This document shows positions 1-61,980 of a stretch of 61,980 nt of DNA, in pieces. Source of the DNA: an uncultured Bacteroidia bacterium. GTDB taxonomy: Bacteria; Bacteroidota; Bacteroidia; Bacteroidales; F082. The stretch lies in NCBI GenBank assembly GCA_902769815.1, contig CACXQO010000002.1:1-61980 (forward strand), given 5' to 3'. How positions within the stretch are numbered: the stretch's first letter is position 1; each line of letters begins with the position of its first letter. A program made the position numbers and the translations under genes. The notes below the pieces were generated by a model. That model was not told the DNA's origin, did not search any database, and saw nothing but the letters and a program-made list of their open reading frames with translations.

Positions 1-48
1 ACAGGCTATTGGCATTACCTCTACGCCAAGCCATAACAGATACCTCCA

Positions 49-1191
49 GTGGGCCGTTCGCGATTTGACGTTGGAAGGCGGAGACCATGTCTATGGCACG
101 CTCAGCGGCAACTACAAGGTATCACATGTGGTGACATCAGCATTACGGCAGGTATTGTGAATGCCACTGGCGGTCGTGGAGCTGCCGGCATAGGAAGCGG
201 TTTCGTAACATATAATGGTATACATAATACATGCGGCAATATCCGCATCACCGGCGGACAAGTTACAGCTACGGGTGGCGATGGCGGAGATCATGCCTAT
301 CCTGATATTATGAATGATGTAAGTTGGACATCTTATTCTTATAATGGAGGTGCGGGTATTGGAACTGGCTCTACTGTCAATGGTAGTGGCTCCAATGCAG
401 GCTCCAGCAGCTGCGGCTATATTAGCATCACCGGCGGACAAGTAACCGCCACCAAGGGCGGCGGCACCCATCCTGCCACCAACAGCATTGGCAAAAACCA
501 CAGCGATTATAACCACGGCACCTGCGGCACCATCACCATTGGCGGCACGGAGTATCCCAGCGGCGCAACGCCCAACCAGTCCGACGGATTGACGTTTGTT
601 TATCCTGTTCCGGCCCCTCCCACCGCTCCCGCAGGTGCCATCAACGGCCTCTTCTCGGTGAGCGCCACCCAGCAGGTCTGGTTCTCGCAGGGCAACCTGT
701 TGAACACCGGCTATTTCGCAGACAATCAGTATAACTATGGTGGTTTGCTTCAGTGGGCTGCGTCTTTTACCTCAAACTATTCCGGTGACTGGCGTGCGTT
801 AACTAGTGAAGAATGGAATTATCTCCTCACAGATAGAGCCAATGCGTCAAATTTGTGGGGATTTGCTAATGTCGAATCTTTTAATGGTATTATCCTCCTC
901 CCCGACGGCTCTTCATTAAGTATCAATACAAATCATTCTGCTTGGGACAACAATAGTATTGATAATACCACATGGTCGGAAATGGAGGCCAACGGCGCGG
1001 TGTTCCTGCCTGCTGCTGGCTACTTAGACGGCAGCTCGCCAGAGGACAATGGAAAGAAAGGCTACTACTGGTGTTCTACGAGTGGCGAATACGTGAGATT
1101 CGGCGGCTCCGGCAGCTCTTTCGAAGCCCCGACCTACTATGTCGGCGGCGGCGGTCGCCGCTCTGTGCGCCTCGTCATCAACGTGCAATAA
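49..1191 (+). CDS. Cell-surface repeat protein. The N-terminal part has repeats of the type CG-x-I-x-ITGG-x-VTATGG-x-GAAGIG. The C-terminal part is a Fibrobacter-major-paralogous/DUF1566-like domain. The 5' end is probably frameshifted or continues upstream of the window.
   Basis: Long ORF with at least 3 internal repeats (TCGDISITAGIVNATGG, TCGNIRITGGQVTATGG, SCGYISITGGQVTATKG). C-terminal motifs AVFLPAAGY and GYYWCST. The first ~20 residues of the track ORF look like out-of-frame junk, while the frame starting at position 3 is open from the window edge. Confidence 0.6.
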   Translation: MGRSRFDVGRRRPCLWHAQRQLQGITCGDISITAGIVNATGGRGAAGIGSGFVTYNGIHNTCGNIRITGGQVTATGGDGGDHAYPDIMNDVSWTSYSYNGGAGIGTGSTVNGSGSNAGSSSCGYISITGGQVTATKGGGTHPATNSIGKNHSDYNHGTCGTITIGGTEYPSGATPNQSDGLTFVYPVPAPPTAPAGAINGLFSVSATQQVWFSQGNLLNTGYFADNQYNYGGLLQWAASFTSNYSGDWRALTSEEWNYLLTDRANASNLWGFANVESFNGIILLPDGSSLSINTNHSAWDNNSIDNTTWSEMEANGAVFLPAAGYLDGSSPEDNGKKGYYWCSTSGEYVRFGGSGSSFEAPTYYVGGGGRRSVRLVINVQ

Positions 1192-1219
1192 TCTGATAGA
1201 CATCAAATAAAAACCAACG

Positions 1220-1255
1220 CAACAGGAGGCCTTCGGGTCGCCTGTTGTTTTTTAT
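1220..1255 (+). terminator. Rho-independent terminator-like hairpin followed by a T-run
   Basis: caacaggaggcc-ttcg-ggtcgcctgttg followed by ttttttatt, about 30 nt after the stop at 1191. Confidence 0.5.
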
Positions 1256-1590
1256 TGGATAGATGTCGATTATTTCATCATCAGTTTGACCCGTTCTTCC
1301 GAATTTGCAATTCGGAAGCTGTGAATATGAGCATTTGCAATGCGGGAATGATACCAACCTAATCAAATCCAGAAAAGGCGGCCTTCATTTTTGAGGGTCG
1401 CCTTGTTTTATCGTTTTCGTCAGGGAAGCATGTTTTCATTCCGTTGCAAGCAGGGACTGCCGTCGCCTGCTTGTGTTCGGGTCGTCCTTTCAGGACTTTG
1501 GCGGCATCATGGACCCCAACCAAAAAACCATAAAAAGCATTGCACCGAATCTGCAACATTTTTACTAATTTTACGGCCAAATTCAAAGGT

Positions 1591-3696
1591 ATGGCCAAGA
1601 AATTGGTGATTGTTTTCATTTTACTGATTTCCAGTTTATTAGGATTCCCACAAAGTCCCAATCAAGACAGCATTGCTCTAAAAAAGCCATCCCTCCCCCC
1701 TTCCCTGCCCATAGATTCCACCTTCGTCACTTACAACGCCTTCCAGTTCGACAGCATCTTCCTGAACAGTTCAAAAGTCATCGACACACTGACTTTCCAC
1801 ACTTCGGACTTTGAGGTTTTGGAACGCGAAAAAACCATCTACAGCACGCTCTCCAACACGGGACTTGCCCATAAGTCGATGAGATTCAACCATCTGCATC
1901 AAGCGGGATTCGACATGAGCCTTCCCTCATTCATCGTTTACATGCAAAACGAAAGCAAGATGGTTTCGTACCAGTCGGTCCTACCCTACTCCGAAATCCG
2001 CTATGTGATGACCACCGCCGACAAGGAGCAGCACCTCAACGTCAAGTTTGGGAGGCAGTTCTCCCCTCGCCTATTCGTTTCCTTCGCCTTCAACACCGAC
2101 TTTTCGCCCGGGACATTCAAGAACAGCAAAAGCCTCAACAACTATTTCTGGCTCAACGCGCATTATTTCACGAAAGACAACCGCTACGGCGTGATGGCCT
2201 ACTATTACCGCAACAAACTCGAAATGGGAGAAAACGGCGGCATCGTCAATGATGAAAGTTACATATCTCACACAGAATCAGACAATTCCGTCATCAATAT
2301 CAACCTTTCTTCCGCGACCAATTTCGTTGTTTCGAGCGGTATCGGTTTCGAGCATTACTTCAACCTCTTGCCACAAAAAACAGTGGTCAAGAAGCAAGAA
2401 AGCACCACCATCGAAAACGATTCCATCACCACGATTCCCTTTTCCAACGACAGTCTTTTGATGGACACATTGTCGATGGACACTTTGAGGATAGACACTT
2501 TATTGATAGACAGCATAAAAACCATTGAAAATCAAGATATTGCAATTCAAGAAACCAAGGTCAGGAAATTCACTTTGGGAAGGATTTGCCACAGTTTCAG
2601 TTACCTGAACAACAAACTCTACTACAACGAGTCCTCCCCCACTGCAGCCTTCTACCAACCTTACGACACTTTGCTCAACACAACGAAATCGACGGACACA
2701 ACCTTGGTGAGGGCTATAAGGAACTCGCTGAAATGGAGCAGTTTAGGCTACCAAAAATACAATGACGACATTCCATTTTACCTTTATGCGGGCCTCTCGC
2801 ACGGTTTCTATAAGGTGAAACTATTCGACTACCTTGAAGGCGAAACCTTACTTTCGCGCAACTATCAGCAACTCAGCGTGAACGGCGGCATCATCGTCAA
2901 TCTGTTCAAGTCGACGCGCATCACGGGGCAAGGCGAACTTGTCACCTTGGGCTACCAAATCGGCGATTTCGACCTCAGAGGGCAATGGAAACAGTTCCTC
3001 GGAACGAGCAGCAAAAACTGGGGTTTCGCCACCTTCGACGCGGAAATCAAGCGGCAGTCGGCCAACTGGTTCGAGGAGAGTTATTCGTCAAACCATTTCC
3101 GCTGGGAGAACGATTTCAAGGCCGCTACCTACCTGACTTTCAACCTGAAATACAACTACAAGACCTATTGCATCGGCGTGAGGCAGACCAGCATCGCCAA
3201 CCTGATTTATTTCGACACCGATGCGCGTCCCGCCCAAAACGAAGGCATGTTCAGCATCCGCGAGGCTTACCTCAGTTTCTACCAAAGCCTTTGGCGATTT
3301 GAGTTTGAGGGTTTTGCGAGTTTGCAAAAGTCGAGCAATGAAGAAGTTATGCACCTGCCTCTGCTTCAGGGCCGACTGAAAATCGGGTATTCGCAGCCCA
3401 TTTTCCGCAAGGCTGCCACACTGTATCCGAGCATTACGGTACGCTATTTCACCAAGTATTACGCCGATGCCTATATGCCCGCCACGCGGGTTTTCCACCT
3501 TCAGAACGAGGTCAAAATCGGGAATTTCCCCTTTATCGACATGTCGTTGGCCATCAAAGTAAAAAAAGCGCATATCTATTTGGTTTACAGCAATATGTTC
3601 CTACTTACGGGTAACTACAATTCGTTCATCGCCCCCCACTACCCCATGCGCGACAGCAGAATCTTTATCGGGGTCAATTGGAGATTGTTCAACTAA
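1591..3696 (+). CDS. Putative outer-membrane beta-barrel (porin-like) protein with a signal peptide
   Basis: ATG at 1591 gives MAKKLVIVFILLISSLLGFPQ (signal peptide). About 700 aa, aromatic/Gly/Asn-rich, with alternating beta-strand-like pattern and C-terminal ...GVNWRLFN. The family call is tentative. Confidence 0.6.
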   Translation: MAKKLVIVFILLISSLLGFPQSPNQDSIALKKPSLPPSLPIDSTFVTYNAFQFDSIFLNSSKVIDTLTFHTSDFEVLEREKTIYSTLSNTGLAHKSMRFNHLHQAGFDMSLPSFIVYMQNESKMVSYQSVLPYSEIRYVMTTADKEQHLNVKFGRQFSPRLFVSFAFNTDFSPGTFKNSKSLNNYFWLNAHYFTKDNRYGVMAYYYRNKLEMGENGGIVNDESYISHTESDNSVININLSSATNFVVSSGIGFEHYFNLLPQKTVVKKQESTTIENDSITTIPFSNDSLLMDTLSMDTLRIDTLLIDSIKTIENQDIAIQETKVRKFTLGRICHSFSYLNNKLYYNESSPTAAFYQPYDTLLNTTKSTDTTLVRAIRNSLKWSSLGYQKYNDDIPFYLYAGLSHGFYKVKLFDYLEGETLLSRNYQQLSVNGGIIVNLFKSTRITGQGELVTLGYQIGDFDLRGQWKQFLGTSSKNWGFATFDAEIKRQSANWFEESYSSNHFRWENDFKAATYLTFNLKYNYKTYCIGVRQTSIANLIYFDTDARPAQNEGMFSIREAYLSFYQSLWRFEFEGFASLQKSSNEEVMHLPLLQGRLKIGYSQPIFRKAATLYPSITVRYFTKYYADAYMPATRVFHLQNEVKIGNFPFIDMSLAIKVKKAHIYLVYSNMFLLTGNYNSFIAPHYPMRDSRIFIGVNWRLFN

Positions 3697-3708
3697 AACC
3701 ACGCAGCA

Positions 3709-5277
3709 ATGATTCAACCCGACCTGATACCCACAACCAACACATTGTCAAGACTTAACGATACCTTACCGCAACTCAGGGAGGCTTTCCCCCGACCTGA
3801 CCTCATCAACACAGTGGCGGAGCAGGCGGCCAGCGGTAGTTCGTCAAAAGACATCGGCCTGACCATTGCCATCATCGGTTTGCTCATTTTCACGGCTCAC
3901 CTTTTCAGCGAAATCTTCAGCCGCAAGCGCATCCCCGATGTGCTGTTTCTCATCATCATCGGCTTGCTCATCGGCCCCGTTTTCCATTGGGTTTCGCCCG
4001 AAAGTCTTGGAAACGCGGGCAGTCTATTTTCGGGCATCACATTGGTCACCATTCTTTTTGAAAGCGGTACACAACTGAGATTCAGTGCCTTAAAAGGCTC
4101 GTTTAGAGGAGCATTAAAACTCACCGCCTTGAATTTCGTGTTCTCCGCCATCGCTGTTTGGCTGGTGGGATGGCTGCTTTTGGACATCGACCCCGTCATT
4201 AGCATGATGCTTGGATGCGTGCTGGGCGGCACGGCCTCTGCCGTGGTGATTCCCATTGTGAGGCAGATGCGCATGTCGGAAAAACCCGCCACCATGCTCA
4301 TCCTTGAAGCCGCCATCGGCAATGTGTTCAGCATTGTCCTCGCCTTGGCCCTGATGCAAGCTATCCAGTCGCGACACGTGGTGTTTGGGGCCATCCTCGG
4401 CGACATTTTCTCCTCGTTTATCCTCGCCACGGTGATGGGACTGATTGGCGCCATCTTTTGGGCTTTGATTCTCGACCAAGTTCGCAACATCAAATACTCC
4501 ATCCTCACGACACCTGCCTTCGTCTTCATCATCTACGGACTCAACGAATGGATGGGCTTCAGCGGTGCCATCGCCGCCTTGGCTTTCGGCATCGGCATGG
4601 CCAACATCGACAGCATCTACAACACTTGGCTCAAGAAATTCATCAAGAAAGTGCCAGTCAACCTAAACGAAACCGAGCGTTCTTTGTTCTCGGAACTGGT
4701 GCTGCTGCTCAAGACCTTTTTCTTTATTTATGTGGGCATTTCCATCCAACTCAACCAATGGCATCCATTCGTTATCGGACTGGGAATCAGTGTATTGCTT
4801 TTCATCATCCGCATTCCAGCCGTCCGTTTTGCCATCTCGAAGAAAGAAGGCATCCCCGAGAAGGAAATCGTGTTCATGTCGGCCCTCAACCCCAAGGGAC
4901 TGACCGCCGCCGTACTTGCCACGCAAGCCCTCATTTACATTCCCGACGGAGAAATCGCTTTGTTTGTGAGGAACATCGTCTTTTCCGTCATCCTCTCCAC
5001 CATTGTCATCAATTCCATCCTTATTCCCTTGATTGACAAGGAGAAAGGACTATATCGCCTTTATCTGAAAATGTTGAGTTTCAACCAAAAAATGAAAAAC
5101 ATGGTGAACAAGACCAAGCATGAAGGCGAAGAATGGCACCACAAACATTCGAAGGCACATAATCTTGTCGGAGAAATGTTTCATTCTGAGGTGATTACGG
5201 AAATCATCGAACATCAGGACAAACCCGGAGCCGTAATCAACAAAGCTGAATCGGGAAACATGGACGTAGCAGACTAA
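3709..5277 (+). CDS. Cation:proton antiporter (Na+/H+ exchanger, CPA1-like)
   Basis: 522 aa with about 11-12 hydrophobic helices. Typical exchanger segments (LFLIIIGLLIGP, ITLVTILFESG, LGGTASAVVIP) and a hydrophilic C-terminal tail. Confidence 0.8.
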   Translation: MIQPDLIPTTNTLSRLNDTLPQLREAFPRPDLINTVAEQAASGSSSKDIGLTIAIIGLLIFTAHLFSEIFSRKRIPDVLFLIIIGLLIGPVFHWVSPESLGNAGSLFSGITLVTILFESGTQLRFSALKGSFRGALKLTALNFVFSAIAVWLVGWLLLDIDPVISMMLGCVLGGTASAVVIPIVRQMRMSEKPATMLILEAAIGNVFSIVLALALMQAIQSRHVVFGAILGDIFSSFILATVMGLIGAIFWALILDQVRNIKYSILTTPAFVFIIYGLNEWMGFSGAIAALAFGIGMANIDSIYNTWLKKFIKKVPVNLNETERSLFSELVLLLKTFFFIYVGISIQLNQWHPFVIGLGISVLLFIIRIPAVRFAISKKEGIPEKEIVFMSALNPKGLTAAVLATQALIYIPDGEIALFVRNIVFSVILSTIVINSILIPLIDKEKGLYRLYLKMLSFNQKMKNMVNKTKHEGEEWHHKHSKAHNLVGEMFHSEVITEIIEHQDKPGAVINKAESGNMDVAD

Positions 5278-5290
5278 AAAACTATAAACT

Positions 5291-5737
5291 ATGGAAAATC
5301 AAGCAGAAAAGAACGAGCAGAACCAAGTTGACGCATCGGTCAACACGAATCAGGAGCGAATCACTCCCGAAAAAGTCAACAAACTACACAACAACGAAAT
5401 CTTTGTATTCGGCAGCAATCTGCAAGGGATGCACGGCGGAGGCGCGGCGCGAATCGCTTTCCAACGCTATGGAGCCATCATGGGCCAAGGTGTTGGTTTA
5501 CAAGGGAAAAGTTATGCCATTCCCACCATGCAGGGCGACGCAAGCACCATCAAGCCCTACGTTGAAGAGTTCATCGATTTCGCCAAGCAACACCCTGAAA
5601 TGACTTTCCTCGTCACAAAAATCGGTTGTGGCATCGCAGGTTTCACACCCAAAGAAATCGCGCCGCTGTTCAAGAAAGCCGTCAAGGTACAAAACATTTA
5701 CCTGCCGATAGAATTTTGGGAGGAGTTGAAGCAGTAA
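5291..5737 (+). CDS. Conserved small protein of the FVFGSN..G.HGGGAA / YAIPT type (A1S_2505-like, macro-domain-like fold). Function unknown.
   Basis: Motifs NEIFVFGSNLQGMHGGGAARIA, GLQGKSYAIPT and VTKIGCGIAG, recognised from memory of this family. Not verified by search. Confidence 0.5.
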   Translation: MENQAEKNEQNQVDASVNTNQERITPEKVNKLHNNEIFVFGSNLQGMHGGGAARIAFQRYGAIMGQGVGLQGKSYAIPTMQGDASTIKPYVEEFIDFAKQHPEMTFLVTKIGCGIAGFTPKEIAPLFKKAVKVQNIYLPIEFWEELKQ

Positions 5738-5749
5738 CGGCCAATTGCA

Positions 5750-6880
5750 TCAAAACCGATAGACGAGCAATCCTTTCACCGTCCAATCGTGGAAGGCACC
5801 GCGAAAAGCGATGTCGTCTGCCTTATATTGGGTGTATGATTGGTCATTGAAGGCATCGCTGCTGCGGAAATAGGACCAGTTGTAGGTGAATTGCGTCGAG
5901 AAATAGAAACGGTTCAAAGTGAGGCTGATTGCCGCACTGCCGATGTAATTGGGCATGGGATAACACAAAATCTTGGTGACTTTTTCGCCGGTTTTTTGCC
6001 CGTCGTTATTCATTTCGTAGGCAGTGGTTTTCAGGTAGTTGAATACCGTCAGCACGGGCATGGCGGTCAAGTTGATGGTAAGGTTGCGAAGCCCTTTGTC
6101 GCGAGCATCGACGGGGTCTTTATGCCAAGGCACAAAGTTGACCGAATAGCCGCCACCCACCGAGGCTTGCATCGTGGCGAAACAGTCCAAGAGGTTGTAA
6201 GTGTTCCATGAGGCTTCGGGCGAGTTGTAGAGATTGCCTTGCATGAAACGTGCCGTCAGCATCCACGAACCGGCCGTGCGGCGTTGCACCAAACTCTTCT
6301 TGTAGGCTGCCGGATAGGCGAAACGCTTGTTATTGAAGACGTAATAGCCATCGATGGAAAGGCTTCGCAGTGATGCTTTTTCTTCTGTGATGAACTCGTC
6401 TTCAGAGGAAACCTTGCCATCTTCGTCAAAAAAAACAATTCCCGAAACGAATGGGTTGCTGATTTTGAAGTAATTCAGACGCAAGCCCCACGATTTTCCA
6501 AGGATATTGAAGGCAAAGGCACTCTTTTTCTCCGCACTTCGAGGCCCCACTTCGAGACCATAGCCTAAAACGACATTGCCATAGCCGACTTCAAGGCCAA
6601 TTTTCTTGCAAAGGCTTTCCCTAAGTCCGTAGGTCGAAATGCCTTTGAGCGAGTGTGTTTCGTCTAATTCGAGGTCGAAGTCCACACCCACATCGAAGCC
6701 CGCTTTTTGTCCAGTGGTGAACAAGCCCAAAGAAAAACCGGGGTTCGGTTGGTAAATGTGCGACGAGTCAACCACAGCGGGCTTGGTCAAAAAACGATTG
6801 ACCTTTCCCCAAAAGGTTTCTTGGGCATGAAGGGAAGCGAAGCAAAAAAACAGGGCAGTGACGACTATGAGTCTTTTCAT
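5750..6880 (-). CDS. Secreted/outer-membrane protein (DUF4421-like, tentative)
   Basis: The internal ATG at 6880 gives MKRLIVVTALFFCFASLHAQ (signal peptide). A TAnnTTTG box lies 18 nt upstream. Composition is beta-rich with C-terminal ...LLVYRF. Confidence 0.7.
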   Translation of the reverse strand: MKRLIVVTALFFCFASLHAQETFWGKVNRFLTKPAVVDSSHIYQPNPGFSLGLFTTGQKAGFDVGVDFDLELDETHSLKGISTYGLRESLCKKIGLEVGYGNVVLGYGLEVGPRSAEKKSAFAFNILGKSWGLRLNYFKISNPFVSGIVFFDEDGKVSSEDEFITEEKASLRSLSIDGYYVFNNKRFAYPAAYKKSLVQRRTAGSWMLTARFMQGNLYNSPEASWNTYNLLDCFATMQASVGGGYSVNFVPWHKDPVDARDKGLRNLTINLTAMPVLTVFNYLKTTAYEMNNDGQKTGEKVTKILCYPMPNYIGSAAISLTLNRFYFSTQFTYNWSYFRSSDAFNDQSYTQYKADDIAFRGAFHDWTVKGLLVYRF

Positions 6881-6897
6881 TGGTGTGGAATTTGGCG

Positions 6898-6905
6898 CAA
6901 AGGTA
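6898..6905 (-). promoter_or_regulatory. Bacteroidota -7 promoter box (TACCTTTG on the minus strand)
   Basis: Plus-strand caaaggta, located 18 nt upstream of the ATG at 6880. Confidence 0.5.
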
Positions 6906-6950
6906 AGTATTTTTCGCAATATGAGATATGTCGGCAATTGAATGTGAAAA

Positions 6951-7000
6951 TCCGTCCATAGCGTGCTTAGAACATTAATTTTTATGGTTCTAAGCACGAT
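6951..7000 (-). repeat. Hairpin module, copy 1 of a repeated terminator-like element
   Basis: tccgtccatagcgtgcttagaac-loop-gttctaagcacg. The first 22 nt closely match 8521-8542. Confidence 0.6.
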
Positions 7001-7066
7001 ATAAACTGAAAATTATTGTGATAAACATCAGAAAATATTGATTTAATAAATTGAAAATCAATTATT

Positions 7067-8479
7067 TTATTCTTTAAAAAGGTCTTCTATTGTAATTGTG
7101 CTTTGAACGCTATGTTGATACACATTCTGTTTTACTCCGAATGGTGTTATCAATGTCAGATGGATGGATTTGTGGGTCTTTTGCGATTCGATAAATCGGT
7201 GACGGAAGTCGGCATCGTCTTCGTTGTTGATGGCATATTCTTTTGTCGAAAACTTCATTTCGCATAGGTTGGTCACTCGGTCGGAGCGGTCGATGACCAT
7301 ATCGATCTGTGCTCCAGCACCATAGACAGGGTCTTTCAGCACTCGCCACGAAAACACCTGAGTGGAAACGCCTGCAATGCCCAACGCTTGTTTGATTTGC
7401 TTGAGATGCTCGAAGCAGACTCGCTCAAAGGCCAAGCCCTCCCAAGTGTTGCGGATGGGCGTGTTGGTGTTGACACTCCAAAAGGCTTCATCCGTTCCCG
7501 CCGTGTCGCGCAGGAATTGGTAATAAAACAAAGTGTAATTGTCAATGAGTTGGAAGATGGCGTTGTTTCGCTTGATGCCTTTGTAACTGTATTTTCTGAT
7601 GAAACCACAGGCTTCCAAATCCTGCAACACCCGCGTCAGTTGGCCATTGTTGTCGATATTCCCTTCGCTGATGAGTTCCTCGCGGGTCAGCCCCATACGC
7701 TTAGTGCCTAAAATGGAAACCACTTTCAGGTATGGTTCGGGATTTTTGAACAGCGAATCGTATAGTTCCTTGTATTCGTAATGCAGTTTACCGCGAGGCG
7801 AAAAAAACAGATTGTCAATGTTTTGAGCTGCACTTTTCCCTTGTTCTAACAGCGACCAATAATAAGGAACGCCACCCATCACCATATAGGTTTCCAAAAT
7901 TTCAAATCGGCTCATTTTCAGGTGGCGACTTTGGGCATATTGTTCACATTCATTGAGCGTAAAAGGTTGTAGGTGAATACGGTAAGTCACGCGATTGTGC
8001 AGGCCGCCGTGGTTGCGGAAAACATTGTTGATAATCCATGAGGTGGCCGAGCCGCAGATGATGAGCAGGATGTCTTTGTGGGCTGTGGCATAGGCGTTCC
8101 AAAAGTGTTCGAGTGCTGAAACGAAATTGGAGCGAGGCGCGTCCATCCACGGTAGTTCATCAATGAAAATCACTTTTTTGCCCTTCTTTTTTTGGTCAAG
8201 AAACTCCGAGAGGAGAAAAAAAGCATCGAACCAGTCGGTGGGAATGCGACATTTCTTCATGCCGCTTTTGATGAGCGACAACCTGAATTCCTTCAGTTGT
8301 TCCTTCGTTTTTTGGTTGGCCAAACCTGAGTGTTGGAAGGCGAATTTATACTTGAAAGTCTCCCTGACCAAGAAAGTCTTTCCCACGCGCCTACGACCCA
8401 TTATAGCGACAAATTCAGAATATTCGGAATCATACGCTTTCAATAATTCGGTTATCTCTGATTTTCTGCCTATTAACAT
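7067..8479 (-). CDS. AAA-family ATPase (archaeal-type ATPase + DUF234-like C-terminus)
   Basis: Walker A GRRRVGKTF, Walker B VIFIDELPW, 470 aa. This architecture is typical of the multi-copy ATP-binding proteins of Bacteroidales. Confidence 0.8.
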   Translation of the reverse strand: MLIGRKSEITELLKAYDSEYSEFVAIMGRRRVGKTFLVRETFKYKFAFQHSGLANQKTKEQLKEFRLSLIKSGMKKCRIPTDWFDAFFLLSEFLDQKKKGKKVIFIDELPWMDAPRSNFVSALEHFWNAYATAHKDILLIICGSATSWIINNVFRNHGGLHNRVTYRIHLQPFTLNECEQYAQSRHLKMSRFEILETYMVMGGVPYYWSLLEQGKSAAQNIDNLFFSPRGKLHYEYKELYDSLFKNPEPYLKVVSILGTKRMGLTREELISEGNIDNNGQLTRVLQDLEACGFIRKYSYKGIKRNNAIFQLIDNYTLFYYQFLRDTAGTDEAFWSVNTNTPIRNTWEGLAFERVCFEHLKQIKQALGIAGVSTQVFSWRVLKDPVYGAGAQIDMVIDRSDRVTNLCEMKFSTKEYAINNEDDADFRHRFIESQKTHKSIHLTLITPFGVKQNVYQHSVQSTITIEDLFKE

Positions 8480-8505
8480 GATTAAAAAGTGTATGTTTTC
8501 GGCTG

Positions 8506-8513
8506 CAAATTTA
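8506..8513 (-). promoter_or_regulatory. Bacteroidota -7 promoter box (TAAATTTG on the minus strand)
   Basis: Plus-strand caaattta, located 27 nt upstream of the ATG at 8479. Confidence 0.45.
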
Positions 8514-8520
8514 CAAAAAA

Positions 8521-8580
8521 TCCGTTTATAGCGTGCTTAAAATATGATTTTTTTGTGGTTTTAAGCACGCTATGAACGGA
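8521..8580 (-). repeat. Hairpin module, copy 2 (terminator-like; on the minus strand the stem is followed by TTTTTT)
   Basis: tccgtttatagcgtgcttaaaa-loop-ttttaagcacgctatgaacgga. 15-bp inner stem plus 6-bp outer stem. Confidence 0.6.
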
Positions 8581-8618
8581 AAAATCGCCCGCCGGAAAAC
8601 TTTCCAACGGGCGATTTT
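8581..8618 (-). terminator. Hairpin terminator downstream of the prolyl oligopeptidase gene
   Basis: aaaatcgcccg-16 nt-cgggcgatttt, an 11-bp perfect stem flanked by A/T runs (could act in both directions). Confidence 0.6.
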
Positions 8619-8636
8619 GTACCTGAAAGTCGGCAA

Positions 8637-10787
8637 TTATTTCGCCTCCTTCGGATAAGTCAATCCCATGTTATAAAGGATGAACGAATAAATATCAGCT
8701 TGCTCTTCCAAAACTTTGGAGATGGGCTTGCCGCCACCGTGACCGGCCTTGGTGTCGATGCGGATGATCTTGGGCTGGTCGCCGGTTTGGGCTGCTTGCA
8801 ATGCAGCTGCATACTTGAACGAGTGGGCGGGCACCACACGGTCGTCGTGGTCGGCAGTGGTGACCATGATGGCAGGATAGTGTACGTCGGCACCGCTCTT
8901 GATGGTGTGCAGCGGCGAGTAGGCATATAAGGCCTTGAACATGGCTTCGTCGTCCTCGCTGGTGCCGTAGTCACTGGCCCAGTTCCAGCCGATGGTGAAG
9001 AGGTGGTAGCGAAGCATGTCCATCACGCCGACTTGCGGCACGGCCACGGCGAAAAGGTCGGGACGCTGGTTCACTACCGCACCGACAAGCAGACCACCGT
9101 TGGAACCACCGTTCAAAGCCAAGTATTTCGGCGAGGTGTATTTATTATTAATAAGGTATTCAGCGCAGGCGATGCAGTCGTCGAATACGTTCTGCTTCTG
9201 CAACTTGGTTCCGGCGATGTGCCATTCCTCGCCGTACTCGTTGCCGCCGCGCAGGTTCATCTGGGCATAAATGCCGCCATTCTCGATGAAGGGCAGGCGC
9301 GAGGTGCTGAAGCCGGGATTGAGCGTCACGTTGAAGCCGCCGTAACCGTACAGGAAGGTCGGGTTGTTGCCATCTTTCTGCAAGCCAGCCTTGTAGGTCA
9401 GGAACATCGGGACTTTGGTACCATCCTTCGAGGTAACAAAGACTTGCTCCGTAACGTAGTCGTCCGACTTGAAGTCGATGGCGGGAGCGCGGAACACGGT
9501 GGAGGTGTTGTCGTCGATGTTGTACTGGTAAATCGTGGTCGGGAAGACGAAAGAGGTGAAGGCATAGAACACTTCGGGTTCTTTATATTCGCTGCTGAAA
9601 CCGACCGAACCGTAGGTGGGCAAAGCGATTTCGTGGAGCTGCTTGCCATCCATCGTGTAAACGTAAGCGTGGTTGGCGGCATCCTTGTCGTAGGTGACAA
9701 TCATCTTGCCCTTGGCGAGACTGATGCCTGAAATCACATTTTCGCACTCGGGAATCACATCCACCCAATTCGCCATCTGCGGGGACTTGGCCGAAACCTT
9801 ACAAATTCGACCCTTCGGCGCGTTGTAGTTGGTGAAGATGTACAAAGTGCCGTCAATCACGTCGATGGGGCTGTATTGGTAGTCCATGTCGTCGGCAATC
9901 TGTACAAACTTGCCCTTCGGGTCTTGCATGTCGCGAATCCACAGCGTGCTTCCCGCGCCTTGACCGCTCTCGAAGAGGAACATGTAATGCTCGTCTTCGG
10001 TGAGGTCCACTTGATGGAAGTAACGCGGCTGTGCGGGATTGGAATAGAAAAGCTCGTCCTGTTCCTGAGGCGTGCCGAGTTTGTGATAGTAAATCTTGTG
10101 GTTTTCATTCACATTGCTGAACTCCTTGCCGGCTTCGGGGCGGTCGTAGGCGGCATAGAAGAAGCCGTCCTTGTACCACGATGCGCCCGTGAACTTGGCC
10201 CATTCGATGTGGTCGGGGAGGAGTTCGAGGGTGGCCATATCCTTCACATAGATTTCAACCCAGTCGGAGCCGCTGCGTTGTATGGTGTAGGCCATGTATT
10301 TGCCGTCGTTGGAGAAACTGATGCCTCCGAGGGAAACGGTGCCGTCGTCGGAGAGTTTGTTGGGGTCGAGGAGGACGGTAGGTTCGCCGTCAAGTGTTTC
10401 TTGCATGTAAATGACGCTTTGGTTCTGGAGGCCGTCATTCTTCGAGTAGATGTAGCGGCCATGTTTCTTCGAGGGCATACTATAACGCTCGTAATTAACG
10501 ATTTGCGTCAAGCGGTCCTTGATGGCGTTGCGGAAGGGGATGTGGCTCAGGTAGTCTTGCGTGACTTCGTTCTGCGCCTTGACCCATTTCGCGGTCTCGG
10601 CGGAGGTGTCGTTTTCGAGCCAACGGTACGGGTCGGCGACTTTGGTTCCGAAGTAGTCGTCAACGACGGTTTCGTCCATGCGCGTCTCGGGGTAAGCCTT
10701 GACGGAATAGTGTTCAGGCTGCTTTGGTTGTTGATTGCAGCCGAAAAGGGTGATTGTGCCCATAACTAATAAGGTGAGTTTTTTCAT
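8637..10787 (-). CDS. Prolyl oligopeptidase (S9A serine peptidase), secreted or lipoprotein
   Basis: 716 aa. N-terminal MKKLTLLVMGTITLFGC (lipobox-like). Catalytic Ser motif GGSNGGLLVGA. Downstream DHDDRV and GHGGGKP. A beta-propeller region precedes the catalytic domain. Confidence 0.9.
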   Translation of the reverse strand: MKKLTLLVMGTITLFGCNQQPKQPEHYSVKAYPETRMDETVVDDYFGTKVADPYRWLENDTSAETAKWVKAQNEVTQDYLSHIPFRNAIKDRLTQIVNYERYSMPSKKHGRYIYSKNDGLQNQSVIYMQETLDGEPTVLLDPNKLSDDGTVSLGGISFSNDGKYMAYTIQRSGSDWVEIYVKDMATLELLPDHIEWAKFTGASWYKDGFFYAAYDRPEAGKEFSNVNENHKIYYHKLGTPQEQDELFYSNPAQPRYFHQVDLTEDEHYMFLFESGQGAGSTLWIRDMQDPKGKFVQIADDMDYQYSPIDVIDGTLYIFTNYNAPKGRICKVSAKSPQMANWVDVIPECENVISGISLAKGKMIVTYDKDAANHAYVYTMDGKQLHEIALPTYGSVGFSSEYKEPEVFYAFTSFVFPTTIYQYNIDDNTSTVFRAPAIDFKSDDYVTEQVFVTSKDGTKVPMFLTYKAGLQKDGNNPTFLYGYGGFNVTLNPGFSTSRLPFIENGGIYAQMNLRGGNEYGEEWHIAGTKLQKQNVFDDCIACAEYLINNKYTSPKYLALNGGSNGGLLVGAVVNQRPDLFAVAVPQVGVMDMLRYHLFTIGWNWASDYGTSEDDEAMFKALYAYSPLHTIKSGADVHYPAIMVTTADHDDRVVPAHSFKYAAALQAAQTGDQPKIIRIDTKAGHGGGKPISKVLEEQADIYSFILYNMGLTYPKEAK

Positions 10788-11005
10788 TATTGTGTTGATT
10801 TAAGATTGTTGGGGACAAAAGTACGATAATTTTGGGGAATGGGTGAATATTTATTACCAAAACGGAAACTTTGTGTGTCATTCCTCTATTTGTGAGTTTG
10901 GTTGTTCTAATCTATAAATTGTATTATTTCGTAGAGGATGATGGTGTTTACATCGCTTCGATTTGGGATTGCAGACAAGGAGGTGCAGCATTTTAAAAAA
11001 AGCAT

Positions 11006-11013
11006 TACCTTTG
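11006..11013 (+). promoter_or_regulatory. Bacteroidota -7 promoter box TACCTTTG
   Basis: Located 20 nt upstream of the ATG at 11033. Confidence 0.55.
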
Positions 11014-11032
11014 CGCTTCAAACGAACCGACA

Positions 11033-13348
11033 ATGATTGACCTACTGAAAGACTTGAACGAGCCTCAAAGAGAGGCCGTTACCACCATAGAAGGCCCCGT
11101 GATGGTCATCGCGGGCGCCGGCTCGGGAAAGACCCGCGCCCTCACCTATCGCGTCGCCTACATGATCCAGGAAGGCATCGACCCGTTCAGCATCATGGCA
11201 CTCACCTTCACCAACAAGGCCGCCCGCGAGATGAAGGAACGCATCATGCAACTCGTGAACGCCAGCGACGCACGCAACGTGTGGATGGGCACCTTCCACT
11301 CCATCTTCGCCCGAATCTTGCGCATTGAGGCGGAGAAAATCGGGTTCACGAGCAACTTCTCAATCTATGACACCGACGACTCGAAGGCTCTCATCACACA
11401 GATACTCAAGGATTTAAGCCTTGACACCAAGGTCTATCCAGCCAAGCAGGTGCTGTCGCGCATAAGCTCGGCCAAGTCGAGCCTGTTTTCGCCCGAAGAC
11501 TATGCCAACAACCCCGACATCCAAGAAACCGACCGCAAGTCGAACAAGCCACTGATGGCGCAACTCTTCAAGCTCTACAACGACCGCCTGCACCGCGCCA
11601 ACGCCATGGATTTCGATGATATTCTGTACTTTACGAACATCCTCCTGCGCGACAACCCCGATGTGCTCTACAAGTACCAGAACCACTTCAAATTCATCCT
11701 CGTCGATGAGTATCAGGACACCAATTATGCCCAATACCTCATCGTGAAGCGCATCGCGGCCCTGTTCGAGAACATCTGCGTGGTGGGCGACGACGCGCAA
11801 AGCATCTACGCCTTCCGTGGCGCGAACATCCAAAATATTTTGAATTTCAAGAACGACTACCCTGATTACAAGCTGATTAGATTGGAGCAGAACTACCGTT
11901 CCACACAGAATATCGTCAATGCGTCGAACAGCGTCATCGCGCACAACAAGGACCAAATCAAGAAAAAGGTGTGGAGCGACAAGGAAGCCGGCGAACTCAT
12001 CGGCCTCATCCACGCCAACAGCGACACCGAGGAAGGCACGATGGTGGCCAACAGCATCTTCGGCTACAAAATGACGCGCCATTTGGCCAACAAAGACTTC
12101 GCCATCCTCTACCGCACCAACGCCCAGAGCCGCTCGATGGAAGAAGCCCTGCGCAAGCAGAACATACCTTATAAAATATACGGCGGCCTCTCGTTCTACG
12201 ACCGCAAGGAAATCAAGGACCTGTTGGCCTATTTCCGCGTCGTCATCAACCCGGAGGACGAACAGGCCTTGCTTCGCATCATCAACTACCCCGCCCGAGG
12301 CATCGGCAAGACCTCAATCGAGCGCATGATGGTGACCGCCAACGAGCAACGCACCAGCATCTGGAAGTGCATGGAAAACAACGTGTTTCCGCAAGATTTC
12401 AACATGGGCACCGTGAACAAGTTCCGCGACTTCATGGTGATGATCAAGAGTTTCCAGAGCCTGCAAGCCAAGATGAACGCCTTCGAATTGGCCAAGCACA
12501 TCACCAACGCCATTGGATTGATAAAGGTGCTGAAGGAAGACGACTCGCCCGAGGGCGTTTCGAGGGTGGAGAACGTGGAGGAACTGCTCAACGCCATCAT
12601 GGAGTTCAGCGACCGCCAAGTCGATGAAACCACAGGCGAGACCGCCCGCGTGGACCTCGTGCAATTCATGGAAGACGTGGCCCTTCTCACCGACGCCGAA
12701 ATGAAAAAGGACGACGGCGACAACGACTTCGTCAGCCTGATGACCATCCACAGCGCGAAGGGCTTGGAGTTCCCGTATGTCTATGTCGTGGGCATGGAGG
12801 AAAATCTTTTCCCCGGCATCCTCAGCCTCAGCACCCGTGAGGAATTGGAGGAGGAACGCCGCCTGTTCTATGTGGCCATCACCCGCGCCATGACCAAACT
12901 CACCTTGAGTTACGCCGAGCAACGCTACCGCTACGGCAACCTCACCCTCAGCGAGCGGTCGCGCTTCGTCGACGAAATCGACGCCAACCTCATCGAGCAG
13001 ACGCAGAAGGCCTCGTTCAGAGGCACTTCGCCGATGGGCGGCAGAGGCAGCTTCGGAGGACGCTTTGGCAAGCCCATCGCCGAGCCGGAGCAACACGGTT
13101 TCCGCAAGATAGAGAACACGCCCACGGCAAGGCCGACATCCAGCCAACCCGCTGTGCCACAAAACTTTGAGCCTTCCAACCCCGACCTGCTTCAGGAAGG
13201 GATGCGCGTGATGCACGCCAAGTTCGGCGCAGGCACCATCCTCAGCATCGAAGGCGCAGGGGCCAACAAGAAAGCCTCCGTCAACTTCGACGCAGGCGGC
13301 GTGAAAATGCTGATGCTGAAGTTCGCAAGGCTGGGGATAATCAAATAA
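11033..13348 (+). CDS. UvrD/PcrA/Rep-family ATP-dependent DNA helicase (SF1)
   Basis: Motifs AGAGSGKT (Walker A), LVDEYQDTN, VGDDAQSIYAFRGA, LEQNYRST, TIHSAKGLEF and VAITRA. Confidence 0.92.
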   Translation: MIDLLKDLNEPQREAVTTIEGPVMVIAGAGSGKTRALTYRVAYMIQEGIDPFSIMALTFTNKAAREMKERIMQLVNASDARNVWMGTFHSIFARILRIEAEKIGFTSNFSIYDTDDSKALITQILKDLSLDTKVYPAKQVLSRISSAKSSLFSPEDYANNPDIQETDRKSNKPLMAQLFKLYNDRLHRANAMDFDDILYFTNILLRDNPDVLYKYQNHFKFILVDEYQDTNYAQYLIVKRIAALFENICVVGDDAQSIYAFRGANIQNILNFKNDYPDYKLIRLEQNYRSTQNIVNASNSVIAHNKDQIKKKVWSDKEAGELIGLIHANSDTEEGTMVANSIFGYKMTRHLANKDFAILYRTNAQSRSMEEALRKQNIPYKIYGGLSFYDRKEIKDLLAYFRVVINPEDEQALLRIINYPARGIGKTSIERMMVTANEQRTSIWKCMENNVFPQDFNMGTVNKFRDFMVMIKSFQSLQAKMNAFELAKHITNAIGLIKVLKEDDSPEGVSRVENVEELLNAIMEFSDRQVDETTGETARVDLVQFMEDVALLTDAEMKKDDGDNDFVSLMTIHSAKGLEFPYVYVVGMEENLFPGILSLSTREELEEERRLFYVAITRAMTKLTLSYAEQRYRYGNLTLSERSRFVDEIDANLIEQTQKASFRGTSPMGGRGSFGGRFGKPIAEPEQHGFRKIENTPTARPTSSQPAVPQNFEPSNPDLLQEGMRVMHAKFGAGTILSIEGAGANKKASVNFDAGGVKMLMLKFARLGIIK

Positions 13349-13385
13349 AACCAGGAAATCTTGCGCTTCATTCACGGAAAAGTCG

Positions 13386-13393
13386 TATCTTTG
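13386..13393 (+). promoter_or_regulatory. Bacteroidota -7 promoter box TATCTTTG
   Basis: Located 30 nt upstream of the ATG at 13423. Confidence 0.45.
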
Positions 13394-13422
13394 CCCTCAG
13401 AAACAACAAGCGAGAGCGAAAT

Positions 13423-13701
13423 ATGGCCACAGGACACGAGAAACGGAAGCCGCAGCAGCCCCAGATTGACAAACAACTTGAGGCGACTGAAGTACAGAAT
13501 AAGTTGGTAGAAAATCCGAGAAAAGATAAGTTTGCCGACTTTCTGATTGATGTGTCGAAATATGTATTTACAGGTGTGATAATCACGTCATTGTTCAATG
13601 ATGTGACTGACAGGACTTTCCTTTACATACTGGGCATGATTATTGTCTTTGTTACGCTTTTGTTAGGATTAAGATTAACCAATAATAGAAAGGACAAGTA
13701 A
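13423..13701 (+). CDS. Small membrane protein, function unknown
   Basis: 92 aa with a basic N-terminus followed by two hydrophobic helices (YVFTGVIITSLF, LYILGMIIVFVTLLLGL). Confidence 0.55.
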   Translation: MATGHEKRKPQQPQIDKQLEATEVQNKLVENPRKDKFADFLIDVSKYVFTGVIITSLFNDVTDRTFLYILGMIIVFVTLLLGLRLTNNRKDK

Positions 13702-13702
13702 T

Positions 13703-13813
13703 ATGGGAATGTATCTTGCTGCATTATTTGTGGGGTTGCCGTGCCTTGTTTTTCTCATCTTCACTTACACCCCCAAGGGCAAAGAATGGATGCGCCGCAA
13801 CGGTCTCCTATAG
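13703..13813 (+). CDS. Possible 36-aa single-helix membrane peptide
   Basis: ATG lies 2 nt after the preceding stop. Sequence MGMYLAALFVGLPCLVFLIFTYTPKGKEWMRRNGLL. Below the ORF-track cutoff and weakly supported. Confidence 0.3.
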   Translation: MGMYLAALFVGLPCLVFLIFTYTPKGKEWMRRNGLL

Positions 13814-13822
13814 GAAAAGGAA

Positions 13823-13862
13823 AAGGGGATTTCTCAAATTCTTGACAGCCAGAAATCCCCTT
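13823..13862 (+). terminator. 12-bp perfect hairpin after the small-protein genes
   Basis: aaggggatttct-16 nt-agaaatcccctt. There is no strong T-run. Confidence 0.35.
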
Positions 13863-14017
13863 AATGAACATTTCATGGATATTCATGGATAAATTGTTCC
13901 ATTTCTGGTACAATTTGCTGTTTTTTTACTACTTTTGCCGCCGTTTTTTTCAAAGTTTTTCTCGATAAACAGTTAATACATAATCGTTTCACATATTTAA
14001 TTCAAATCTAAAAAACA

Positions 14018-14602
14018 ATAAGAAAAGTTCTATTTACCCTACTCGCGTTGATGCTGGTCGGTTTGGGCTATGCACAAAGCCCCAAAACACCGAAACACCC
14101 AAGCATCAATCAACTCCTAGATGAAAGCCGGTTCCCATGCCAGTTCAATGGCCAAGGCAGTTGGGACGATGAAGAGAACTGGGCAAACAGCACGCTCCCA
14201 AATGAAGGAGACACCGTCGTCATCGCCCCAAGCGCCAAATGTTGGATGGATCCTGCGGATAGCCAAGTCCATTACAAGGCGATTTACATCATTGACGACG
14301 ACAACATCGAAGAACCGCTGAACCGTTGCGGACAACTGTTTCTTCCTCAAGATGCAGAAGTGCAGGCTACCTTCATGAAGAAAATCAGAGGCTGGAAAGA
14401 ACCATTCGTAGACTATGGCCAAAATGGCAACTGGTACCTGGTCTCCTTCCCCACGAATGTGGATGATTTGGGCGACACCCTATACATTCCCGACTTTAGG
14501 GGTGCCGGCATGATTACCGGGGGCAACACCTACGACCTCTACTTCTTCAAGTCATGTCCAGGATTCAATGGCGACCCAGAATCTGACGAACCTTACATGG
14601 GC
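14018..14602 (+). pseudogene. 5' fragment of a T9SS-sorted surface-protein gene interrupted by the integrated element
   Basis: In-frame signal-peptide-like (I)RKVLFTLLALMLVGLGYAQ begins at ATA 14018 with no ATG (the track ORF starts at TTG 14048). The fragment ends ...NTYDLYFFKSCPGFNGDPESDEPYMG. The matching 3' part resumes at 60369 (MGEWRNY...). Confidence 0.6.
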
Positions 14603-14652
14603 TACCCTTCAAGGCCTTAACTTGTTGAAAATCAGGTTAAGGCCTTTTCAAT

Positions 14653-14688
14653 TGCCCGAAAACTGCCCGAACATCGTATTTGCCCGAA
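14653..14688 (+). repeat. Three direct TGCCCGAA motifs at the left end of the element
   Basis: TGCCCGAA at 14653-14660, 14664-14671 and 14681-14688. The same 8-mer occurs twice at the right end (60218-60246). Confidence 0.6.
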
Positions 14689-14750
14689 ACGAAAAACCGC
14701 CTGCCCTGTCCAACTGTCATTATACCACTATTCCACAAAGCAAGGCACTA

Positions 14751-15107
14751 CTATGCTCTCCTTATTCTGCGCATAGCATCCTCAAGTTTTATCTCTATTC
14801 TTGTAAGCTCTCCGAGCCTTTGTTTCATCTCCTGAACTACAGTTTCTGACAACTTACCATTTTTAATACAGATATTAGCGTAGTGAGCCAATTGATTTAT
14901 ATTATTACCTGTCTTCTGCATTTCATAGATTTGCTTTTTATACACTTGTAGAAACTCAACTGCATTGATGGTGGCTCTCTCGCCGCCAAACAACTTGGCA
15001 CGGATGTATTCAGAAACATTCATACCGGAACTGGCGACCATTTTTTCAAGTTGGTCGTATTCTTTCTGTGTCAATCGAATTTCTTTTCTTCTTACCTTAT
15101 TATTCAT
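14751..15107 (-). CDS. mobC: MobC-type (ribbon-helix-helix) mobilization accessory protein
   Basis: N-terminal RKEIRLTQKEYDQLEKMVASSGMNVSEYIRAKLFG and later NNINQLAHYAN, typical of the Bacteroidales MobA/MobC-like relaxosome protein. No relaxase gene follows. Confidence 0.7.
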   Translation of the reverse strand: MNNKVRRKEIRLTQKEYDQLEKMVASSGMNVSEYIRAKLFGGERATINAVEFLQVYKKQIYEMQKTGNNINQLAHYANICIKNGKLSETVVQEMKQRLGELTRIEIKLEDAMRRIRRA

Positions 15108-15184
15108 TTTTCCCTGATGTTTAAAAATCTAAGTTGCGAGGATTTTTACCTTCCCAAAACCTCATCGGATTTTTGGGCAAAATT

Positions 15185-15206
15185 TGTTTTTGTACGTACA
15201 AAAACA
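15185..15206. promoter_or_regulatory. Perfect 22-bp palindrome upstream of mobC (candidate oriT or operator)
   Basis: TGTTTTTGTACGTACAAAAACA, located 78-99 nt upstream of the mobC start. Confidence 0.4.
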
Positions 15207-15482
15207 CATCTTGCAATTAAAACCCCCACGTAAAAAAATGCACTCTCTACAATCTTCATTTTCGAAATAATATTACCTTGTTTTGTTATTCCAAATTCAA
15301 CATCTCCTTCCCTTCAAAATCCCAAAGGCCGAAACAGGGACCTCCACCCGTTAATGCCCATGTCGGGCGACCATAAAAAACCGCCTGCCAATGGATTGAC
15401 AGACGGCTTTCAATATTAGTTTTCCATTTTTCAAACTAAAGAAAGAACCTCTTACGCATAATAGTAGCTTTGTGAAATGGAA

Positions 15483-17030
15483 TCAAAAGTCATAAGGCTT
15501 AAGTATGATGTCAGCAGATTTGCTCCCAACGAAACTATGGTTGGCTTTAACAGTCATTGTCAGCTTTACAGTTTCGAGGTCTTCCACATGGAAAGAAATG
15601 CTATATTCCTTTTTTTCTTTAGGGGCCAATATCTCTTCCTGAGTAAGATTGGAGACTATACGATTTTTTGTGCCTTCGGCAAAAGAGAGGGGCACGCTGA
15701 AAACTACTGAAATCTTGGCAGGCATATCAGTGAGGTTTGTTACGAAGGATTTGACCGTCAAAAGGTCGCTGGTGTTAGCATATTCGCTTGTCTTAGCAGG
15801 AATCCCAATTTCATAGAGCATACTGTTTTTCCGATTAACATTGAGAATAATCGTCTTTTCCCAGATTCGGAGACCATCCATGCTTGCATCAATTCTTATT
15901 GTGCAACTCTTTGCTTTTTTCTCAATAAAAGGCACAAAACTATAACCATTGTTTTCCAAAATGATGGGCATTAGGTAACTGCTGCCTTTGTCAAGCCTAA
16001 TTTGAAGATCAGAAGCCTTCATGTGGTCAGGGAAACTCAGTGTGAATTGAAACACCTTAGGCTTTCCCGCATGAAATGTGATGTCTTGGGAATCGAATGC
16101 GACGAAGAAGTCACCTGCTGTGAGTGTAATGATTCCATATTTACCATAAAGGCCGACAATGGCACAACCTTCAGAAAATTGATCAGCATGAGAGAATTGG
16201 ACAGGGACAATGGCTTTCGTTGCAGTCCTATAACCGAAAAGGCCATCGGATGAGAAAACTTCAATAGATGGGTCGAAAGCAGGCTTTTTGTTGCGCTGTG
16301 GTTCAAAGCCTATGTTTTCTTCATCAAAAGCGAAATCATAATCACGTACTGGGATCTGGCTGGTTTTACTATACTTTCTAACCACCTGTCCTCTTGTGTT
16401 GATAACGGCATAGTTGCTTTGACTAATTTTATTGGTGCAACAAACTAAAGCCTCTCCCTTTTCGTTAAAGCTTGTGCCTTGCGACAAATTACCAAAATGG
16501 AAACCATGTATGGTCAAAACGTTGTTGTTTCTATCGATATAAAGGGTTTTCCCCTTTTCATTAACCACCGAAGCCCAACCTTGAAGGATTGGGCGAGCTT
16601 TCTGATACAGACATTCAATAATACGTTCCCCTTTGCTGTTGAGATAGCCGTATTTTCCAGAATGGTCGGCCACCACAATGCAGCCTTCCGAAAAGTGGGA
16701 ATAATATGTGGCATAATAACCATTTCCAATTGCAGTGAAATAGTTTTCGGTGATGAGTCCTTTGATTTTCAGTTTTGTGTTTTCCCAATCGAGAACAAGG
16801 GCATAACCTTCCGAGAAGTCGGTGATTGAATCGGCAGTTTCAGGAAGTAGTGTTTTCCCTGATTTATTGATAAGTTGTATTTTGCCGTCTTTCACGCACT
16901 TGAAAAGATTGTTGCTATAATAGCAAATTGTGTCATATTGTGGCTTGACAAGCCATTTGGCTATACTGGCAGAAGCAGGAAGAACGATGAATGATAGTAT
17001 GACAAGTAATAATATGGAGAGTTTTTTCAT
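15483..17030 (-). CDS. WG-repeat (KWG-type) protein with a signal peptide. Last gene of the T6SS strand block.
   Basis: MKKLSILLLVILSFIVLPASA. Repeated FSEGYALV / FSEGCIVV..GKYGYLNSKGE / FSEGCAIVGLYGKYGII motifs. Confidence 0.7.
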   Translation of the reverse strand: MKKLSILLLVILSFIVLPASASIAKWLVKPQYDTICYYSNNLFKCVKDGKIQLINKSGKTLLPETADSITDFSEGYALVLDWENTKLKIKGLITENYFTAIGNGYYATYYSHFSEGCIVVADHSGKYGYLNSKGERIIECLYQKARPILQGWASVVNEKGKTLYIDRNNNVLTIHGFHFGNLSQGTSFNEKGEALVCCTNKISQSNYAVINTRGQVVRKYSKTSQIPVRDYDFAFDEENIGFEPQRNKKPAFDPSIEVFSSDGLFGYRTATKAIVPVQFSHADQFSEGCAIVGLYGKYGIITLTAGDFFVAFDSQDITFHAGKPKVFQFTLSFPDHMKASDLQIRLDKGSSYLMPIILENNGYSFVPFIEKKAKSCTIRIDASMDGLRIWEKTIILNVNRKNSMLYEIGIPAKTSEYANTSDLLTVKSFVTNLTDMPAKISVVFSVPLSFAEGTKNRIVSNLTQEEILAPKEKKEYSISFHVEDLETVKLTMTVKANHSFVGSKSADIILKPYDF

Positions 17031-17074
17031 ATTTAGTAAACAAACAGGTTGATCAACAATACTTTGGCAGCTTT

Positions 17075-18559
17075 TTATGGTTTTTGAGGAATAATGATAT
17101 TTGGGTTTTCTAAAATTCTTTGCTTTCTCTTGATTGCAGCTTCGCGATAGAGGTTAGCCACAGGACTTTCCGTGTTTTCAAGGAGCTTTTCTACCTGATT
17201 GAAGCACCAAAGTGCACAAGAGTCATTCCTGTCGCATCCCCGTCGTCCGCGTGCCATGAAATCGTTGCCGAGTTGATAAAGTAAAACATAATCGCTTTCA
17301 TTCAATCTGAAGGCTTGCATTAATAGATTATGGGCTTTTTTGTTATCGGGTTGAATGCCGCAATAAGAGCGCATCACTGCCCAAATTGGCTCAAAAAACA
17401 TAGTGTCGCGATAGTCAGAATTGTCAAAATAGAGTCGGCTCATGAGGAATGTGGCTTGGTAATCGTTTTTTGAAACCAAGGTATCAAGCATACGGAGACC
17501 TTCTGTAGCGGTTGTTTCATCTAATAGTAACCCCATTGCTTTGTCGTATGTGTATTCTTCTTCAACAATGGTTTCTGGCTTTTCATGTGTGCCGAAAAAA
17601 CCAATAACGCCGCCAATAACAAGGATTGAGGTAACGGCAATGATTATTGGCAAAACAAATCTCTTTTGTTTGGTGGTGAAACGTTTCTTTTGAGCCGCCT
17701 CTTTGATTTGTCGGGCCGAAGGTCGCTTTTCTGGGTCACTCTGAAGGCAGGCGCGAATAAGGTTCTTTACACTTGAAGGTACTTCTTTTAGTTCAGGCAT
17801 AGATACCTTCCCTTCTGATTGCGCTTTGCCCCCCTTTTCACCAAAAGGAACAATGCCAGTTAGTATTTCGCATAGTGTGGCACCAAAAGCCCAAATGTCG
17901 CTTTCTGGTATAGGTTTAGCATTTGGGGCAAAACACTCAGGAGCCATATAAGCTAATCTTCTGCTGGTTTTATCATCATAACAACCTTTATTCCCCATCA
18001 ATGGTTGACAACCGATGCCAAAGTCTGTAATGATAAAGTCGCCATTGTTGTCAATAAGAATATTGGTAGGTTTGATGTTCTGATGAACTATTTGAGGCTT
18101 ATTGGTGTGCAGTCTGTCGAGTCCAGAAGCCACATCGGAAATAAATTTCCATAATATGGCCTTAGACATCGTCTTGCCTATGTATTTCTCCGCTGACCCA
18201 GCTTCACAATATGGGAATACAAGATATGGGATGTTTTCGAAAATAGAAAAGCCAATAGGCTGTAACAAATTGACATGATGACAATCATGCATTATTCTAT
18301 AGTTGTCACGAAAACTCTGTTCACTTTCAATGTCAAGTGTTTTATAAGGATGATAGATTTTAATAACTACTTGAAGCCCTGATGACTCGTCTATGACATG
18401 ATTTCTATCCCCGTATTGGGAAAAATAATTGTCAATAGTATTCACATCAACGGCCAACCATACATCAGAAAAATCGCCTGCTGTATTCAAAGGCCGCAAC
18501 AATCTATAATGACCGTCAAACAAAGCCTCACCATTAGCAAATTCTTCGATATTTGTCAT
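17075..18559 (-). CDS. Hanks-type Ser/Thr protein kinase-like protein (HRD replaced by HQN), with one TM helix and a C-terminal helical-repeat domain
   Basis: VVIKIY (VAIK-like), IVHQNIKPTNILID (catalytic loop), ITDFGIG (DFG), YMAPE (APE), TM helix FVLPIIIAVTSILVIGGVIGFF. Confidence 0.8.
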   Translation of the reverse strand: MTNIEEFANGEALFDGHYRLLRPLNTAGDFSDVWLAVDVNTIDNYFSQYGDRNHVIDESSGLQVVIKIYHPYKTLDIESEQSFRDNYRIMHDCHHVNLLQPIGFSIFENIPYLVFPYCEAGSAEKYIGKTMSKAILWKFISDVASGLDRLHTNKPQIVHQNIKPTNILIDNNGDFIITDFGIGCQPLMGNKGCYDDKTSRRLAYMAPECFAPNAKPIPESDIWAFGATLCEILTGIVPFGEKGGKAQSEGKVSMPELKEVPSSVKNLIRACLQSDPEKRPSARQIKEAAQKKRFTTKQKRFVLPIIIAVTSILVIGGVIGFFGTHEKPETIVEEEYTYDKAMGLLLDETTATEGLRMLDTLVSKNDYQATFLMSRLYFDNSDYRDTMFFEPIWAVMRSYCGIQPDNKKAHNLLMQAFRLNESDYVLLYQLGNDFMARGRRGCDRNDSCALWCFNQVEKLLENTESPVANLYREAAIKRKQRILENPNIIIPQKP

Positions 18560-18589
18560 TTCAGCTATTCCCTAAATTAATAAAACGAG

Positions 18590-19597
18590 CTATTTCAACC
18601 TGACAAGCTCTCCTTCTGCTAATACTGTGGATGGAGTCATATGGTTCATTTTAGCAAGACGGTCTTTTTTGATGCCGAACTGCTGAGAAATCTCGTATAT
18701 CGTTTCTCCTTCCTTGGCACGATAGAAATCTAGTGCCCCATAATATTTTCTCTTCTTTTTTTGAAGATATACCACATCTCCTTCATCGATGTCAGATTCA
18801 GTGTCAGTTTCATTCAGTTTTAGTATCTCTCGTCTTGGAATGTCGTATTTCATAGCAATGGAGGAGAGCGTTTCGCCTGGATAGAGGATGGTGCATCTTA
18901 CTCCATTAATGAGAACCGCGTATTTATTGGTAATTTTCTTCACATCTTCCTCTTCTTCTGTTGCTACCGATTCGTCTATGACAAAGTCGCCTGACAGAGA
19001 GAGCTCTTCAGCGGTGATGGTCTTGGAGATAACCGTCTTTTTTCCTGGCTTTAACTTCACCCCACCATTGATGGTATATAGTTGGTAGGCATCAATATAG
19101 CCAATCAGAGCTTTGGCATATTCAGAGGCACTGGCGTAGCCTGCTTTTTGAAGGCCATACGCCCAACTTCGATAGTCATAAATGCTGTAGTTGAATAGTG
19201 ATTGATACCGACTGCCTTCCTTTAGTACCTTTGAGTGGTCTTCGTATGAAGCAGCGGCTGAACTATACACACGGAATCGGCTCTTTTGTACCTCATCATC
19301 CCATGCAAAATATACACCTCTCGACCATCCTCCAACAGCCTTGATTCCAAAATGATTATTGGCATTTGTGGCGAGTCCGCTTTTTCCAGCACCCGACTCA
19401 AGGATACCTTGTGCAAGGGTTATGGGAGCGGGTATACCATACAACCTTTCCTGCTCAAGTGCGATTGACTTGTATTGATGGATGTAGTCACGAATATCAG
19501 ACGAAGATTGGGCAAACGAGAAAGAATAACAACAAATGCTCAAAGCAATTGTTATTACTTTTAAGGCTATAACATGTTTTATTCCGATTATGTACAA
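18590..19597 (-). CDS. Secreted peptidoglycan hydrolase: glucosaminidase (FlgJ-like) domain plus two LysM domains
   Basis: Signal peptide. AQGILESGAGKSGLATNANNHFGIKA. LysM-like YPGETLSSIAMKYDIPRREILKLN and EGETIYEISQQFGIKKDRLAKMN. Confidence 0.85.
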   Translation of the reverse strand: MYIIGIKHVIALKVITIALSICCYSFSFAQSSSDIRDYIHQYKSIALEQERLYGIPAPITLAQGILESGAGKSGLATNANNHFGIKAVGGWSRGVYFAWDDEVQKSRFRVYSSAAASYEDHSKVLKEGSRYQSLFNYSIYDYRSWAYGLQKAGYASASEYAKALIGYIDAYQLYTINGGVKLKPGKKTVISKTITAEELSLSGDFVIDESVATEEEEDVKKITNKYAVLINGVRCTILYPGETLSSIAMKYDIPRREILKLNETDTESDIDEGDVVYLQKKKRKYYGALDFYRAKEGETIYEISQQFGIKKDRLAKMNHMTPSTVLAEGELVRLK

Positions 19598-19602
19598 AGA
19601 GA

Positions 19603-21480
19603 TTACTCCTCCATATTCCTAAGTTTCACAACAATTGGCATAGCGATACATGACTTATTGCAAATTCGTTGCTGCATCAGTTTGTCAAAAGCCATCTCGT
19701 TGGCATGTAAATAGTTTTTCTTATCCTTAAATTCGATGTCAATATACAATCCGCGTTCCAATCCTGTTTTACCCCCTATTCCCTCAACGTTTATCTTTAT
19801 CATAATGCGCTTAAACTCTTCCTTGCCAAATACATTCATAATCTCCTTACGCAAAAATGCGTCTATATCTTTCTTGGTATACAGTCTGTCATTAGTAAGA
19901 GCAAAATAACGCAGCAACTCAGAACGTTCATCGGGCGTAGCCTTATCACTTTTTTGGGTATATAATCTGTCATTAGTAAGGGTAGAATAACGCAGCAACT
20001 CAGAACGTTTATCGGGCGTAGCTTTATCGCTACCTCCTGAGGCAGGAACTAACACGCTCAATTTCTGTTCAATTGATGGCAACTTTTTATTTTCCATGAG
20101 TTCATCAACTTGTGGAGTGTTGCCGATTGCTCCTTGTGTGACAAGATAAGTCACTTTTGTTAATGTCGAAGATACACCATTTTTTATGTTCTTCATAACA
20201 TAAGTGCCACTATCGAACTTGAAAGTCTTATTCGGCACTTTAACTTCGCTGTTGTTGCCAATGCGATTGATGGTCTCACGCAAGCGTTTCAAGGTTTCAC
20301 CATCCTTAATGTCGTTATATTCAATAAAAGCGTAATAGTCATCAATAAAATGGTTGTATAGATTACGCACATCGCGGTATAAATCGCCATTATTGTAACG
20401 AGCAGCGTCAAAGTCGCGGACGATAATTTCGTCTGATGATGCGCCAAAACCTTGCTTTTGCGAGGCATTGCTGGTTTCAAGAATACGAAGAAAGAAGGAG
20501 TCGTCCTGTTTCTGTAGCTTGGCAATGGGCGACGATTGGCTAAGCGTGAGGGTACACACATCGACATTGACAACGGGAAAAGCATTAAGACAGATTGTAC
20601 AATTGTCCTGAACCGTGCAACCTTGCGGGAAATCAATTTTGAGCCATAATGTATTGGGCGAGAATCTATCCAACTCATTGTCTTCAAGCCACTGTCTGAA
20701 TTCACGAGGGTAAGCCTTGGGCTTGAAGATATCACGGTCTTTGGTCTTATCGGTGATGCATACCAATACTCCCTCCTTCATGTTGAGCAAACTGTCTTTC
20801 CAACTTTCGATAAAAGAGAAAAACTGCCCAGAGGCTTGCTGAGCATCAAATGGTTCTGCCATATTGATGTTTTCCATCTCGTTCATGGTGGCAAAATCAA
20901 GATTCCGATTGCCGATGCCTAAAGAAATGCGTTCTGGACTAATTCCTCTTGTTCCTTTAATGAACAGTGTCAATCCTTCAAGACACTTCACTTCTGTTTC
21001 TGTTGTAATGCCGACCCAAATGCGGTTAGGCTCACAGGCTAAAACAGACAACACCTCTGTGTCAAACTTCATCGTGGAGTGCGTCATCATAGACAAAGAC
21101 GAATGAGGCAAAGCCATGGTCTCAAACAAAGGAATGTAGTTAAGGGCTTGTTTGCGCAACGGGGTTTTGTAAGAAAAGCTGGAACCACTGCCTATTTTGA
21201 CAATTTCCGAGTTTTTGTTGGGCTTAAACGATGGCAAAAGCAGTGTTATCGCTGGAATAGGCTCCAATTGTTGCCATGGGATGAAATCGGTGCAATAGCG
21301 GTCTACAATCTGTCGGTCGATGCTGCCAATACGATCGTTTATTTTCTGTGTCTCGTTTAAAAGAGCTACCAGCATCATTTTTACGACTGGATCCATCTGT
21401 TGTAAGTCAATCTCTTCAACCGATAGCTGTTTCAATTGCTCAACAGCGTTTTTTAGCCTTTTTTCTAAATCAATATCCAT
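19603..21480 (-). CDS. tssF: T6SS baseplate protein TssF
   Basis: 625 aa. The N-terminal pattern DPVVKMMLVALLNETQKINDRIGSIDRQIVDRYCTDFIPWQQLEPIPAITLL fits the TssF N-terminus. Lies adjacent to tssE and tssK. Confidence 0.7.
   Translation of the reverse strand: MDIDLEKRLKNAVEQLKQLSVEEIDLQQMDPVVKMMLVALLNETQKINDRIGSIDRQIVDRYCTDFIPWQQLEPIPAITLLLPSFKPNKNSEIVKIGSGSSFSYKTPLRKQALNYIPLFETMALPHSSLSMMTHSTMKFDTEVLSVLACEPNRIWVGITTETEVKCLEGLTLFIKGTRGISPERISLGIGNRNLDFATMNEMENINMAEPFDAQQASGQFFSFIESWKDSLLNMKEGVLVCITDKTKDRDIFKPKAYPREFRQWLEDNELDRFSPNTLWLKIDFPQGCTVQDNCTICLNAFPVVNVDVCTLTLSQSSPIAKLQKQDDSFFLRILETSNASQKQGFGASSDEIIVRDFDAARYNNGDLYRDVRNLYNHFIDDYYAFIEYNDIKDGETLKRLRETINRIGNNSEVKVPNKTFKFDSGTYVMKNIKNGVSSTLTKVTYLVTQGAIGNTPQVDELMENKKLPSIEQKLSVLVPASGGSDKATPDKRSELLRYSTLTNDRLYTQKSDKATPDERSELLRYFALTNDRLYTKKDIDAFLRKEIMNVFGKEEFKRIMIKINVEGIGGKTGLERGLYIDIEFKDKKNYLHANEMAFDKLMQQRICNKSCIAMPIVVKLRNMEE
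19876..20037 (-). repeat. 81-bp in-frame tandem duplication (2 copies) inside tssF
   Basis: ggtatacagtctgtcattagtaag... (19876) matches ggtatataatctgtcattagtaag... (19957). Encodes SDKATPDKRSELLRYSTLTNDRLYTQK / SDKATPDERSELLRYFALTNDRLYTKK. Confidence 0.9.
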
Positions 21481-21518
21481 ACAAGTATTGTCTTTCTTGT
21501 TTTGATGGAACAGGGGGG

Positions 21519-22016
21519 TTAAATCGAACGTTTTATCGTAGGCTCCACGAAGAATACCACTTCTTTATTGTAAGGTTCCTCACAAATACCACTGTCGATG
21601 TCTCCTGTTACAAAAATAGAGACCAAATGCTTTGACTGAACCTTTTTGGTGTGTTGTTGTTTGATACCCGCAGGAATGAGTTTAACCGATACATTGACAT
21701 TTTTGAGTTGTGGAGCGTAAATGGACAAATTCCGTTTGATGCTCTCTTGACATTCATTTTTGGTGATTTCGCGATGTGCTCTTTCGGCCAAAGTGCTGGT
21801 TTGACCGTTATTGAAAGTATTGTATTGGATATTGACATACTCGTAATTCCAATACTCAAAACCAAACTCTGGATCGGCAGAGCAACTACCACGTGGGGTA
21901 TAAGCAATCAATTCAATTAGATTGTTGAGCATAGTCCTCAGCGATTTCAAATCGCGTTTCGGTTGGATGCTCAATAGATTGTCGTCAAAGTCTATCGGTG
22001 TGCTGATATAATTCAT
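21519..22016 (-). CDS. tssE: T6SS baseplate wedge protein TssE (GPW/gp25-like)
   Basis: 165 aa. LRTMLNNLIELIAYTPRGSCSADPEFGFEYWNYEY resembles the gp25 signature (NL..L..T..G.R...P.FG). Confidence 0.7.
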   Translation of the reverse strand: MNYISTPIDFDDNLLSIQPKRDLKSLRTMLNNLIELIAYTPRGSCSADPEFGFEYWNYEYVNIQYNTFNNGQTSTLAERAHREITKNECQESIKRNLSIYAPQLKNVNVSVKLIPAGIKQQHTKKVQSKHLVSIFVTGDIDSGICEEPYNKEVVFFVEPTIKRSI

Positions 22017-22022
22017 CGCATA

Positions 22023-23255
22023 TTAGATTATTATACCCTTCCAATTCTCATAGTCCTTACGCAGAGTCAGTGTATAGGTCTTGACCTCGCTACTCACACC
22101 GTTGGCAACAGCTTTTAATTTGATTTGTACGGTCATATCTGGCTCCGACACTCTTTTCGCATTGAACTTGCTTTCAATGGAGATTTTGTCGCCTACAAGT
22201 TTCTTTGTCGGATCACTCCCATCCGTTGAATAATATACAACAGCTTCTGGGATAGTATTGATAACAGAAACAGTAATGGTGCGTTTGCTACATCTTTGGT
22301 TTAGCTGGTCGGCTGGAATACATGGAGCAGCGATTTTTTCCTCTTTGACCGGCTCTTGATTCTCCTCCATCAGTCCAATCTTTTCCTTAATGGAGAAACA
22401 AATTTCCAAACCTTCCTTGATTTTGCGGTAAGCGTTCTTGAAGTCGTAGGGCGAAAGAGCGTAGTTTCTGAAAGTATTGGCATCGGATAGGGTTAACCTA
22501 TCATCAAGGTCGCAGGCTGTAGTGAAGGCTGCCACAAGCTTCTGGATCTGGGCAGTCAGTGTTATCGGGGTCATCAACTCCCGACCCTTATCGGTGTCTA
22601 TCAGGATTTGTACCAAATTGGGCCAGAATACTCGTATGACATCCCTTGTGTTCGACGGAAGTTGTCTCCTCACCAAGGTCTCTACCTCTGATAGAGTTTG
22701 CAAAAAGCGTTCATACAATTCTTGGCACTTGAAATGAGAGGCTACAAAAAGGCAAGGAGGCACAAAGTCTACATCATCAACGTGCCAACCGCCAATTTCA
22801 GTATCCACAAGCCGGGCAATGGGAACGACATTGTCTGTAATGGGACTGTTGGGTGACACAAGGTCGAAATGGTAGCAAGGCTCTTCAAAGCCGTCAATAG
22901 TCTCTACCCAGTGTTCAGGATCCATCCCGATGGTAAGCAGCAATTCTTTTCCAATCGCATTTTCAGGCAGTTTCACACTCGTTGAGAAATGACAGGAATA
23001 CTGTGTGTCAAAATTGATGTCAATTAAGTTTCCACCTTTGGTGAGAGCGAGGCAACATAGTGATTTAACCTCTATGTTATCCTTGATGATATCAACAGAG
23101 ATGCGGAACGGTTGATGGCAGGGGAGCAGACCAAAGCGTCCAACCGATGCCAGAATCAAAGCGTTTTTTACCCATTCGGCAATAGCCATATCTGAAGCTT
23201 TCATAACCTCATCGGTCAGCCTCATCCCTTTTTTCCAACTAATTCTTCTTTGCAT
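22023..23255 (-). CDS. tssK: T6SS baseplate protein TssK-like, with a C-terminal Ig/chitobiase-C-like module
   Basis: N-terminal RISWKKGMRLTDEVMKASD fits the TssK start (W..GM.L.P.H.Q..D). C-terminal ITVSVINTIPEAVVYYSTDGSDPT. Confidence 0.6.
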   Translation of the reverse strand: MQRRISWKKGMRLTDEVMKASDMAIAEWVKNALILASVGRFGLLPCHQPFRISVDIIKDNIEVKSLCCLALTKGGNLIDINFDTQYSCHFSTSVKLPENAIGKELLLTIGMDPEHWVETIDGFEEPCYHFDLVSPNSPITDNVVPIARLVDTEIGGWHVDDVDFVPPCLFVASHFKCQELYERFLQTLSEVETLVRRQLPSNTRDVIRVFWPNLVQILIDTDKGRELMTPITLTAQIQKLVAAFTTACDLDDRLTLSDANTFRNYALSPYDFKNAYRKIKEGLEICFSIKEKIGLMEENQEPVKEEKIAAPCIPADQLNQRCSKRTITVSVINTIPEAVVYYSTDGSDPTKKLVGDKISIESKFNAKRVSEPDMTVQIKLKAVANGVSSEVKTYTLTLRKDYENWKGIII

Positions 23256-23261
23256 GATGTT

Positions 23262-24140
23262 TTATAGATTCGTATTATAATTCAAATAATAATTTTTTTC
23301 CCCATCCGCAAGGTATATAGGATTATTTGTGCTGATGTCGAATCGTAAAATGTCGTCAATTGCCATGAAATAATCCTGAATGAAACACCGATAAGTTTCC
23401 ACTTCATCAACAAAATGAAGAAAATCCTTTTCCTTGTTGTTTTCTGGCCAAAAATGGATATCATAGATTGTTGATTGGGAATAATACTGGTTACCTACAT
23501 AGAGAGTATCCAAATGGCCGCCCACGCAGTTGTCGTATTTCGGATCTTGGTCAACAAACTCAATCGATTCGTTATGTTTTTTAATAGTTATCCCTTCTTG
23601 TGTAAATACCTTGCGCAACATCAAGGTAAGCAGGGTTTTATTGCCTCTGATGTACTTACATGAAGGAAGAAAAGGGATTGTCTGCCTAACGAATCGATTC
23701 TGAAGTTGCTCATTAGGAATCTCATCGCCAAGAATGTCTATCAATGCCTTGTTGATTTCGACGTAAGCGTTGATTTTTTTCCTGACATCAAGCCGGAGAC
23801 AAAGAAGCATCAAATCGACAGGCTCAAAGAAACGGCGAGCTTGTTTCTTCTCTCGTTCCTGAGCATCGTATTTTTCCTCAAACTTTTCCTTTTCTTCCTG
23901 CTTGGACAGGTTGTCGAATCGGTCTATAGGATGGAACATAAATTCCGGGAGAGTGTCGTAAATACCAGACCGTCCTAATGTGAGTTGCAGCGTTCCATCA
24001 TGCATCTCCTCAATGCCAATCAAGTCATTATAAGCATTACGCTTGTGTAATCCTCTGAACTGCACTTTGCAAGTGCCTTTCGGAAAGTACTCAAGCAGCA
24101 ACTCGGCATTAATATCGTCTGGTATGTTTTTCGGTATCAT
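23262..24140 (-). CDS. Putative T6SS baseplate protein TssG
   Basis: 292 aa. LQLTLGRSGIYDTLPEFMFHPI resembles the TssG GL.G..G.LP motif. Size and position next to tssK/E/F fit. Confidence 0.45.
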   Translation of the reverse strand: MIPKNIPDDINAELLLEYFPKGTCKVQFRGLHKRNAYNDLIGIEEMHDGTLQLTLGRSGIYDTLPEFMFHPIDRFDNLSKQEEKEKFEEKYDAQEREKKQARRFFEPVDLMLLCLRLDVRKKINAYVEINKALIDILGDEIPNEQLQNRFVRQTIPFLPSCKYIRGNKTLLTLMLRKVFTQEGITIKKHNESIEFVDQDPKYDNCVGGHLDTLYVGNQYYSQSTIYDIHFWPENNKEKDFLHFVDEVETYRCFIQDYFMAIDDILRFDISTNNPIYLADGEKNYYLNYNTNL

Positions 24141-24149
24141 AGTTCAAAG

Positions 24150-25373
24150 TCATAAGTACTGTTGGACATCGCCATCAAGTTCCACATAAAACTCACCTTG
24201 CTCTGTGCTGACATGTACCACATCAAATGGCGGTATACCAATTTGTTGCAATGAAAGTTCTTGATAAGGAAAGTACTCGTCTATATTTTCGAAAAACGAC
24301 TTGTGGAACAGTGTTCGATAGCTGAGTTTTCGCAGTTCAGCATCGGAGCTGATGAAAGCATCAAGTTTCGATTCAGGCAACATCACCTCGTATACCTTTT
24401 CAGGTCGGTCAGAGGTAATCTTGTCAACGAACTTGTTGTTACACATATTGATTTCGACCGATTTGACTTTAAGCAAGCATTTCAGTCCAGCAAGAACATC
24501 TTTTACTGACATAGTAGTTGACAGCTGTGGAGCGTTTATGACGGGTTCCCAACGCTCATGTGCAGGACAATTCTTCTTCCATGAAGCAAAACGAAAAATG
24601 TTGGTTGTGTTGGACATACCATCATAATGAAGCATCTTACCTTCAAGCGTTTGGAATTGCGTTTTTTCATCCACATGAATGACTTTCATGGCTTCTTGCA
24701 CCTGGATGGCTCCAATTATGGAAGAACTGATAGGTGTGGTAGCCACACGACCTGCCGAACTTTGACTGCGCATTACGTCAGCACAACCCGTGCGCAACAT
24801 GATTTGATTGAATTCCTCTCGCGAAAGGCCACATTCATAGCAACTGACACCTGGGGCATACACACGGGCTACACCCGTCAAGTTTTCAATACTGCCATCA
24901 ATCCAGGTCTTGCCTGCCCTCATGCACAAACGATTAAGTTGGTAACGTGCTATACGGCTATCAAGACAGCCTATGACCACATCAACTGAGCGATACAGGC
25001 CAAATCCCACCTCAGAGAAAAGATTGCCCACAATGGGTGTCACCTTGATTTGCGGGTTGATTTCCATTGCCCGCTTGGCAACGACGTCTGCTTTATAGGA
25101 ATGGTTGTACGCATCCTCTTCCCTGAACAGCACTGAGCGTGTGAGGTTTGAAATCTCTATTTGATCAAAATCAACCACAAAAATGTGTCCCACACCAAAT
25201 AAAGCCAAGTTTTTAACCACCTCGTTACCGAGTGCACCTGCACCAGCCACCAGAACCCGAGCGTTTTTCACTTTATCTTTCTTGAACCAAGAAAGCAGAG
25301 TAAATACACCCTCACCCCATTCGTATGCTCTTTGTTTTTCCATCAAGTTTTTTTCAAAATCAACATTCAACAT
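24150..25373 (-). CDS. E1-like ubiquitin-activating/adenylyltransferase (ThiF/MoeB/HesA family) with a C-terminal extension of about 170 aa
   Basis: VLVAGAGALGNEVVKNLALFGVGHIFVVDFDQIEISNLTRSVLF (Rossmann/ATP loop) and PGVSCYECG (Cys pair). Likely start at 25373 (MLNVDF) or 25343 (MEKQ). Confidence 0.85.
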   Translation of the reverse strand: MLNVDFEKNLMEKQRAYEWGEGVFTLLSWFKKDKVKNARVLVAGAGALGNEVVKNLALFGVGHIFVVDFDQIEISNLTRSVLFREEDAYNHSYKADVVAKRAMEINPQIKVTPIVGNLFSEVGFGLYRSVDVVIGCLDSRIARYQLNRLCMRAGKTWIDGSIENLTGVARVYAPGVSCYECGLSREEFNQIMLRTGCADVMRSQSSAGRVATTPISSSIIGAIQVQEAMKVIHVDEKTQFQTLEGKMLHYDGMSNTTNIFRFASWKKNCPAHERWEPVINAPQLSTTMSVKDVLAGLKCLLKVKSVEINMCNNKFVDKITSDRPEKVYEVMLPESKLDAFISSDAELRKLSYRTLFHKSFFENIDEYFPYQELSLQQIGIPPFDVVHVSTEQGEFYVELDGDVQQYL

Positions 25374-27777
25374 ATTGGAAAATAGTATCACCGATGGTAA
25401 TAGTATCGCCGTTGGAGAGCGGCACGGGCTTGTTGGTAGGCAATTCAGCGCGTGAATTGAATATGGTTTTCGTAGCCAATGGTTTAAGCATAGCTTGCGA
25501 TAAGGAGTGATCCACATAGAGCTGAGCTTGTTCTTTGGCCACCTTATTGCTCTTTTCCCATGTCATCTGAATCTCGCAACGTTCCGTCATGCCAATGGTG
25601 ACTATGTTGCCGCCCCCCGTAGCATTCATCCACTTGTGGATGGGAATGCGTTGTCCTTCTTTCACGCCGTTCTTGATGACCAGGAAGTATTTTTCAGCCA
25701 ACATTCTGACTGTGACCAAAGAGGCTCCCAAACCACCGCCATAAATGATGAAGTCAAGCAGCCTATTGAGCCACTCCCAACGTGGACTTGCTTTGCTTCG
25801 GCTTGATAGATAAAGAATGACGAATCCGATGACAGCCGACGCAATACCACCTAAGAGAGCACTTTTGACAGGGATACTCGACTTGATGGAAAGGCTAAGC
25901 GAAATGCAGATTGAGAACAGCATATAGGCGGGCAGTGAGCAGTACCACTGGATGGCATGTTCAGACACACTTGACTGCAACCAACAGAAGATGGCACCAC
26001 CCAATGCGAAGGAGGCCATACCGATGATTCCTGACAACAATGACAAGCCTAATACCTTCATTAACGATTTGCTGTCAGTTTTACGCACCCCATCGGTATA
26101 GCGGAACACTATCGACATGAAGAACCCAAGCAGCAAACCAATAGCGAAGAAGGAAGCCACCTTGGCCACGCAATCGTTGAAGATACTGTTTTGTGCTTCG
26201 CTAAGGCATTCATCAACAATGCCGCGTGCCAATCCCATAAAGACACGACCTCTACCGATAAGCTCATACACCAACCAGCTCACCAATCCAGCTACAATGC
26301 CTGCCATCGTTTGGTAACTGTCTCGCAACGTTCCTTTACTGAACAATTGTTTCCAATGTACATGATCCTGAAAACCGTCCTTGCAGTTTTGTCCGTATTC
26401 CGAGCAATGGTAGTTGTTTTGCTGCCAACACTCAACATGCATGATATGCTTGCACCGAGTCACTACCTTTTGTCCAGGAAGGATTTCCTTCCTACAGAAG
26501 TGGCAAACACGATGCGTCACGTTCTCTTCCTGCACATAGCGTTTGTAATACTTTGCCGAGAAAAGCAACGACTTAATCAAAGGGATAAGCCCTTTAATAA
26601 TGAACAAGTAACAAACGATGGTGAGAAGGGTAATCAGGAGTGCCATCAACAACTTTATCGTCCAATCAACAACATTGGGCTCGCGCTTGGGCCAAGGATC
26701 TTCCTCAGCTCCGATGGAATAAATACACTCTCCTTTGTATAAACCATCCCAAACGGCCTTATAGTTTACTCTGTTTCCCCTATAGCAGTTGTTTTCCGAA
26801 ACCCTATACGTGTAAGTGAAGTCCGCCATAGCGTTTCTGGCAGCCTGCTCCAAGCCCTCTTTCACATCTGCCATATCATTGGCAGGCAGATACTTACCTT
26901 TTCTTTCCATGATGACTGTTCCATCTTCGCGCCGAGGTTCGGTGATATTCTGTAATGTACGCGAGACCCTTTCATCTTCTCCATTACCCGTATGATAGAA
27001 GGCATACACCTGCGGAACCACTATGGAATCGTTATTCTGGTATTCGGTGACCTGAATAAAATTAATAACCTCCTCAACTTCAGGTTTCATGCTACCATCA
27101 GCGATGAGGAATAGCAAGTTCTTTCCGGGATGGTTGGCCGCTCGTACGGAAATAATTGTGTTTTGCTCGTACCCAGGCTCCTTATTGACATACTGGAGCA
27201 AATCCGAATTGGTATTGGTAAACTCAAACTCAGCCAGTTTTGCATACACGGCACCATAGAAATTCTTCGTCTGCGTACCTTGCTCAAATCGAGCGTCAAA
27301 GTCGGAGAAATTAGCCTTGGTGACCATCTCGCTCTTTGAAACCTGTTCACCATAGAATGAAAGGTAAACACAACTGTCGTGGGCACTTTCAACCAACTCG
27401 CCAATAACTTGACGTATCTGTCTCTTGCCGTCTTCGGGAATGTTGAGGTCAACCAATATGGAAATGGTATAGTCTGAAGGAATACGCTGGCCCGAAGTAA
27501 GCATTCGAATTGTTCGGCACTCGTTGGAAATCGTATCGCCGTCTTCAATGACAAGGAGATGCCGATTCATATCCTCCACGTCCAGTCCGAGCTCTTTTCT
27601 CTCGCCGTTGTCGATCTTCAGAAACAGGGTGAGGCTGTCATTCCCAATTCCATAGTCATATTGCTTATCAATGAATTGGATTCCATCCACAGTTTGGGCA
27701 CCAAGCGGCATTGCCCATACCATTAAAACCAAAAGTGCCAATAGTTTCGTGTAAGTTATCTTTTTCTTCTTGTCCAT
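25360..27777 (-). CDS. Polytopic membrane protein: signal peptide, periplasmic domain, TM, RING-H2-like zinc finger, six TM helices and a C-terminal FHA-like domain
   Basis: CHFCRKEILPGQKVVTRCKHIMHVECWQQNNYHCSEYGQNC = C-x2-C-x13-C-x-H-x2-H-x2-C-x7-C-x6-C. The C-terminal ...VTIGMTERCEIQM...LSNGDTITIGDTIFQYVEC has FHA topology. Confidence 0.7.
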   Translation of the reverse strand: MDKKKKITYTKLLALLVLMVWAMPLGAQTVDGIQFIDKQYDYGIGNDSLTLFLKIDNGERKELGLDVEDMNRHLLVIEDGDTISNECRTIRMLTSGQRIPSDYTISILVDLNIPEDGKRQIRQVIGELVESAHDSCVYLSFYGEQVSKSEMVTKANFSDFDARFEQGTQTKNFYGAVYAKLAEFEFTNTNSDLLQYVNKEPGYEQNTIISVRAANHPGKNLLFLIADGSMKPEVEEVINFIQVTEYQNNDSIVVPQVYAFYHTGNGEDERVSRTLQNITEPRREDGTVIMERKGKYLPANDMADVKEGLEQAARNAMADFTYTYRVSENNCYRGNRVNYKAVWDGLYKGECIYSIGAEEDPWPKREPNVVDWTIKLLMALLITLLTIVCYLFIIKGLIPLIKSLLFSAKYYKRYVQEENVTHRVCHFCRKEILPGQKVVTRCKHIMHVECWQQNNYHCSEYGQNCKDGFQDHVHWKQLFSKGTLRDSYQTMAGIVAGLVSWLVYELIGRGRVFMGLARGIVDECLSEAQNSIFNDCVAKVASFFAIGLLLGFFMSIVFRYTDGVRKTDSKSLMKVLGLSLLSGIIGMASFALGGAIFCWLQSSVSEHAIQWYCSLPAYMLFSICISLSLSIKSSIPVKSALLGGIASAVIGFVILYLSSRSKASPRWEWLNRLLDFIIYGGGLGASLVTVRMLAEKYFLVIKNGVKEGQRIPIHKWMNATGGGNIVTIGMTERCEIQMTWEKSNKVAKEQAQLYVDHSLSQAMLKPLATKTIFNSRAELPTNKPVPLSNGDTITIGDTIFQYVEC

Positions 27778-29381
27778 ATCTTCAAGTCTTCTAATTGTTG
27801 TTCACCATAATAGTTTTCGTCCGTGCAAAGGTTGCCATCAATGATGGGAATAGAGGTAAGAAGCCCATCGGAGGTGGAATAGACCAGCACGAACTTGATG
27901 TCGCCCAACTGTTGGGCAATGGCTTTCTTGACCGATGGAATGCTACAGTGCGTCACCATGACGAAAGCACCTATCGGATTGCAATCGACCACGTTCTCAT
28001 CATCGGTGACTTTGACAACGACATACTCCTTTACGTCTTTTCGTTCAATGGGATAGCCATAAACCGTTGAAACAAGTTCTCCGCTATGTTCGACAGCTAA
28101 CAGACCCATGTCGATGATAGCTCCATTGCTTAATTCAATACCATGGCAATTGTTACTACGCTGTTTTGCTCTTTCCAAACCGTTTCGATAATCCTCGGCG
28201 TTGAATGAATTGCGTTCCTGTTCCACCGCCCATTGATACCACTCTTCCAGCGAAAAGAGCTGTTTCATTTCAATGCGTGAGTTGATGGTACCGTCGTGTT
28301 TGAATGTAAACAATCCCATTTCTTGTTGGGGAGTAAGGATGTCGACCACAAGAGCCGTCAGGAAGTTAGGGTGCGATGGATGCTTCAGTAGGTTCTGCAC
28401 GCTACAGTCGTTGTTGCTGAAAAACACACCCAAGCCTGGATGCGAGTGTACCCAACAAGTCAAATCGTATTGTATATCAGTTTCCACTCGGAGTTTTTTC
28501 AGCTTCTCCCTTACATCCATCTTGATTTTTCCGCCAAAATTCAATTCATATTCCGTAAATACGGCATCGTTGCCCGGAAGCACAACGTGTTCCAAAGTGA
28601 CATAGTAATCGTTGGCTTTCTTGTCTTGAACCCAGCGACCCAACACCATGCAGCCGTCTTCCTTAGGATTTTCAGGATTACGGAGGTCATTAGCATACAT
28701 ATTATATATTTCTTTGATGCATGCTGTCTTGATGTAAACTTGTTTCACCGCCGAGTCATCGACAAAGCTATTACAGTCAATCTCCATATAATTGTCATTG
28801 CCAATTACATCGTCAATGTTTTGTTTACGCTGTATAGCAGTAGTCTTGTGGCGAATAACGATATTAGAATCATCAATATCTGTTTCTTTCCCTATTGTCT
28901 GTACCAGAGTTGGCTTTACTCTTTTCTTGCGTTTGCCGATGAAGACGAGGATAATGATAATAACTAACAAACCGACAACGCCAAGTCCTGCCAGCAAAAG
29001 AAGTCGTTTTATTTCCGCCTCATGCTTTCTTTGTTCTATCTCATTTCTGACCATAGTCTTCATCTCTATGCAGCAAAGCTCATTAGTTAGCCAATTATCT
29101 CCCTCCTTTACTATCTTGATTTCATCGCAGGAAGGGAAAATTTGCAAGAGAAAATTTACCACAAATGTATCTAGCTTTTTTTCTTTATCGGTATCAGATA
29201 GTGTATCGATATCAGGCAGTTGACCCACTGTGTCTAGGTATTTTTCAAAATTGGCGATGATAATTTCCTTATTCACCGATCCGTCTTCGTTTTTCTGTAG
29301 GTCAATTTGAGCCCATACACCACCCCAAAAGCCAAGGAATGTCAATAGGGCTATAATGGTTTTAATATGCTTTTTCATCAT
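27756..29381 (-). CDS. Membrane-anchored JAB/MPN (JAMM) metallopeptidase
   Basis: Signal peptide MMKKHIKTIIALLTFLGFWGGVWAQ. TM helix LLLLAGLGVVGLLVIIIILVFIG followed by KRKKR. JAMM motif WVHSHPGLGVFFSNNDCS (HxH-x7-S-xx-D). Confidence 0.8.
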   Translation of the reverse strand: MMKKHIKTIIALLTFLGFWGGVWAQIDLQKNEDGSVNKEIIIANFEKYLDTVGQLPDIDTLSDTDKEKKLDTFVVNFLLQIFPSCDEIKIVKEGDNWLTNELCCIEMKTMVRNEIEQRKHEAEIKRLLLLAGLGVVGLLVIIIILVFIGKRKKRVKPTLVQTIGKETDIDDSNIVIRHKTTAIQRKQNIDDVIGNDNYMEIDCNSFVDDSAVKQVYIKTACIKEIYNMYANDLRNPENPKEDGCMVLGRWVQDKKANDYYVTLEHVVLPGNDAVFTEYELNFGGKIKMDVREKLKKLRVETDIQYDLTCWVHSHPGLGVFFSNNDCSVQNLLKHPSHPNFLTALVVDILTPQQEMGLFTFKHDGTINSRIEMKQLFSLEEWYQWAVEQERNSFNAEDYRNGLERAKQRSNNCHGIELSNGAIIDMGLLAVEHSGELVSTVYGYPIERKDVKEYVVVKVTDDENVVDCNPIGAFVMVTHCSIPSVKKAIAQQLGDIKFVLVYSTSDGLLTSIPIIDGNLCTDENYYGEQQLEDLKIWTRRKR

Positions 29382-29384
29382 CTG

Positions 29385-30569
29385 TCAAATTGAGATTCTT
29401 TTATTACCTTTTTCTTTCATGGTCTTATCAACACTTTTCTGTAGGGCATTCTTGCCTTTTTGCTCCACGGAATTCATGGTTTGGTTGGTTTTGCTTTTAA
29501 TGGCTGACTGCGCTTTTCTTTTGGCTATACCTTCTGCTTGTTTTGCAGCATCTTGCTGCATCTGCATCATGCTGCGCTGGGTACGGCGGTTGCGTATGGT
29601 CTGCATCACTTGGCCACCCACAAAGAGTAACACCGCCAACAAAGCACCACCGATAAGCATCCACATGTTACGTTTCTTCTGTTCTTCTTCCTTAGCCTTG
29701 ACAGCCTGAGCCTCACGCTCCTGTTCCTTCTTTATCGAATCCTGAATGGCCTGTTGTTGCTGTTGAATCTTTTTATCGTATTCAGCTTTCATCGCCTTTT
29801 CTTTGACATCATATTGGGCGAGAATGTCATCTATCATCTTAACGATGTTGTCGTCCTTTACTTCGCTTCGCTGTTTTCTCAGTGCCCTCACCTCCTCTGT
29901 CAGATACTCCTCAAAAGGATATTCCTTCTGGCGTGACAACAACTCAACAATGTTATTGGCACGCTTGATGGCAATGGCATCAGTTTCCGAAAGGCTCTCG
30001 ACTTCTTCTTCAATAATCTCCACTGATGTTTGGGTTACAGTAGGCTGAACAGCCGTCGTCTTTGTTGCAGGAATTGGGTCTATCTTAACTTTCAACTCAC
30101 CACAACTGGCAAAAACCTTATAATGCAATTTCCTTTCATAGTGTGCCAAAAAAACGGGTATGGACAATATAGTACTCTCGTCATCTATCAGCTCAAACGA
30201 GATGGATGGCTGCTGCTGCACAAGATAATAGCCGTAGCTAGTTGACTTTCTCCGAAGGCTGGCTGGCACGGTGAAAGCCTTGATATCATCACCCTTAAAC
30301 ACGGTACCGTCGCTATAGACACCAATATGATCAAAAAACACCACGGCCACCTCTTCCAATTTGTTGTATTTGCGGGCATAAGTCGGTCCCAAGATCTTGC
30401 TTGCGCTACTAAAGTTAAGCACAGCTACACCGTCCTCTATGTTCACATCGTATGTGATGGTAACACGGTCGCCAGAAGGAGATTCAAGCGTTTCGGTGAC
30501 CTTGTTGGCCATTAATGTGCTGCATAGCATTAGTGCTATCCACAAACAAATGAATTTACCACTTTTCAT
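29385..30569 (-). CDS. Exported protein with a coiled-coil and a C-terminal TM anchor. Function unknown (membrane-complex candidate).
   Basis: Signal peptide MKSGKFICLWIALMLCSTLMA. Lys/Glu/Gln-rich coiled coil. TM helix MWMLIGGALLAVLLFVGGQVM followed by a basic tail. 4-nt overlap with the upstream gene. Confidence 0.6.
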   Translation of the reverse strand: MKSGKFICLWIALMLCSTLMANKVTETLESPSGDRVTITYDVNIEDGVAVLNFSSASKILGPTYARKYNKLEEVAVVFFDHIGVYSDGTVFKGDDIKAFTVPASLRRKSTSYGYYLVQQQPSISFELIDDESTILSIPVFLAHYERKLHYKVFASCGELKVKIDPIPATKTTAVQPTVTQTSVEIIEEEVESLSETDAIAIKRANNIVELLSRQKEYPFEEYLTEEVRALRKQRSEVKDDNIVKMIDDILAQYDVKEKAMKAEYDKKIQQQQQAIQDSIKKEQEREAQAVKAKEEEQKKRNMWMLIGGALLAVLLFVGGQVMQTIRNRRTQRSMMQMQQDAAKQAEGIAKRKAQSAIKSKTNQTMNSVEQKGKNALQKSVDKTMKEKGNKRISI

Positions 30570-31627
30570 TTCTGTGAATTGTAGTATTTCGTGATTCTGT
30601 CGTAGTAATCAATAATTCCGTCCTTATATTTGTTCTGTTTTTTCCATTCAGCTGCATGGCTCCTGCATGTTTTGTCAGTGCAACATTTATACATGGCTTT
30701 AACTTGCAGCATTTCTTCCTTGGTGAGTTCCTTTTTGGGATAGACTTTTTCCTGATACAAGTCATCAAATGCATCATAGATTTCCTCCAATGTCAGCTTG
30801 CAATATTTACAGTAATGGTTGAAAGTGTGTTCGTCAGGATTACCACAGTCGGCTTCTTTAAACTCGATGTCGTCGAGTTGTTGCTTCAATTCATTGTATT
30901 TTCTGTATTTGAAGCTTTTTGCTGGCCATTGTTGCAATTTCAAATTGATAGCAAGGCGGAGGTCACTCACCTCATTCTTATAAGGCTGTTCCCTTTCCTC
31001 CAACGAGGGTTTGTGCTTCGGGTTGTTGCAGAATGTCAGGTGTGATATGACCTCAGCAATGGAGTCGCACGACTTCTTTATGGCAGGATAGCCCTCATCA
31101 GGTGTAAGTTCAACGGAGATGATAAGTTTTTCAACATGCTTCTCCATCAATGCCGCTTTCTTGGAGCATTTCTTTATAGCCATATAGAAAGGCAGCTTGA
31201 TTTCGAGGGTCTCATCTTCTGTCATTTGCAGATGACTGATTCGATAGTTGGAGCTATTGGGAGCCAGTCCCACCACATCTCTGCCCAACTGCTCACAGTA
31301 GTCGGTGTAACGCGGTTTCTTCACGGGATAGTTCCAATCATAGACAACGCGGGGATTCTTAAGACCACGCAGTTGCTTTTCATCAAAAGAACGTCCAAAC
31401 AGAAAGAGCATATTGTTGGAGACCTCATTCGGATTTATCACTTCCACCATGATGTCCACCCTTCCTTGGGCATCCGGCTCACCCATAGTGACATTGATAT
31501 TGACATACCCTAATTCAAGGCTCTTTTGATTGTCGTCCTCATTGAGCACAATTTTGTATTCGCCATCAGCAAAGACAGAAAGTGCAGTAAGTAGGGTTAG
31601 CAGTATGGTAAAAATGGTTTTCCTCAT
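30566..31627 (-). CDS. Secreted protein of unknown function with a Cys-rich C-terminus
   Basis: Signal peptide MRKTIFTILLTLLTALSVFA. C-terminal CGNPDEHTFNHYCKYCK...YKCCTDKTCRSH. 4-nt overlaps with both neighbours. Confidence 0.6.
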   Translation of the reverse strand: MRKTIFTILLTLLTALSVFADGEYKIVLNEDDNQKSLELGYVNINVTMGEPDAQGRVDIMVEVINPNEVSNNMLFLFGRSFDEKQLRGLKNPRVVYDWNYPVKKPRYTDYCEQLGRDVVGLAPNSSNYRISHLQMTEDETLEIKLPFYMAIKKCSKKAALMEKHVEKLIISVELTPDEGYPAIKKSCDSIAEVISHLTFCNNPKHKPSLEEREQPYKNEVSDLRLAINLKLQQWPAKSFKYRKYNELKQQLDDIEFKEADCGNPDEHTFNHYCKYCKLTLEEIYDAFDDLYQEKVYPKKELTKEEMLQVKAMYKCCTDKTCRSHAAEWKKQNKYKDGIIDYYDRITKYYNSQK

Positions 31628-32289
31628 ATTACAAGTTTTTTGGGCAGTGTCTTTTTGGGCTTGGACGTATCTTGCTGTTCAATGACAGGCTCTTGGGGAT
31701 GTGGCTTGGGTTTGTCGGCTTCGACCTGTGCAAAGTGTGTCCAGCCATTTGGTTCAGCTTCTTCGCGTACCCATTCCGCTACATTCTGGTCTTCAGGATA
31801 AGGATAGGTGTTGGCAGCGTGGTAGAGCTTGTACTTCAGGTAACGCTCCACACGCAGAATAAGGTCTTTCAAGGAGGCCATCACGCCCATCTCCTTGATG
31901 GTGAGGCAGACATGACCCTTGAAACTGCCTGAATAGCGGATGTTGGGATGCCATACATTGGTAAGGAAAGTAAATATAGGATTACCATCAGCCGACGGGT
32001 AGTTGTTGGGCAGCACTATGCTCATTTTATGCAAAGTACCGAATACTGGCTTACGTGGTATGGTGGAGCCTTCCACACCGATGATAGACTTGACGCGATA
32101 CCAGATTTCGTATTCGGTGGGAATACCCAAGCTGTTCTTCTTGCGGATGATATAAGAAATGGAAGGCTCGCGGGGATTCGCTTCCTTGCGCTTGGCGCAG
32201 AGGGTGTCGATATCCTTCCACTCAATCCAGAGGCGGGCGTTGCGCCCTGTTAGCTCTTTTTGGTTGAAGTTATTTATTATTTCATTCAT
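31624..32289 (-). CDS. E2-like ubiquitin-conjugating enzyme (UBC fold)
   Basis: LPNNYPSADGNPIFTFLTNVWHPNIRYSGSFKGHVCLTIKE: HPN motif with the catalytic Cys at canonical UBC spacing. Likely start MNEIINNF at 32289. Confidence 0.85.
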   Translation of the reverse strand: MNEIINNFNQKELTGRNARLWIEWKDIDTLCAKRKEANPREPSISYIIRKKNSLGIPTEYEIWYRVKSIIGVEGSTIPRKPVFGTLHKMSIVLPNNYPSADGNPIFTFLTNVWHPNIRYSGSFKGHVCLTIKEMGVMASLKDLILRVERYLKYKLYHAANTYPYPEDQNVAEWVREEAEPNGWTHFAQVEADKPKPHPQEPVIEQQDTSKPKKTLPKKLVI

Positions 32290-32309
32290 AGCTGATATTA
32301 TTATGGGAT

Positions 32310-32636
32310 TCAACCCGCGATGGGAACCGAAACAAGGTGCAGGTGGTCGCCTGGACGGATGCCATAGTCCATGAGGCATTGCTCGCGACCGTTCTCATCC
32401 TCAAATTCCAGGATTTCCGACTCGCCACCTTCTTCCATCACCTGACCCAACAGATACTTCACGGGATTGCCGCCGCCATCTATCTTAGGCAGCTCAAATA
32501 CCTGCACAATGCTGTTGATTTGGTCGCGGATGGTCTTGTTGGGGTCGTTAACTTTCACTTCCACTTCCTCATACGAAGTGTTGTCGATAGTCAAATGAAT
32601 GATGAATTCCTCATCGAATACTTGTTCGTTTTCCAT
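32310..32636 (-). CDS. Ubiquitin-like beta-grasp protein (YukD/EsaB-like) ending in Gly
   Basis: 108 aa. ...CLMDYGIRPGDHLHLVSVPIAG-stop. The C-terminal Gly codon (GGT) was verified on the DNA immediately before the TGA. Confidence 0.65.
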   Translation of the reverse strand: MENEQVFDEEFIIHLTIDNTSYEEVEVKVNDPNKTIRDQINSIVQVFELPKIDGGGNPVKYLLGQVMEEGGESEILEFEDENGREQCLMDYGIRPGDHLHLVSVPIAG

Positions 32637-32683
32637 GATTATTGTATGTTTAATTGTTAATTGTTTAACTGTTTAATTGTTGT

Positions 32684-33745
32684 TTACCAGATCCACGCGC
32701 CGCGAGGTTGGTTATAGTTCGGGCTGCGATATTGTTCAAACTTGTTCTTGAAGACAATGAGTTGATAGGCATCTTCAGAGATGGGTTTCGGCTCGTTCAT
32801 TCCGTAGCGGTAGAGTGCCAATTCATATTTCTTCTTTTCTGGGTCAATATGGATGACAAAATCCGTTTTAGTATCGGGGTGGATGCCGTAAAACTTATCG
32901 AATACCGCACGAATGGCTTCGTCTTCAAACCAGAAGTAGGCTATATATTCCGACTTCTTGATGTGCCATTTCACCGCCAGCTTCTTTGGCTTGCCCGCTT
33001 CGTGGTAGTTGAGTAACCCACCATCGTGCAGCTTGTCATGAGTGCCATCGTAAAGAGTTTCCTCGATGTAGTCCAGTTCGGGCTTTGTCTCTTGTTCTTC
33101 CTCCGTGTATTGTTGCCACTTCTCTTCATCCTTGTCCCAATGTCTGAACATCGGTAAATAGCGGTAGGTGAACTGCTTCATATAGTTGTCGAAGAGGTCG
33201 CGGGGGGGGAGGCTGTTGGTGGAGAGGTTTTGTTTAGCCGATGGAATTTGTTCTATTAATTGGTTACAATATTGGTGAAGCGTTTGTCCTGAATAGAATG
33301 GTAAGAAATCCTCCATTTCGATTTCTGTTAAGATACCTTGTAAGCAATCTATAATTACGGATTTATTTCTGCCATGAAACCAAATGGCAACTTTTCCGTA
33401 TGGTGCCATACCGACTACAATGTGACTGAATGAAGTGTTTTCATCCATTTCATAATAGTTCCATTTCTGTATCATAAGGTCGACAGGTAAAGTTGCCTCG
33501 ACTTCATAGAACTTTTGTTCTGTTATAGCCAACCATAATAAGTTAAGTTTTGTCGGCATAGGAAAATCTTCACGCAAAGGCAGTACTTCAGAAATAACAT
33601 CTCCCCATTCACCGTAATACGGTAATGCCTTTGGTATTTCTATTGCCTCATTTTCAGAGTACCATAACAAGCCAAACAATGTGTCTGTTGGGTACAATTT
33701 TGGGGCGTTTCCAGAAACTTGGATTGTATATTCAGTATTATCCAT
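32684..33745 (-). CDS. Hypothetical protein downstream of the Tle1-like effector (immunity or accessory candidate). No signal peptide.
   Basis: 353 aa. 8-nt overlap with the effector gene stop. Trp/Tyr-rich. Contains a C8 run in the coding strand (33202-33209). Confidence 0.55.
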   Translation of the reverse strand: MDNTEYTIQVSGNAPKLYPTDTLFGLLWYSENEAIEIPKALPYYGEWGDVISEVLPLREDFPMPTKLNLLWLAITEQKFYEVEATLPVDLMIQKWNYYEMDENTSFSHIVVGMAPYGKVAIWFHGRNKSVIIDCLQGILTEIEMEDFLPFYSGQTLHQYCNQLIEQIPSAKQNLSTNSLPPRDLFDNYMKQFTYRYLPMFRHWDKDEEKWQQYTEEEQETKPELDYIEETLYDGTHDKLHDGGLLNYHEAGKPKKLAVKWHIKKSEYIAYFWFEDEAIRAVFDKFYGIHPDTKTDFVIHIDPEKKKYELALYRYGMNEPKPISEDAYQLIVFKNKFEQYRSPNYNQPRGAWIW

Positions 33746-35786
33746 TTATTTGGATTGATTTCGTTCCATATGCTGCCATCTCATACATATAGTGTACATT
33801 ATTCGTGTGGTCACCTGACAAAGTTTCATCTCCGTCATACATTATTCTACAAATATTGGCATCATTATCGTAATTACAGTTATTGCCAAAATTTCCCCAA
33901 TTCTTTTCCAATTTTGTGAAAGGAAACTTGCTGTCTTTATCTTCGTGAGATTTGTCTTCGTCAACCTTACTTCTAAAATGAAATATTTCACATGATGAAG
34001 TGAAATGAAGGTATTTCAGACGAAGTTTTCTATAAAAAGCTCCAGAATAACCACCATTGGGCATTAACCACACTCTTTGTCCAGCAGGTTTTTCAATTTT
34101 GCTAATCATGCTCTCTCCAAGTGTCTCTAAATCATCAGGGATACAATAAGGATCTGTTTTTTCTTTGAAAAGCCAATTGATACCGCAAGTCTCAACACTT
34201 TTTTTCATCATATTCAATGGAATATTACCATATCCACCTAAAGCATATCTTTTGAACTTGATTTCGTTTGGCCAATCTGCAACCCTTAAAGTATAAGGCT
34301 TCCCGTCTGGGGCAAGGTCCATAGTGTTATTTGAAGAACCATCAAACCATTCTTTTCCGACCCACCCTAATGTTGCTAAAGTATTAGGAGACAAAATCTC
34401 TTTTTGTCCTGCTTCGTTCATTGGATTATTAAGAAACATTTTTGCACGGTCTTTTGACTTTAAGTAAAAGAATCCCAAAACCTCGAATAATTTATTGCTT
34501 TTTATGAAATGTTCGAGTTTTCTTGGAATGAATTTATATAAAACAATGTCCATGTCTGTCTTGGTAACATAACCACCACCAACATCAGAATGGCAGCCAG
34601 GAATGATGATTTCCATAGCGTTTTCGGGCATTGTTTTTCCCAAATTTACCAAAGCGAAGTTTTCCCTAAACTCATCTGCAGCACATATATGGCAAGTATG
34701 AAGTACTCTTTTGTTGTGTGGGGAATACAATCCATAATCATGAGCATTCATATAATGGAAATTGCCATGATAATTGTTCCACCAAAAGCCTCTGTAAGCC
34801 AAACTTAATGCATTTGTCCATCCATCCTTTTGTTTGAGGAAACCAATAGATGCGACTGTGTCATAAATTCCTAAGAAATCGACCGTTACATTGTCTCTTT
34901 TAATATATACACCCTTCCCGTCTTTCACTAAAAATTCGGTTTCCATAAAAGGTAATCTTCCGCTTTTCTCATCGTATAATGCTTTGGCTTTGGAAGTTTC
35001 TTGTCCAAATTCTTTTTCTCTATCAAGTCTTTTGCCAATATCACGGGTTACCAATTCAGAAAACAAACGGGCGCAAGTAGAACCACGACTAAAACCAAAC
35101 ACATAGAAATGATATTTTGTATCATCTGAGAGAATGGAAGTGTTTGTCTTTAGATAAGAATAGATATGTTTTACGGCTTTACTTACAAGTGCTGTAACTC
35201 CCGTTTTTCCTAAGCCGAAACCTAAACCATTGATATTACCTTCATTATGCGTTTCTCCTTGTGATGTTTGTATATCATTGGCCCCGCTTCCTTCAATAAA
35301 TAAGTTATGGTATAGATTGTCACTGGTATTAAACTGATACTTTAACAGACTATGTAAAATTGCGACATTGGAATAACCATTTTCAGAGTCTGCATGCATA
35401 ACATTCGTGTTGATTTTGGTTTCCGCTTGAAACTTGTCTATTTTTTCATTGACTATTTCCAAGTCTTTCTGCATGGCAAGTATTTGTTCTGTCTGTATTG
35501 AATTAATATTCAAGCCATCAAAGGAACTTGTTGCCAAAGCAATTGCCGTCATTAATTCCTTCTGTCGTTGTAGTAATCCTGAAATATTCTCATAGTTCTT
35601 TTTTAGTGGCAGAGTTTTTTCTGACGATATTTTTTTGCTTTTATAGGTGTGAAAAAGCGCAGTTTGTATCATGTTGTTGTTTGTTCCGTCAAAGAATACA
35701 CCAATATGAACATCTTTTACTTTTTGAGTTTCAGAAGGATTCTGTTTTTCAGGCTCTTCTGCATCTACATAATTACTTGTACCCAT
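33738..35786 (-). CDS. T6SS phospholipase effector, Tle1/DUF2235-like alpha/beta hydrolase
   Basis: N-terminal HIGVFFDGTNNN and nucleophile elbow FGFSRGSTCAR (GxSxG), both DUF2235 hallmarks. 682 aa. Confidence 0.7.
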   Translation of the reverse strand: MGTSNYVDAEEPEKQNPSETQKVKDVHIGVFFDGTNNNMIQTALFHTYKSKKISSEKTLPLKKNYENISGLLQRQKELMTAIALATSSFDGLNINSIQTEQILAMQKDLEIVNEKIDKFQAETKINTNVMHADSENGYSNVAILHSLLKYQFNTSDNLYHNLFIEGSGANDIQTSQGETHNEGNINGLGFGLGKTGVTALVSKAVKHIYSYLKTNTSILSDDTKYHFYVFGFSRGSTCARLFSELVTRDIGKRLDREKEFGQETSKAKALYDEKSGRLPFMETEFLVKDGKGVYIKRDNVTVDFLGIYDTVASIGFLKQKDGWTNALSLAYRGFWWNNYHGNFHYMNAHDYGLYSPHNKRVLHTCHICAADEFRENFALVNLGKTMPENAMEIIIPGCHSDVGGGYVTKTDMDIVLYKFIPRKLEHFIKSNKLFEVLGFFYLKSKDRAKMFLNNPMNEAGQKEILSPNTLATLGWVGKEWFDGSSNNTMDLAPDGKPYTLRVADWPNEIKFKRYALGGYGNIPLNMMKKSVETCGINWLFKEKTDPYCIPDDLETLGESMISKIEKPAGQRVWLMPNGGYSGAFYRKLRLKYLHFTSSCEIFHFRSKVDEDKSHEDKDSKFPFTKLEKNWGNFGNNCNYDNDANICRIMYDGDETLSGDHTNNVHYMYEMAAYGTKSIQING

Positions 35787-35899
35787 ATCAAAACTTTACT
35801 GCCTCCATAAGAAAATTAGATTACTAAATTTGTCATAACTTTACGAAAAGTCCTGCATATTATTTGAGTTTCAGAAATCATGCTTATTTATAAATACCT

Positions 35900-36385
35900 T
35901 CAATTCAATAGTTTAACAAAAGGATTATTATTGTCATCTATCGAAATATCTAATTCACTATCATTTATAAAAGTAATCCTCATAAAACGATTCTCAAGTC
36001 TTACATCGGAGATTATTTCGATAAACATATATTCCTTTTCGATCTTTGAAATATCTAAATTGATTAATAGTATGTTTGTCTCGCAGATTACAATAACATA
36101 TCTTTCATAAACAATCATATACAAAAAAGGAGTATCTAAATCCCAACAATTAAAAACGCCATTATTTGAATTCAGTAAACAAAAATGTTGGTCTATTCCT
36201 ATTCCGTATATATTAGAATCCAATAATTCAATAGTTGGTTCGATTAAATTACTATTCCAAGAGAACTTATAATTATGTTCTCCAATTGTAATAAAACCAA
36301 AACAATTGTTACATCTGTTATCTTTCTCAGAAAACAATGTAGTGGCTTCTAACGAATAATACTCTTTTTCTGTTAGTCTTTGCAT
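35900..36385 (-). CDS. Candidate immunity protein for the PAAR-like toxin
   Basis: 161 aa. Starts 4 nt after the toxin gene stop. Very AT-rich. No recognisable family. Confidence 0.45.
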   Translation of the reverse strand: MQRLTEKEYYSLEATTLFSEKDNRCNNCFGFITIGEHNYKFSWNSNLIEPTIELLDSNIYGIGIDQHFCLLNSNNGVFNCWDLDTPFLYMIVYERYVIVICETNILLINLDISKIEKEYMFIEIISDVRLENRFMRITFINDSELDISIDDNNNPFVKLLN

Positions 36386-36389
36386 AATT

Positions 36390-37316
36390 TTATTTTTTGT
36401 TATATGTTTTAGGAATGACGCTTGTTACTTTAGGTATAGATTTCATATCGCCGTTAATATAAAAGAATCCAACTTCAATCCATCCAGACTCGCCTATTTC
36501 AACCTTTCTTACTTTAGTAATCCCTTCTTTGATTTTTTTCTCTTCAATTTCTTCTGTATTAATCGCTTGGTCAAATATATCCATCAGTTGTTGTTCATTT
36601 GTGATTCCCAATTTACTTAAAACCTCTTTGTTTTGTTTTGATCGAGCAGCATTTTTTTTGGATGAGGTAACTTTTCCAAAAAAGTAATTGAATTTATTTA
36701 TATCAACCGTGTAGTTTCCAGCATCTACAATGACAATGGTTCTCCCATCTTCTTCTATTTCTTTCAACTTATACTTTTTAGTATTTATTATTTGATTAAC
36801 ACTTGCATTATCAGATAACAATGAATCAGTTTGATTAGAATTTTTTGATGGAATCTCATTCGACTTTAATTCCACGAACTTCGTTGGACTGTAACCAAAA
36901 TCGTCCTTTCCTTTCTTATTAACATACCATGTCCCCTCACCCACCTGCCCATCCGTTACCAAGCTAATCGTCCCGCCCCACATACATTGACAAGTGCTTG
37001 ATTTTAACAAGGCGGGTTGCCCTTTGATGAGATAGTCCATCTTGCCACCCATCCATGGCATAGGGGTATTGTGCAAACATGGAGTAGGGGTAAGCGTACC
37101 CAATGCCGCAGCCGTAGCCGCTGCTGTCTGAGGAAAAGCCAAGGAGCGACAAAGACCAAAAGGAGCCAAATTGACCATCGTTTTATGGTCACTGATATTG
37201 GCCTGCGGCTGTCCTGTTAAGTTCATTGTTCTGGTAGGAAGCACGGTTAACTTAGCTGGGCTTGTACCCATCGTGCATTTCATCATCGCACCAGAACAAA
37301 CGTATGAGTCTGACAT
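36390..37316 (-). CDS. DUF4280 (PAAR-like) spike-tip protein with an uncharacterised C-terminal extension of about 180 aa (candidate toxin)
   Basis: MSDSYVCSGAMMKCTMGTSPAKLTVLP...LAPFGLCRS...STCQCMWGGTISLVTDGQ is the DUF4280 pattern. The C-terminal part has no motif I can name. Confidence 0.7.
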   Translation of the reverse strand: MSDSYVCSGAMMKCTMGTSPAKLTVLPTRTMNLTGQPQANISDHKTMVNLAPFGLCRSLAFPQTAAATAAALGTLTPTPCLHNTPMPWMGGKMDYLIKGQPALLKSSTCQCMWGGTISLVTDGQVGEGTWYVNKKGKDDFGYSPTKFVELKSNEIPSKNSNQTDSLLSDNASVNQIINTKKYKLKEIEEDGRTIVIVDAGNYTVDINKFNYFFGKVTSSKKNAARSKQNKEVLSKLGITNEQQLMDIFDQAINTEEIEEKKIKEGITKVRKVEIGESGWIEVGFFYINGDMKSIPKVTSVIPKTYNKK

Positions 37317-37317
37317 A

Positions 37318-38646
37318 TTACTTTAAAGAATAAACCAATCCAATCTCTACACTCGGAATAAACACTCTGCCGCCTGTATTCAACAAACCCGCCTTGCGCA
37401 ATGGCGTTCCTTCGAAGTGCCCGTTGTTCACCGTACCTAATGACAATATGGAATAGTCAAGCTTCAAGCCAGCAGTCAACAGCAAAGGCGTACCCTTAAA
37501 TGGCACATATACGCCAAAGGCAGCATTACCCCAGAGATTGAAACGACTGATGTCAGCAGCAGCGTTTTCATGATAGTCTCCGCCACCAAAACCTAACACG
37601 GGAATGTCTTCCAAGGTCACATCCCATTGAGGATAATATCCTTTTAAAGTATAAATGCCCGAGGAATTGAAGTTAGAAAGCAAATTGATAGAGGGTGTGA
37701 CACCTATCTTGAAATAGGCAGTCATACGGCCTTTGGCAGGTTGTCCAATACAAAGGCGGATTGGAATGTCAAGATAGGTCAACGTAAGTTGTTCTTTGAG
37801 ATCATTTGTAGACAAACTTGCTTGATAGGCATCGCCATCAATGTCGGTGCAGTCTGTTTTTTCAAAAGCCATATCCTGATGTGCCGCCATCGCAAACCTA
37901 CGCATACCCAAACCCGCTTCTATCGAGATTGGGAATAATTCGGCCAGGCGAGGTGTGCCATAATAAACGGCTACACGTCCACCTAATCGAGTGTCTTTTG
38001 CCCAACTATCGTCAACGCTGTTACCCATAAAGGTTGGACCCATTCCCAATTCCAAACCAACGACTGGTGTCTTTTCAGGCTGTTCACCAGCTTGAACTAC
38101 GACAACTTTCCGTTCTGGCTTTGGCTTGGCAAGCAAGGATAGCCGCTCATCTTCCAGAGATTGTTTTTCAGCCAACAATGACTGTTTTTCAGCCAGCAAT
38201 GATTGCTGCGCTGTAAGTAACGAGTCGTAACGAGTCTGCAATTCCAACCGTTGTGCATCAAGTTTGAGCAACTCACCATTGAGGCTGTCTTTCTGTTGGT
38301 TGAGACTGTTGATAGTGGCTGCTTTCTCGGCAATTTCTTGACGCAATTTCTTCACATCTGCATTACCTCCATTCACCTCGCTGCGTAATTGCTTAAGCTC
38401 GGCATTGGCAGCATCGAGACGGTTTTGTAAAGACTTAACATCAGACTGTAGAGAGTTAACTCTTGCTTGCATTTCATCAACAACTTGGTATTTCACCGAT
38501 TCAATCTGGTCGCTAATGGTGCCGTGATAGTATTTCACTTCCACCGTCTTGCCGTCGCGGGTCTTGCCCTTTACAGTTGACAGAGTCTGGGCCTGCACGA
38601 ATAAGGCAGTGCCTATCATAATGAGTGTCAAAAAGATTTTCTTCAT
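37318..38646 (-). CDS. Outer-membrane beta-barrel-like protein with an N-terminal coiled coil
   Basis: Signal peptide MKKIFLTLIMIGTALFVQAQ. Heptad-rich segment including the tandem LLAEKQS LLAEKQS (21-bp repeat at 38161-38202). Gly/aromatic beta-rich C-terminal half. Confidence 0.6.
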   Translation of the reverse strand: MKKIFLTLIMIGTALFVQAQTLSTVKGKTRDGKTVEVKYYHGTISDQIESVKYQVVDEMQARVNSLQSDVKSLQNRLDAANAELKQLRSEVNGGNADVKKLRQEIAEKAATINSLNQQKDSLNGELLKLDAQRLELQTRYDSLLTAQQSLLAEKQSLLAEKQSLEDERLSLLAKPKPERKVVVVQAGEQPEKTPVVGLELGMGPTFMGNSVDDSWAKDTRLGGRVAVYYGTPRLAELFPISIEAGLGMRRFAMAAHQDMAFEKTDCTDIDGDAYQASLSTNDLKEQLTLTYLDIPIRLCIGQPAKGRMTAYFKIGVTPSINLLSNFNSSGIYTLKGYYPQWDVTLEDIPVLGFGGGDYHENAAADISRFNLWGNAAFGVYVPFKGTPLLLTAGLKLDYSILSLGTVNNGHFEGTPLRKAGLLNTGGRVFIPSVEIGLVYSLK

Positions 38647-38658
38647 GTCATTATGGTT

Positions 38659-40896
38659 TTATTGGATGACGATTTTTTCAATTTTGCTGCCCCTGCTGTT
38701 GGTGAGGCGAATCACATAAATACCTTCCGGAAGGTTTAGGCTCAAAGATGCCTGATTGCCCACAATGGTTTGACTTTGAAGAAGCCGTCCGTCAAGGGCA
38801 TAGATGGTCAGCATGGCCTTTTCATTGTCGTTATTGACAACAGAGATGATCTCACCGATATGCGACGGGTTGGGATAGACTGACAAGGAAACAGGACTTT
38901 GACCATTGATAACGATTTCTTTGCTGAATGCTCCACAAAAAAGGTAGCCTTCTGTGTCCTCATTAAAACTAACATACACTTTGTAGCTGCCGTTGTCCAA
39001 ACCTCTAGCTTGATAATAATATTGATAATTGGCTCCTTCAATTCTATTTCCATCCTTGTACCATTGGTACTTATAGCTCTCTACAGGATTGGGATAAATG
39101 AGGATATAGTTGTCTTTCTTGACGATTTCATTGAGGGTGCTGGCATCAATAAAGGTATTAACGGTCACATCCATCTCCAGTTGGGTAAAACATCCTGTCA
39201 GAAAATCTGTCACTGACGCTAATATTTGGTGTTGTCCAGCGGTAGCCCATAACACCTTGATGTGGTCGTCTTCTATGGTCACGATAGCTGTGGAATCGGA
39301 GACTTGCCAAACAATAGAATCGTTTTCAATACCTGAAATAAAATACTCACTTTCTTGGTTTGTGCAGATGTCGTTATCACCTATCAAAGCAAATCCATCC
39401 ATATTATTGACTATTATCTGGACGGAATTACTATAACTGTTTCCCCAGAAATAGGACACCACGAAACGCAACCACCATCCGTTAAAGCTTGCATCCAACG
39501 GTTGGATTTCATATTCAATGAATTCTTCAAAATCGGGTTGTGCTGAGAGTTGCCACCCCTTATGCAATGCAAGCAAATGGTATTCATAATCAGGTTCAGT
39601 CAAATCAAGCACATCACCCGCACAAATTGGATTTGGTGTTTCAATGTCACCAACAGCCCCCTGCTTATGAACAAATATGGCTTTGACCATCACATCATAT
39701 GCAGGCATTTCAAAGGTGTTATTCTCTGAAATAAGAACCCAATCTGTCGAGTCATTTACATTATATGCCGACAGGGATTGTAGTTCGTAATCTTCATCAA
39801 TTTCAATAGTAATGCTGATGATAGTGTTTTCCTGTGCCATACTTGGTTCAACAGCCACACTTCCTCCATCGTTATATACGACTTCGATATTATATATAAT
39901 AGGGTCAGTCGTAAAACTCTTCTCTTCGCCGTATGCAATCCCTATACCGTTTATGGCGTATGCCCTGACATAATAGGTGGTTCCAGGTTGAAGATTTGTC
40001 ATATCTACTGTATAGCTGCCTGTTCCCGAGCCATTGCTCGAATAGGTATCGCCATCAATAGTCGGATTAGGACTCGTGCTCCAACAAATTCCGCGATCGG
40101 TCACATTTGCATTGCCATCGTGAATGACTTCACCCCCTCCTCTGGCACTTGTCATCCCAATATTCGTCACCTCTGATGTTATCACCGAAGGCAAGGTCTG
40201 TTCCTGAATGGTTGTAAATTCCATTACATCACTATATGCAATTCCTTCGCTGTTTCTCGCGTATGCTCTGACGAAATAAGTTGTGTTTGGATTGAGATAG
40301 AGAATGTTTACCTCGAATTCGCCTAAAGTTCCTGAACAACTCTGATGGACATCGTTTGGATATTGAGGTTCTCCTGTAGTATTCCAACAGACACCTCTTT
40401 TATTAATAGGAGTACCACCATCATCAGTCACTTTGCCAATAGCCTTGGCAGAAGTTTCATCGATATTGGTGATGCTGGTAAGAATTACTGTAGGCATGGT
40501 GGCCTCAACAAATCCCGACACCTGCACATCAAGAATTGCTCCGCCACCTTCATGGTGAATGATACCATGATAATCCCCTACGGGCAGTTCGGCCATTAGA
40601 CGAACATAAAGAGTTACGGGCTGATTGACAAGTGTATCTTCCGCAACAGATATCTCTATTGTTTGGGAATAATCGTTTCCGTTGACAGAGATTTCAAAAT
40701 TATTAGGCGCGTTCACAGTTACCTGTTCGCCCTCAAGTTCTTGCCCTGCCAAATTATATGTTTGAGCGATTGAAGGCTCTTGTCCAAAAATAGTGTTTAG
40801 ACCATTAATTTCATTTGGATAGGCCGTAAGTATCTGTGCTTTTGCCCAAACCGTTATCAGCAGTACAACAAAAAGTAATAGTAATTGCTTCTTCAT
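38659..40896 (-). CDS. T9SS-sorted (Por C-terminal domain) multi-domain surface protein
   Basis: Signal peptide. Repeated modules (...DDGGTPINKRGVCWNTTGEP / ...HDGNANVTDRGICWSTSPNP). C-terminal LSVYPNPS...IYALDGRLL...GIYVIRLTNSRGSKIEKIVIQ. Confidence 0.8.
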   Translation of the reverse strand: MKKQLLLLFVVLLITVWAKAQILTAYPNEINGLNTIFGQEPSIAQTYNLAGQELEGEQVTVNAPNNFEISVNGNDYSQTIEISVAEDTLVNQPVTLYVRLMAELPVGDYHGIIHHEGGGAILDVQVSGFVEATMPTVILTSITNIDETSAKAIGKVTDDGGTPINKRGVCWNTTGEPQYPNDVHQSCSGTLGEFEVNILYLNPNTTYFVRAYARNSEGIAYSDVMEFTTIQEQTLPSVITSEVTNIGMTSARGGGEVIHDGNANVTDRGICWSTSPNPTIDGDTYSSNGSGTGSYTVDMTNLQPGTTYYVRAYAINGIGIAYGEEKSFTTDPIIYNIEVVYNDGGSVAVEPSMAQENTIISITIEIDEDYELQSLSAYNVNDSTDWVLISENNTFEMPAYDVMVKAIFVHKQGAVGDIETPNPICAGDVLDLTEPDYEYHLLALHKGWQLSAQPDFEEFIEYEIQPLDASFNGWWLRFVVSYFWGNSYSNSVQIIVNNMDGFALIGDNDICTNQESEYFISGIENDSIVWQVSDSTAIVTIEDDHIKVLWATAGQHQILASVTDFLTGCFTQLEMDVTVNTFIDASTLNEIVKKDNYILIYPNPVESYKYQWYKDGNRIEGANYQYYYQARGLDNGSYKVYVSFNEDTEGYLFCGAFSKEIVINGQSPVSLSVYPNPSHIGEIISVVNNDNEKAMLTIYALDGRLLQSQTIVGNQASLSLNLPEGIYVIRLTNSRGSKIEKIVIQ

Positions 40897-40918
40897 TTGT
40901 TATTATGTTTGTTGATTA

Positions 40919-42976
40919 TTAATTCACTTTTACGATACCAGCCTTGATGTCAATCTTGGTGCTGGCATTAAGCGCCATCTCCTTATCAGCTTTGGCGTGG
41001 TGGGTCTTTGAGTATTCAAGCAGCTGGTCTTTGGCTTCTTCACGGATGTTCTCTGCCGTTATCTGCAACTTGTGGGCAATCTGCTCGTCCTTGTTGTCGT
41101 CTACCTTGATGAACTGGTTTTCACTCACGGTTAACGAATCATTACGATCGATGGTAGTATTGCGGTCGTTACCAGCATGTTCACGGATGTCATTGTCGGC
41201 GGTGCGCTGCATGTCGTGAGAGGCTGCAAGGAACATATCGTTATCGGCGGTTTCTGAAATGTCGTGGTCTGCTGTGGCAGTGATGTCATGACCTGCATGC
41301 ATGATGATGTCGTTTTTGGCATACAACTCAATATTTCCAGTCGATTCCAGTTTGATGAGTTTTTGATCGGTGGAGAAGGTCAGGATATAATTTTCCTTTT
41401 TATTATCGTAAATGCGGATGTAGCCGTTCTCCCCTTCATCATGTATTTCTATAGTATGTCCGTTACGGGTACGGATGGCTTTAATCTGGTTGTTGCTGTT
41501 GTTGTCAGGGAGCCAAGCTGCATCTGGGTTGCCTACTCCATTATATAAGGTGCCTTTAACATAAGGCCGCTCGGCATTACCACCCTCGAAATCTATCATA
41601 ACCTCCTCCCCTATTTCTGGGATGAAACTGAAGCCTTTGCCACCACCAGCGTAAGGTTGGGCGATACGGAGCCAAGGGGTCATCATGTTTTCATCCGACT
41701 GTGCCTGCCAATCGAACTGCACACGAATACGTCCCAAGTCCATCGGATCTTCGTTGTCGGTCACTTTGGCACGGCAAGAGGGGGCTACAGGATAAACATC
41801 ACTGTTGGCGTAAGGCGGATAGTCACATGCCGCTGAGATGCCAACGAAATGGTTGCTGTAGGTCTCGTCAGACGAGAAGGTATGTGTGATTTCCGTGATA
41901 AGGATTTCCTCTTGGTCTACATCGCTTTTGGCATTGGTACTGTCATCTGAGATGAAGTTGTCGACAATGACTAAAGTTGCTCCTATTTTTAACTTTGAGC
42001 AATAGGTATCCCCCGAATAGGTAAGCATTCCCGCTTTTTCACCTTGGGCCTGTGTTTTGGTCGACACGTTGAGTATAGTCTCACGCCCGTCTTGGTCTGC
42101 AAAGCCTCCGGAATGGAGATTTTGGAGCGTGGGCTTAGTAAAACTGTTTTGAGAGGCTTCGAATACGCTGTCACCTAAAGTGTTGAACGGCGTTTGCATC
42201 TGTTCAAGACCTTCTTTGCAAGTGGCATCGTAGGCATTGTAGGATGAGGTAATATGGCTAAAGGCCACATGTTTCATCTTTAATTCGACATTATAGGACG
42301 GAATGTCTTTGCTTGGATAATTGAGTTTCAGGACATCTTGATCTTGATTGACCAAGTTGCCAAACACCATTTGTTCACCATCGTTGTATAGCCATTCTCC
42401 ATATCGGCGGGCGAGCCGTTGCAAGAACTGGTAGTCTGTTTCGTTGTATTGCACGCAATAGGCGATGGTGTCGGTGAACCTTGCATCAACAATGGCTTCG
42501 ATACTGTTGTCATCATCGGTTTCTATAACATTGTTGACAATATCGTTGAGGGTCTTTTCCTCAAACGACTTGCAGTTGGGATTGTCATCGAGCAAGGCTT
42601 CCTTGCTCCTCGCTTCCACGTTGACGATGTATTGGGTTCCTTTCCTACTTCCCGAAGCCGACATGATGATGCCACGAAAACTAATTTCGGATGTCTTCTC
42701 ATTGTTGGTATTGAGCGAAAGGTTCTCAATATTGTCTGTATCTAACGAAAGGGTGATTTCCTTTCCTATGATTTGGCTACACAAGGTGAAACAGGCCTCT
42801 TTATCATCTTCCTTGGGGCCTTTGTGCATATTGAAACACAATGTGTTATAAGACAAAAGGCTTTGATGAAGGGTGAAATGGTCAAGACGCCATGTCTCGC
42901 CGTCAATAGTAAGGTTAAAACCAGACGACTTGGCACCATCAATGGTGACCGTTATGTTTTTTACTGAGATTGACAT
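40919..42976 (-). CDS. vgrG: T6SS spike protein VgrG (TssI)
   Basis: RIRVQFDWQ, PWLRIAQPYAGGGKGFSFIPEIGEEVMIDFEGGNAERPYVKGTLYNG (gp5 OB-fold), and a C-terminal HD/ND-rich beta-helix repeat region. Confidence 0.9.
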   Translation of the reverse strand: MSISVKNITVTIDGAKSSGFNLTIDGETWRLDHFTLHQSLLSYNTLCFNMHKGPKEDDKEACFTLCSQIIGKEITLSLDTDNIENLSLNTNNEKTSEISFRGIIMSASGSRKGTQYIVNVEARSKEALLDDNPNCKSFEEKTLNDIVNNVIETDDDNSIEAIVDARFTDTIAYCVQYNETDYQFLQRLARRYGEWLYNDGEQMVFGNLVNQDQDVLKLNYPSKDIPSYNVELKMKHVAFSHITSSYNAYDATCKEGLEQMQTPFNTLGDSVFEASQNSFTKPTLQNLHSGGFADQDGRETILNVSTKTQAQGEKAGMLTYSGDTYCSKLKIGATLVIVDNFISDDSTNAKSDVDQEEILITEITHTFSSDETYSNHFVGISAACDYPPYANSDVYPVAPSCRAKVTDNEDPMDLGRIRVQFDWQAQSDENMMTPWLRIAQPYAGGGKGFSFIPEIGEEVMIDFEGGNAERPYVKGTLYNGVGNPDAAWLPDNNSNNQIKAIRTRNGHTIEIHDEGENGYIRIYDNKKENYILTFSTDQKLIKLESTGNIELYAKNDIIMHAGHDITATADHDISETADNDMFLAASHDMQRTADNDIREHAGNDRNTTIDRNDSLTVSENQFIKVDDNKDEQIAHKLQITAENIREEAKDQLLEYSKTHHAKADKEMALNASTKIDIKAGIVKVN

Positions 42977-42979
42977 GGG

Positions 42980-43387
42980 TTAGGTCCATTCGTTTGTGAA
43001 TAAGACTCGGTCGCGCTTACCGATACGTATGATTTGAGCACTGATGGTGATGGTTGAATTCATCAATTTGCTGTCAGTGTTGTTGAAATTGTCTTTGAGC
43101 TCAATACAATAAGCATTCTCAAATTCCAGTGTTTTATAATACGGTTTGTTGTCGTTGGAATAGACGGTGAAGATGAAAACCCCAGATTGAACCTGAGTTT
43201 TGTTGAACATCCATTTGTAGAAAAAGAGGTCGTTATCATCAGTGGAAGGAGTCACAAAGGTGATTTTGCCACCTTGTGGACGTGAGACCGGCTTGCCTGT
43301 GTCGTCGATGGCTTGACGAAAATCGTAGGTGCATTCCAAGATGTTATATTCCTTGGAGTTTATGCTTAGTTTCGCTTGAATTGCCAT
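42980..43387 (-). CDS. Hcp/TssD tube protein paralogue 4 (most divergent)
   Basis: 135 aa. ECTYDFRQAIDDTGKPVSRPQGGKITF...FTNEWT parallels the other three TssD copies. Confidence 0.7.
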   Translation of the reverse strand: MAIQAKLSINSKEYNILECTYDFRQAIDDTGKPVSRPQGGKITFVTPSTDDNDLFFYKWMFNKTQVQSGVFIFTVYSNDNKPYYKTLEFENAYCIELKDNFNNTDSKLMNSTITISAQIIRIGKRDRVLFTNEWT

Positions 43388-43460
43388 GATTCAAATATGT
43401 TTATGTTAATAACTATGGTATAGCAGTAGCGTTCAAACCACAGTCATGCTATGATATCTA

Positions 43461-43853
43461 TTAAGCCCAGTCGTTGGTGAAATTAACAGGACCATTCTTG
43501 ATTTCACGGCATGACAAGATAATTTCTTCGTAGTGTCCCACATTGTCTTCCCACATCTCAACGAAATTGACACAAAAGGCATCGGTGAATTCGATTTTCT
43601 TCATTAGGCTGTTTGTCACGGTCTCGTGGAATTCAATGACGCCATGCATGGCGAGGTTGGGGTGAACCATCCAGTTAAAAAGGTCGGGATTGCCATCGTT
43701 CAAGGCCTTGACGCGAATCGTGATGTTACCTCCCCTCGGAATGCCGCTGGTCTGTCCTTCAATGGTGATGGCTTGGTTGAATGAATAAGTGACTTTTAAG
43801 ACCTCGCGTTCAGTGAGGCCGTCAACTTTCAATGTTACAGGTGTTTTTGCCAT
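43461..43853 (-). CDS. Hcp/TssD tube protein paralogue 3
   Basis: 130 aa. MAKTPVTLKVDG...VTYSFNQAITIEGQTSGIPRGGNITIRVKALNDG...FTNDWA. Roughly half identical by eye to 47169-47561. Confidence 0.85.
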   Translation of the reverse strand: MAKTPVTLKVDGLTEREVLKVTYSFNQAITIEGQTSGIPRGGNITIRVKALNDGNPDLFNWMVHPNLAMHGVIEFHETVTNSLMKKIEFTDAFCVNFVEMWEDNVGHYEEIILSCREIKNGPVNFTNDWA

Positions 43854-43890
43854 GATTATAAGGTTCGTTTTAGATTAATAAACCAGTGAA

Positions 43891-45672
43891 TTATTTAGAT
43901 TGCCCTTCTACCGAAGTGCTGGCACTCTGTTTTTTATCATTAGCTTCAAGCCTGATGACAAGATTCTTTGCAGCATAATATGGCGTGATGACAATCTCAA
44001 CAGTGACAATCTTTTTCCCTGGGTCTTGAGTGGGTTCGCCAAGCTTGTAATCGGAATATAAGAACTGGTAACCTCGATAATGGTCAAGGAAGGCATTGAT
44101 TTTGGTTTTCAGCTTGTCTGGTGACGTATAAGGATCCCAAGTCACGATGGCGATTTCGTGCATATAGTTCATTATAATTTTGTTCATCCAATCCAACACA
44201 CGAACAATAGGATACTCCTGCAAGCTGGAAGATGCGCCATTATATAACGTATGGTTGGAGAACGCGTATATACGCCCTTCGTTTTCAATCATGGGAACGA
44301 CACCTTTGTCAACAAGATTTGCAATTTCAGCTTTAAGCAACTTGAGACGAGTGCCTTTCACGCCATTCAACAAGCCGTAATCCTTACCTACCACACCTTG
44401 GGCTATGGAAACTTCCCTCGTATTGGCCATGCGTCCAGCAAGGGCTCCTGAACTCGGAATGTAAACATCGTCGTTTTCATTAGCCAATTCTGACCTCTTT
44501 CGACCGAGAAGATAATTACAAGTAATGACCACATTGGACAAAAATAAATCATTCCCTTGCAGGTTGGCTTTGCCTAACTCGTCTTCTAAATCCATAAAAT
44601 TTAGACAGTCCATGAAGTCAGTAATCATCAAGACTTTGTTATTGTGTGCCGTTTTTGCCCAATCTCTTAAAACAACTGCATCACCAAAATAACCCGGTAT
44701 CACAAACAGGCTATAGCTGTTCTTTAGGCTCAACACGTCATAATGCTTTTTCAATTCGTTTTGAACGGCAAGGGTGTCAGCCGAATTGGATAATGGCAGA
44801 TTCTCCTTGCTCACGTTGATTAAAGTGAGGCATTGAGTGCTATCATGGCCTGCATTGGCGAAAAAGGTTTCTAATGTACGGTAGGTGACCTCCAACGACT
44901 TGGTGTCTTCGTGGATTTGCAACAAATTGCTTTGCAGGTTGTACTCCGCTTCATTACGTTGTTCTATGCATGTTTTTACCAACTCGTCGAAGTCCTGTTT
45001 TCCTGTTTCAAGGATTGAAGCCCAAAGAAGGAGGTCATTCATGAGCTTTTTACGCGCACCAGCATAATACGATTCGCTTAAAAAGATGTCTCTTGCGGCC
45101 CTACAGGCAGGATCTATAGCCTCAATATGCCCAATGAGACCTTTAAGTATCAGAAAGTCTTCTTCTGGAATTGGATTCTCCGAAGCCTTTTTTTGTGACA
45201 GTTCGGTAATCAACGATGCAATGGAGTTTTTCAGACTGGTACAAGCTCCCCCGTCCATCAGCCTATTGCGAAGTGCCTTGTTTTTTTCAATTTGGTGGAT
45301 GAAGTCGTTGCAGAGGTCAATCTTGTGTCTCAAAGCCTTAAGAAAATCGCTTCGTTTAATAAGCTGCTCGTCTTCAAAATCGTCCAAGGAGTAAAATTGG
45401 AAGAGTTCAACGTCCCCATTAATAAGTTGGACTTTTATGGCTGGTTTGAAATAGTCGAATACACATTCCATGTCCACGTCTTGTCCGTTCTCGGATACAT
45501 CGTATATCATAAGACCTACATCCGAAAATTCATCGACATATAGCGTCCTGTTTTGAGGAAACTCTTTTATGCTCTCAAACTCGTCTTTTTCATCAAAAAA
45601 TCTCGAATTCATAGTATTTTTCTCCTCAAACAAATAGACATGACGAATTACTGTATCAAAGACAATTGACAT
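43891..45672 (-). CDS. Sheath protein: apparent TssB-TssC fusion (divergent second sheath module)
   Basis: Residues ~70-165 align by eye with the separate TssB (VFDYFKPAIKV vs VFEHFKPKVDV; IEKNKALRNRLMD vs IEQNRKLRDILKD). Residues ~200-593 align with TssC (YPIVRVLDWMNKIIMNYMHE vs YQIVRVFDWVKKVLMNYVHD). An alternative start at 45612 (MNSRFF) removes the 25-nt overlap. Confidence 0.75.
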   Translation of the reverse strand: MSIVFDTVIRHVYLFEEKNTMNSRFFDEKDEFESIKEFPQNRTLYVDEFSDVGLMIYDVSENGQDVDMECVFDYFKPAIKVQLINGDVELFQFYSLDDFEDEQLIKRSDFLKALRHKIDLCNDFIHQIEKNKALRNRLMDGGACTSLKNSIASLITELSQKKASENPIPEEDFLILKGLIGHIEAIDPACRAARDIFLSESYYAGARKKLMNDLLLWASILETGKQDFDELVKTCIEQRNEAEYNLQSNLLQIHEDTKSLEVTYRTLETFFANAGHDSTQCLTLINVSKENLPLSNSADTLAVQNELKKHYDVLSLKNSYSLFVIPGYFGDAVVLRDWAKTAHNNKVLMITDFMDCLNFMDLEDELGKANLQGNDLFLSNVVITCNYLLGRKRSELANENDDVYIPSSGALAGRMANTREVSIAQGVVGKDYGLLNGVKGTRLKLLKAEIANLVDKGVVPMIENEGRIYAFSNHTLYNGASSSLQEYPIVRVLDWMNKIIMNYMHEIAIVTWDPYTSPDKLKTKINAFLDHYRGYQFLYSDYKLGEPTQDPGKKIVTVEIVITPYYAAKNLVIRLEANDKKQSASTSVEGQSK

Positions 45673-46304
45673 GCAGGTACAAAAGCTATGGCAACAGCTG
45701 CCACACCGTCTAATTGAACCACCACCTTTTTGTTCTTGTTGATTCTTTTTATTACCCCTTCCACTCCAGAAAAGAAGCCATCGACAACCTTCACCCGCTG
45801 GCCGACTTTTTTGATAAACTCGTTGTTATCGAGGAATATCACACGATCGTCTTGCACGGATGCCACCCGCATAAAGTTGTTCATCTGTACATCGGGAACC
45901 TGAAGAATCTCGCTCTTAGCATCAGTAGAAAGAGAGCGTTTCATTATGTAGCGCATCGGGGCAAAATCGCCACGACACATCTTCAGGTTTGTTAGATATT
46001 CTTGAGTGGACCTGACGAAAACCAAATTATGAATAGCAGGTAAGAGCACACGCTTTTTACCGCCCGATTTTGTTTCCACCAGTTCATAGTGCATGGGGAG
46101 AAAACACTCTACACCCAACTCATCAAGCAAAGCCTTGATTTTCATTTCCCGATTATAAGTGACACGCATTGGAAACCAATGCAACACAGAATCCTCTTCA
46201 ATTGATTGGTTTGCAGTATGTTGATGCGATTTTGCAATAGAGAGGGACATCACCGTTTTTGACGTGATTCCAATAATATTTTCTTTGCTTAATAATCTGT
46301 TCAT
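45648..46304 (-). CDS. UpxY-family (NusG-like) transcription antiterminator
   Basis: WFPMRVTYNREMKIKALLDELGVECFLPMH...LLPAIHNLVFVRS (NGN domain) and C-terminal KOW-like VKVVDGFFSGVEGVIKRINKNKKVVVQL. Confidence 0.8.
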   Translation of the reverse strand: MNRLLSKENIIGITSKTVMSLSIAKSHQHTANQSIEEDSVLHWFPMRVTYNREMKIKALLDELGVECFLPMHYELVETKSGGKKRVLLPAIHNLVFVRSTQEYLTNLKMCRGDFAPMRYIMKRSLSTDAKSEILQVPDVQMNNFMRVASVQDDRVIFLDNNEFIKKVGQRVKVVDGFFSGVEGVIKRINKNKKVVVQLDGVAAVAIAFVPACQLSLIQ

Positions 46305-46378
46305 ATAGTGCTGATTTCCAGCTACATTGATGAAACGGATAATAACCTTGCCAAACTGTATGTGGCAATTATCGCTTG

Positions 46379-46386
46379 CAAAGGTA
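46379..46386 (-). promoter_or_regulatory. Bacteroidota -7 promoter box (TACCTTTG on the minus strand) upstream of the NusG-like gene
   Basis: Plus-strand caaaggta, about 75 nt upstream of the ATG at 46304. Confidence 0.45.
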
Positions 46387-46605
46387 AGATATTTTGAAAA
46401 ACAAACAATATGGAATATTAAAAAGATGAGGCTTTTATTCCATTCCTATTGTATTCCCCTCGAATGCCTGCTTAAGCAGTCGATAGAAACAAGTGTTTTT
46501 GTCATAATTCTCTTCGAGGAGGAAACACCTTGCTTTCAGGAAGAGCAGCAGTTGCGAGGGCGGTGACCACATCCAATATCGGTACTTGATGGCTCCACGC
46601 TGTTG

Positions 46606-46651
46606 GATGGAATCTAACCATCCGTCCGGAGGTCGCATGATGACCTCCGGA
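46606..46651 (-). terminator. Two adjacent hairpins between hcp and the NusG-like gene (possible terminator or attenuator)
   Basis: ggatgg-aatctaa-ccatcc, then tccggaggtc-gcatgat-gacctccgga (10-bp perfect stem). No T-run follows. Confidence 0.35.
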
Positions 46652-46737
46652 ACGAATAGTCACAATCTACAACTAAGTAATAGTTGGTGTAAAGATTGGC
46701 GTCGTTATCGCCGAATTGTTAAGTTGCAAAAATACCA

Positions 46738-47136
46738 TTATTTCCAAGGGTTCTCGAAGGACACGGGGCCGTTTTCGAGTTTCTGGCATACAATCTCTAT
46801 CTCCTCGAAGTGCTCCTGGCCGTCTTCCCATTTCTCCTTATAGTGGACGCAGTAGCAACCTGTGCCCTTCAGTTCCTTCATCTTCTTTCCGTCAACTGTG
46901 TTGAAGTAGGTGACGGTGAAGTCGCGTGGGTCGGTGGGTGCCAACATCCATTGCAACAGTTGATTGTTGCCATCGTTCATGGCTTTCACACGGATCGTGA
47001 CCTTACCGCCACGGGGAATGCCGGTAATCTGGCCTTCACGGTCAGTGGTCTGGTCGAACTTATAGTCTATCATGATGACCTCACGGGTCTCGAAATCTTT
47101 AACGGCTAATTGTACCGGTGTTACATTCACTGCCAT
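46738..47136 (-). CDS. Hcp/TssD tube protein paralogue 2
   Basis: 132 aa. IDYKFDQTTDREGQITGIPRGGKVTIRVKAMNDG...FENPWK. Confidence 0.85.
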   Translation of the reverse strand: MAVNVTPVQLAVKDFETREVIMIDYKFDQTTDREGQITGIPRGGKVTIRVKAMNDGNNQLLQWMLAPTDPRDFTVTYFNTVDGKKMKELKGTGCYCVHYKEKWEDGQEHFEEIEIVCQKLENGPVSFENPWK

Positions 47137-47168
47137 AACTTGTATAGTTTAATTGTTAAACACTCATT

Positions 47169-47561
47169 TTATGCCCAGTCGTTTTCATACACGACATTGC
47201 CAAACTCAATCTTCTTGCAGGTGATGACAATCTCCTCGTAGTGACCTTGTTTGTCTTCCCACTTCTCGTCGAAGTTGACGCAATAGCCATTGGTGAACTT
47301 GATGGTCTTCATATCCTTACCAGTCTTGGTCTCTTTAAAGGTGATGGTGCCGTTCTTGGGCAAGTTGCGTTCCACCATCCATGCCAAGAGGTCGGGAGTA
47401 CCGTCGTTGAGGGCTTTCACACGAACGGTGATTTTACCGCCACGGGGAATGCCAGACATCTGGCCTTCCACATCGGTGGCCTGGTCGAATTCGTAGGTTA
47501 CCATCAGGACTTCTCTTTCCTTGTAACCATCAATCTCAATTTTTACAGGTGTTTTTGCCAT
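47169..47561 (-). CDS. Hcp/TssD tube protein paralogue 1
   Basis: 130 aa. MAKTPVKIEIDG...VTYEFDQATDVEGQMSGIPRGGKITVRVKALNDG...YENDWA. Confidence 0.88.
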   Translation of the reverse strand: MAKTPVKIEIDGYKEREVLMVTYEFDQATDVEGQMSGIPRGGKITVRVKALNDGTPDLLAWMVERNLPKNGTITFKETKTGKDMKTIKFTNGYCVNFDEKWEDKQGHYEEIVITCKKIEFGNVVYENDWA

Positions 47562-47589
47562 AATATAAAATTTAAAGTTAAATGATGTA

Positions 47590-48960
47590 TTAGTTTTGTT
47601 CTTGTTCTAATGAGGCCACTTTGTCCTTATTGTCAGCGGCCACCTTGATGATGAAGTTCTTGGCGGCATAGAAGGGAGCCAAAGTGATGTCGCAAGTGAT
47701 TTGCTTTGTCCTGGGGTCTTGACGCGGCTCTTTAATCTCGTAATCTTTAAACAGTTTGCCGTAGCCCTTGTATTGGTTCAAGAAATCCTGTATCTTGGCC
47801 TTCAGATTCTTCGGGCTGTTGTAGGGATCCCAGCCCTCTAATACCACATCATGCACGTAGTTCATCAGTACTTTTTTCACCCAATCAAATACCCGTACGA
47901 TTTGATATTCCTTCATGGCATCAAGGTCGCCGTTGTAAAGGGTGTTGTTGTTATAAGCCATTACGCGGCCATCGCTGTAAACCATAGGGATGACCTGATT
48001 GTCCCACAGCGAAGCAATCTCCGACTTCAGCAAGTCGATCTCCACGCCTTTCACGCCGTCCAGTGTACCGTACTTCTTGCCGCCGGCAGCCTGTGCCATA
48101 TTGGCAGACTCATTATAGAGTTTGCCGCAAAGGGCTGCCGAGGGGGCAATGTAGAAGGCTTTTGTTTCTTCCTCGTTGGAAGAGAGTTTCTCAGCCTCGC
48201 GGCCAACAATCCAGTTAGCACACATCACCACGTTCATCAGTTCCTGGTCGCTGTCACGATAACCCTCGGTGTTGGCCTGCAGGTTATCGAAGTTGTACTC
48301 GTCAGCATGGTCGGTGAGCAGCATTACTTTATATTTAAATGCCATCTTGGCCCACTGTAACAGTTTCACCTTTTCGTTAAGTACGGCACCAGGGATGCAG
48401 ACAAGACTATATGCATCCTTTAAGCTCAGGCGGTCAAAGCCATCGCGGAGGATATCCTCCACCTTCTGAGCGAAACCAGAGTCAGGATCTGCGATGTCTT
48501 CCTTGTGAACATTGATGATGCGAAGGTTTTTCACCTTATCGGTGCCGCAGTTTTTAAAGAAGGAGTCAAGTTCGCGGTAGCTACGCTCCAAGTCTTGGGT
48601 AGCATAGAGAGCTTCTGTGATACCCTGTTTTAGCACGGCGGTATATTTGTCCTCTTCCTGTTTGCAGGCATCGGCATAGCCAGTAGCACCCTCAATGCCC
48701 TCTTGGTCAAGTAACTCAATCCAACGGGAGATCTCACGCTTCAGTCCTTCACGCTTGTTCTCGAAGCGTTTGTCTTTCAGGAACACTTCCTTTTGGGCTT
48801 TGCGTGAAGGATTCATGTTGTCGGCGTCAGGCATGAAGCCACGGATGGCGTTAAAGCCGCCAAACTGCGACAACATCTTGCTGACATCTTTACCTTGTTC
48901 TTGCAACTGGGCACTGGATTGTTCGATGGCCTGTGCTTTTTTCATTTCAGTTTCTGCCAT
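47590..48960 (-). CDS. tssC: T6SS sheath large subunit TssC (Bacteroidota type)
   Basis: 456 aa, immediately downstream of tssB. Size, position and similarity to the sheath paralogue at 43891-45672. Confidence 0.85.
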   Translation of the reverse strand: MAETEMKKAQAIEQSSAQLQEQGKDVSKMLSQFGGFNAIRGFMPDADNMNPSRKAQKEVFLKDKRFENKREGLKREISRWIELLDQEGIEGATGYADACKQEEDKYTAVLKQGITEALYATQDLERSYRELDSFFKNCGTDKVKNLRIINVHKEDIADPDSGFAQKVEDILRDGFDRLSLKDAYSLVCIPGAVLNEKVKLLQWAKMAFKYKVMLLTDHADEYNFDNLQANTEGYRDSDQELMNVVMCANWIVGREAEKLSSNEEETKAFYIAPSAALCGKLYNESANMAQAAGGKKYGTLDGVKGVEIDLLKSEIASLWDNQVIPMVYSDGRVMAYNNNTLYNGDLDAMKEYQIVRVFDWVKKVLMNYVHDVVLEGWDPYNSPKNLKAKIQDFLNQYKGYGKLFKDYEIKEPRQDPRTKQITCDITLAPFYAAKNFIIKVAADNKDKVASLEQEQN

Positions 48961-48980
48961 TGTATTAAGTGTTTGATTGT

Positions 48981-49445
48981 TTATGCATTATTCAGTTCGT
49001 CCAACATGGACTGCAGCATCTGTTTCAGTTCGTCGCGGCTGCCAACATCCTTTAGGATGTCACGCAGCTTGCGGTTCTGTTCGATGCTCTTGCGCACCTT
49101 CTGATTGGTCTCGATTTTCATCTTGACACCAGAAAGGAACTTGCTATTTTCCACTAAACGACCTTTGCCGCCATTGGCTTCGAAGTCGCGAAGTTCTCTA
49201 AAATTCAGCGTCTCGTCAACCGTACCACCTTCTTCATTGGTAAAGGTCACATCTACTTTCGGTTTAAAGTGCTCGAAAACACCGTTAATATTTTGGATAT
49301 TATCCTGCACAAATTCAGGATCGCCGGCTTCCACGTCTGTAGTGTACTGGTCAATAATGATGGTTTTGTTTTGGTCCAACAGGCTCACTTTCGCATTGCT
49401 CTCCTCATCTGGAGCATCCGAAATGAAGTTTTCTTTCATTGCCAT
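48981..49445 (-). CDS. tssB: T6SS sheath small subunit TssB
   Basis: 154 aa, acidic. Located between clpV and tssC. VFEHFKPKVDVTF...FRELRDFE pattern. Confidence 0.8.
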   Translation of the reverse strand: MAMKENFISDAPDEESNAKVSLLDQNKTIIIDQYTTDVEAGDPEFVQDNIQNINGVFEHFKPKVDVTFTNEEGGTVDETLNFRELRDFEANGGKGRLVENSKFLSGVKMKIETNQKVRKSIEQNRKLRDILKDVGSRDELKQMLQSMLDELNNA

Positions 49446-49470
49446 AATTTAGATGTTTTTAATTTTTACT

Positions 49471-51729
49471 TTATTGATTGTTAACTTTTAATCTTTCTTT
49501 AACCATTATTACTGGATTGCCGCTCTGGTCGATGTTTACCACAACGTGGTCGCCCGACTTTATTTTACCAGCAATCATCATCTTCGAAATAGGATGGCGT
49601 AACTCTTTGCGGATAATGCCGAGAATTGGACGCGCGCCATATTGCTGGTTGAAACCGCGCAAAGCAATGGCTTGTCTGGCTTCGGGAGACAGTTCCAGTG
49701 TGATGTCCTGTTCATTAAGTAGCTTCAGCAGTCCCTTCATATGAATGTCGAAGATAGCCGTAACCGTTTTTTCGGTTATAGGCGCGAAAGGCACTATTTC
49801 CGTCAAACGCGCCAAAAACTCGGGACGGAAATAGCTCTGCATGATGTCCATCAGCTCGTTATTTTCGGGTATCTCGCCATTATTGAACTTCGCCACAATG
49901 TCCTTGGCACCTATGTTAGATGTGAAGAGAATGAGAGAGTTGGAGAAATCACCCACACGCCCCAGACGGTCGTGCAACTTGCCTTCGTCCAAAATCTGCA
50001 AGAAGAGGTCAAACACAGATTTGTGTGCTTTTTCAATTTCATCGAAGAGCACCACACTATAAGGCGATTGACGAATTTTGTTCACCAACAGACCGCCCTC
50101 TTCGTAACCTACATAACCTGGAGGAGCTCCATAGAGCAGTGCCACAGAGTGTTCCTCCTTGAATTCAGACATATCGAAACGTAGCAAGGCACTCTCGTCA
50201 CCAAAGAGAAATTCGGCTAAAGCCTTGGAGAGTTCAGTCTTACCAGTACCCGTTGGTCCCAGAAAGAAGAACGAACCCATAGGCTGTCCCTTCTTATTGA
50301 GTCCCGAGCGAGCCTCAAAAACGGCGTCAAGCACCTTCTTCACAGCATGATCCTGACCAACGACACGTTTCTTCAGCTCTTCTTCGCCACCCATCAGACG
50401 CTCTCGCTCGCCCGTCTGCACCTTGCCAAGGGGAATACCCGTCTGCTTGGCGACGACGGCAGTGAGGTCGTCGGGCCGGAGGTCGGTATGTTTCTGTTCC
50501 TCGTTACCGAGGTCATTTTCCACCTTCACATGTGCCATAGTACGATCAATGAGGTCGATAGCCGAGGCGGGCAGAGACTTCTCGGTTAGGTAACGCTTGG
50601 CTAAGCGGATGGACTCATTCATCACTTCTTCATCCACCGTCAAGCCGTGGTACTCTTCGTAAGCTGGCATGATACCTTTCAGGATTTCCATCGTTTGGTC
50701 GGTGGTGGGTTCCTCGATGGAGATTTTCTCCAAATTGGAGACCATCTCCTTGTCAGTCTCAATATTTTTGGTGTAACCGTCGATACTTGATGTGCAAAGC
50801 AACTGCAAACGACCTTTGCTCAGTTCGTTCTTCAGAAGTGTCGAGCAACCAAAGAGCATACTTTGCTTGTCGAATAGCTTGTCAATCTTCTCAATGATGA
50901 GTACGGCGTTGGGTTGATTTTCCACCTCGTTAATGATATTCTTGAAGCGGTCCTCCACCTCGCCCTTGTATTGGGCGTCGCTTCCTAAAGCAGCCGTCTC
51001 TAACTCGTAGGCAACAGCACCACTGAGGAAACATGGTACATGGTCGGTAGCCAGTTCACGCACAAAACCATTCACTAGTGAAGTCTTGCCCACACCAGAC
51101 TCACCAGTGATGAGTAGGTTAGCTTTGGTTTTGCGCCCCATAATTTCATAGATGATGGAAATCTCATTTTCGAATCCGACGACATTGTCCAGATTGCCCG
51201 CTCGGGCAATGGCAGTCTTGTCAGTGCAGTATTTGGCAAGTGTGCCTTTACCTGTGGAAGGTGTGTTTTTCTTCAGTACGGTACTCTCCATGTAAGGAGC
51301 CTCCACGTTGGCCCCGCCCCCCATCTTGGCACTAATGTCCGATGGAGTCAACGGCAACGTCTTAAGCTGGTCGAAAGAAAAACCAACACCTGGTGTCACC
51401 AGCGAAGTAAGAATGCAGACTGGCGAAATCTCATCAAGGTTGAACTTCATCTTATAGTTCTCAGCCTCTTCCATAACCGCTACGCTTTCGTCGCTATACT
51501 CAAGGTCATGCATCGGACGGACAGCTTTGGGAGATAATTGCATCTGAACATCAGCCCAGTCTTGAAGATAGTAATAATCTTTGTCCAACTCAGTTTCAAT
51601 AAAGCGAACAAGCCCCGTTTCTTTATGAAGAACAGCTTTGAAAAGATGCGAAGGATAAATGGCATCACTGCAGTATTCCTCGGCAAAGGAACTGGCAATG
51701 GTTTTTATTTTTTCTATCATTTCGCTCAT
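49471..51729 (-). CDS. clpV: ClpV/TssH AAA+ ATPase (ClpB-like, two nucleotide-binding domains)
   Basis: Clp-N-like N-terminus. Walker A sites GESGVGKTS and GPTGTGKTE. VLFDEIEKAH (Walker B). 752 aa. Confidence 0.9.
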   Translation of the reverse strand: MSEMIEKIKTIASSFAEEYCSDAIYPSHLFKAVLHKETGLVRFIETELDKDYYYLQDWADVQMQLSPKAVRPMHDLEYSDESVAVMEEAENYKMKFNLDEISPVCILTSLVTPGVGFSFDQLKTLPLTPSDISAKMGGGANVEAPYMESTVLKKNTPSTGKGTLAKYCTDKTAIARAGNLDNVVGFENEISIIYEIMGRKTKANLLITGESGVGKTSLVNGFVRELATDHVPCFLSGAVAYELETAALGSDAQYKGEVEDRFKNIINEVENQPNAVLIIEKIDKLFDKQSMLFGCSTLLKNELSKGRLQLLCTSSIDGYTKNIETDKEMVSNLEKISIEEPTTDQTMEILKGIMPAYEEYHGLTVDEEVMNESIRLAKRYLTEKSLPASAIDLIDRTMAHVKVENDLGNEEQKHTDLRPDDLTAVVAKQTGIPLGKVQTGERERLMGGEEELKKRVVGQDHAVKKVLDAVFEARSGLNKKGQPMGSFFFLGPTGTGKTELSKALAEFLFGDESALLRFDMSEFKEEHSVALLYGAPPGYVGYEEGGLLVNKIRQSPYSVVLFDEIEKAHKSVFDLFLQILDEGKLHDRLGRVGDFSNSLILFTSNIGAKDIVAKFNNGEIPENNELMDIMQSYFRPEFLARLTEIVPFAPITEKTVTAIFDIHMKGLLKLLNEQDITLELSPEARQAIALRGFNQQYGARPILGIIRKELRHPISKMMIAGKIKSGDHVVVNIDQSGNPVIMVKERLKVNNQ

Positions 51730-51759
51730 ATTCGGAGAATTGAAAAATGAACTATCTTT

Positions 51760-51999
51760 TCACAGATTATTTGCCGCCAAAAGTACAAAAGAATTTGTAA
51801 ATAGCAAAAAAAATGATAAAAATCTGGTGCAACTATAATCATCAAATGTGTCCTCTATGAAGTTTATTAATCCTGCGGTCTTATGCATGAGAGCACTAAG
51901 CAAGTGAGCTGGTTCGATTTTGGGCAACTTGTTATCGTTGGCATACGATTGCAATATGTGTAATAAGTCAAAAGGAAGGTTATAGTTTGAAATACTTGT
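51760..51999 (-). pseudogene. Remnant of a second clpV 5' end (Clp-N-like fragment)
   Basis: LPKIEPAHLLSALMHKTAGLINFIEDTFDDY parallels DAIYPSHLFKAVLHKETGLVRFIETELDKDY of the intact ClpV. After that it runs into nonsense sequence and a stop. Confidence 0.5.
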
Positions 52000-52014
52000 C
52001 CGTATCAGTTGCGT

Positions 52015-52636
52015 TTATAAAAGTTTCAAACAATTTGCTGGAACAAAGGCAATGGCCACAGCTGCAACGCCTTCACTTTGTACCACTACACGCTTGTTTT
52101 TGTTGATTCGCTTAATGGTGCCCTCAATTCCTTCAAAAAACGTCAATGATTCTAGCAGGTCTGCCAATGTTGTTTCGAAATTAGTTGTAATCCAAAAACA
52201 TGACGCTGTCGTCTTATATGGATGCCTCACGCATGAAATTATTCATTTGCCCATCAGAAACGTGAATGATTTCCTTCTTTTCGTTAGGAGAAGCAGTCCA
52301 TTTCATGATATATCTCACGGGTGTAAAAGTCTATCTCGTCATCTTCAGCTGGGTCAAACACTCTTGTGTCGATCTAACGAAAATCAGATTATGAATGGCA
52401 GGCAGCAGCATACGCTTCCTCCCTCCATTTTTCGTTTCCACCACTTCCCAATGCATTGGCATAAAACTCTCAACACCCATCTCGTCAAGCAAAGCTTTGA
52501 TTTTCATTTCCCTATGATAAGTGATACGCATAGGAAACCAATGCACCAAGGCTTCTTTTCTAATTACTTGATTTACAGTGTCTTGTCTGGGGGGGGGGGG
52601 GGGGGGGGGGAAAAAATTGCGTGGTTTCATTTGCAT
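52015..52636 (-). pseudogene. Decayed UpxY/NusG-like antiterminator gene (paralogue of 45648-46304)
   Basis: VHWFPMRITYHREMKIKALLDEMGVESFMPMH...LLPAIHNLIFVRS, then an in-frame TAG (52331-52333), two in-frame TAA codons and one frameshift before ...EGIEGTIKRINKNKRVVVQ. The conserved 5' leader catattgcgctgatttccagctaca matches 46303-46326. Confidence 0.8.
52589..52610. repeat. Homopolymer: 22 consecutive G (C22 on the coding strand of the decayed NusG-like gene)
   Basis: Counted directly, and consistent with F + 7 x Pro in the ORF translation. Confidence 0.95.
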
Positions 52637-53142
52637 TTGTTTTAGTATAAAAGCTATTCATATTGCGCTGATTTCCAGCTACACAAATAAATAACTACTT
52701 ATTCCATGCCTTACTTCAAAGAAATAAGACCATAATTTGACTGCAAATATAGGTATTATTCTTTCTCCTAATAAAACCAAATTAAAAAAAGTTTAAAACC
52801 GACCAACTTTGTCTTGATATAAACCATATACGTATAATATAAGTGGAATATAAAAACACCAAAAACCGCAATGTAGATGGTTTCTTGAATGTGAATCCGA
52901 TTGAAGTGGATTGCTGCGTGGAGACATGGCAATATCCACCCATACCCACCGATAAACGATATGTGGACAAATTGTCGTTGGCCTTATCGCTTCGAGATAA
53001 CCACGACCCACGGGTGGAAAAAGAAGTTGAACTAATGATTGAACAATTATGGTAAAAGGATTGGAAATTTAAAGGTTTATCGAAATCTTTTAGAGTTTTT
53101 ATTGACGGAATTCCATGTACCAACCAACACTAATATACTATT

Positions 53143-54512
53143 CTAAAACGAATCGATAATTTCCCAATGACCGCCTTTATCTGGACCAACACGACGGATT
53201 TGGCCAATAGCACGTAAATTACGAAGAATCTTTTTTACCCCACTTTCTGAAAGTCCAGTCATCTCTTGAAGTTCTTTGATTGTAATTACAGAATTCTTTG
53301 CTATCGCTTCCAATATTTTCTGGTTACTTTTCTGGTTACTCTCAGTTTCCTTTGTAGTTTTCTGATGTCGGCACCACTACCTGCTTTCTCTCCAACACCC
53401 ACAAAAACGAACATTTTCTGAAGCAGAGGATTGCGACATACACTATAACCACCCTCCCAAAAATTCTCCATACTGACAAGCATCGTTCCTGGATTCGACA
53501 TTATAATGCGGTCATCGTAACGGTCAATCACGATGTTACCCATCACTGTGTAAGCGCAATGAATCAGACAGTTCCCAAAAGCTTCCCTTAATGAAGTATG
53601 AGCTGATGTGGTGTCTTTACGTCGTTGGTTCTCGTCTAATTTGAAAGGCACAGGAAGTGCGTGCTGCAACATCGGAAGCACTCTACTATAAAATTGGTAG
53701 AGATTGGCTTCCCATGTGCCATCAGGATAAACACGGTTCGTCCAGCGCACATCCTTACCGTCGCCAAGATGTTCTCGATAGTCAGGGAAGAAGTTAGGGC
53801 AACATTCAGGGTCGGTAATGCTGCTGTACTTTCCAAACATCAGCATCCCAGCCACTGTATAACCTTCTTGTCCAGTAGCCCTGTCTTTGCGATAGGCACC
53901 GACACTCTCCAAGAAACGCTGGTCGTCAAAGTCATTCCACGGGTGGTTCTCATGTCTATCCTTATATGCCTGCCGATAGTTCCGTAGCGTCGCAATATCA
54001 ATGTCATCAAAGCTATAGCCTGTCAATATGCGTGAGTCTGCCGAGTGCTGCACATTGTTCGCATCTGAGAACATCTGCCGCACTTCATCGTCGGAGCAAA
54101 CATAATCGCCTTCGTGATAACGCTTATAGGTGTGTCCAAACGGATTGAGCGTTAAATAGACAGGACACAGGTAGTATGGAGCCTTGGAAATACTAAACAC
54201 CAACAGCCTTACACCGTCTTCCATCACATGCTCTTCCACATCCCTTTCTGTCAGCAGTGGGATACTCACGCAGCTTTTGTTATGCGCGTTGTCCCAAAAC
54301 GACTTTTTATACGTGGCAATTTGTTCCTCCGTCAGTCCGTCAGGCGTAAACTTTCCATTCTTTTCCTTCACTCCCAATACAATCACGCCACCCTGAGTAT
54401 TTGCAAAAGCCGAAAAGGTCTCCCAAAAAGACCCAGGGAATCCACCTTTCGCCGACTTGTATTCCACTTCGGTTTCTTCCTTCAACTTCAGAAATTTCGC
54501 TATATTTTTCAT
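53143..54512 (-). pseudogene. AlbA_2/Schlafen-like ATP-binding transcriptional regulator (RecG-like annotation family), frameshifted before its C-terminal winged HTH
   Basis: N-terminal EVEYKSAKGGFPGSFWETFSAFANTQGGVIVLGV. After ...GSGADI the frame breaks. In another frame ...KILEAIAKNSVITIKELQEMTGLSESGVKKILRNLRAIGQIRRVGPDKGGHWEIIDSF-stop (stop at 53143). Confidence 0.6.
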
Positions 54513-54638
54513 TTTTCGTATTCCTTATAAGGTTATAAGCAGGTGCAAAGATACAACAAAGGCAGAAATGTTGCAAGAAACAGAAAGATTATCGGTTCGT
54601 CTTGTTCATTCACCCAATGCTACTGCAATGGATAAACA

Positions 54639-54842
54639 CGTGGATTTTGTGGATTTGTGGAAACATCTCTTTTTCAGCGTTTTGCAATAGTATTTATCGT
54701 CCACAATATCCACATGGCATTTATAGGAATCTCTTAACATTATCATTCCCAGCGTTTTCCACATTTTCCACTTGTGGATGGATAATTGTGGACTTACAAC
54801 ACATTGATTATTAAATATATCCACAATTTCCACAAATCCACA
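54639..54842. repeat. Cluster of about 11 TGTGGA/TCCACA hexamers (DnaA-box-like 9-mers) between the primase-helicase and AlbA_2 genes
   Basis: cGTGGA at 54639. TGTGGA at 54648, 54656, 54773 and 54787. TCCACA at 54700, 54709, 54758, 54820, 54829 and 54837. Several sit in TTATCCACA-like contexts (ATATCCACA, TTTTCCACA, AAATCCACA). Confidence 0.7.
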
Positions 54843-54843
54843 A

Positions 54844-57081
54844 TCACTTTTCGGAATTTTCATTTTCCCTCTCCTCTATCTGTTTCTTCAAGTCATTGTA
54901 ATCCTCTTCATTGAGCCAGTTTTTCGCATGGAAGATATAGATTCTCGACTTGCCCTGTTGCGTTTCCTTACCGTCAAAATACACAAAAGTGGTATTCTCA
55001 CCCTTGGCCAAAACACCTTTTTTAACCGACTCGTTCAAGTATCTTCTAATCTCGTACTTGTCGGCATCCCTTGTCTGTTTTTTCGTAAGCTCAAACAGCA
55101 CTTCCACCGACAGTCTGACTACGATTTGATTCAATGTGAAGAATTGCGTTAGCAGTACGTCTTTCACATTCTTAATCAGCGGGGGCTCGCTGGCCTCAAT
55201 CACCGCGTTCAATGCCGGTGTCTGGAAAAGGTTGTCATCAAAATAGAGACGGCCAGACTTGGGATAGTGGAGTTCGCGGTTCTTCAGGTAATGGAGAAAA
55301 GCGGGGATCTCATCCTTCATCTTCTCCTCTATCTCGGTATCTTCTGCGCCTTCAAACGGAGAGACCTTAATCACCCAAAAACGGGTATCGGCTGAGGTAA
55401 GCGGCGCAAATCCAGTCTCGTTGTTCGTGCAGAGGACAAACTTGGCGAAGCACTTCCCTCTTCTCGCGTCTTTTCCTTTAGGCTCGTAGGGCAACTCATC
55501 AGAAGTGGTGGCCATCTTCATAAAGTCGACGGAGTTCAAGTCAATGGCTGTAGCTTCGTCAACAAGCACCAGCTCTTTTCCTTCCAGCATGGCATTGAAC
55601 TTGTTGTTCAGCCTTACAGTATCCATGCAAACCGAATTTTCTTGGAACAAAAAATTCAGGAAATGCAACAGGGTGGATTTCCCCGTCTTTTGTTCCCAAC
55701 TCACCAAACAGAGAATCGGTAACCTTTGTTTTGGATGGGCGAACAGTAATTGGAAGTAATCCAACGCCATCTCATAGAGCAATTCCCCGTCATTGTTTGG
55801 ATAATCAAAAATGTGGTGAAGCACCTTATTGATATTGTCCCAACTGCCTTCTTTAGGAATGTGCGTGAGTTTGGCAAACCTGTTGTAAAGCACAGACCGG
55901 ATACCTGATTTTTCGTATTGAGGTGCAGGATTGTATTTTTCAGGATCGTTTTCAGGTTCGTATGCGAAGCCGTCATATTTCGGAATCTGTCGAATGAACT
56001 CCTGTGGCTGGGGATAATCCGCTTTGATTCTGAAATAGGTTGTTTTTTCCAGAACCAAATTGTTCAGGTCGTCCACGGTTTGCTTATACAAGTCTGGACC
56101 CACCATCGCATATCGAAACAAATCATCGGCGAAGGTAGGTTTAATCTTGCCCATGTCGTCCCGGTAGTATCGCGTATGGTTGTATGTCCATTCACGGTCA
56201 CCGATGTCGTCCTGGTAACGCTCATAAAACGACCTGAAACTATCAAGGCCAAAATACTTCCTTATCTGGTTCGTTCCGGCAATCTTTTCAACCGCAATGT
56301 AAGTGCCTTGTGCATTTTTCTTAACTGCCTGCAACTCAGCGAGGCATTTCTGTTGGTCGCATTGCCCGTTGAAAAGCAAGTCGTCAATGCCTTTGCCTCC
56401 CACATCGCGCAGAATATGCTCGTAAAAAACATCGCCTTGGAACACTTTCGATTCCCTAAGATAGTCGTAGAACTTAATCAGCGATTCGGAGAATTGTCTC
56501 GGGCGTTCCGTGGCTTCTTTTGCCTCGTCAAAGTTTTTCAGTTGGAGTGCATCGGCATCATGCAAGACAACGATTTCCCTTGGGCTGGTCTTTTCGATGA
56601 AATCCGCCAAGTCTGTATGCAGCTTCAGCTTGTCTTTGGCGGTGAAATTGTATATACCGCCGATTCCAATGGCACAAAGCCCGAATTTCGACAACACAAA
56701 CGCCTTTATTTCACCTTCCACGATGAACAACGTGTTGACCTTCTCCTTAGACTTGTATGCTTCAATCGCCTTGGGCGTGAAAAAGGGGAATGTTTCGGTT
56801 CCTTTAGGCTGCTTGTACTTTTGTTTTGGGTCTTTGGGATTCTTCAGCCTGGTTCTGACAAAAGCCCGGATACTGCGGCCTTCGTTTTTGGATCTGTCTT
56901 CGTATTCAAGAATGCGCCCATTAGGAGTAAGGTAATTGATAACAAGATTGTCGTTGTCGTCAGAGGTGAAGTAACGGAACTCTTTGATACCGAGGACGCC
57001 CTCAGCGTCTGTCACGCCTTTGAAACGGTTCTCTTCGTCAGTAATTCCAACGGCAGAAAGCCTTCGTTCACAATAACACAT
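54844..57081 (-). CDS. Primase-helicase: Toprim domain plus a C-terminal P-loop (P4/D5-type SF3 helicase-like)
   Basis: LFIVEGEIKAFVLSKFGLCAIGIGGIYNF...VVLHDAD (Toprim) and WEQKTGKSTLLHFLNFLF (Walker A). 745 aa. Typical of Bacteroidales mobilizable elements. Confidence 0.75.
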   Translation of the reverse strand: MCYCERRLSAVGITDEENRFKGVTDAEGVLGIKEFRYFTSDDNDNLVINYLTPNGRILEYEDRSKNEGRSIRAFVRTRLKNPKDPKQKYKQPKGTETFPFFTPKAIEAYKSKEKVNTLFIVEGEIKAFVLSKFGLCAIGIGGIYNFTAKDKLKLHTDLADFIEKTSPREIVVLHDADALQLKNFDEAKEATERPRQFSESLIKFYDYLRESKVFQGDVFYEHILRDVGGKGIDDLLFNGQCDQQKCLAELQAVKKNAQGTYIAVEKIAGTNQIRKYFGLDSFRSFYERYQDDIGDREWTYNHTRYYRDDMGKIKPTFADDLFRYAMVGPDLYKQTVDDLNNLVLEKTTYFRIKADYPQPQEFIRQIPKYDGFAYEPENDPEKYNPAPQYEKSGIRSVLYNRFAKLTHIPKEGSWDNINKVLHHIFDYPNNDGELLYEMALDYFQLLFAHPKQRLPILCLVSWEQKTGKSTLLHFLNFLFQENSVCMDTVRLNNKFNAMLEGKELVLVDEATAIDLNSVDFMKMATTSDELPYEPKGKDARRGKCFAKFVLCTNNETGFAPLTSADTRFWVIKVSPFEGAEDTEIEEKMKDEIPAFLHYLKNRELHYPKSGRLYFDDNLFQTPALNAVIEASEPPLIKNVKDVLLTQFFTLNQIVVRLSVEVLFELTKKQTRDADKYEIRRYLNESVKKGVLAKGENTTFVYFDGKETQQGKSRIYIFHAKNWLNEEDYNDLKKQIEERENENSEK

Positions 57082-57140
57082 CTCAACTTAATACTTCTTC
57101 CATAATACAATAATGAATTTAATTATGGCGGCAAAGCTAT

Positions 57141-57590
57141 TTATATTAAGAACACTTTTTTCTTACTATTATAAGCATCACTCCAATTCTGTAATGTGGT
57201 AACATTATAACCGAGTTTCTTCAAAGCATAATAAAGCGGGGGTTGAGATTCTTCTTCATAAATCATCTGTAATTCAATTGCAGCCTTCACACGGTGAACG
57301 ATGGCCGTACCGCTCAGACCTTGAATGTTTTTCAGAAACTTTTGCATATTGCTTTTGTTGCCGTGAAAGATTCGCAGCAATTCTTCGTTGCTTTCATATT
57401 CTATTTTCTTTTGAAAAATCATTTTATCACTCATTAGTCTGACTTTTTCCGCACATAAATCAAGGTAAACCAACATGTCATTGTCTTTCTTGTCCCATTC
57501 ACGGCTCACTTCTATATAGTCCATCTTCGCGTCATTCAAGATGAAATCCATCCATTCCATGCCATTGATTTCAACCAAATAAGAAAACAA
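57141..57590 (-). CDS. Hypothetical protein of the element backbone
   Basis: 149-aa ORF. Its 5' end overlaps the upstream gene by 55 nt, so a start at 57524 (MDYIEV) is more likely. Confidence 0.5.
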   Translation of the reverse strand: MFSYLVEINGMEWMDFILNDAKMDYIEVSREWDKKDNDMLVYLDLCAEKVRLMSDKMIFQKKIEYESNEELLRIFHGNKSNMQKFLKNIQGLSGTAIVHRVKAAIELQMIYEEESQPPLYYALKKLGYNVTTLQNWSDAYNSKKKVFLI

Positions 57591-58099
57591 TCAGTGACAT
57601 CATAAGGAGACCAGTACATTTTCATCAATTCCTGATGTCGCTTTTCTTGAAATCCATAGAGATGGTAAAAACTTTCCATTTCTTTTATTGCCTCTTCGAC
57701 ACATCCTTCCTTAATCATCTCTTGACATATCTCTTCTTTTGTTTTTTCTTCAAAAAGAGAACTCATAATGCATATATAACGTGAAGTCTCATCTATGAGA
57801 ATATCATTGCAAAACCTTTTCACCTTTTGGGTGAAACCCCGACCTTCTTTGTTTTCATCAATATGCCAGGTCATAGTATAACTAGGGTTATTTCTTATTT
57901 GTTGAATGTGTTGTTCCCATTCATTTAATCCGATAAAAAGCAGATGCATTACTTTATAGTCTTTCATTCCAAGGAAGCCTTTTTCCTCAGATATTTGCGC
58001 CACTTTTTCATAATACCCTTCAAATCCATCAAACACATACAGACCGAGATCGTTATCTGAATAAACAGGGAATAGATTGTTATTTGTGTTGTCATTCAT
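57536..58099 (-). CDS. Hypothetical protein of the element backbone
   Basis: 187-aa ORF in the same strand block as the integrase, HTH and primase genes. No family recognised. Confidence 0.5.
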   Translation of the reverse strand: MNDNTNNNLFPVYSDNDLGLYVFDGFEGYYEKVAQISEEKGFLGMKDYKVMHLLFIGLNEWEQHIQQIRNNPSYTMTWHIDENKEGRGFTQKVKRFCNDILIDETSRYICIMSSLFEEKTKEEICQEMIKEGCVEEAIKEMESFYHLYGFQEKRHQELMKMYWSPYDVTDCFLIWLKSMAWNGWISS

Positions 58100-58225
58100 T
58101 TTACTTCGTGTTTTATAGTTGTTTTATTCTTCAATCATTCTAATTGCACAACAGATTCCTTCTTTACATCGTCATCAAAATCATGATAACTGCAATCGGT
58201 TCGGATATTGCTTTTGCTTTTGTGG

Positions 58226-58504
58226 TCATGCCATTTCCTCCAATACCTTATTAACATCGCTTTCTTTATAGCGGACTTTGTTGCCCACTTTCACCCTTTT
58301 AAGAACCCCTTCTTTGTTCCACCTCCAAAGGGTCGGCTCTGTCACTCCTAACAGTTCCGCCACTTGTTTAATGGTCAAAAGCTTTTCTTCTTTGGGTTTG
58401 GTGTACTCCGTAATCAGATCAAGCATTTTTTCGATTCTCTCGAATTGTTCCGGGGTCATCTGAATTGAAATAACCGCCTGTTGGGTTGTTGGTTGTTTAA
58501 ACAT
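58226..58504 (-). CDS. Excisionase-like helix-turn-helix (MerR-superfamily) DNA-binding protein
   Basis: LTIKQVAELLGVTEPTLWRWNKEGVLKRVKVGNKVRYKESDV. Likely start MFKQPT at 58504. Confidence 0.7.
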   Translation of the reverse strand: MFKQPTTQQAVISIQMTPEQFERIEKMLDLITEYTKPKEEKLLTIKQVAELLGVTEPTLWRWNKEGVLKRVKVGNKVRYKESDVNKVLEEMA

Positions 58505-58569
58505 GTCTTTGTCGTTTTTAATGAAATATGATGCAAAAGTAATACAATGAAATATTGCATTATAAATAA

Positions 58570-58625
58570 TCAACCTATTCAACATTTTTTCAACATTTTT
58601 TCAACTTATTGTTTAAAATTTCAAC
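58570..58625. promoter_or_regulatory. Five TCAAC repeats, three of them phased at 11 bp, upstream of the HTH gene
   Basis: TCAAC at 58570, 58579, 58590, 58601 and 58621 (ttcaacatttt ttcaacatttt ttcaactt). Confidence 0.4.
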
Positions 58626-58657
58626 AAAAAGAAACACGGCTTTTTATACCGTGTTTC
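58625..58657 (-). terminator. Intrinsic terminator downstream of the integrase gene
   Basis: On the minus strand: gaaacacgg-tataaaaag-ccgtgtttc followed by TTTTTGTTG. Confidence 0.55.
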
Positions 58658-58699
58658 CCATTCCCTATTACGAATAATCCAACCGCCGTTCAATGATTC

Positions 58700-60196
58700 T
58701 TACCTCGTCGGCCAATTCTGTATCTTGGTTGATGGCTTCATTTTTCTCATAATGCTTCCATCAATTACATTCAACGATTTATCCACTTTGTATTCAGGTT
58801 GCCCAAAGGCGAAACACATCAATTTGAATTTGTCGGACAATTCAAGTCTGGTGTACCTATTCACGGCATCAGACCCAATTCGATGAAGTCCAGCCGCATA
58901 GAGATTGACTTGCGCCTTATTCATAATATCAACATGGGTTTTCCTGCAAAGTTTACTACTGGCCAACTCATATAAAGGTTTATACTCGTTATCTTCTATT
59001 TCTTCGTTGTAGACATTGCATTTCCTATCAATCCTGCACTTCTGCAACAATTGTCTGATTTTGGCATTGTACCCCCATTCCCCGCTCACATAATGGAGAA
59101 TGTGGAAATTGAACTTGTATTTTTTCACAATATCCAAAGCGTAACGAATTATCGGGGTTTCGATTTCGGAATTGTCGCGCTGCTCTTTTTTCGTCTTATT
59201 CGGCAAATAATGTATGTATGGAATGCCGTTTTTATCCACGCCGACATTGGCCATCGTTAGTTTCTGAAAGTCGGCCACACGGCAACCAAAAGCGCATTGG
59301 AGCAAAAAAGCGTCCTTTGTTTCCCTATGGCTTTCGGGAACATCGGTATTCATCACGGTCATGAACTCCTCGAAATGGAGAAAAACTGGTTCGTCGTAGC
59401 GTTCTTTTGTTGCCATCTTTACACGGTCTTTGCCCAACTTGCGGAATGGCGACTTTGCGATTTCGTCATCATCTTCCAAAGCACTGAAAAACGCCTTTAA
59501 TTGCTTCACGCGGGTTGCAGCCGTGTTTTGGTTTCTTGGTTCGTTTGGAATGTGTCTTGAGGGTTCGTTTGCGTATAACTTTGGCCATTTCTTCACATAC
59601 TTGTATTCATCAACGATGAATTGGCGGTATTCCATTACGTCATTTGGGGTGAAGTCCGAGGGAGTCATGGCGGTTCTACCTTTCACGGTCAAGAATCGTT
59701 CTACCTCTTTGGCGACAAGTTTATAAAGTGAGTATCGGCTTTCACCCCAAACGCCTTGTTTATATGAATCCTCAATGAATGCATTGAGGCGTTCCGACAA
59801 AGTGACGGTTTTGCTTGGCTCGGATTGTTCGGGGTGAAGCTCCCTAAACACCATTTCGTAAAACACTTTGCTTGTCATGTCGTAACCGCCTTGTTTCATT
59901 GCTGAATAGGCTCTTTTCATCGCGTCAATTTCATTGGCAATCTGTTTAACCAAAACAGGGTCGTAAATCTTCGTTCCCGCTTTCAGTGTACCATCATTGT
60001 TGAACTTTGCCAAATCCTTCAAGTCGGCTACAATTTCACTCCTATAAGAGAAATCGGCTTTCTTGCTGTCATAGAATCTGAATCTTAATCTTACATTGCC
60101 ACTCGTTTTCTTTGTGTGTTTAGTGGACTTTTTTGTTTTGCCATCGTTTTCATCGTCTTTGAAAGTCCCGATGGTCAGAATTGTAATGCGTTCCAT
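58700..60196 (-). CDS. int: Tyrosine site-specific integrase (Bacteroidales arm-binding-domain type)
   Basis: Start MERITILT at 60196. N-terminal arm-type domain, SAM-like core-binding domain, and catalytic region with ...FGCRVADFQKL..., ...KLCRKTHVDIM... and ...AGLHRIGSDAVNRYTRL (R...H..R...Y pattern). Confidence 0.85.
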   Translation of the reverse strand: MERITILTIGTFKDDENDGKTKKSTKHTKKTSGNVRLRFRFYDSKKADFSYRSEIVADLKDLAKFNNDGTLKAGTKIYDPVLVKQIANEIDAMKRAYSAMKQGGYDMTSKVFYEMVFRELHPEQSEPSKTVTLSERLNAFIEDSYKQGVWGESRYSLYKLVAKEVERFLTVKGRTAMTPSDFTPNDVMEYRQFIVDEYKYVKKWPKLYANEPSRHIPNEPRNQNTAATRVKQLKAFFSALEDDDEIAKSPFRKLGKDRVKMATKERYDEPVFLHFEEFMTVMNTDVPESHRETKDAFLLQCAFGCRVADFQKLTMANVGVDKNGIPYIHYLPNKTKKEQRDNSEIETPIIRYALDIVKKYKFNFHILHYVSGEWGYNAKIRQLLQKCRIDRKCNVYNEEIEDNEYKPLYELASSKLCRKTHVDIMNKAQVNLYAAGLHRIGSDAVNRYTRLELSDKFKLMCFAFGQPEYKVDKSLNVIDGSIMRKMKPSTKIQNWPTR

Positions 60197-60217
60197 AATG
60201 AAAATGTGTGTGTTAGT

Positions 60218-60246
60218 TTCGGGCAAAAATAGTAAAAATGCCCGAA
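60218..60246. repeat. Inverted pair of the TGCCCGAA motif at the right end of the element
   Basis: TTCGGGCA at 60218-60225 and TGCCCGAA at 60239-60246, just upstream of the integrase start. Confidence 0.6.
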
Positions 60247-60326
60247 AGAAATGCAATATAGCATAATAATCTTATTATCCGATTTAAGAATTTATATGAT
60301 ATATAATTGAATATCAATAATATTAA

Positions 60327-61475
60327 ATGATAGAATTATTTCAGCGAAATAAGATTTACGATTCCGCTATGGGCGAATGGAGAAACTATAGGTACTATTT
60401 GGCTAATGAATTGCAGTATTTCAGGGCTGATTTTAACGGTTATTTGTATGCCAACTATAATGACACCGACTTGCATTTCACCGGTGATTTGTTCGCTCAA
60501 CCTTCAATGGAATACCAACTTTCTGCTGAATCCACATCCCTTGCCGGGGATGAGTAACCGGATCAAAATGGTGTACACCTGGTGGGTAATCCTTATCCTT
60601 CCAATGCCAGAATAGATTTTTCAACAGAAGACATCATTAAGAATGGTTTATATATGATGAATCCGGTAGATGCCGCAAGAAACGATGTGGTGTGCTACGA
60701 CACGTATGAATACGAACAAGAGGAAGACGTCGCCATCGTCATTGCTCCGGCGACTGCTGTGTTTTTTAAAGCCGAAGAGAGAGATGAAGCCTTTTTTACC
60801 ACCGTCACTTTTACTCCTTACGATGGAGACTTAACACCGAATGATGATTATATCAGAGGCGGGGAAAGGAATCTGAATAGGATTGTCATTGAATTATGTG
60901 AAGATGGCGTGATGAGAGACAGGGCGTATGTGAGGCCTGACGAAGGCAAGAATTGCACCAAGTTCAGCATCAACAAAAACACCCCCAAGATCTTCATTCC
61001 CAAGAACAACAAGGATTATGCTATTGCCAGTACTGAGGGCGCCAAGGTGATGCCCCTGTGCTTCACCACCAAAGAAAGCGGCATCTACACGCTGAACTTC
61101 AACACGAAGAAGATGAACTACAGCTACCTGCACCTCATCGACAACGCGACGGGCATGGACATCGACATGCTTCAGACCCCGAGCTACACCTTCGACTCGA
61201 AGGACTGCGGCTATGCCACCCGCTTCAAGCTCGTGTTCGTTGAAGATGCCACCAATGAAATCGCCGAGAGCTTCGCTTACGTCAGCAACGGCCAGCTTAT
61301 GATCAACAACAACGGCAATGCCACCCTGCAAGTGATGGACATCACCGGCCGCATCCTGAGCACCGACGACATCCAAAACAGCTACAGCAAGAGCCTCAAC
61401 CTGAGCGCTGGTGTGTATGTGGTTCGCCTCAGCAACGGCAACGACGTGAAAACCCAAAAGATTGTGGTTGAATAA
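60327..61475 (+). pseudogene. 3' part of the interrupted T9SS-sorted surface-protein gene. It also carries an in-frame TAA.
   Basis: ...MGEWRNYRYY...FNGYLYANYNDTDLHFTG...LAGDE-TAA(60555-60557)-PDQNGVHLVGNPYPSNARIDF, all in one frame (60327 and 60582 share a phase). C-terminal T9SS domain NGNATLQVMDITGRIL...GVYVVRLSNGNDVKTQKIVVE. Confidence 0.7.
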
Positions 61476-61520
61476 ATCGAGTAAGTAATTGAATTATTAA
61501 CGAATTAAAACACACAAAAT

Positions 61521-61814
61521 ATGAAAAAACTTGTTTTGACAGCAGCAATTCTGACGGGTTTCGCAATGAGTACCTACGCTCATAATAGCTATTCCGAAAG
61601 TAATCCAACCACAGGTGGTGGTCTTTTCAATCGTGGAAACGTCTCTGAAAACTATATGAGGGGAGATGACATAGGGCTTTGGTTTCCCACCCACAATACC
61701 CCCGGTAACTGGGATGCCGAAGATGAACCCGAGGTTCCTCTCGGCGAAGGCGCGCTATTGCTCATCGGCTTTGGCGCGGCTTACGCCATGACGAGGAGAA
61801 AGAAGGAGGACTAA
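61521..61814 (+). CDS. Small secreted protein with a C-terminal tripartite sorting-signal-like tail
   Basis: Signal peptide MKKLVLTAAILTGFAMSTYA. C-terminal PLGEG-ALLLIGFGAAYAM-TRRKKED. Confidence 0.6.
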   Translation: MKKLVLTAAILTGFAMSTYAHNSYSESNPTTGGGLFNRGNVSENYMRGDDIGLWFPTHNTPGNWDAEDEPEVPLGEGALLLIGFGAAYAMTRRKKED

Positions 61815-61840
61815 ACCATTAAACGCTCAAAACCTAAGAA

Positions 61841-61873
61841 AGCTGTACCGCAACTTGCGGTGCAGCTTTTTTT
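61841..61873 (+). terminator. Rho-independent terminator
   Basis: agctgtaccgc-aactt-gcggtgcagct followed by TTTTTTT. Confidence 0.7.
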
Positions 61874-61905
61874 GATGTACGCTTCTTGGTGTGGATATTT
61901 TTCCG

Positions 61906-61913
61906 TACCTTTG
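61906..61913 (+). promoter_or_regulatory. Bacteroidota -7 promoter box TACCTTTG
   Basis: Located 19 nt upstream of the ATG at 61932. Confidence 0.5.
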
Positions 61914-61931
61914 CAAAAATTTTAAGACAAG

Positions 61932-61980
61932 ATGGACAAAATCGGATTAACCTACAATACTGAGAAAGAGCAGATTGTGA
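61932..61980 (+). CDS. 5' end of an unidentified gene running off the window
   Basis: ATG preceded by the -7 box. MDKIGLTYNTEKEQIV... stays open to the window edge. Confidence 0.4.
   Translation, partial: MDKIGLTYNTEKEQIV

Follow-up and report, generated by a model that had tools for sequence, protein, structure and literature searches.

Is a small protein encoded inside a type VI secretion system (T6SS) operon a conjugatable ubiquitin-like modifier, and does it work with the secretion system around it? The question is raised by a short gene in the window, i.e. the whole stretch of 61,980 nucleotides from an uncultured Bacteroidia bacterium (contig CACXQO010000002.1) analysed here. The original prediction, made from the DNA letters, described a ubiquitin-like protein (Ubl) that ends exactly at a glycine and so would need no processing for activation, placed it 20 nt from an E2 gene and read it as a conjugatable, YukD-like Ubl operating within a T6SS. 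Until now, bacterial Ubl conjugation was known from sulfur chemistry and, lately, from anti-phage defence.

The Ubl, its C-terminal glycine and its fold

The translated gene, MENEQVFDEEF...LMDYGIRPGDHLHLVSVPIAG*, is present in one copy in the window and contains both motifs that had been picked out in it (LMDYGIRPGDHLHLVSV and EEGGESEILEFEDENG). Its last codons are ATC GCG GGT TGA and the protein ends in Pro-Ile-Ala-Gly; the tail (...HLHLVSVPIAG-stop) exposes Gly108 on a short stretch past the last strand, with Ala-Gly as its final pair (compare Gly-Gly). On a substrate, trypsin would leave 24 residues of the Ubl, as it does not cut at Arg94-Pro. The E2 gene starts at 32289, downstream of a spacer of exactly the predicted 20 nt (32290-32309). 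PIAG is the C-terminus of all close homologues among the matches listed (at least 120, with 72-94% identity). When the Ubl orthologues of 80 Bacteroidales genome loci are compared, 79 stop directly after glycine (78 as PIAG, one as AIPG), and the sole exception (L032) has four added residues (PIAG-GSKK). Three different stop codons are used across these loci (TAA in 56, TGA in 14, TAG in 10), hence termination directly after the glycine is itself conserved. With a median identity of 72% across the 80 loci, few genes of the locus are as well conserved as the Ubl. Judging from its gene, the Ubl is translated already mature with a free C-terminal Gly108, and the alignment of homologues that had been proposed as a check agrees with the predicted glycine end.

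The AlphaFold (AF2) model of the Ubl was built on a diverse alignment and has a pLDDT of 81.3, a pTM of 0.67 and the strand order β1-β2-α1-β3-β4-β5 of a β-grasp; a model from close homologues alone reached a pLDDT of 43.6 and was discarded. This is further supported by a Foldseek search of the PDB, in which the best 50 matches (E about 3e-4, TM 0.5-0.75) are ubiquitin or Ubl-fold domains plus a few plexin Rho-GTPase-binding-domain entries, led by the TBCE Ubl, FAT10, the USP15 UBL, Caldiarchaeum ubiquitin, ubiquitin variants and NEDD8. The β-grasp part of the proposed "YukD/EsaB-like β-grasp look" thus stands, and the YukD/EsaB part does not. No YukD, EsaB or EccD structure is found among these 50 matches, the Pfam YukD profile (PF08817) gives no match even at E<=10, and the gene context is a Bacteroidota T6SS (TssB/C, Hcp, VgrG, ClpV, TssK), not type VII (ESX/Ess). 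In hhalign comparisons of the Ubl family alignment, B. subtilis YukD (query sequence verified against 2bps/9qks) reaches 13% probability over 18 columns and ubiquitin 55%, both as local matches only. On these grounds membership in the YukD/EsaB family was rejected. The Ubl has no family match in Pfam, NCBIfam or PADLOC. Its local resemblance to ubiquitin covers ubiquitin residues 51-70, and in both proteins the "HL(V/I)" strand lies at an equal 6-residue distance from the C-terminus. In a PDB profile search poly-ubiquitin scored E=1e-8, a value inflated by its repeats, and single ubiquitin E=0.83, which again indicates local resemblance only. On the strength of the model, the Ubl is a ubiquitin-fold protein for which the label "YukD-like" is unsupported.

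A wider Ubl family surrounds these orthologues. Glycine occupies the aligned position (+/-1) in about 73 of about 111 family domains with an alignable C-terminus, and most members continue past it into TIR toxins, E2 domains or Cys-Pro peptides. The ready-made glycine end is therefore specific to this clade; the claim that no processing is needed holds for this precursor and fails family-wide, where most members would need cleavage. Reading the longer members as read-through artefacts was rejected, since genuine domains (TIR, E2, DUF4280) follow in them and their gene contexts are real as well. Natural Ubl-E2 fusions include P0226, confirmed by BLAST in its locus L083, and P0242, read by eye; the fusions have a Gly-Gly junction, and a JAB-like gene adjoins one of them. 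A different T6SS (L088) encodes a Ubl-domain protein alongside a radical-SAM gene, and no E2 was detected in the following 3.6 kb, indicating that some family members do without an E2.

A ubiquitin-type module within the T6SS operon

The ubiquitin-type (Ub) module comprises, in this order, the Ubl, the E2, two envelope proteins, the JAB, the RING-FHA protein and the E1 (Table 1). Both enzymes named in the original prediction are where it had placed them, as a ThiF-type E1 and a UBC-type E2; the membrane JAB and RING-FHA proteins had been missed.

Table 1. Features of the Ub module and the surrounding T6SS array in the window.
Feature	Position	Strand	Basis or remark
Ubl, 108 aa	32310-32636	-	ATG start; PIAG then stop; translation read
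UBC-type E2, 221 aa	31624-32289	-	HPN motif, catalytic Cys128 (WHPNIRYSGSFKGHVCL)
Conserved module protein, probably periplasmic	30566-31627	-	N-terminal signal peptide; in 76/80 loci, about 30% identity; no family match (Pfam, NCBIfam)
Conserved module protein	29385-30569	-	Signal-like N-terminus, coiled coil, C-terminal TM helix; in 76/80 loci
Membrane-anchored JAB/MPN+ (Rpn11-like) metallopeptidase	27756-29381	-	JAMM motif; TM segment 122-153; cytoplasmic domain at residues about 190-541
RING-FHA multi-pass membrane protein, 805 aa, candidate E3	25360-27777	-	RING-H2-like finger, C-terminal FHA
ThiF-type E1, 407 aa from Met49 of the long ORF	24150-25373	-	Pfam ThiF E=8e-52
292-aa protein between Ub module and TssK	23262-24140	-	
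625-aa protein	19603-21480	-	No family match; TssF guessed from position and size only
Ser/Thr protein kinase	17075-18559	-	Distal end of T6SS operon; Pfam Pkinase E=1.6e-37
Bacteroidota-type T6SS gene array enclosing the Ub module	15483-51729	-	Pfam and NCBIfam scans

Against Pfam UQ_con the E2 scores 26.3 bits (E=6e-6), 0.7 bit below the cut-off of 27. Its best PDB matches are the eukaryotic UBE2K/UBE2N, with which HPN and Cys align, and H114, P115, N116 and C128 are invariant in 79/79 orthologues. The E1 carries a GAGALG nucleotide loop, DFDQIEISNLTR, CYEC and a conserved Cys245 (RTGCADV) at the crossover-loop position, and is without a separate catalytic-Cys domain. An E1 start at 25517 was rejected, because conservation (72 sequences) sets in only around residue 66 of the long ORF and codons 1-48 share their DNA with the gene upstream. 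UBA7, MccB (second), SAE2 and UBA1/6 are the best PDB matches of the E1; MccB is a peptide-adenylating enzyme that performs no protein conjugation.

The JAMM motif of the JAB (E241...H312-S-H314-x7-S322-x2-D325) is invariant in 51/51 orthologues. A profile search of the PDB finds the Caldiarchaeum Rpn11-like protein 6fjv (E=1.1e-4), followed by Rpn11 and CSN5 (to 5e-3); Pfam Prok-JAB reaches E=0.035 only. According to TM prediction the RING-FHA protein consists of a signal peptide, a periplasmic N-domain, a TM segment, the RING-H2-like finger, 4-6 TM helices and the FHA domain. Its eight zinc ligands (C425, C428, C442, H444, H447, C450, C458 and C465) are all invariant in 74/74 orthologues and follow the pattern C-x2-C...C-x-H-x2-H-x2-C...C...C, in which the C-x6-C spacing of the last pair is unusual. 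Several Pfam RING families match (E=8e-4 to 0.07), none of them reaching its own cut-off. The FHA match of the full-length protein is below threshold, and that of the isolated domain (E=3.2e-5, 24.7 bits) exceeds the cut-off of 20.7. Read from their sequences, the Ubl, E1, E2, E3 and deubiquitinase would make up a full ubiquitin-style set, with the RING-FHA protein as the candidate E3.

The T6SS operon begins with ClpV, TssB, TssC, two Hcp, a NusG-like protein, a TssB-C fusion, two further Hcp and VgrG. A PAAR-like DUF4280 protein, a Tle1-like effector and DUF2931 follow, then the Ub module, the 292-aa protein, TssK, TssE, the 625-aa protein, a glucosaminidase-LysM protein, the kinase and a WG-repeat protein. 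T6SS and Ub module genes share one strand, overlapping or separated by only a few bases; the module sits between the VgrG/PAAR/effector genes and TssK/E/F, the last assigned by position and size. This arrangement is kept in 68-79 of the 80 related loci, which come from Prevotellaceae, Muribaculaceae, Bacteroidaceae, Rikenellaceae and other Bacteroidales families (E2 in 79, JAB in 75, E1 and RING-FHA in 73 each, VgrG in 64, Hcp in 59, and DUF2931, the upstream neighbour of the Ubl, in 57). The proposed setting of the Ubl within a T6SS is thus well founded. An orthologous kinase is encoded directly upstream of Ubl-E2 in one related locus (L087). As to the TssN-TssR membrane-complex genes of Bacteroidota T6SS-iii (GA1-GA3 type), Pfam and NCBIfam scans of the large ORFs of the locus gave no match to any known membrane-complex family. 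The island also carries integrase and mobilisation genes. Since the island moves as a whole, some of the shared gene order may stem from co-transfer and not from function.

Proposed conjugation at the T6SS and competing explanations

The fold, the conserved glycine, the E2 and E1 genes and the T6SS synteny make a conjugatable Ubl working with the T6SS the best reading. From these sequences we consider it probable that the Ubl is a ubiquitin-fold modifier, made mature, conjugated by E1, E2 and RING-FHA, removed by the JAB and acting at the T6SS. The E1 would adenylate Gly108 and form an E1~Ubl thioester, probably on Cys245, and the Ubl would then be handed to Cys128 of the E2. The membrane RING-FHA protein may steer ligation to substrates at the inner membrane and the membrane-anchored JAB would strip the Ubl off again, while the FHA domain may take a phospho-threonine input from the locus-encoded Ser/Thr kinase. 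As the conserved block lies between spike/effector and baseplate genes of a T6SS without recognisable TssN-R, conjugation would most likely act on the T6SS itself, in the control of assembly or firing or in effector loading.

An alternative is that the Ubl serves as a non-covalent structural subunit comparable to YukD/EsaB, EccD or TssN, with an incidental glycine and with E1 and E2 kept for another purpose. In canonical T6SS-iii the cytoplasmic part of TssN includes a ubiquitin-like domain, which resembles EccD and has been proposed as a baseplate dock (PMC10781749), no TssN was detected at our locus with Pfam or NCBIfam, and the C-terminal strand motif of the Ubl is similar to that of YukD. 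We nevertheless regard a purely structural role as quite unlikely, in view of the glycine and immediate stop kept in 79/80 orthologues with three stop codons, the co-occurrence with E1, E2, RING and JAB proteins of intact catalytic motifs, the existence of Ubl-E2 fusions, and the lack of a YukD Pfam match and of YukD or EccD among the best Foldseek matches. The Ub module could also be a self-standing cassette for conflict or anti-phage defence (Bil/Bub/CBASS-like or tri-ligase) that rides the island and does not act on the T6SS. Fusions to TIR, Macro, STAND and ADP-ribosylglycohydrolase domains in the family are typical of conflict systems, a Ubl-TIR protein (P0147) is encoded in a locus (L089/L090) in which no T6SS genes were detected, the island has its integrase and mobilisation genes, and known bacterial Ubl cascades are antiviral (PMC10557695, PMC11601603). 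We consider such a passenger unlikely: the module is set between VgrG/PAAR/effector and TssK/E/F with overlapping genes on one strand, is kept there in 68-79/80 loci, and provides the only membrane proteins of a T6SS otherwise without a recognisable membrane complex. PADLOC 2.0 (2023; may lack Bub models) has no match for the Ubl, E2, JAB or RING-FHA protein and matches the E1 only in the adenylation domain shared with Cap2 models, and no homologues were found in plasmid and phage collections.

Two further possibilities concern the Ubl itself. With MccB and MoeB/ThiF among the best relatives of the E1, and with paralogous Ubls in related loci that carry Cys-Pro peptides past the glycine and adjoin radical-SAM/SPASM genes, the Ubl might be a carrier for chemistry other than conjugation, i.e. 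a ThiS/MoaD-like thiocarboxylate or a RiPP-like leader or scaffold with MccB-style adenylation. This is very improbable, as the window Ubl has no peptide past its glycine, no radical-SAM, sulfurtransferase or cofactor-biosynthesis gene lies near the module in the window, and those pathways have no use for an HPN-Cys E2, a RING or a JAB. By analogy with BfUbb, the secreted ubiquitin of Bacteroides fragilis, which reportedly sets an example in Bacteroides of a ubiquitin homologue with an antagonistic role (PMC5705921, PMC11467351), the Ubl might instead be a cargo or toxin delivered by the T6SS. It is small, its gene adjoins the variable effector region, and Ubl-toxin and PAAR-like-Ubl fusions occur in the family. 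Its strong conservation is unlike that of polymorphic effectors, though, its link to the cytoplasmic E1 and E2 is strict, and no immunity-like partner stands out, the upstream DUF2931 being absent from some loci (present in 57/80) and the downstream neighbour being the E2; we give delivery as cargo hardly any credence.

Beyond the preferred reading of a Ubl conjugated and removed at the T6SS, covalent attachment could even be a working step of the T6SS and not a side-regulator, a possibility that we put forward tentatively and hold to be rather doubtful. The Ubl might act as a loading or docking tag, free Ubl being ligated to effectors or to spike or baseplate proteins; on this view, the ligated product would have permanently fused counterparts in the Ubl-toxin, PAAR-like-Ubl and Ubl-X genes that occupy effector slots in related loci. 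Alternatively, the conjugated Ubl might give in trans the β-grasp docking domain that canonical Bacteroidota T6SS obtain from TssN. Either way, the membrane RING-FHA protein would read the kinase signal and the membrane JAB would recycle the tag.

These observations suggest that a bacterial weapon, the T6SS, is controlled or loaded by ubiquitin-like tagging. A predicted full cascade of E1, eukaryote-like UBC E2, RING, Rpn11-like peptidase and pre-matured Ubl is here a conserved, interleaved part of a secretion machine, and the T6SS with its Ub module has been carried by mobile elements among Bacteroidales of gut and rumen. Should the cascade target the T6SS, it would represent a new principle by which a contractile weapon is controlled or loaded, and the first case of a membrane-embedded RING and JAB that seem to replace or decorate an absent membrane complex. 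As a test bed the system is simple, with a Ubl that needs no processing and with carriers in culture, among them Bacteroides hominis Tbg-374, Xylanibacter muris PMUR and Palleniella intestinalis PINT, and it could address pre-eukaryotic ubiquitin-type signalling including phospho-dependent FHA-RING ligation. We found no literature linking a T6SS to an E1/E2/Ubl system; Burroughs, Iyer and Aravind (Mol Biosyst, 2011), who are said to have predicted that YukD-like Ubls are conjugated, may mention one.

Comparison with known systems

Computational work has established complete prokaryotic E1/E2/RING/JAB/Ubl systems as a recognised kind (PMC3417536, PMC7159879), and one such cascade, that of Caldiarchaeum, is reported to have been reconstituted biochemically (PMC5654768). 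Caldiarchaeum subterraneum-type operons and the tri-ligase systems of bacterial conflict islands (Burroughs, Iyer and Aravind 2011; Kaur et al. 2020) share with our locus the five components (Ub, E1, E2, a small RING, for which our locus has a candidate, and Rpn11-like JAB), the HPN-Cys active site of the E2 and the occurrence of Ubl-E2 fusions. The best solved relative of the JAB is the Caldiarchaeum Rpn11 homologue, and the Ubl counts Caldiarchaeum ubiquitin among its best structural matches. In contrast to those systems, RING and JAB are here integral membrane proteins, the RING is combined with an FHA domain, and the module lies inside a T6SS operon instead of standing alone. The Ubl has 108 residues with insertions, an Ala-Gly end and no propeptide, whereas Caldiarchaeum ubiquitin is reported to be a precursor processed by Rpn11 (PMC6043591).

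The Bil (BilA-D), Bub and type II CBASS (Cap2/Cap3) operons likewise combine a Gly-ended β-grasp protein with E1/E2 and a JAB-type peptidase, conjugation being predicted in our case, and one- and two-domain Ubls occur on both sides. In Bil the peptidase reportedly must first expose the glycine, which is already terminal in the Ubl of the T6SS locus. In PDB searches our E2 and E1 come out nearer to eukaryotic enzymes, and their context is a T6SS, not a defence island; PMC10557695 and PMC11601603 do not mention T6SS. YukD/EsaB, the N-terminal Ubl of EccD and TssN, whose Ubl domain has been proposed to dock TssK (PMC10781749), resemble our Ubl in that a β-grasp domain is tied to the membrane/baseplate interface of a secretion system. 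Unlike the Ubl, these domains are non-covalent structural parts without E1, E2 or a C-terminal glycine tail.

Proteobacterial T6SS are under threonine-phosphorylation control by PpkA/PppA/Fha1, and eukaryotes possess the FHA-RING ligases RNF8, CHFR and Dma1. A Ser/Thr kinase and an FHA domain are likewise encoded in our T6SS locus, in which no phosphatase gene was identified, and the FHA domain is placed on a multi-pass membrane RING protein, which differs from the PpkA/PppA/Fha1 arrangement. FHA and RING are joined in one polypeptide as in RNF8 and CHFR. This combination may couple phosphorylation to Ubl ligation at the T6SS.

Fold and terminal glycine of the ubiquitin-like protein

The gene of the ubiquitin-like protein (Ubl) is real and strongly conserved. 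As originally predicted, it ends in the window DNA with ATC GCG GGT TGA, i.e. at a glycine, and the next gene, encoding the E2, starts at 32289 after the expected gap of 20 nt. A search of 5.8 billion proteins yielded 439 homologues, and all 120 of those listed (72-94% identity) end in PIAG. In 80 loci drawn from Bacteroidales reference genomes (Prevotellaceae, Muribaculaceae, Bacteroidaceae, Rikenellaceae and further families), PIAG is directly followed by a stop codon in 78 orthologues and AIPG in one, giving a glycine before the stop in 79/80, and a single protein (locus L032) continues as PIAG-GSKK. The stop codon itself differs among the loci (TAA 56, TGA 14, TAG 10), demonstrating that the conserved feature is termination directly after the glycine. 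One Ubl-bearing locus, L008 (JAFVUY010000043.1), belongs to a MAG with the label 'Bacilli bacterium', which probably reflects misbinning and not a true transfer beyond Bacteroidales.

The Ubl has no match among the Pfam, NCBIfam or PADLOC models. AlphaFold modelling of the Ubl with 44 diverse family members gave a pLDDT of 81.3 and a pTM of 0.67 (pLDDT 43.6 with a shallow alignment), with the element order β1-β2-α1-β3-β4-β5. The best 50 Foldseek matches of this model in the PDB are essentially ubiquitin-fold domains only, among them numerous ubiquitin variants, NEDD8, FAT10, the TBCE Ubl, USP15/USP11 UBL and Caldiarchaeum ubiquitin, with E-values of about 3e-4 to 3e-3; YukD, EsaB and EccD are absent from these 50. 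In a local sequence alignment with the family profile, ubiquitin residues 51-70 stand against EDGREQCLLDYNVQPGDHLHLI, and the six residues past the aligned strand are LRLRGG in ubiquitin and SVPIAG in the Ubl. A single ubiquitin gives no significant match (E=0.83); repeats account for the low E-values against poly-ubiquitin. With hhalign, ubiquitin reaches a probability of 55% and B. subtilis YukD (sequence verified against 2bps) 13%, in both cases covering only the last strand. Based on the Foldseek and hhalign results the predicted β-grasp fold stands as a ubiquitin fold, while the label 'YukD-like' falls and this identity is rejected. Conjugation of YukD-like Ubls in some prokaryotic systems was reportedly proposed as a possibility by Burroughs et al. 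in 2011.

Predicted conjugation enzymes and the surrounding T6SS array

The E2 carries WHPNIRYSGSFKGHVCL; among solved structures it is best matched by UBE2K and UBE2N of eukaryotes, whose HPN and Cys align with its own, and 79/79 orthologues share H114, P115, N116 and C128. The E1 belongs to the ThiF family (8e-52; nearest UBA7, MccB, SAE2 and UBA1/6) and shows a conserved GAGALG loop, the DFDQIEISNLTR motif, CYEC and a conserved Cys245 at the position of the crossover-loop cysteines in small E1s. As the conserved part of the long ORF begins only at about residue 66, the true start is Met49 (25373), in agreement with the original prediction.

Two membrane proteins, JAB and RING-FHA, add to the components named there. 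The JAMM motif of JAB is perfect (E241...H312-S-H-x7-S322-x2-D325, HSHPGLGVFFSNND) and invariant in 51/51 orthologues. In a profile search the JAB domain finds a Caldiarchaeum Rpn11 homologue as its closest solved relative (E=1.1e-4), followed by yeast Rpn11 and CSN5; Pfam Prok-JAB reaches only E=0.035 and is missed at normal thresholds. RING-FHA comprises a signal peptide, a periplasmic domain, a TM helix, a cytoplasmic RING-H2-like finger, 4-6 TM helices and a C-terminal FHA domain. The eight RING-H2-like ligands are invariant in 74/74 orthologues; the FHA domain, scanned alone, lies above the Pfam cut-off (E=3.2e-5) and RING families match below theirs. The combination of FHA and RING recalls eukaryotic RNF8/CHFR, and the TM bundle with a cytoplasmic domain is laid out as in TssN. 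Based on these assignments the locus encodes a Ubl, an E1, an E2, a candidate E3 and a putative deconjugating peptidase, the latter two of which are inner-membrane proteins by their predicted anchors.

Between 51729 and 15483 the genes follow one another on the minus strand with overlaps or gaps of a few bases (see table). As predicted, the Ubl sits in a T6SS, with VgrG and PAAR-like genes upstream and TssK and TssE-like genes downstream; that the 625-aa protein is TssF is a guess from position and size. A separate TssB-like ORF of locus L088 aligns to residues 35-162 of the 593-aa 'TssC', and the presence of this fusion beside separate TssB and TssC indicates two sheath sets, accompanied by four Hcp paralogues. 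The fibronectin-III gene occurs in only 2/80 related loci and is therefore probably an insertion or variable cargo gene. No phosphatase is seen. The island is an integrated mobilisable element; Ubl homologues are absent from plasmid and phage collections.

Features of the T6SS island and of related loci (all listed window genes on the minus strand)
Feature	Position	Strand	Remarks
Schlafen/AlbA_2, DUF5906/DUF3854 primase-helicase, HTH_17 excisionase-like, integrase	53301-60256	-	one island boundary
ClpV, TssB, TssC, two Hcp, NusG-like	from 51729	-	operon start, in order
Separate TssC and TssB	47590-48960, 48981-49445	-	coexist with fusion
NusG/KOW (UpxY-like) antiterminator	45648-46304	-	mid-operon; overlaps start of TssB-C fusion gene
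TssB-TssC fusion, 593 aa	43891-45672	-	annotated 'TssC'
TssB-TssC fusion, two more Hcp, VgrG		-	operon middle, next in order
T9SS-sorting-tail protein, coiled-coil protein, PAAR-like DUF4280, Tle1-like effector, DUF2931		-	next after VgrG
T9SS-sorting-tail (fibronectin-III) protein	38659-40896	-	type IX secretion C-terminal sorting domain; between VgrG and PAAR-like
Ubl, E2, two envelope proteins, JAB, RING-FHA, E1 (Ub module)		-	next after DUF2931
Ubl	32310-32636	-	ATG start, 108 codons, MENEQVFDEEFIIHLTIDNTSYEEVEVKVNDPNKTIRDQINSIVQVFELPKIDGGGNPVKYLLGQVMEEGGESEILEFEDENGREQCLMDYGIRPGDHLHLVSVPIAG
JAB, 541 aa	27756-29381	-	signal-like N-terminus, one TM helix, JAMM motif
RING-FHA, 805 aa	25360-27777	-	multi-pass membrane protein
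292-aa protein, TssK, gp25/TssE-like, 625-aa protein		-	next after E1; 625-aa protein without family match
Glucosaminidase-LysM	18590-19597	-	peptidoglycan hydrolase; precedes kinase
Ser/Thr kinase	17075-18559	-	near operon end
WG-repeat protein	15483-17030	-	last operon gene
NikA/MobC mobilisation genes	14751-15107	-	other island boundary
Ubl with Cys-Pro peptide after Gly	L084 34-1858; L087 1420-3692; L088 10001-12172; L012 8388-8819		extra Ubl proteins in related loci
Ubl-TIR	L089 6981-8168		with TIR-FHA protein; no T6SS genes detectable in locus

When the window proteins are compared by tblastn with the 80 loci and their 10 kb flanks, the E2 is present in 79/80, JAB in 75/80, E1 and RING-FHA in 73/80 each, each envelope protein in 76/80 and the 292-aa protein in 68/80; on the other side of the module VgrG is found in 64/80, Hcp in 59/80 and the PAAR-like protein in 57/80. 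The effector is variable (Tle1-like in only 20/80). No other proteins of the locus are as well conserved as those of the Ub cascade (median identity: E2 75%, Ubl 72%, E1 71%). In family-model scans of large ORFs no locus ORF matches known T6SS membrane-complex families, and the Ub-module proteins are the only membrane proteins in the T6SS locus. TssN-R form the membrane complex of the canonical Bacteroidota T6SS, and TssN has a cytoplasmic ubiquitin-like domain proposed as the TssK dock (PMC10781749). As no membrane-complex match is found and the papers defining the GA1-GA3 architectures mention neither ThiF nor ubiquitin, the T6SS with the Ub module appears to differ architecturally from the canonical one.

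A proposed cascade and its alternatives

The E1 would adenylate Gly108 of the Ubl, which would move via thioesters to Cys128 of the E2; membrane RING-FHA would direct ligation and membrane JAB would reverse it. Such a ubiquitin-type cascade at the T6SS, with chemistry, substrates and regulation all proposed, is on balance likely, because of the fold, the selected free glycine, the intact E1/E2/RING/JAB motifs, the conserved tight synteny and natural Ubl-E2 fusions. Both the operon position and the lack of another membrane complex suggest that the cascade acts at the T6SS. The locus kinase, which adjoins Ubl-E2 in L087, and the FHA domain suggest phospho-dependent control, analogous to the PpkA/Fha1 phospho-pathway in proteobacterial T6SS and to FHA-RING ligases in eukaryotes. 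A purely structural Ubl, for which the ubiquitin-like domain of TssN speaks, is quite improbable.

HMMER, run exhaustively over 1.84 billion representatives, gave 125 family members. Glycine occupies the terminal position in about 73 of about 111 domains with an alignable C-terminus, with several more one residue off, and domains without it are mostly first members of tandem pairs; the conserved glycine is thus a family trait. Only 20 end exactly there and 53 continue. The T6SS-core clade has a Ubl that is mature from translation, whereas other members would have to be cleaved behind the glycine, so that the prediction that no processing is required holds for this clade but not beyond it.

The continuations and fusions include TIR (Ubl-TIR, di-Ubl-TIR, Macro-Ubl-TIR), E2 (P0226, P0242), TIR-DUF4280(PAAR-like)-Ubl, STAND-Ubl, ADP-ribosylglycohydrolase-Ubl and domains without assignment. 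Proteins with TIR, Macro, STAND NTPase, ADP-ribosylglycohydrolase or DUF4280 are P0124, P0125, P0134, P0143, P0147, P0142, P0146, P0162, P0181 and P0196. In L083 a JAB-like gene comes after a Ubl-E2 fusion, and the ARH-Ubl of L088 belongs to another T6SS, where an E2 is not detectable nearby. The fusion domains give an NAD/ADP-ribose conflict theme; that the Ub module is a conflict cassette carried along by the island without relation to the T6SS is nevertheless unlikely. Five loci (L084, L087, L005, L009, L012) combine the same T6SS module with extra paralogues, carrying further sequence after the Ubl domain, in the effector slot, often adjoining a radical-SAM/SPASM gene. Secretion of the Ubl itself has very little probability. 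Short peptides after the glycine follow G-[YG]-[AG]-C-P-[IV]-P or G-C-P-P; in the Cys-Pro proteins the forms G-YACPIP... and G-CPP... directly follow the conserved glycine, with the radical-SAM/SPASM gene adjoining in L084, L087 and L088. This looks like RiPP-style maturation with the ubiquitin-fold domain as leader or carrier, and for the T6SS-core Ubl a sulfur carrier or RiPP role is highly improbable.

Comparison with known systems

No publication was found tying T6SS to an E1/E2/Ubl cascade, and earlier computational work may mention the cluster. Complete prokaryotic E1/E2/RING/JAB/Ubl systems are established, mostly computationally (PMC3417536; PMC7159879), and that of Caldiarchaeum is described as reconstituted in the report cited (PMC5654768). 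That bacteria do conjugate Ubls when defending themselves against phages is shown by Bil, Bub and CBASS (PMC10557695, PMC11601603). The components of the Ub module are unrecognised by defence-system models, the E1 matching the shared Cap2 adenylation domain only. Thus, while the cascade components are already known, embedding in a conserved T6SS core, the membrane-anchored RING-FHA and JAB and a pre-matured Ubl ending in Ala-Gly set this case apart.

What the first reader, a model, noticed from the sequence alone, without database searches (positions are those of the whole stretch)
43891..45672. Second sheath gene appears to be a natural TssB-TssC fusion
Seen: the locus has a canonical tssB (154 aa) plus tssC (456 aa) pair at 47590-49445. 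It also has a 593-aa (or 573-aa) ORF with no adjacent tssB.

The C-terminal ~390 aa of that ORF align by eye along their whole length with TssC:
- FLSESYYAGARKKLMNDLLLWASIL vs FLKDKRFENKREGLKREISRWIELL
- IPSSGALAGRM vs IAPSAALCGKL
- YPIVRVLDWMNKIIMNYMHE vs YQIVRVFDWVKKVLMNYVHD

Residues ~70-165 align with TssB:
- VFDYFKPAIKV vs VFEHFKPKVDV
- FYSLDDFEDEQLIKRSDFLKAL vs FRELRDFEANGGKGRLVENSKFLSGV
- IEKNKALRNRLMD vs IEQNRKLRDILKD

The combined length of TssB and TssC (610 aa) is close to that of the fusion.

Established: T6SS sheaths are TssB/TssC heterodimers, whereas single-chain sheaths are typical of phage tails and other contractile injection systems.

Inference: this is a covalently fused sheath protomer, possibly building a distinct or mixed sheath with its own Hcp paralogues.
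Basis: partly seen in the sequence, partly recalled or inferred. Interest (0 to 1): 0.85.

Follow-up and report, generated by a model that had tools for sequence, protein, structure and literature searches.

The report
Natural fused TssB–TssC T6SS sheath
This gene really does encode the two halves of the type VI secretion 'sheath' (TssB and TssC) as one conserved protein; it is the locus's own sheath gene, and the ordinary separate pair next to it, with the recycling ATPase ClpV, was imported from a different secretion system.

Summary
**Observation:** confirmed. ORF 43891–45612 (−) most likely encodes 573 aa; the 593-aa start is not supported by homologues. It contains a complete TssB joined by a ~12-residue linker to TssC lacking its first ~30–40 residues.

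**Homology:**
- TssB part: E=1e-13 to the local TssB, 44% identity (E=4e-29) to Bacteroides hominis TssB, profile–profile probability 100%.
- TssC part: Pfam TssC, E=7e-100.

**Not an artefact:** ~45 clusters (46–100% identity) from independent assemblies keep the single ORF, and dN/dS is 0.12–0.38 in all three regions.

**Reframing:**
- The fusion follows a UpxY-like antiterminator gene, where 76/76 canonical Bacteroidales loci have clpV–tssB–tssC.
- Five cassette-less lineages show only UpxY–fusion–hcp–hcp–vgrG.
- The window's separate clpV–tssB–tssC–hcp–hcp is 77–84% identical to a common Prevotella-type T6SS, whereas its baseplate genes are only 24–27% identical to that system. It is an imported cassette.

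**Wider pattern:** fusions arose repeatedly in T6SS^iii. Short forms delete the junction helices. The fusion is the fastest-evolving structural gene in its locus.

**Literature:** no description found.

**Inferred, untested:** a single-chain sheath that ClpV does not recycle.

**Verdict:** new variant of a known kind, moderately high interest.

The parts
43891..45612 (-). Fused tssB–tssC coding sequence, 573 aa (an alternative upstream ATG at 45672 would give 593 aa)
   Evidence: ORF list. Family alignment places the start at M21. Pfam TssC. Single ORF in about 45 homologous clusters.
45178..45585 (-). TssB-homologous part (residues ~10–145 of the 573-aa form), with motifs FPQNRTLYVD, DDFEDEQLI and IHQIEKNKALR
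   Evidence: BLASTP to the local TssB, E=1e-13. 44% identity, E=4e-29, to B. hominis TssB. hhalign probability 100%, E=6.5e-55, 136 columns. Best PDB profile hits are TssB 9n4v_B and IglA 3j9o_A.
45157..45195 (-). Junction linker (about QKKASENPIPEED, residues 140–152) that replaces the tssB stop codon, the intergenic spacer and the first ~41 codons of tssC
   Evidence: Alignment with TssB+TssC of the closest unfused relative L096 shows a net loss of 32 residues. Alignment A4. dN/dS of the junction region is 0.17–0.22.
43906..45156 (-). TssC-homologous part (residues 153–569)
   Evidence: BLASTP 37% identity, E=2e-101, to the local TssC. 50–54% identity to canonical Bacteroidales TssC. Foldseek top hits are TssC1 5n8n_B and IglB 3j9o_B.
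45648..46304 (-). UpxY-family (NusG-like) antiterminator gene that heads the fusion's operon
   Evidence: NCBIfam NF033644, 144.6 bits against a cut-off of 100. Present directly upstream of the fusion in L001, L002, L004, L036, L037, L046, L047 and L049.
46379..46405 (-). Candidate Bacteroides-type promoter (TTTG, 15 nt, TAccTTTG) upstream of the UpxY gene
   Evidence: Read directly from the sequence. The consensus is from my own knowledge. This is a pattern match only.
42980..43853 (-). Two hcp genes native to the fusion module (130 aa and 135 aa)
   Evidence: Pfam TssD. Conserved after the fusion in every fusion locus whose contig extends past the gene.
40919..42976 (-). vgrG of the native module
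   Evidence: tblastn: 70% identity to B. hominis VgrG and 73–96% in the other fusion loci. Its L001 orthologue carries the Pfam domains Phage_GPD and Phage_base_V.
46738..51729 (-). Imported cassette: clpV (49471–51729), tssB (48981–49445), tssC (47590–48960), hcp (47169–47561) and hcp (46738–47136)
   Evidence: 77–84% identical to the Prevotella-type locus L038, whereas the window's TssK, TssE and TssF are only 24–27% identical to L038. The cassette is absent from L002, L004, L036, L037 and L046, and sits differently in L006.
51835..52636 (-). Scars upstream of the cassette: a UpxY pseudogene (52018–52636; in-frame stop plus frameshift) and a ClpV N-terminal remnant (51835–51957)
   Evidence: tblastn and ORF list.
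19603..32379 (-). Rest of the native T6SS core: E2-like p251, p353, p394, p541, p805 (TssR-like, by size), a ThiF-like gene, p292, TssK, TssE and a probable TssF. It contains no sheath or ClpV gene.
   Evidence: Pfam and NCBIfam. Collinear with B. hominis L012 and with L043.

Best explanation
**What it is.** The gene encodes a genuine single-chain T6SS^iii sheath subunit. A whole TssB is joined through a ~12-residue linker to a TssC that has lost its first ~30–40 residues.

**How it arose (inferred from comparisons).** An ancestral Bacteroidales locus had the order UpxY–clpV–tssB–tssC–hcp–hcp–vgrG. The fusion arose there by loss of the tssB stop codon, the short spacer and the start of tssC. 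clpV disappeared from that position in the same lineage.

**Shown here.**
- Both halves are homologous to TssB and TssC.
- The single ORF is conserved and under purifying selection.
- It occupies the tssB–tssC position in the locus.
- The neighbouring separate clpV–tssB–tssC–hcp–hcp set comes from a different (Prevotella-type) T6SS.

**Inferred, not shown.**
- The protein polymerises around the native Hcp tube as the working sheath of this T6SS.
- The join lies in the surface-exposed helical module formed by the TssB C-terminal helices and the TssC N-terminal helices. In VipA/VipB this is domain 3, which carries the ClpV docking site.
- This sheath is therefore not disassembled by a dedicated ClpV. 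It may be recycled by another route or not at all.
- In the window's genome the imported ClpV-serviced split sheath and tube set probably forms a separate tail module rather than a mixed polymer.
For: - **Homology of both halves:** (probability 100%, E=6.5e-55; 44% identity, E=4e-29). PDB profile hits to TssB and IglA.
- **Fold:** full-length AlphaFold2 model with pLDDT 77.8 and pTM 0.73; the TssB-like strands are confident only in the context of the TssC body. Foldseek ranks T6SS large sheath subunits first.
- **Real and functional:** about 45 fused clusters at 46–100% identity from ENA, JGI, Logan and NCBI. No stop codons, and dN/dS of 0.12–0.38 in the TssB part, the junction and the TssC body.
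- **Native position:** UpxY–fusion–hcp–hcp–vgrG follows housekeeping genes in L002, L004 and L036, with no clpV, tssB or tssC upstream in L037 or L046 either. In canonical loci, 76/76 have clpV directly upstream of a separate tssB and 47/70 have a UpxY-like gene before clpV.
- **Closest relatives:** the window's VgrG is 70% and p251 is 81% identical to the canonical B. hominis locus.
- **Cassette is foreign:** 77–84% identity to L038 for the cassette against 24–27% for the baseplate genes. Its position varies and it carries UpxY and ClpV scars.
- **Junction:** the linker replaces TssC residues 1 to ~41. Short forms remove the whole junction helical module at least twice within the clade.
Against: - No experiment shows that the protein assembles or contracts.
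- I could not read the far end of any cassette-less fusion contig or a whole genome, so a clpV or a separate tssB/tssC elsewhere in those genomes is not excluded.
- The fusion clade is monophyletic. 'Fusion together with clpV loss' is therefore essentially one evolutionary event, not a replicated association.
- The fusion evolves faster than every neighbouring structural gene. dN/dS is 0.30 against 0.00–0.14 (window vs L001). dN is ~0.28 against 0.02–0.13 between cassette-less loci. That is unusual for a sole, essential sheath.
- ClpV docking on the TssC N-terminus is known only for T6SS^i (my own knowledge), not for T6SS^iii.
- The structural match of the isolated N-terminal part to TssB chains is weak (best E=0.34, probability 0.97).
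Confidence: 0.72

Rival explanations
1. The fusion is a specialised or minor sheath paralogue, for example a baseplate-proximal or distal layer, a nucleator or a modulator. It would work together with a conventional split TssB/TssC sheath encoded nearby or elsewhere, much as extracellular contractile injection systems use several sheath paralogues.
For: - Fused and separate sheath genes sit side by side in the window, L001 and L006, and independently in the distant locus L041: fusion–hcp–159 aa–tssC–hcp.
- The fusion evolves faster than all other structural genes.
- Contractile injection systems with several sheath paralogues are established (my own knowledge).
Against: - At least five cassette-less lineages show only the fusion at the canonical tssB–tssC position.
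- The separate pair in the window belongs to another T6SS lineage: 37% identity to the fusion, with baseplate genes only 24–27% identical to that lineage.
- The far end of this locus architecture carries no sheath gene.
Confidence: 0.17
2. The fusion is a decaying relic. After the clpV–tssB–tssC–hcp cassette arrived, the old sheath gene became redundant and is drifting towards loss of function.
For: dN/dS of the fusion is 0.30 (window vs L001), against 0.04–0.08 for the cassette's TssB and TssC. The fusion is 86% identical between these two genomes, while its neighbours are 94–100% identical.
Against: - dN/dS remains well below 1 in all three regions, and no orthologue carries a stop or frameshift.
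- The same fast rate is seen between cassette-less loci, where no replacement is visible.
- The handshake-type N- and C-terminal motifs are among the best-conserved columns.
Confidence: 0.07
3. The single ORF is an assembly or sequencing artefact: a lost stop codon or a frameshift that merged two adjacent genes.
For: In canonical loci tssB and tssC are only ~24 nt apart and share a frame in 32 of 100 cases, so one base error could merge them. Some other 'fusions' are singletons on short contigs, for example P0361.
Against: The window's architecture recurs in about 45 clusters at 46–100% identity from independent projects. They share the same shortened junction, which is a ~32-residue deletion rather than a read-through, and the junction is under purifying selection.
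Confidence: 0.01

Closest known systems
TssB/TssC (VipA/VipB, IglA/IglB) heterodimeric T6SS sheath, in particular the T6SS^iii TssB and TssC of Bacteroidales (GA1–3-type loci)
   Same: - Both parts are clear homologues: TssB 40–44% and TssC 50–54% identity to canonical Bacteroidales proteins.
- Same domain order as the gene order.
- Same locus position and the same partners: Hcp, VgrG, TssE, TssF, TssK and TssN–R-like genes.
- Sheath fold.
   Different: - One polypeptide instead of two.
- The first ~30–40 residues of TssC are missing.
- No clpV of the same lineage beside it.
- It evolves several-fold faster than neighbouring structural genes.
- Relatives exist that delete the whole junction helical module.
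Single-chain contractile sheaths of phage tails, R-type pyocins, extracellular contractile injection systems and the Amoebophilus T6SS^iv
   Same: One chain per protomer. A shared core fold: Foldseek probability 1.0 to T4, pyocin, AFP/PVC and Streptomyces CIS sheaths. These systems have no dedicated ClpV (my own knowledge).
   Different: By sequence it is a secondarily re-joined TssB + TssC nested within T6SS^iii, not a member of the phage or CIS sheath families. Pfam reports only TssC, and the locus is a full T6SS^iii.
Francisella T6SS^ii (IglA/IglB sheath recycled by the general chaperone ClpB)
   Same: A T6SS whose locus has no dedicated ClpV, which is a precedent for ClpV-independent sheath turnover (my own knowledge). 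IglA and IglB are among the best structure and profile hits.
   Different: Francisella keeps two separate sheath proteins. No link between the fusion and ClpB has been tested.

Membership tests
T6SS^iii TssC (Pfam PF17541) | Match to the family profile above the curated cut-off | tested here: met
   335.3 bits against a cut-off of 25, residues 171–581 (593-aa numbering), profile positions 12–419 of 430.
TssB / VipA small sheath subunit | Homology to bona fide TssB proteins over their full length | tested here: met
   hhalign against an alignment of 18 separate TssBs gives probability 100%, E=6.5e-55, covering profile positions 14–150 of 153. BLASTP gives 44% identity, E=4e-29, to B. hominis TssB and E=1e-13 to the local TssB.
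TssB / VipA small sheath subunit | Match to Pfam T6SS_VipA (PF05591) | tested here: inconclusive
   No hit for the fusion at E≤0.1. The genuine local TssB also fails this model (17.5 bits against a cut-off of 24), so the model does not cover T6SS^iii TssB. A PDB profile search does rank TssB (9n4v_B, E=0.002) and IglA (E=0.015) first.
Contractile sheath proteins (T6SS, phage, CIS) | Sheath core fold | tested here: met
   Foldseek hits to 5n8n_B TssC1 (E=9e-7), 3j9o_B IglB, 5urx_1B and 9n4v_A, then pyocin, T4 and CIS sheaths, all with probability 1.0 and target-normalised TM-scores mostly 0.3–0.57. The isolated N-terminal part gives only weak TssB or VipA hits.
Canonical T6SS sheath (TssB·TssC heterodimer) | Two separate polypeptides encoded by adjacent genes | tested here: not met
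   A single uninterrupted ORF in the window and in about 45 homologous clusters.
Canonical T6SS sheath (TssB·TssC heterodimer) | Encoded in a T6SS locus together with Hcp, VgrG and baseplate genes | tested here: met
   Two Hcp, VgrG, a PAAR-like DUF4280 protein, TssK, TssE and a probable TssF lie downstream in the same orientation.
Canonical T6SS sheath (TssB·TssC heterodimer) | Cognate ClpV (TssH) encoded alongside and docking on the TssC N-terminus | tested here: not met
   No clpV of the native lineage lies at the canonical position in any fusion locus, against 76/76 canonical loci. TssC residues 1 to ~41 are replaced by the linker. Docking itself cannot be tested with these tools.
Canonical T6SS sheath (TssB·TssC heterodimer) | Polymerises around an Hcp tube and contracts | not testable with these tools
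   Needs expression, imaging or secretion assays.
Phage / CIS single-chain sheath families | Membership of those sequence families | tested here: not met
   Pfam reports only TssC. The phylogeny nests the protein beside the Bacteroidales TssC clade.

The most novel reading that the evidence does not exclude
Fused TssBC proteins mark a previously unrecognised, recurrently evolving class of T6SS^iii with a single-chain sheath that ClpV does not recycle. Its short forms have shed the whole surface helical module and so converge on phage-like minimal sheaths. In the window's genome, one baseplate and membrane complex would serve two alternative tail modules: a native fused, ClpV-less module and an imported split, ClpV-recycled module, each with its own Hcp pair. 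That would give two firing or recycling modes.
Probability: 0.25. Interest if true: 0.8.

Novelty: new variant of a known kind. Interest (0 to 1): 0.62.

Why it matters
- **The split is not obligatory.** The TssB/TssC split and ClpV-driven recycling are treated as hallmarks that separate T6SS sheaths from phage-type single-chain sheaths. A conserved natural re-fusion shows that the split can be undone. Here it comes with loss of the TssC N-terminus, loss of the neighbouring clpV and, in short forms, loss of the whole junction module.
- **It offers a natural experiment.** The family can be used to ask what the split and 'domain 3' are for, and how sheaths are turned over without ClpV.
- **It affects annotation.** These proteins are currently named plain 'TssC' or 'hypothetical'. 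Screens that require ClpV or a separate TssB will miss or misclassify such loci.
- **It shows modular exchange.** The window is an example of a whole tube–sheath–ClpV module moving between T6SS lineages.

Tried and rejected
- **Far end of cassette-less loci.** A homologue search with p805 and a look-up of P0306 gave a locus of identical architecture with no sheath or ClpV gene. It has no sequence overlap with any fusion contig, so the 'sole sheath' question stays open.
- **Look-up restriction.** Proteins from fetched loci cannot be looked up, so I could not walk along the contigs.
- **Full-length family profile against PDB sequences:** no hits at E≤0.001.
- **NCBIfam:** no model hits the fusion, the local TssB or the local TssC.
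- **Foldseek with the isolated N-terminal model:** no significant hits, only TssB and VipA chains at probability 0.4–0.97.
- **Genome scan with the N-terminal profile:** it mostly returned ordinary adjacent tssB + tssC loci joined by tblastn. Only 2 of 30 were fusions. I reused the rest as canonical controls.
- **Sigma-70 promoter and terminator scan:** uninformative for Bacteroidota.
- **Recombination as the cause of the fusion's divergence between the window and L001:** rejected, because dS is similar to that of neighbouring genes and the excess lies in dN.
- **Literature:** five full-text searches and four papers checked gave no description of a natural TssB–TssC fusion. I did not open the 'fused TssB' hits and only presume they are engineered tag fusions.
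Full report
**1.

- The window contains ORF 43891..45672 (−, 593 aa). It also contains a separate tssB (48981..49445, 154 aa) and tssC (47590..48960, 456 aa).
- BLASTP aligns fusion residues 173–589 with TssC residues 36–454 (37% identity, E=2e-101). It aligns residues 40–159 with TssB residues 25–152 (32% identity, E=1e-13).
- Pfam finds TssC (PF17541) at residues 171–581, E=7e-100.
- In a 23-member family alignment most homologues start at the window's M21. The likely product is therefore 573 aa (43891..45612), which removes the overlap with the upstream gene.

**2. The N-terminal part is a complete TssB**

- It aligns end to end with separate TssB proteins of ordinary Bacteroidales loci, from the FPQNRTLYVDQF motif to their C-termini.
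- It is 44% identical (E=4e-29) to the Bacteroides hominis TssB.
- Profile–profile comparison with 18 separate TssBs gives probability 100%, E=6.5e-55, over 136 columns.
- A profile search of PDB sequences ranks a T6SS small sheath subunit (9n4v_B, E=0.002) and IglA (3j9o_A, E=0.015) first.
- Pfam's VipA model misses it. That model also fails on the genuine local TssB (17.5 bits against a cut-off of 24), so the miss is uninformative.

**3. The junction**

I aligned the fusion with TssB(151)+TssC(460) of a closest unfused relative, L096. TssB is retained to its end. An ~11–13-residue linker (…QKKASENPIPEE…) replaces TssC residues 1 to ~41, a net loss of 32 residues. The TssB part is 40% identical and the TssC part 50% identical.

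**4. It is not an artefact or a pseudogene**

- About 45 clusters (90%-identity level) of 567–594 aa cover at least 93% of the query at 46–100% identity. They come from ENA, JGI, Logan and NCBI assemblies.
- Orthologues in L001, L002, L004, L006 and L037 have no stop codons.
- dN/dS is 0.12–0.38 separately in the TssB part, the junction and the TssC body.

**5. Structure**

- An AlphaFold2 model of the 573-aa protein (55-sequence alignment) has pLDDT 77.8 and pTM 0.73, with the TssB-like region at 74–95.
- Foldseek against the PDB puts T6SS large sheath subunits first (TssC1 5n8n_B E=9e-7, IglB 3j9o_B, M. xanthus 5urx_1B, 9n4v_A). Single-chain phage, pyocin and CIS sheaths follow.
- Modelled alone, residues 1–219 lose confidence in residues 1–45. 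This suggests that the TssB-like N-terminal strands pack on the TssC body.
- The Foldseek hits of that fragment are weak (E≥0.34). The five hits with probability ≥0.4 are TssB or VipA chains. I count this as consistent, not decisive.

**6. Which sheath gene is native**

- The gene upstream of the fusion is a UpxY-family antiterminator, with a Bacteroides-type promoter motif before it (pattern match only).
- In L002/L003/L007, L004/L005, L036, L037/L048, L046, L047 and L049 the order is UpxY–fusion–hcp–hcp–vgrG as far as each contig reaches (L005 and L047 end just after the fusion). No clpV, tssB or tssC lies in the available upstream sequence. In L002, L004 and L036 that sequence is about 9 kb of housekeeping genes before the UpxY gene.
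- In 100 canonical loci, clpV lies directly upstream of a separate tssB in 76 of 76 cases with enough sequence. A UpxY-like gene precedes clpV in 47 of 70.
- The window's VgrG (70%), DUF4280 protein (57%) and p251 (81%) resemble the canonical B. hominis locus L012.
- The window's ClpV, TssB, TssC and two Hcp are 77–84% identical to a very common Prevotella-type T6SS (L038). The window's TssK, TssE and TssF are only 24–27% identical to that system.
- The cassette lies upstream of the UpxY gene in the window and L001, and between UpxY and the fusion in L006. It is accompanied by a UpxY pseudogene and a ClpV remnant in the window, and by a UpxY fragment in L006.

The fusion is therefore the native sheath gene, and the split pair with ClpV is an imported module.

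**7. Recurrence**

- An exhaustive profile search of 1.84 billion representatives found about 20 mutually distant (<50% identity) fused architectures:
  - the window's family;
  - fusions with canonical-type bodies that keep the TssC N-terminus (P0361, P0362);
  - a Prevotella-type fusion (P0368);
  - a distant clade made only of fusions (P0372, P0393, P0476);
  - two proteins of ~1,054 aa with an LRR region followed by TssB–TssC (P0383, P0391);
  - many short forms of 454–549 aa.
- Short forms join the first ~100 TssB residues directly to the TssC body. They drop the TssB C-terminal helix and the TssC N-terminal helices.
- A rough NJ tree places the window's family as one clade beside the canonical TssCs, with short forms arising at least twice inside it.
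- In canonical loci tssB and tssC are ~24 nt apart and share a frame in 32% of cases, so fusions form easily. Some singleton fusions may be errors.

**8. An unexpected property**

The fusion is the fastest-evolving structural gene of its locus.

| Comparison | Fusion | Neighbouring genes |
|---|---|---|
| Window vs L001 (dN/dS) | 0.30 | TssB 0.04, TssC 0.08, Hcp 0.00–0.07, VgrG 0.04, ClpV 0.14 |
| Window vs L006 (dN/dS) | 0.16 | 0.02–0.12 |
| Cassette-less pairs L004/L036 and L002/L037 (dN) | ~0.28 | Hcp and VgrG 0.02–0.13 |

**9. Mechanism (inferred)**

- In VipA/VipB the TssB C-terminal helices and the TssC N-terminal helices form the surface domain that carries the ClpV docking helix (my own knowledge of T6SS^i).
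- Three observations suggest a sheath that no longer depends on a dedicated ClpV: the covalent join there, the loss of the TssC N-terminus, and the lack of a same-lineage clpV. Recurrent deletion of the whole module in short forms points the same way.
- The relaxed constraint on the sequence fits this reading.
- In the window, the two sheath sets are only 32–37% identical and each has its own Hcp pair. They most likely form separate tails.
- None of this has been tested. Because the fusion clade is monophyletic, the link between fusion and clpV loss amounts to one evolutionary event.

**10. Literature and annotation**

Full-text searches and checks of the key Bacteroidales T6SS papers and a 2026 review found no natural TssB–TssC fusion. 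NCBI names one such protein simply 'TssC'.

**11. Limits**

I could not see the far end of a cassette-less fusion contig or any whole genome. A split sheath or a ClpV elsewhere in those genomes remains possible. The tree is a quick distance tree, and the promoter is a pattern match only.

Noticed in passing
window 51835-52636 (− strand): Upstream of the intact clpV lie a decayed second UpxY-like gene (52018–52636; in-frame stop near 52331 and a frameshift near 52140; 63–76% identical to the intact copy) and a ~40-residue remnant of a ClpV N-terminus (51835–51957). L006 shows the mirror image: a UpxY fragment before the fusion and an intact UpxY before clpV.
   Followed up: partly
P0045–P0049, P0369, P0376, P0394, P0426, P0427, P0452, P0457, P0480; locus L036:10001-11458: Short-form TssB–TssC fusions (454–549 aa) lack the TssB C-terminal helix and the TssC N-terminal helices. 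In P0047 the Pfam TssC match starts at profile position 65. L036 carries a short form at the same LpxC/LpxD-flanked site where L004 carries a long form.
   Followed up: partly
P0383 and P0391; locus L042:4770-7937: Two proteins of ~1,054 aa, less than 50% identical to each other, combine an N-terminal leucine-rich-repeat region (Pfam LRR at 333–419) with a complete TssB–TssC fusion (TssC at 625–1053). In L042 the gene follows a MoxR-like AAA gene and a VWA gene.
   Followed up: no
L041:10001-14341: A distant Bacteroidota lineage also places a fused gene (608 aa) beside a separate set, in the order fusion–hcp–159 aa–tssC (420 aa)–hcp. No ClpV lies within ±10 kb.
   Followed up: no
window 24150-25517, 31624-32379 and 25360-27777 (− strand): A ThiF-like E1 adenylyltransferase (Pfam E=8e-52), a weak E2-like UQ_con match (26.3 bits against a cut-off of 27) and an 805-aa protein with weak FHA and RING hits sit inside the T6SS core. 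They are conserved in other Bacteroidales T6SS loci: ThiF is 80% identical in L043 and 42% in the Prevotella-type L038, and p251 is 81% identical in B. hominis. This hints at a ubiquitin-like conjugation module as a regular T6SS^iii component.
   Followed up: partly
window 38659-40896 (− strand): A 745-aa protein with fibronectin-like repeats and a T9SS C-terminal sorting domain (Por_Secre_tail) lies directly after vgrG. Equivalents follow vgrG, directly or a few genes downstream, in most other fusion loci with downstream sequence, so a T9SS-sorted protein sits inside a T6SS operon.
   Followed up: no
window 15483-19597 (− strand): The far end of the locus carries a glucosaminidase–LysM protein, a Ser/Thr protein kinase and a WG-repeat protein. 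The same trio ends the locus in L043. In L037 the glucosaminidase gene instead sits directly upstream of the UpxY gene.
   Followed up: partly
window 53301-60256: A Schlafen/AlbA_2-domain protein, a protein with a weak P4-family primase C-terminal match and one with a weak tyrosine-recombinase (XerD-like) match flank the cassette side of the T6SS locus. This suggests the border of a mobile element. L001 has different mobile-element-like genes at the same place.
   Followed up: no
loci L008–L035 and L050–L123: In 100 canonical Bacteroidales loci, tssB and tssC are separated by a median of ~24 nt and share a reading frame in 32 cases (for example L008). Loss of a single stop codon would fuse them.
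   Followed up: yes
window 43891-45612 compared with L001, L006, L002, L004, L036 and L037: The fused sheath gene is the fastest-evolving structural gene of its locus. It is 86% identical between the window and L001, while its neighbours are 94–100% identical. This is the opposite of the usual strong conservation of TssC.
   Followed up: yes
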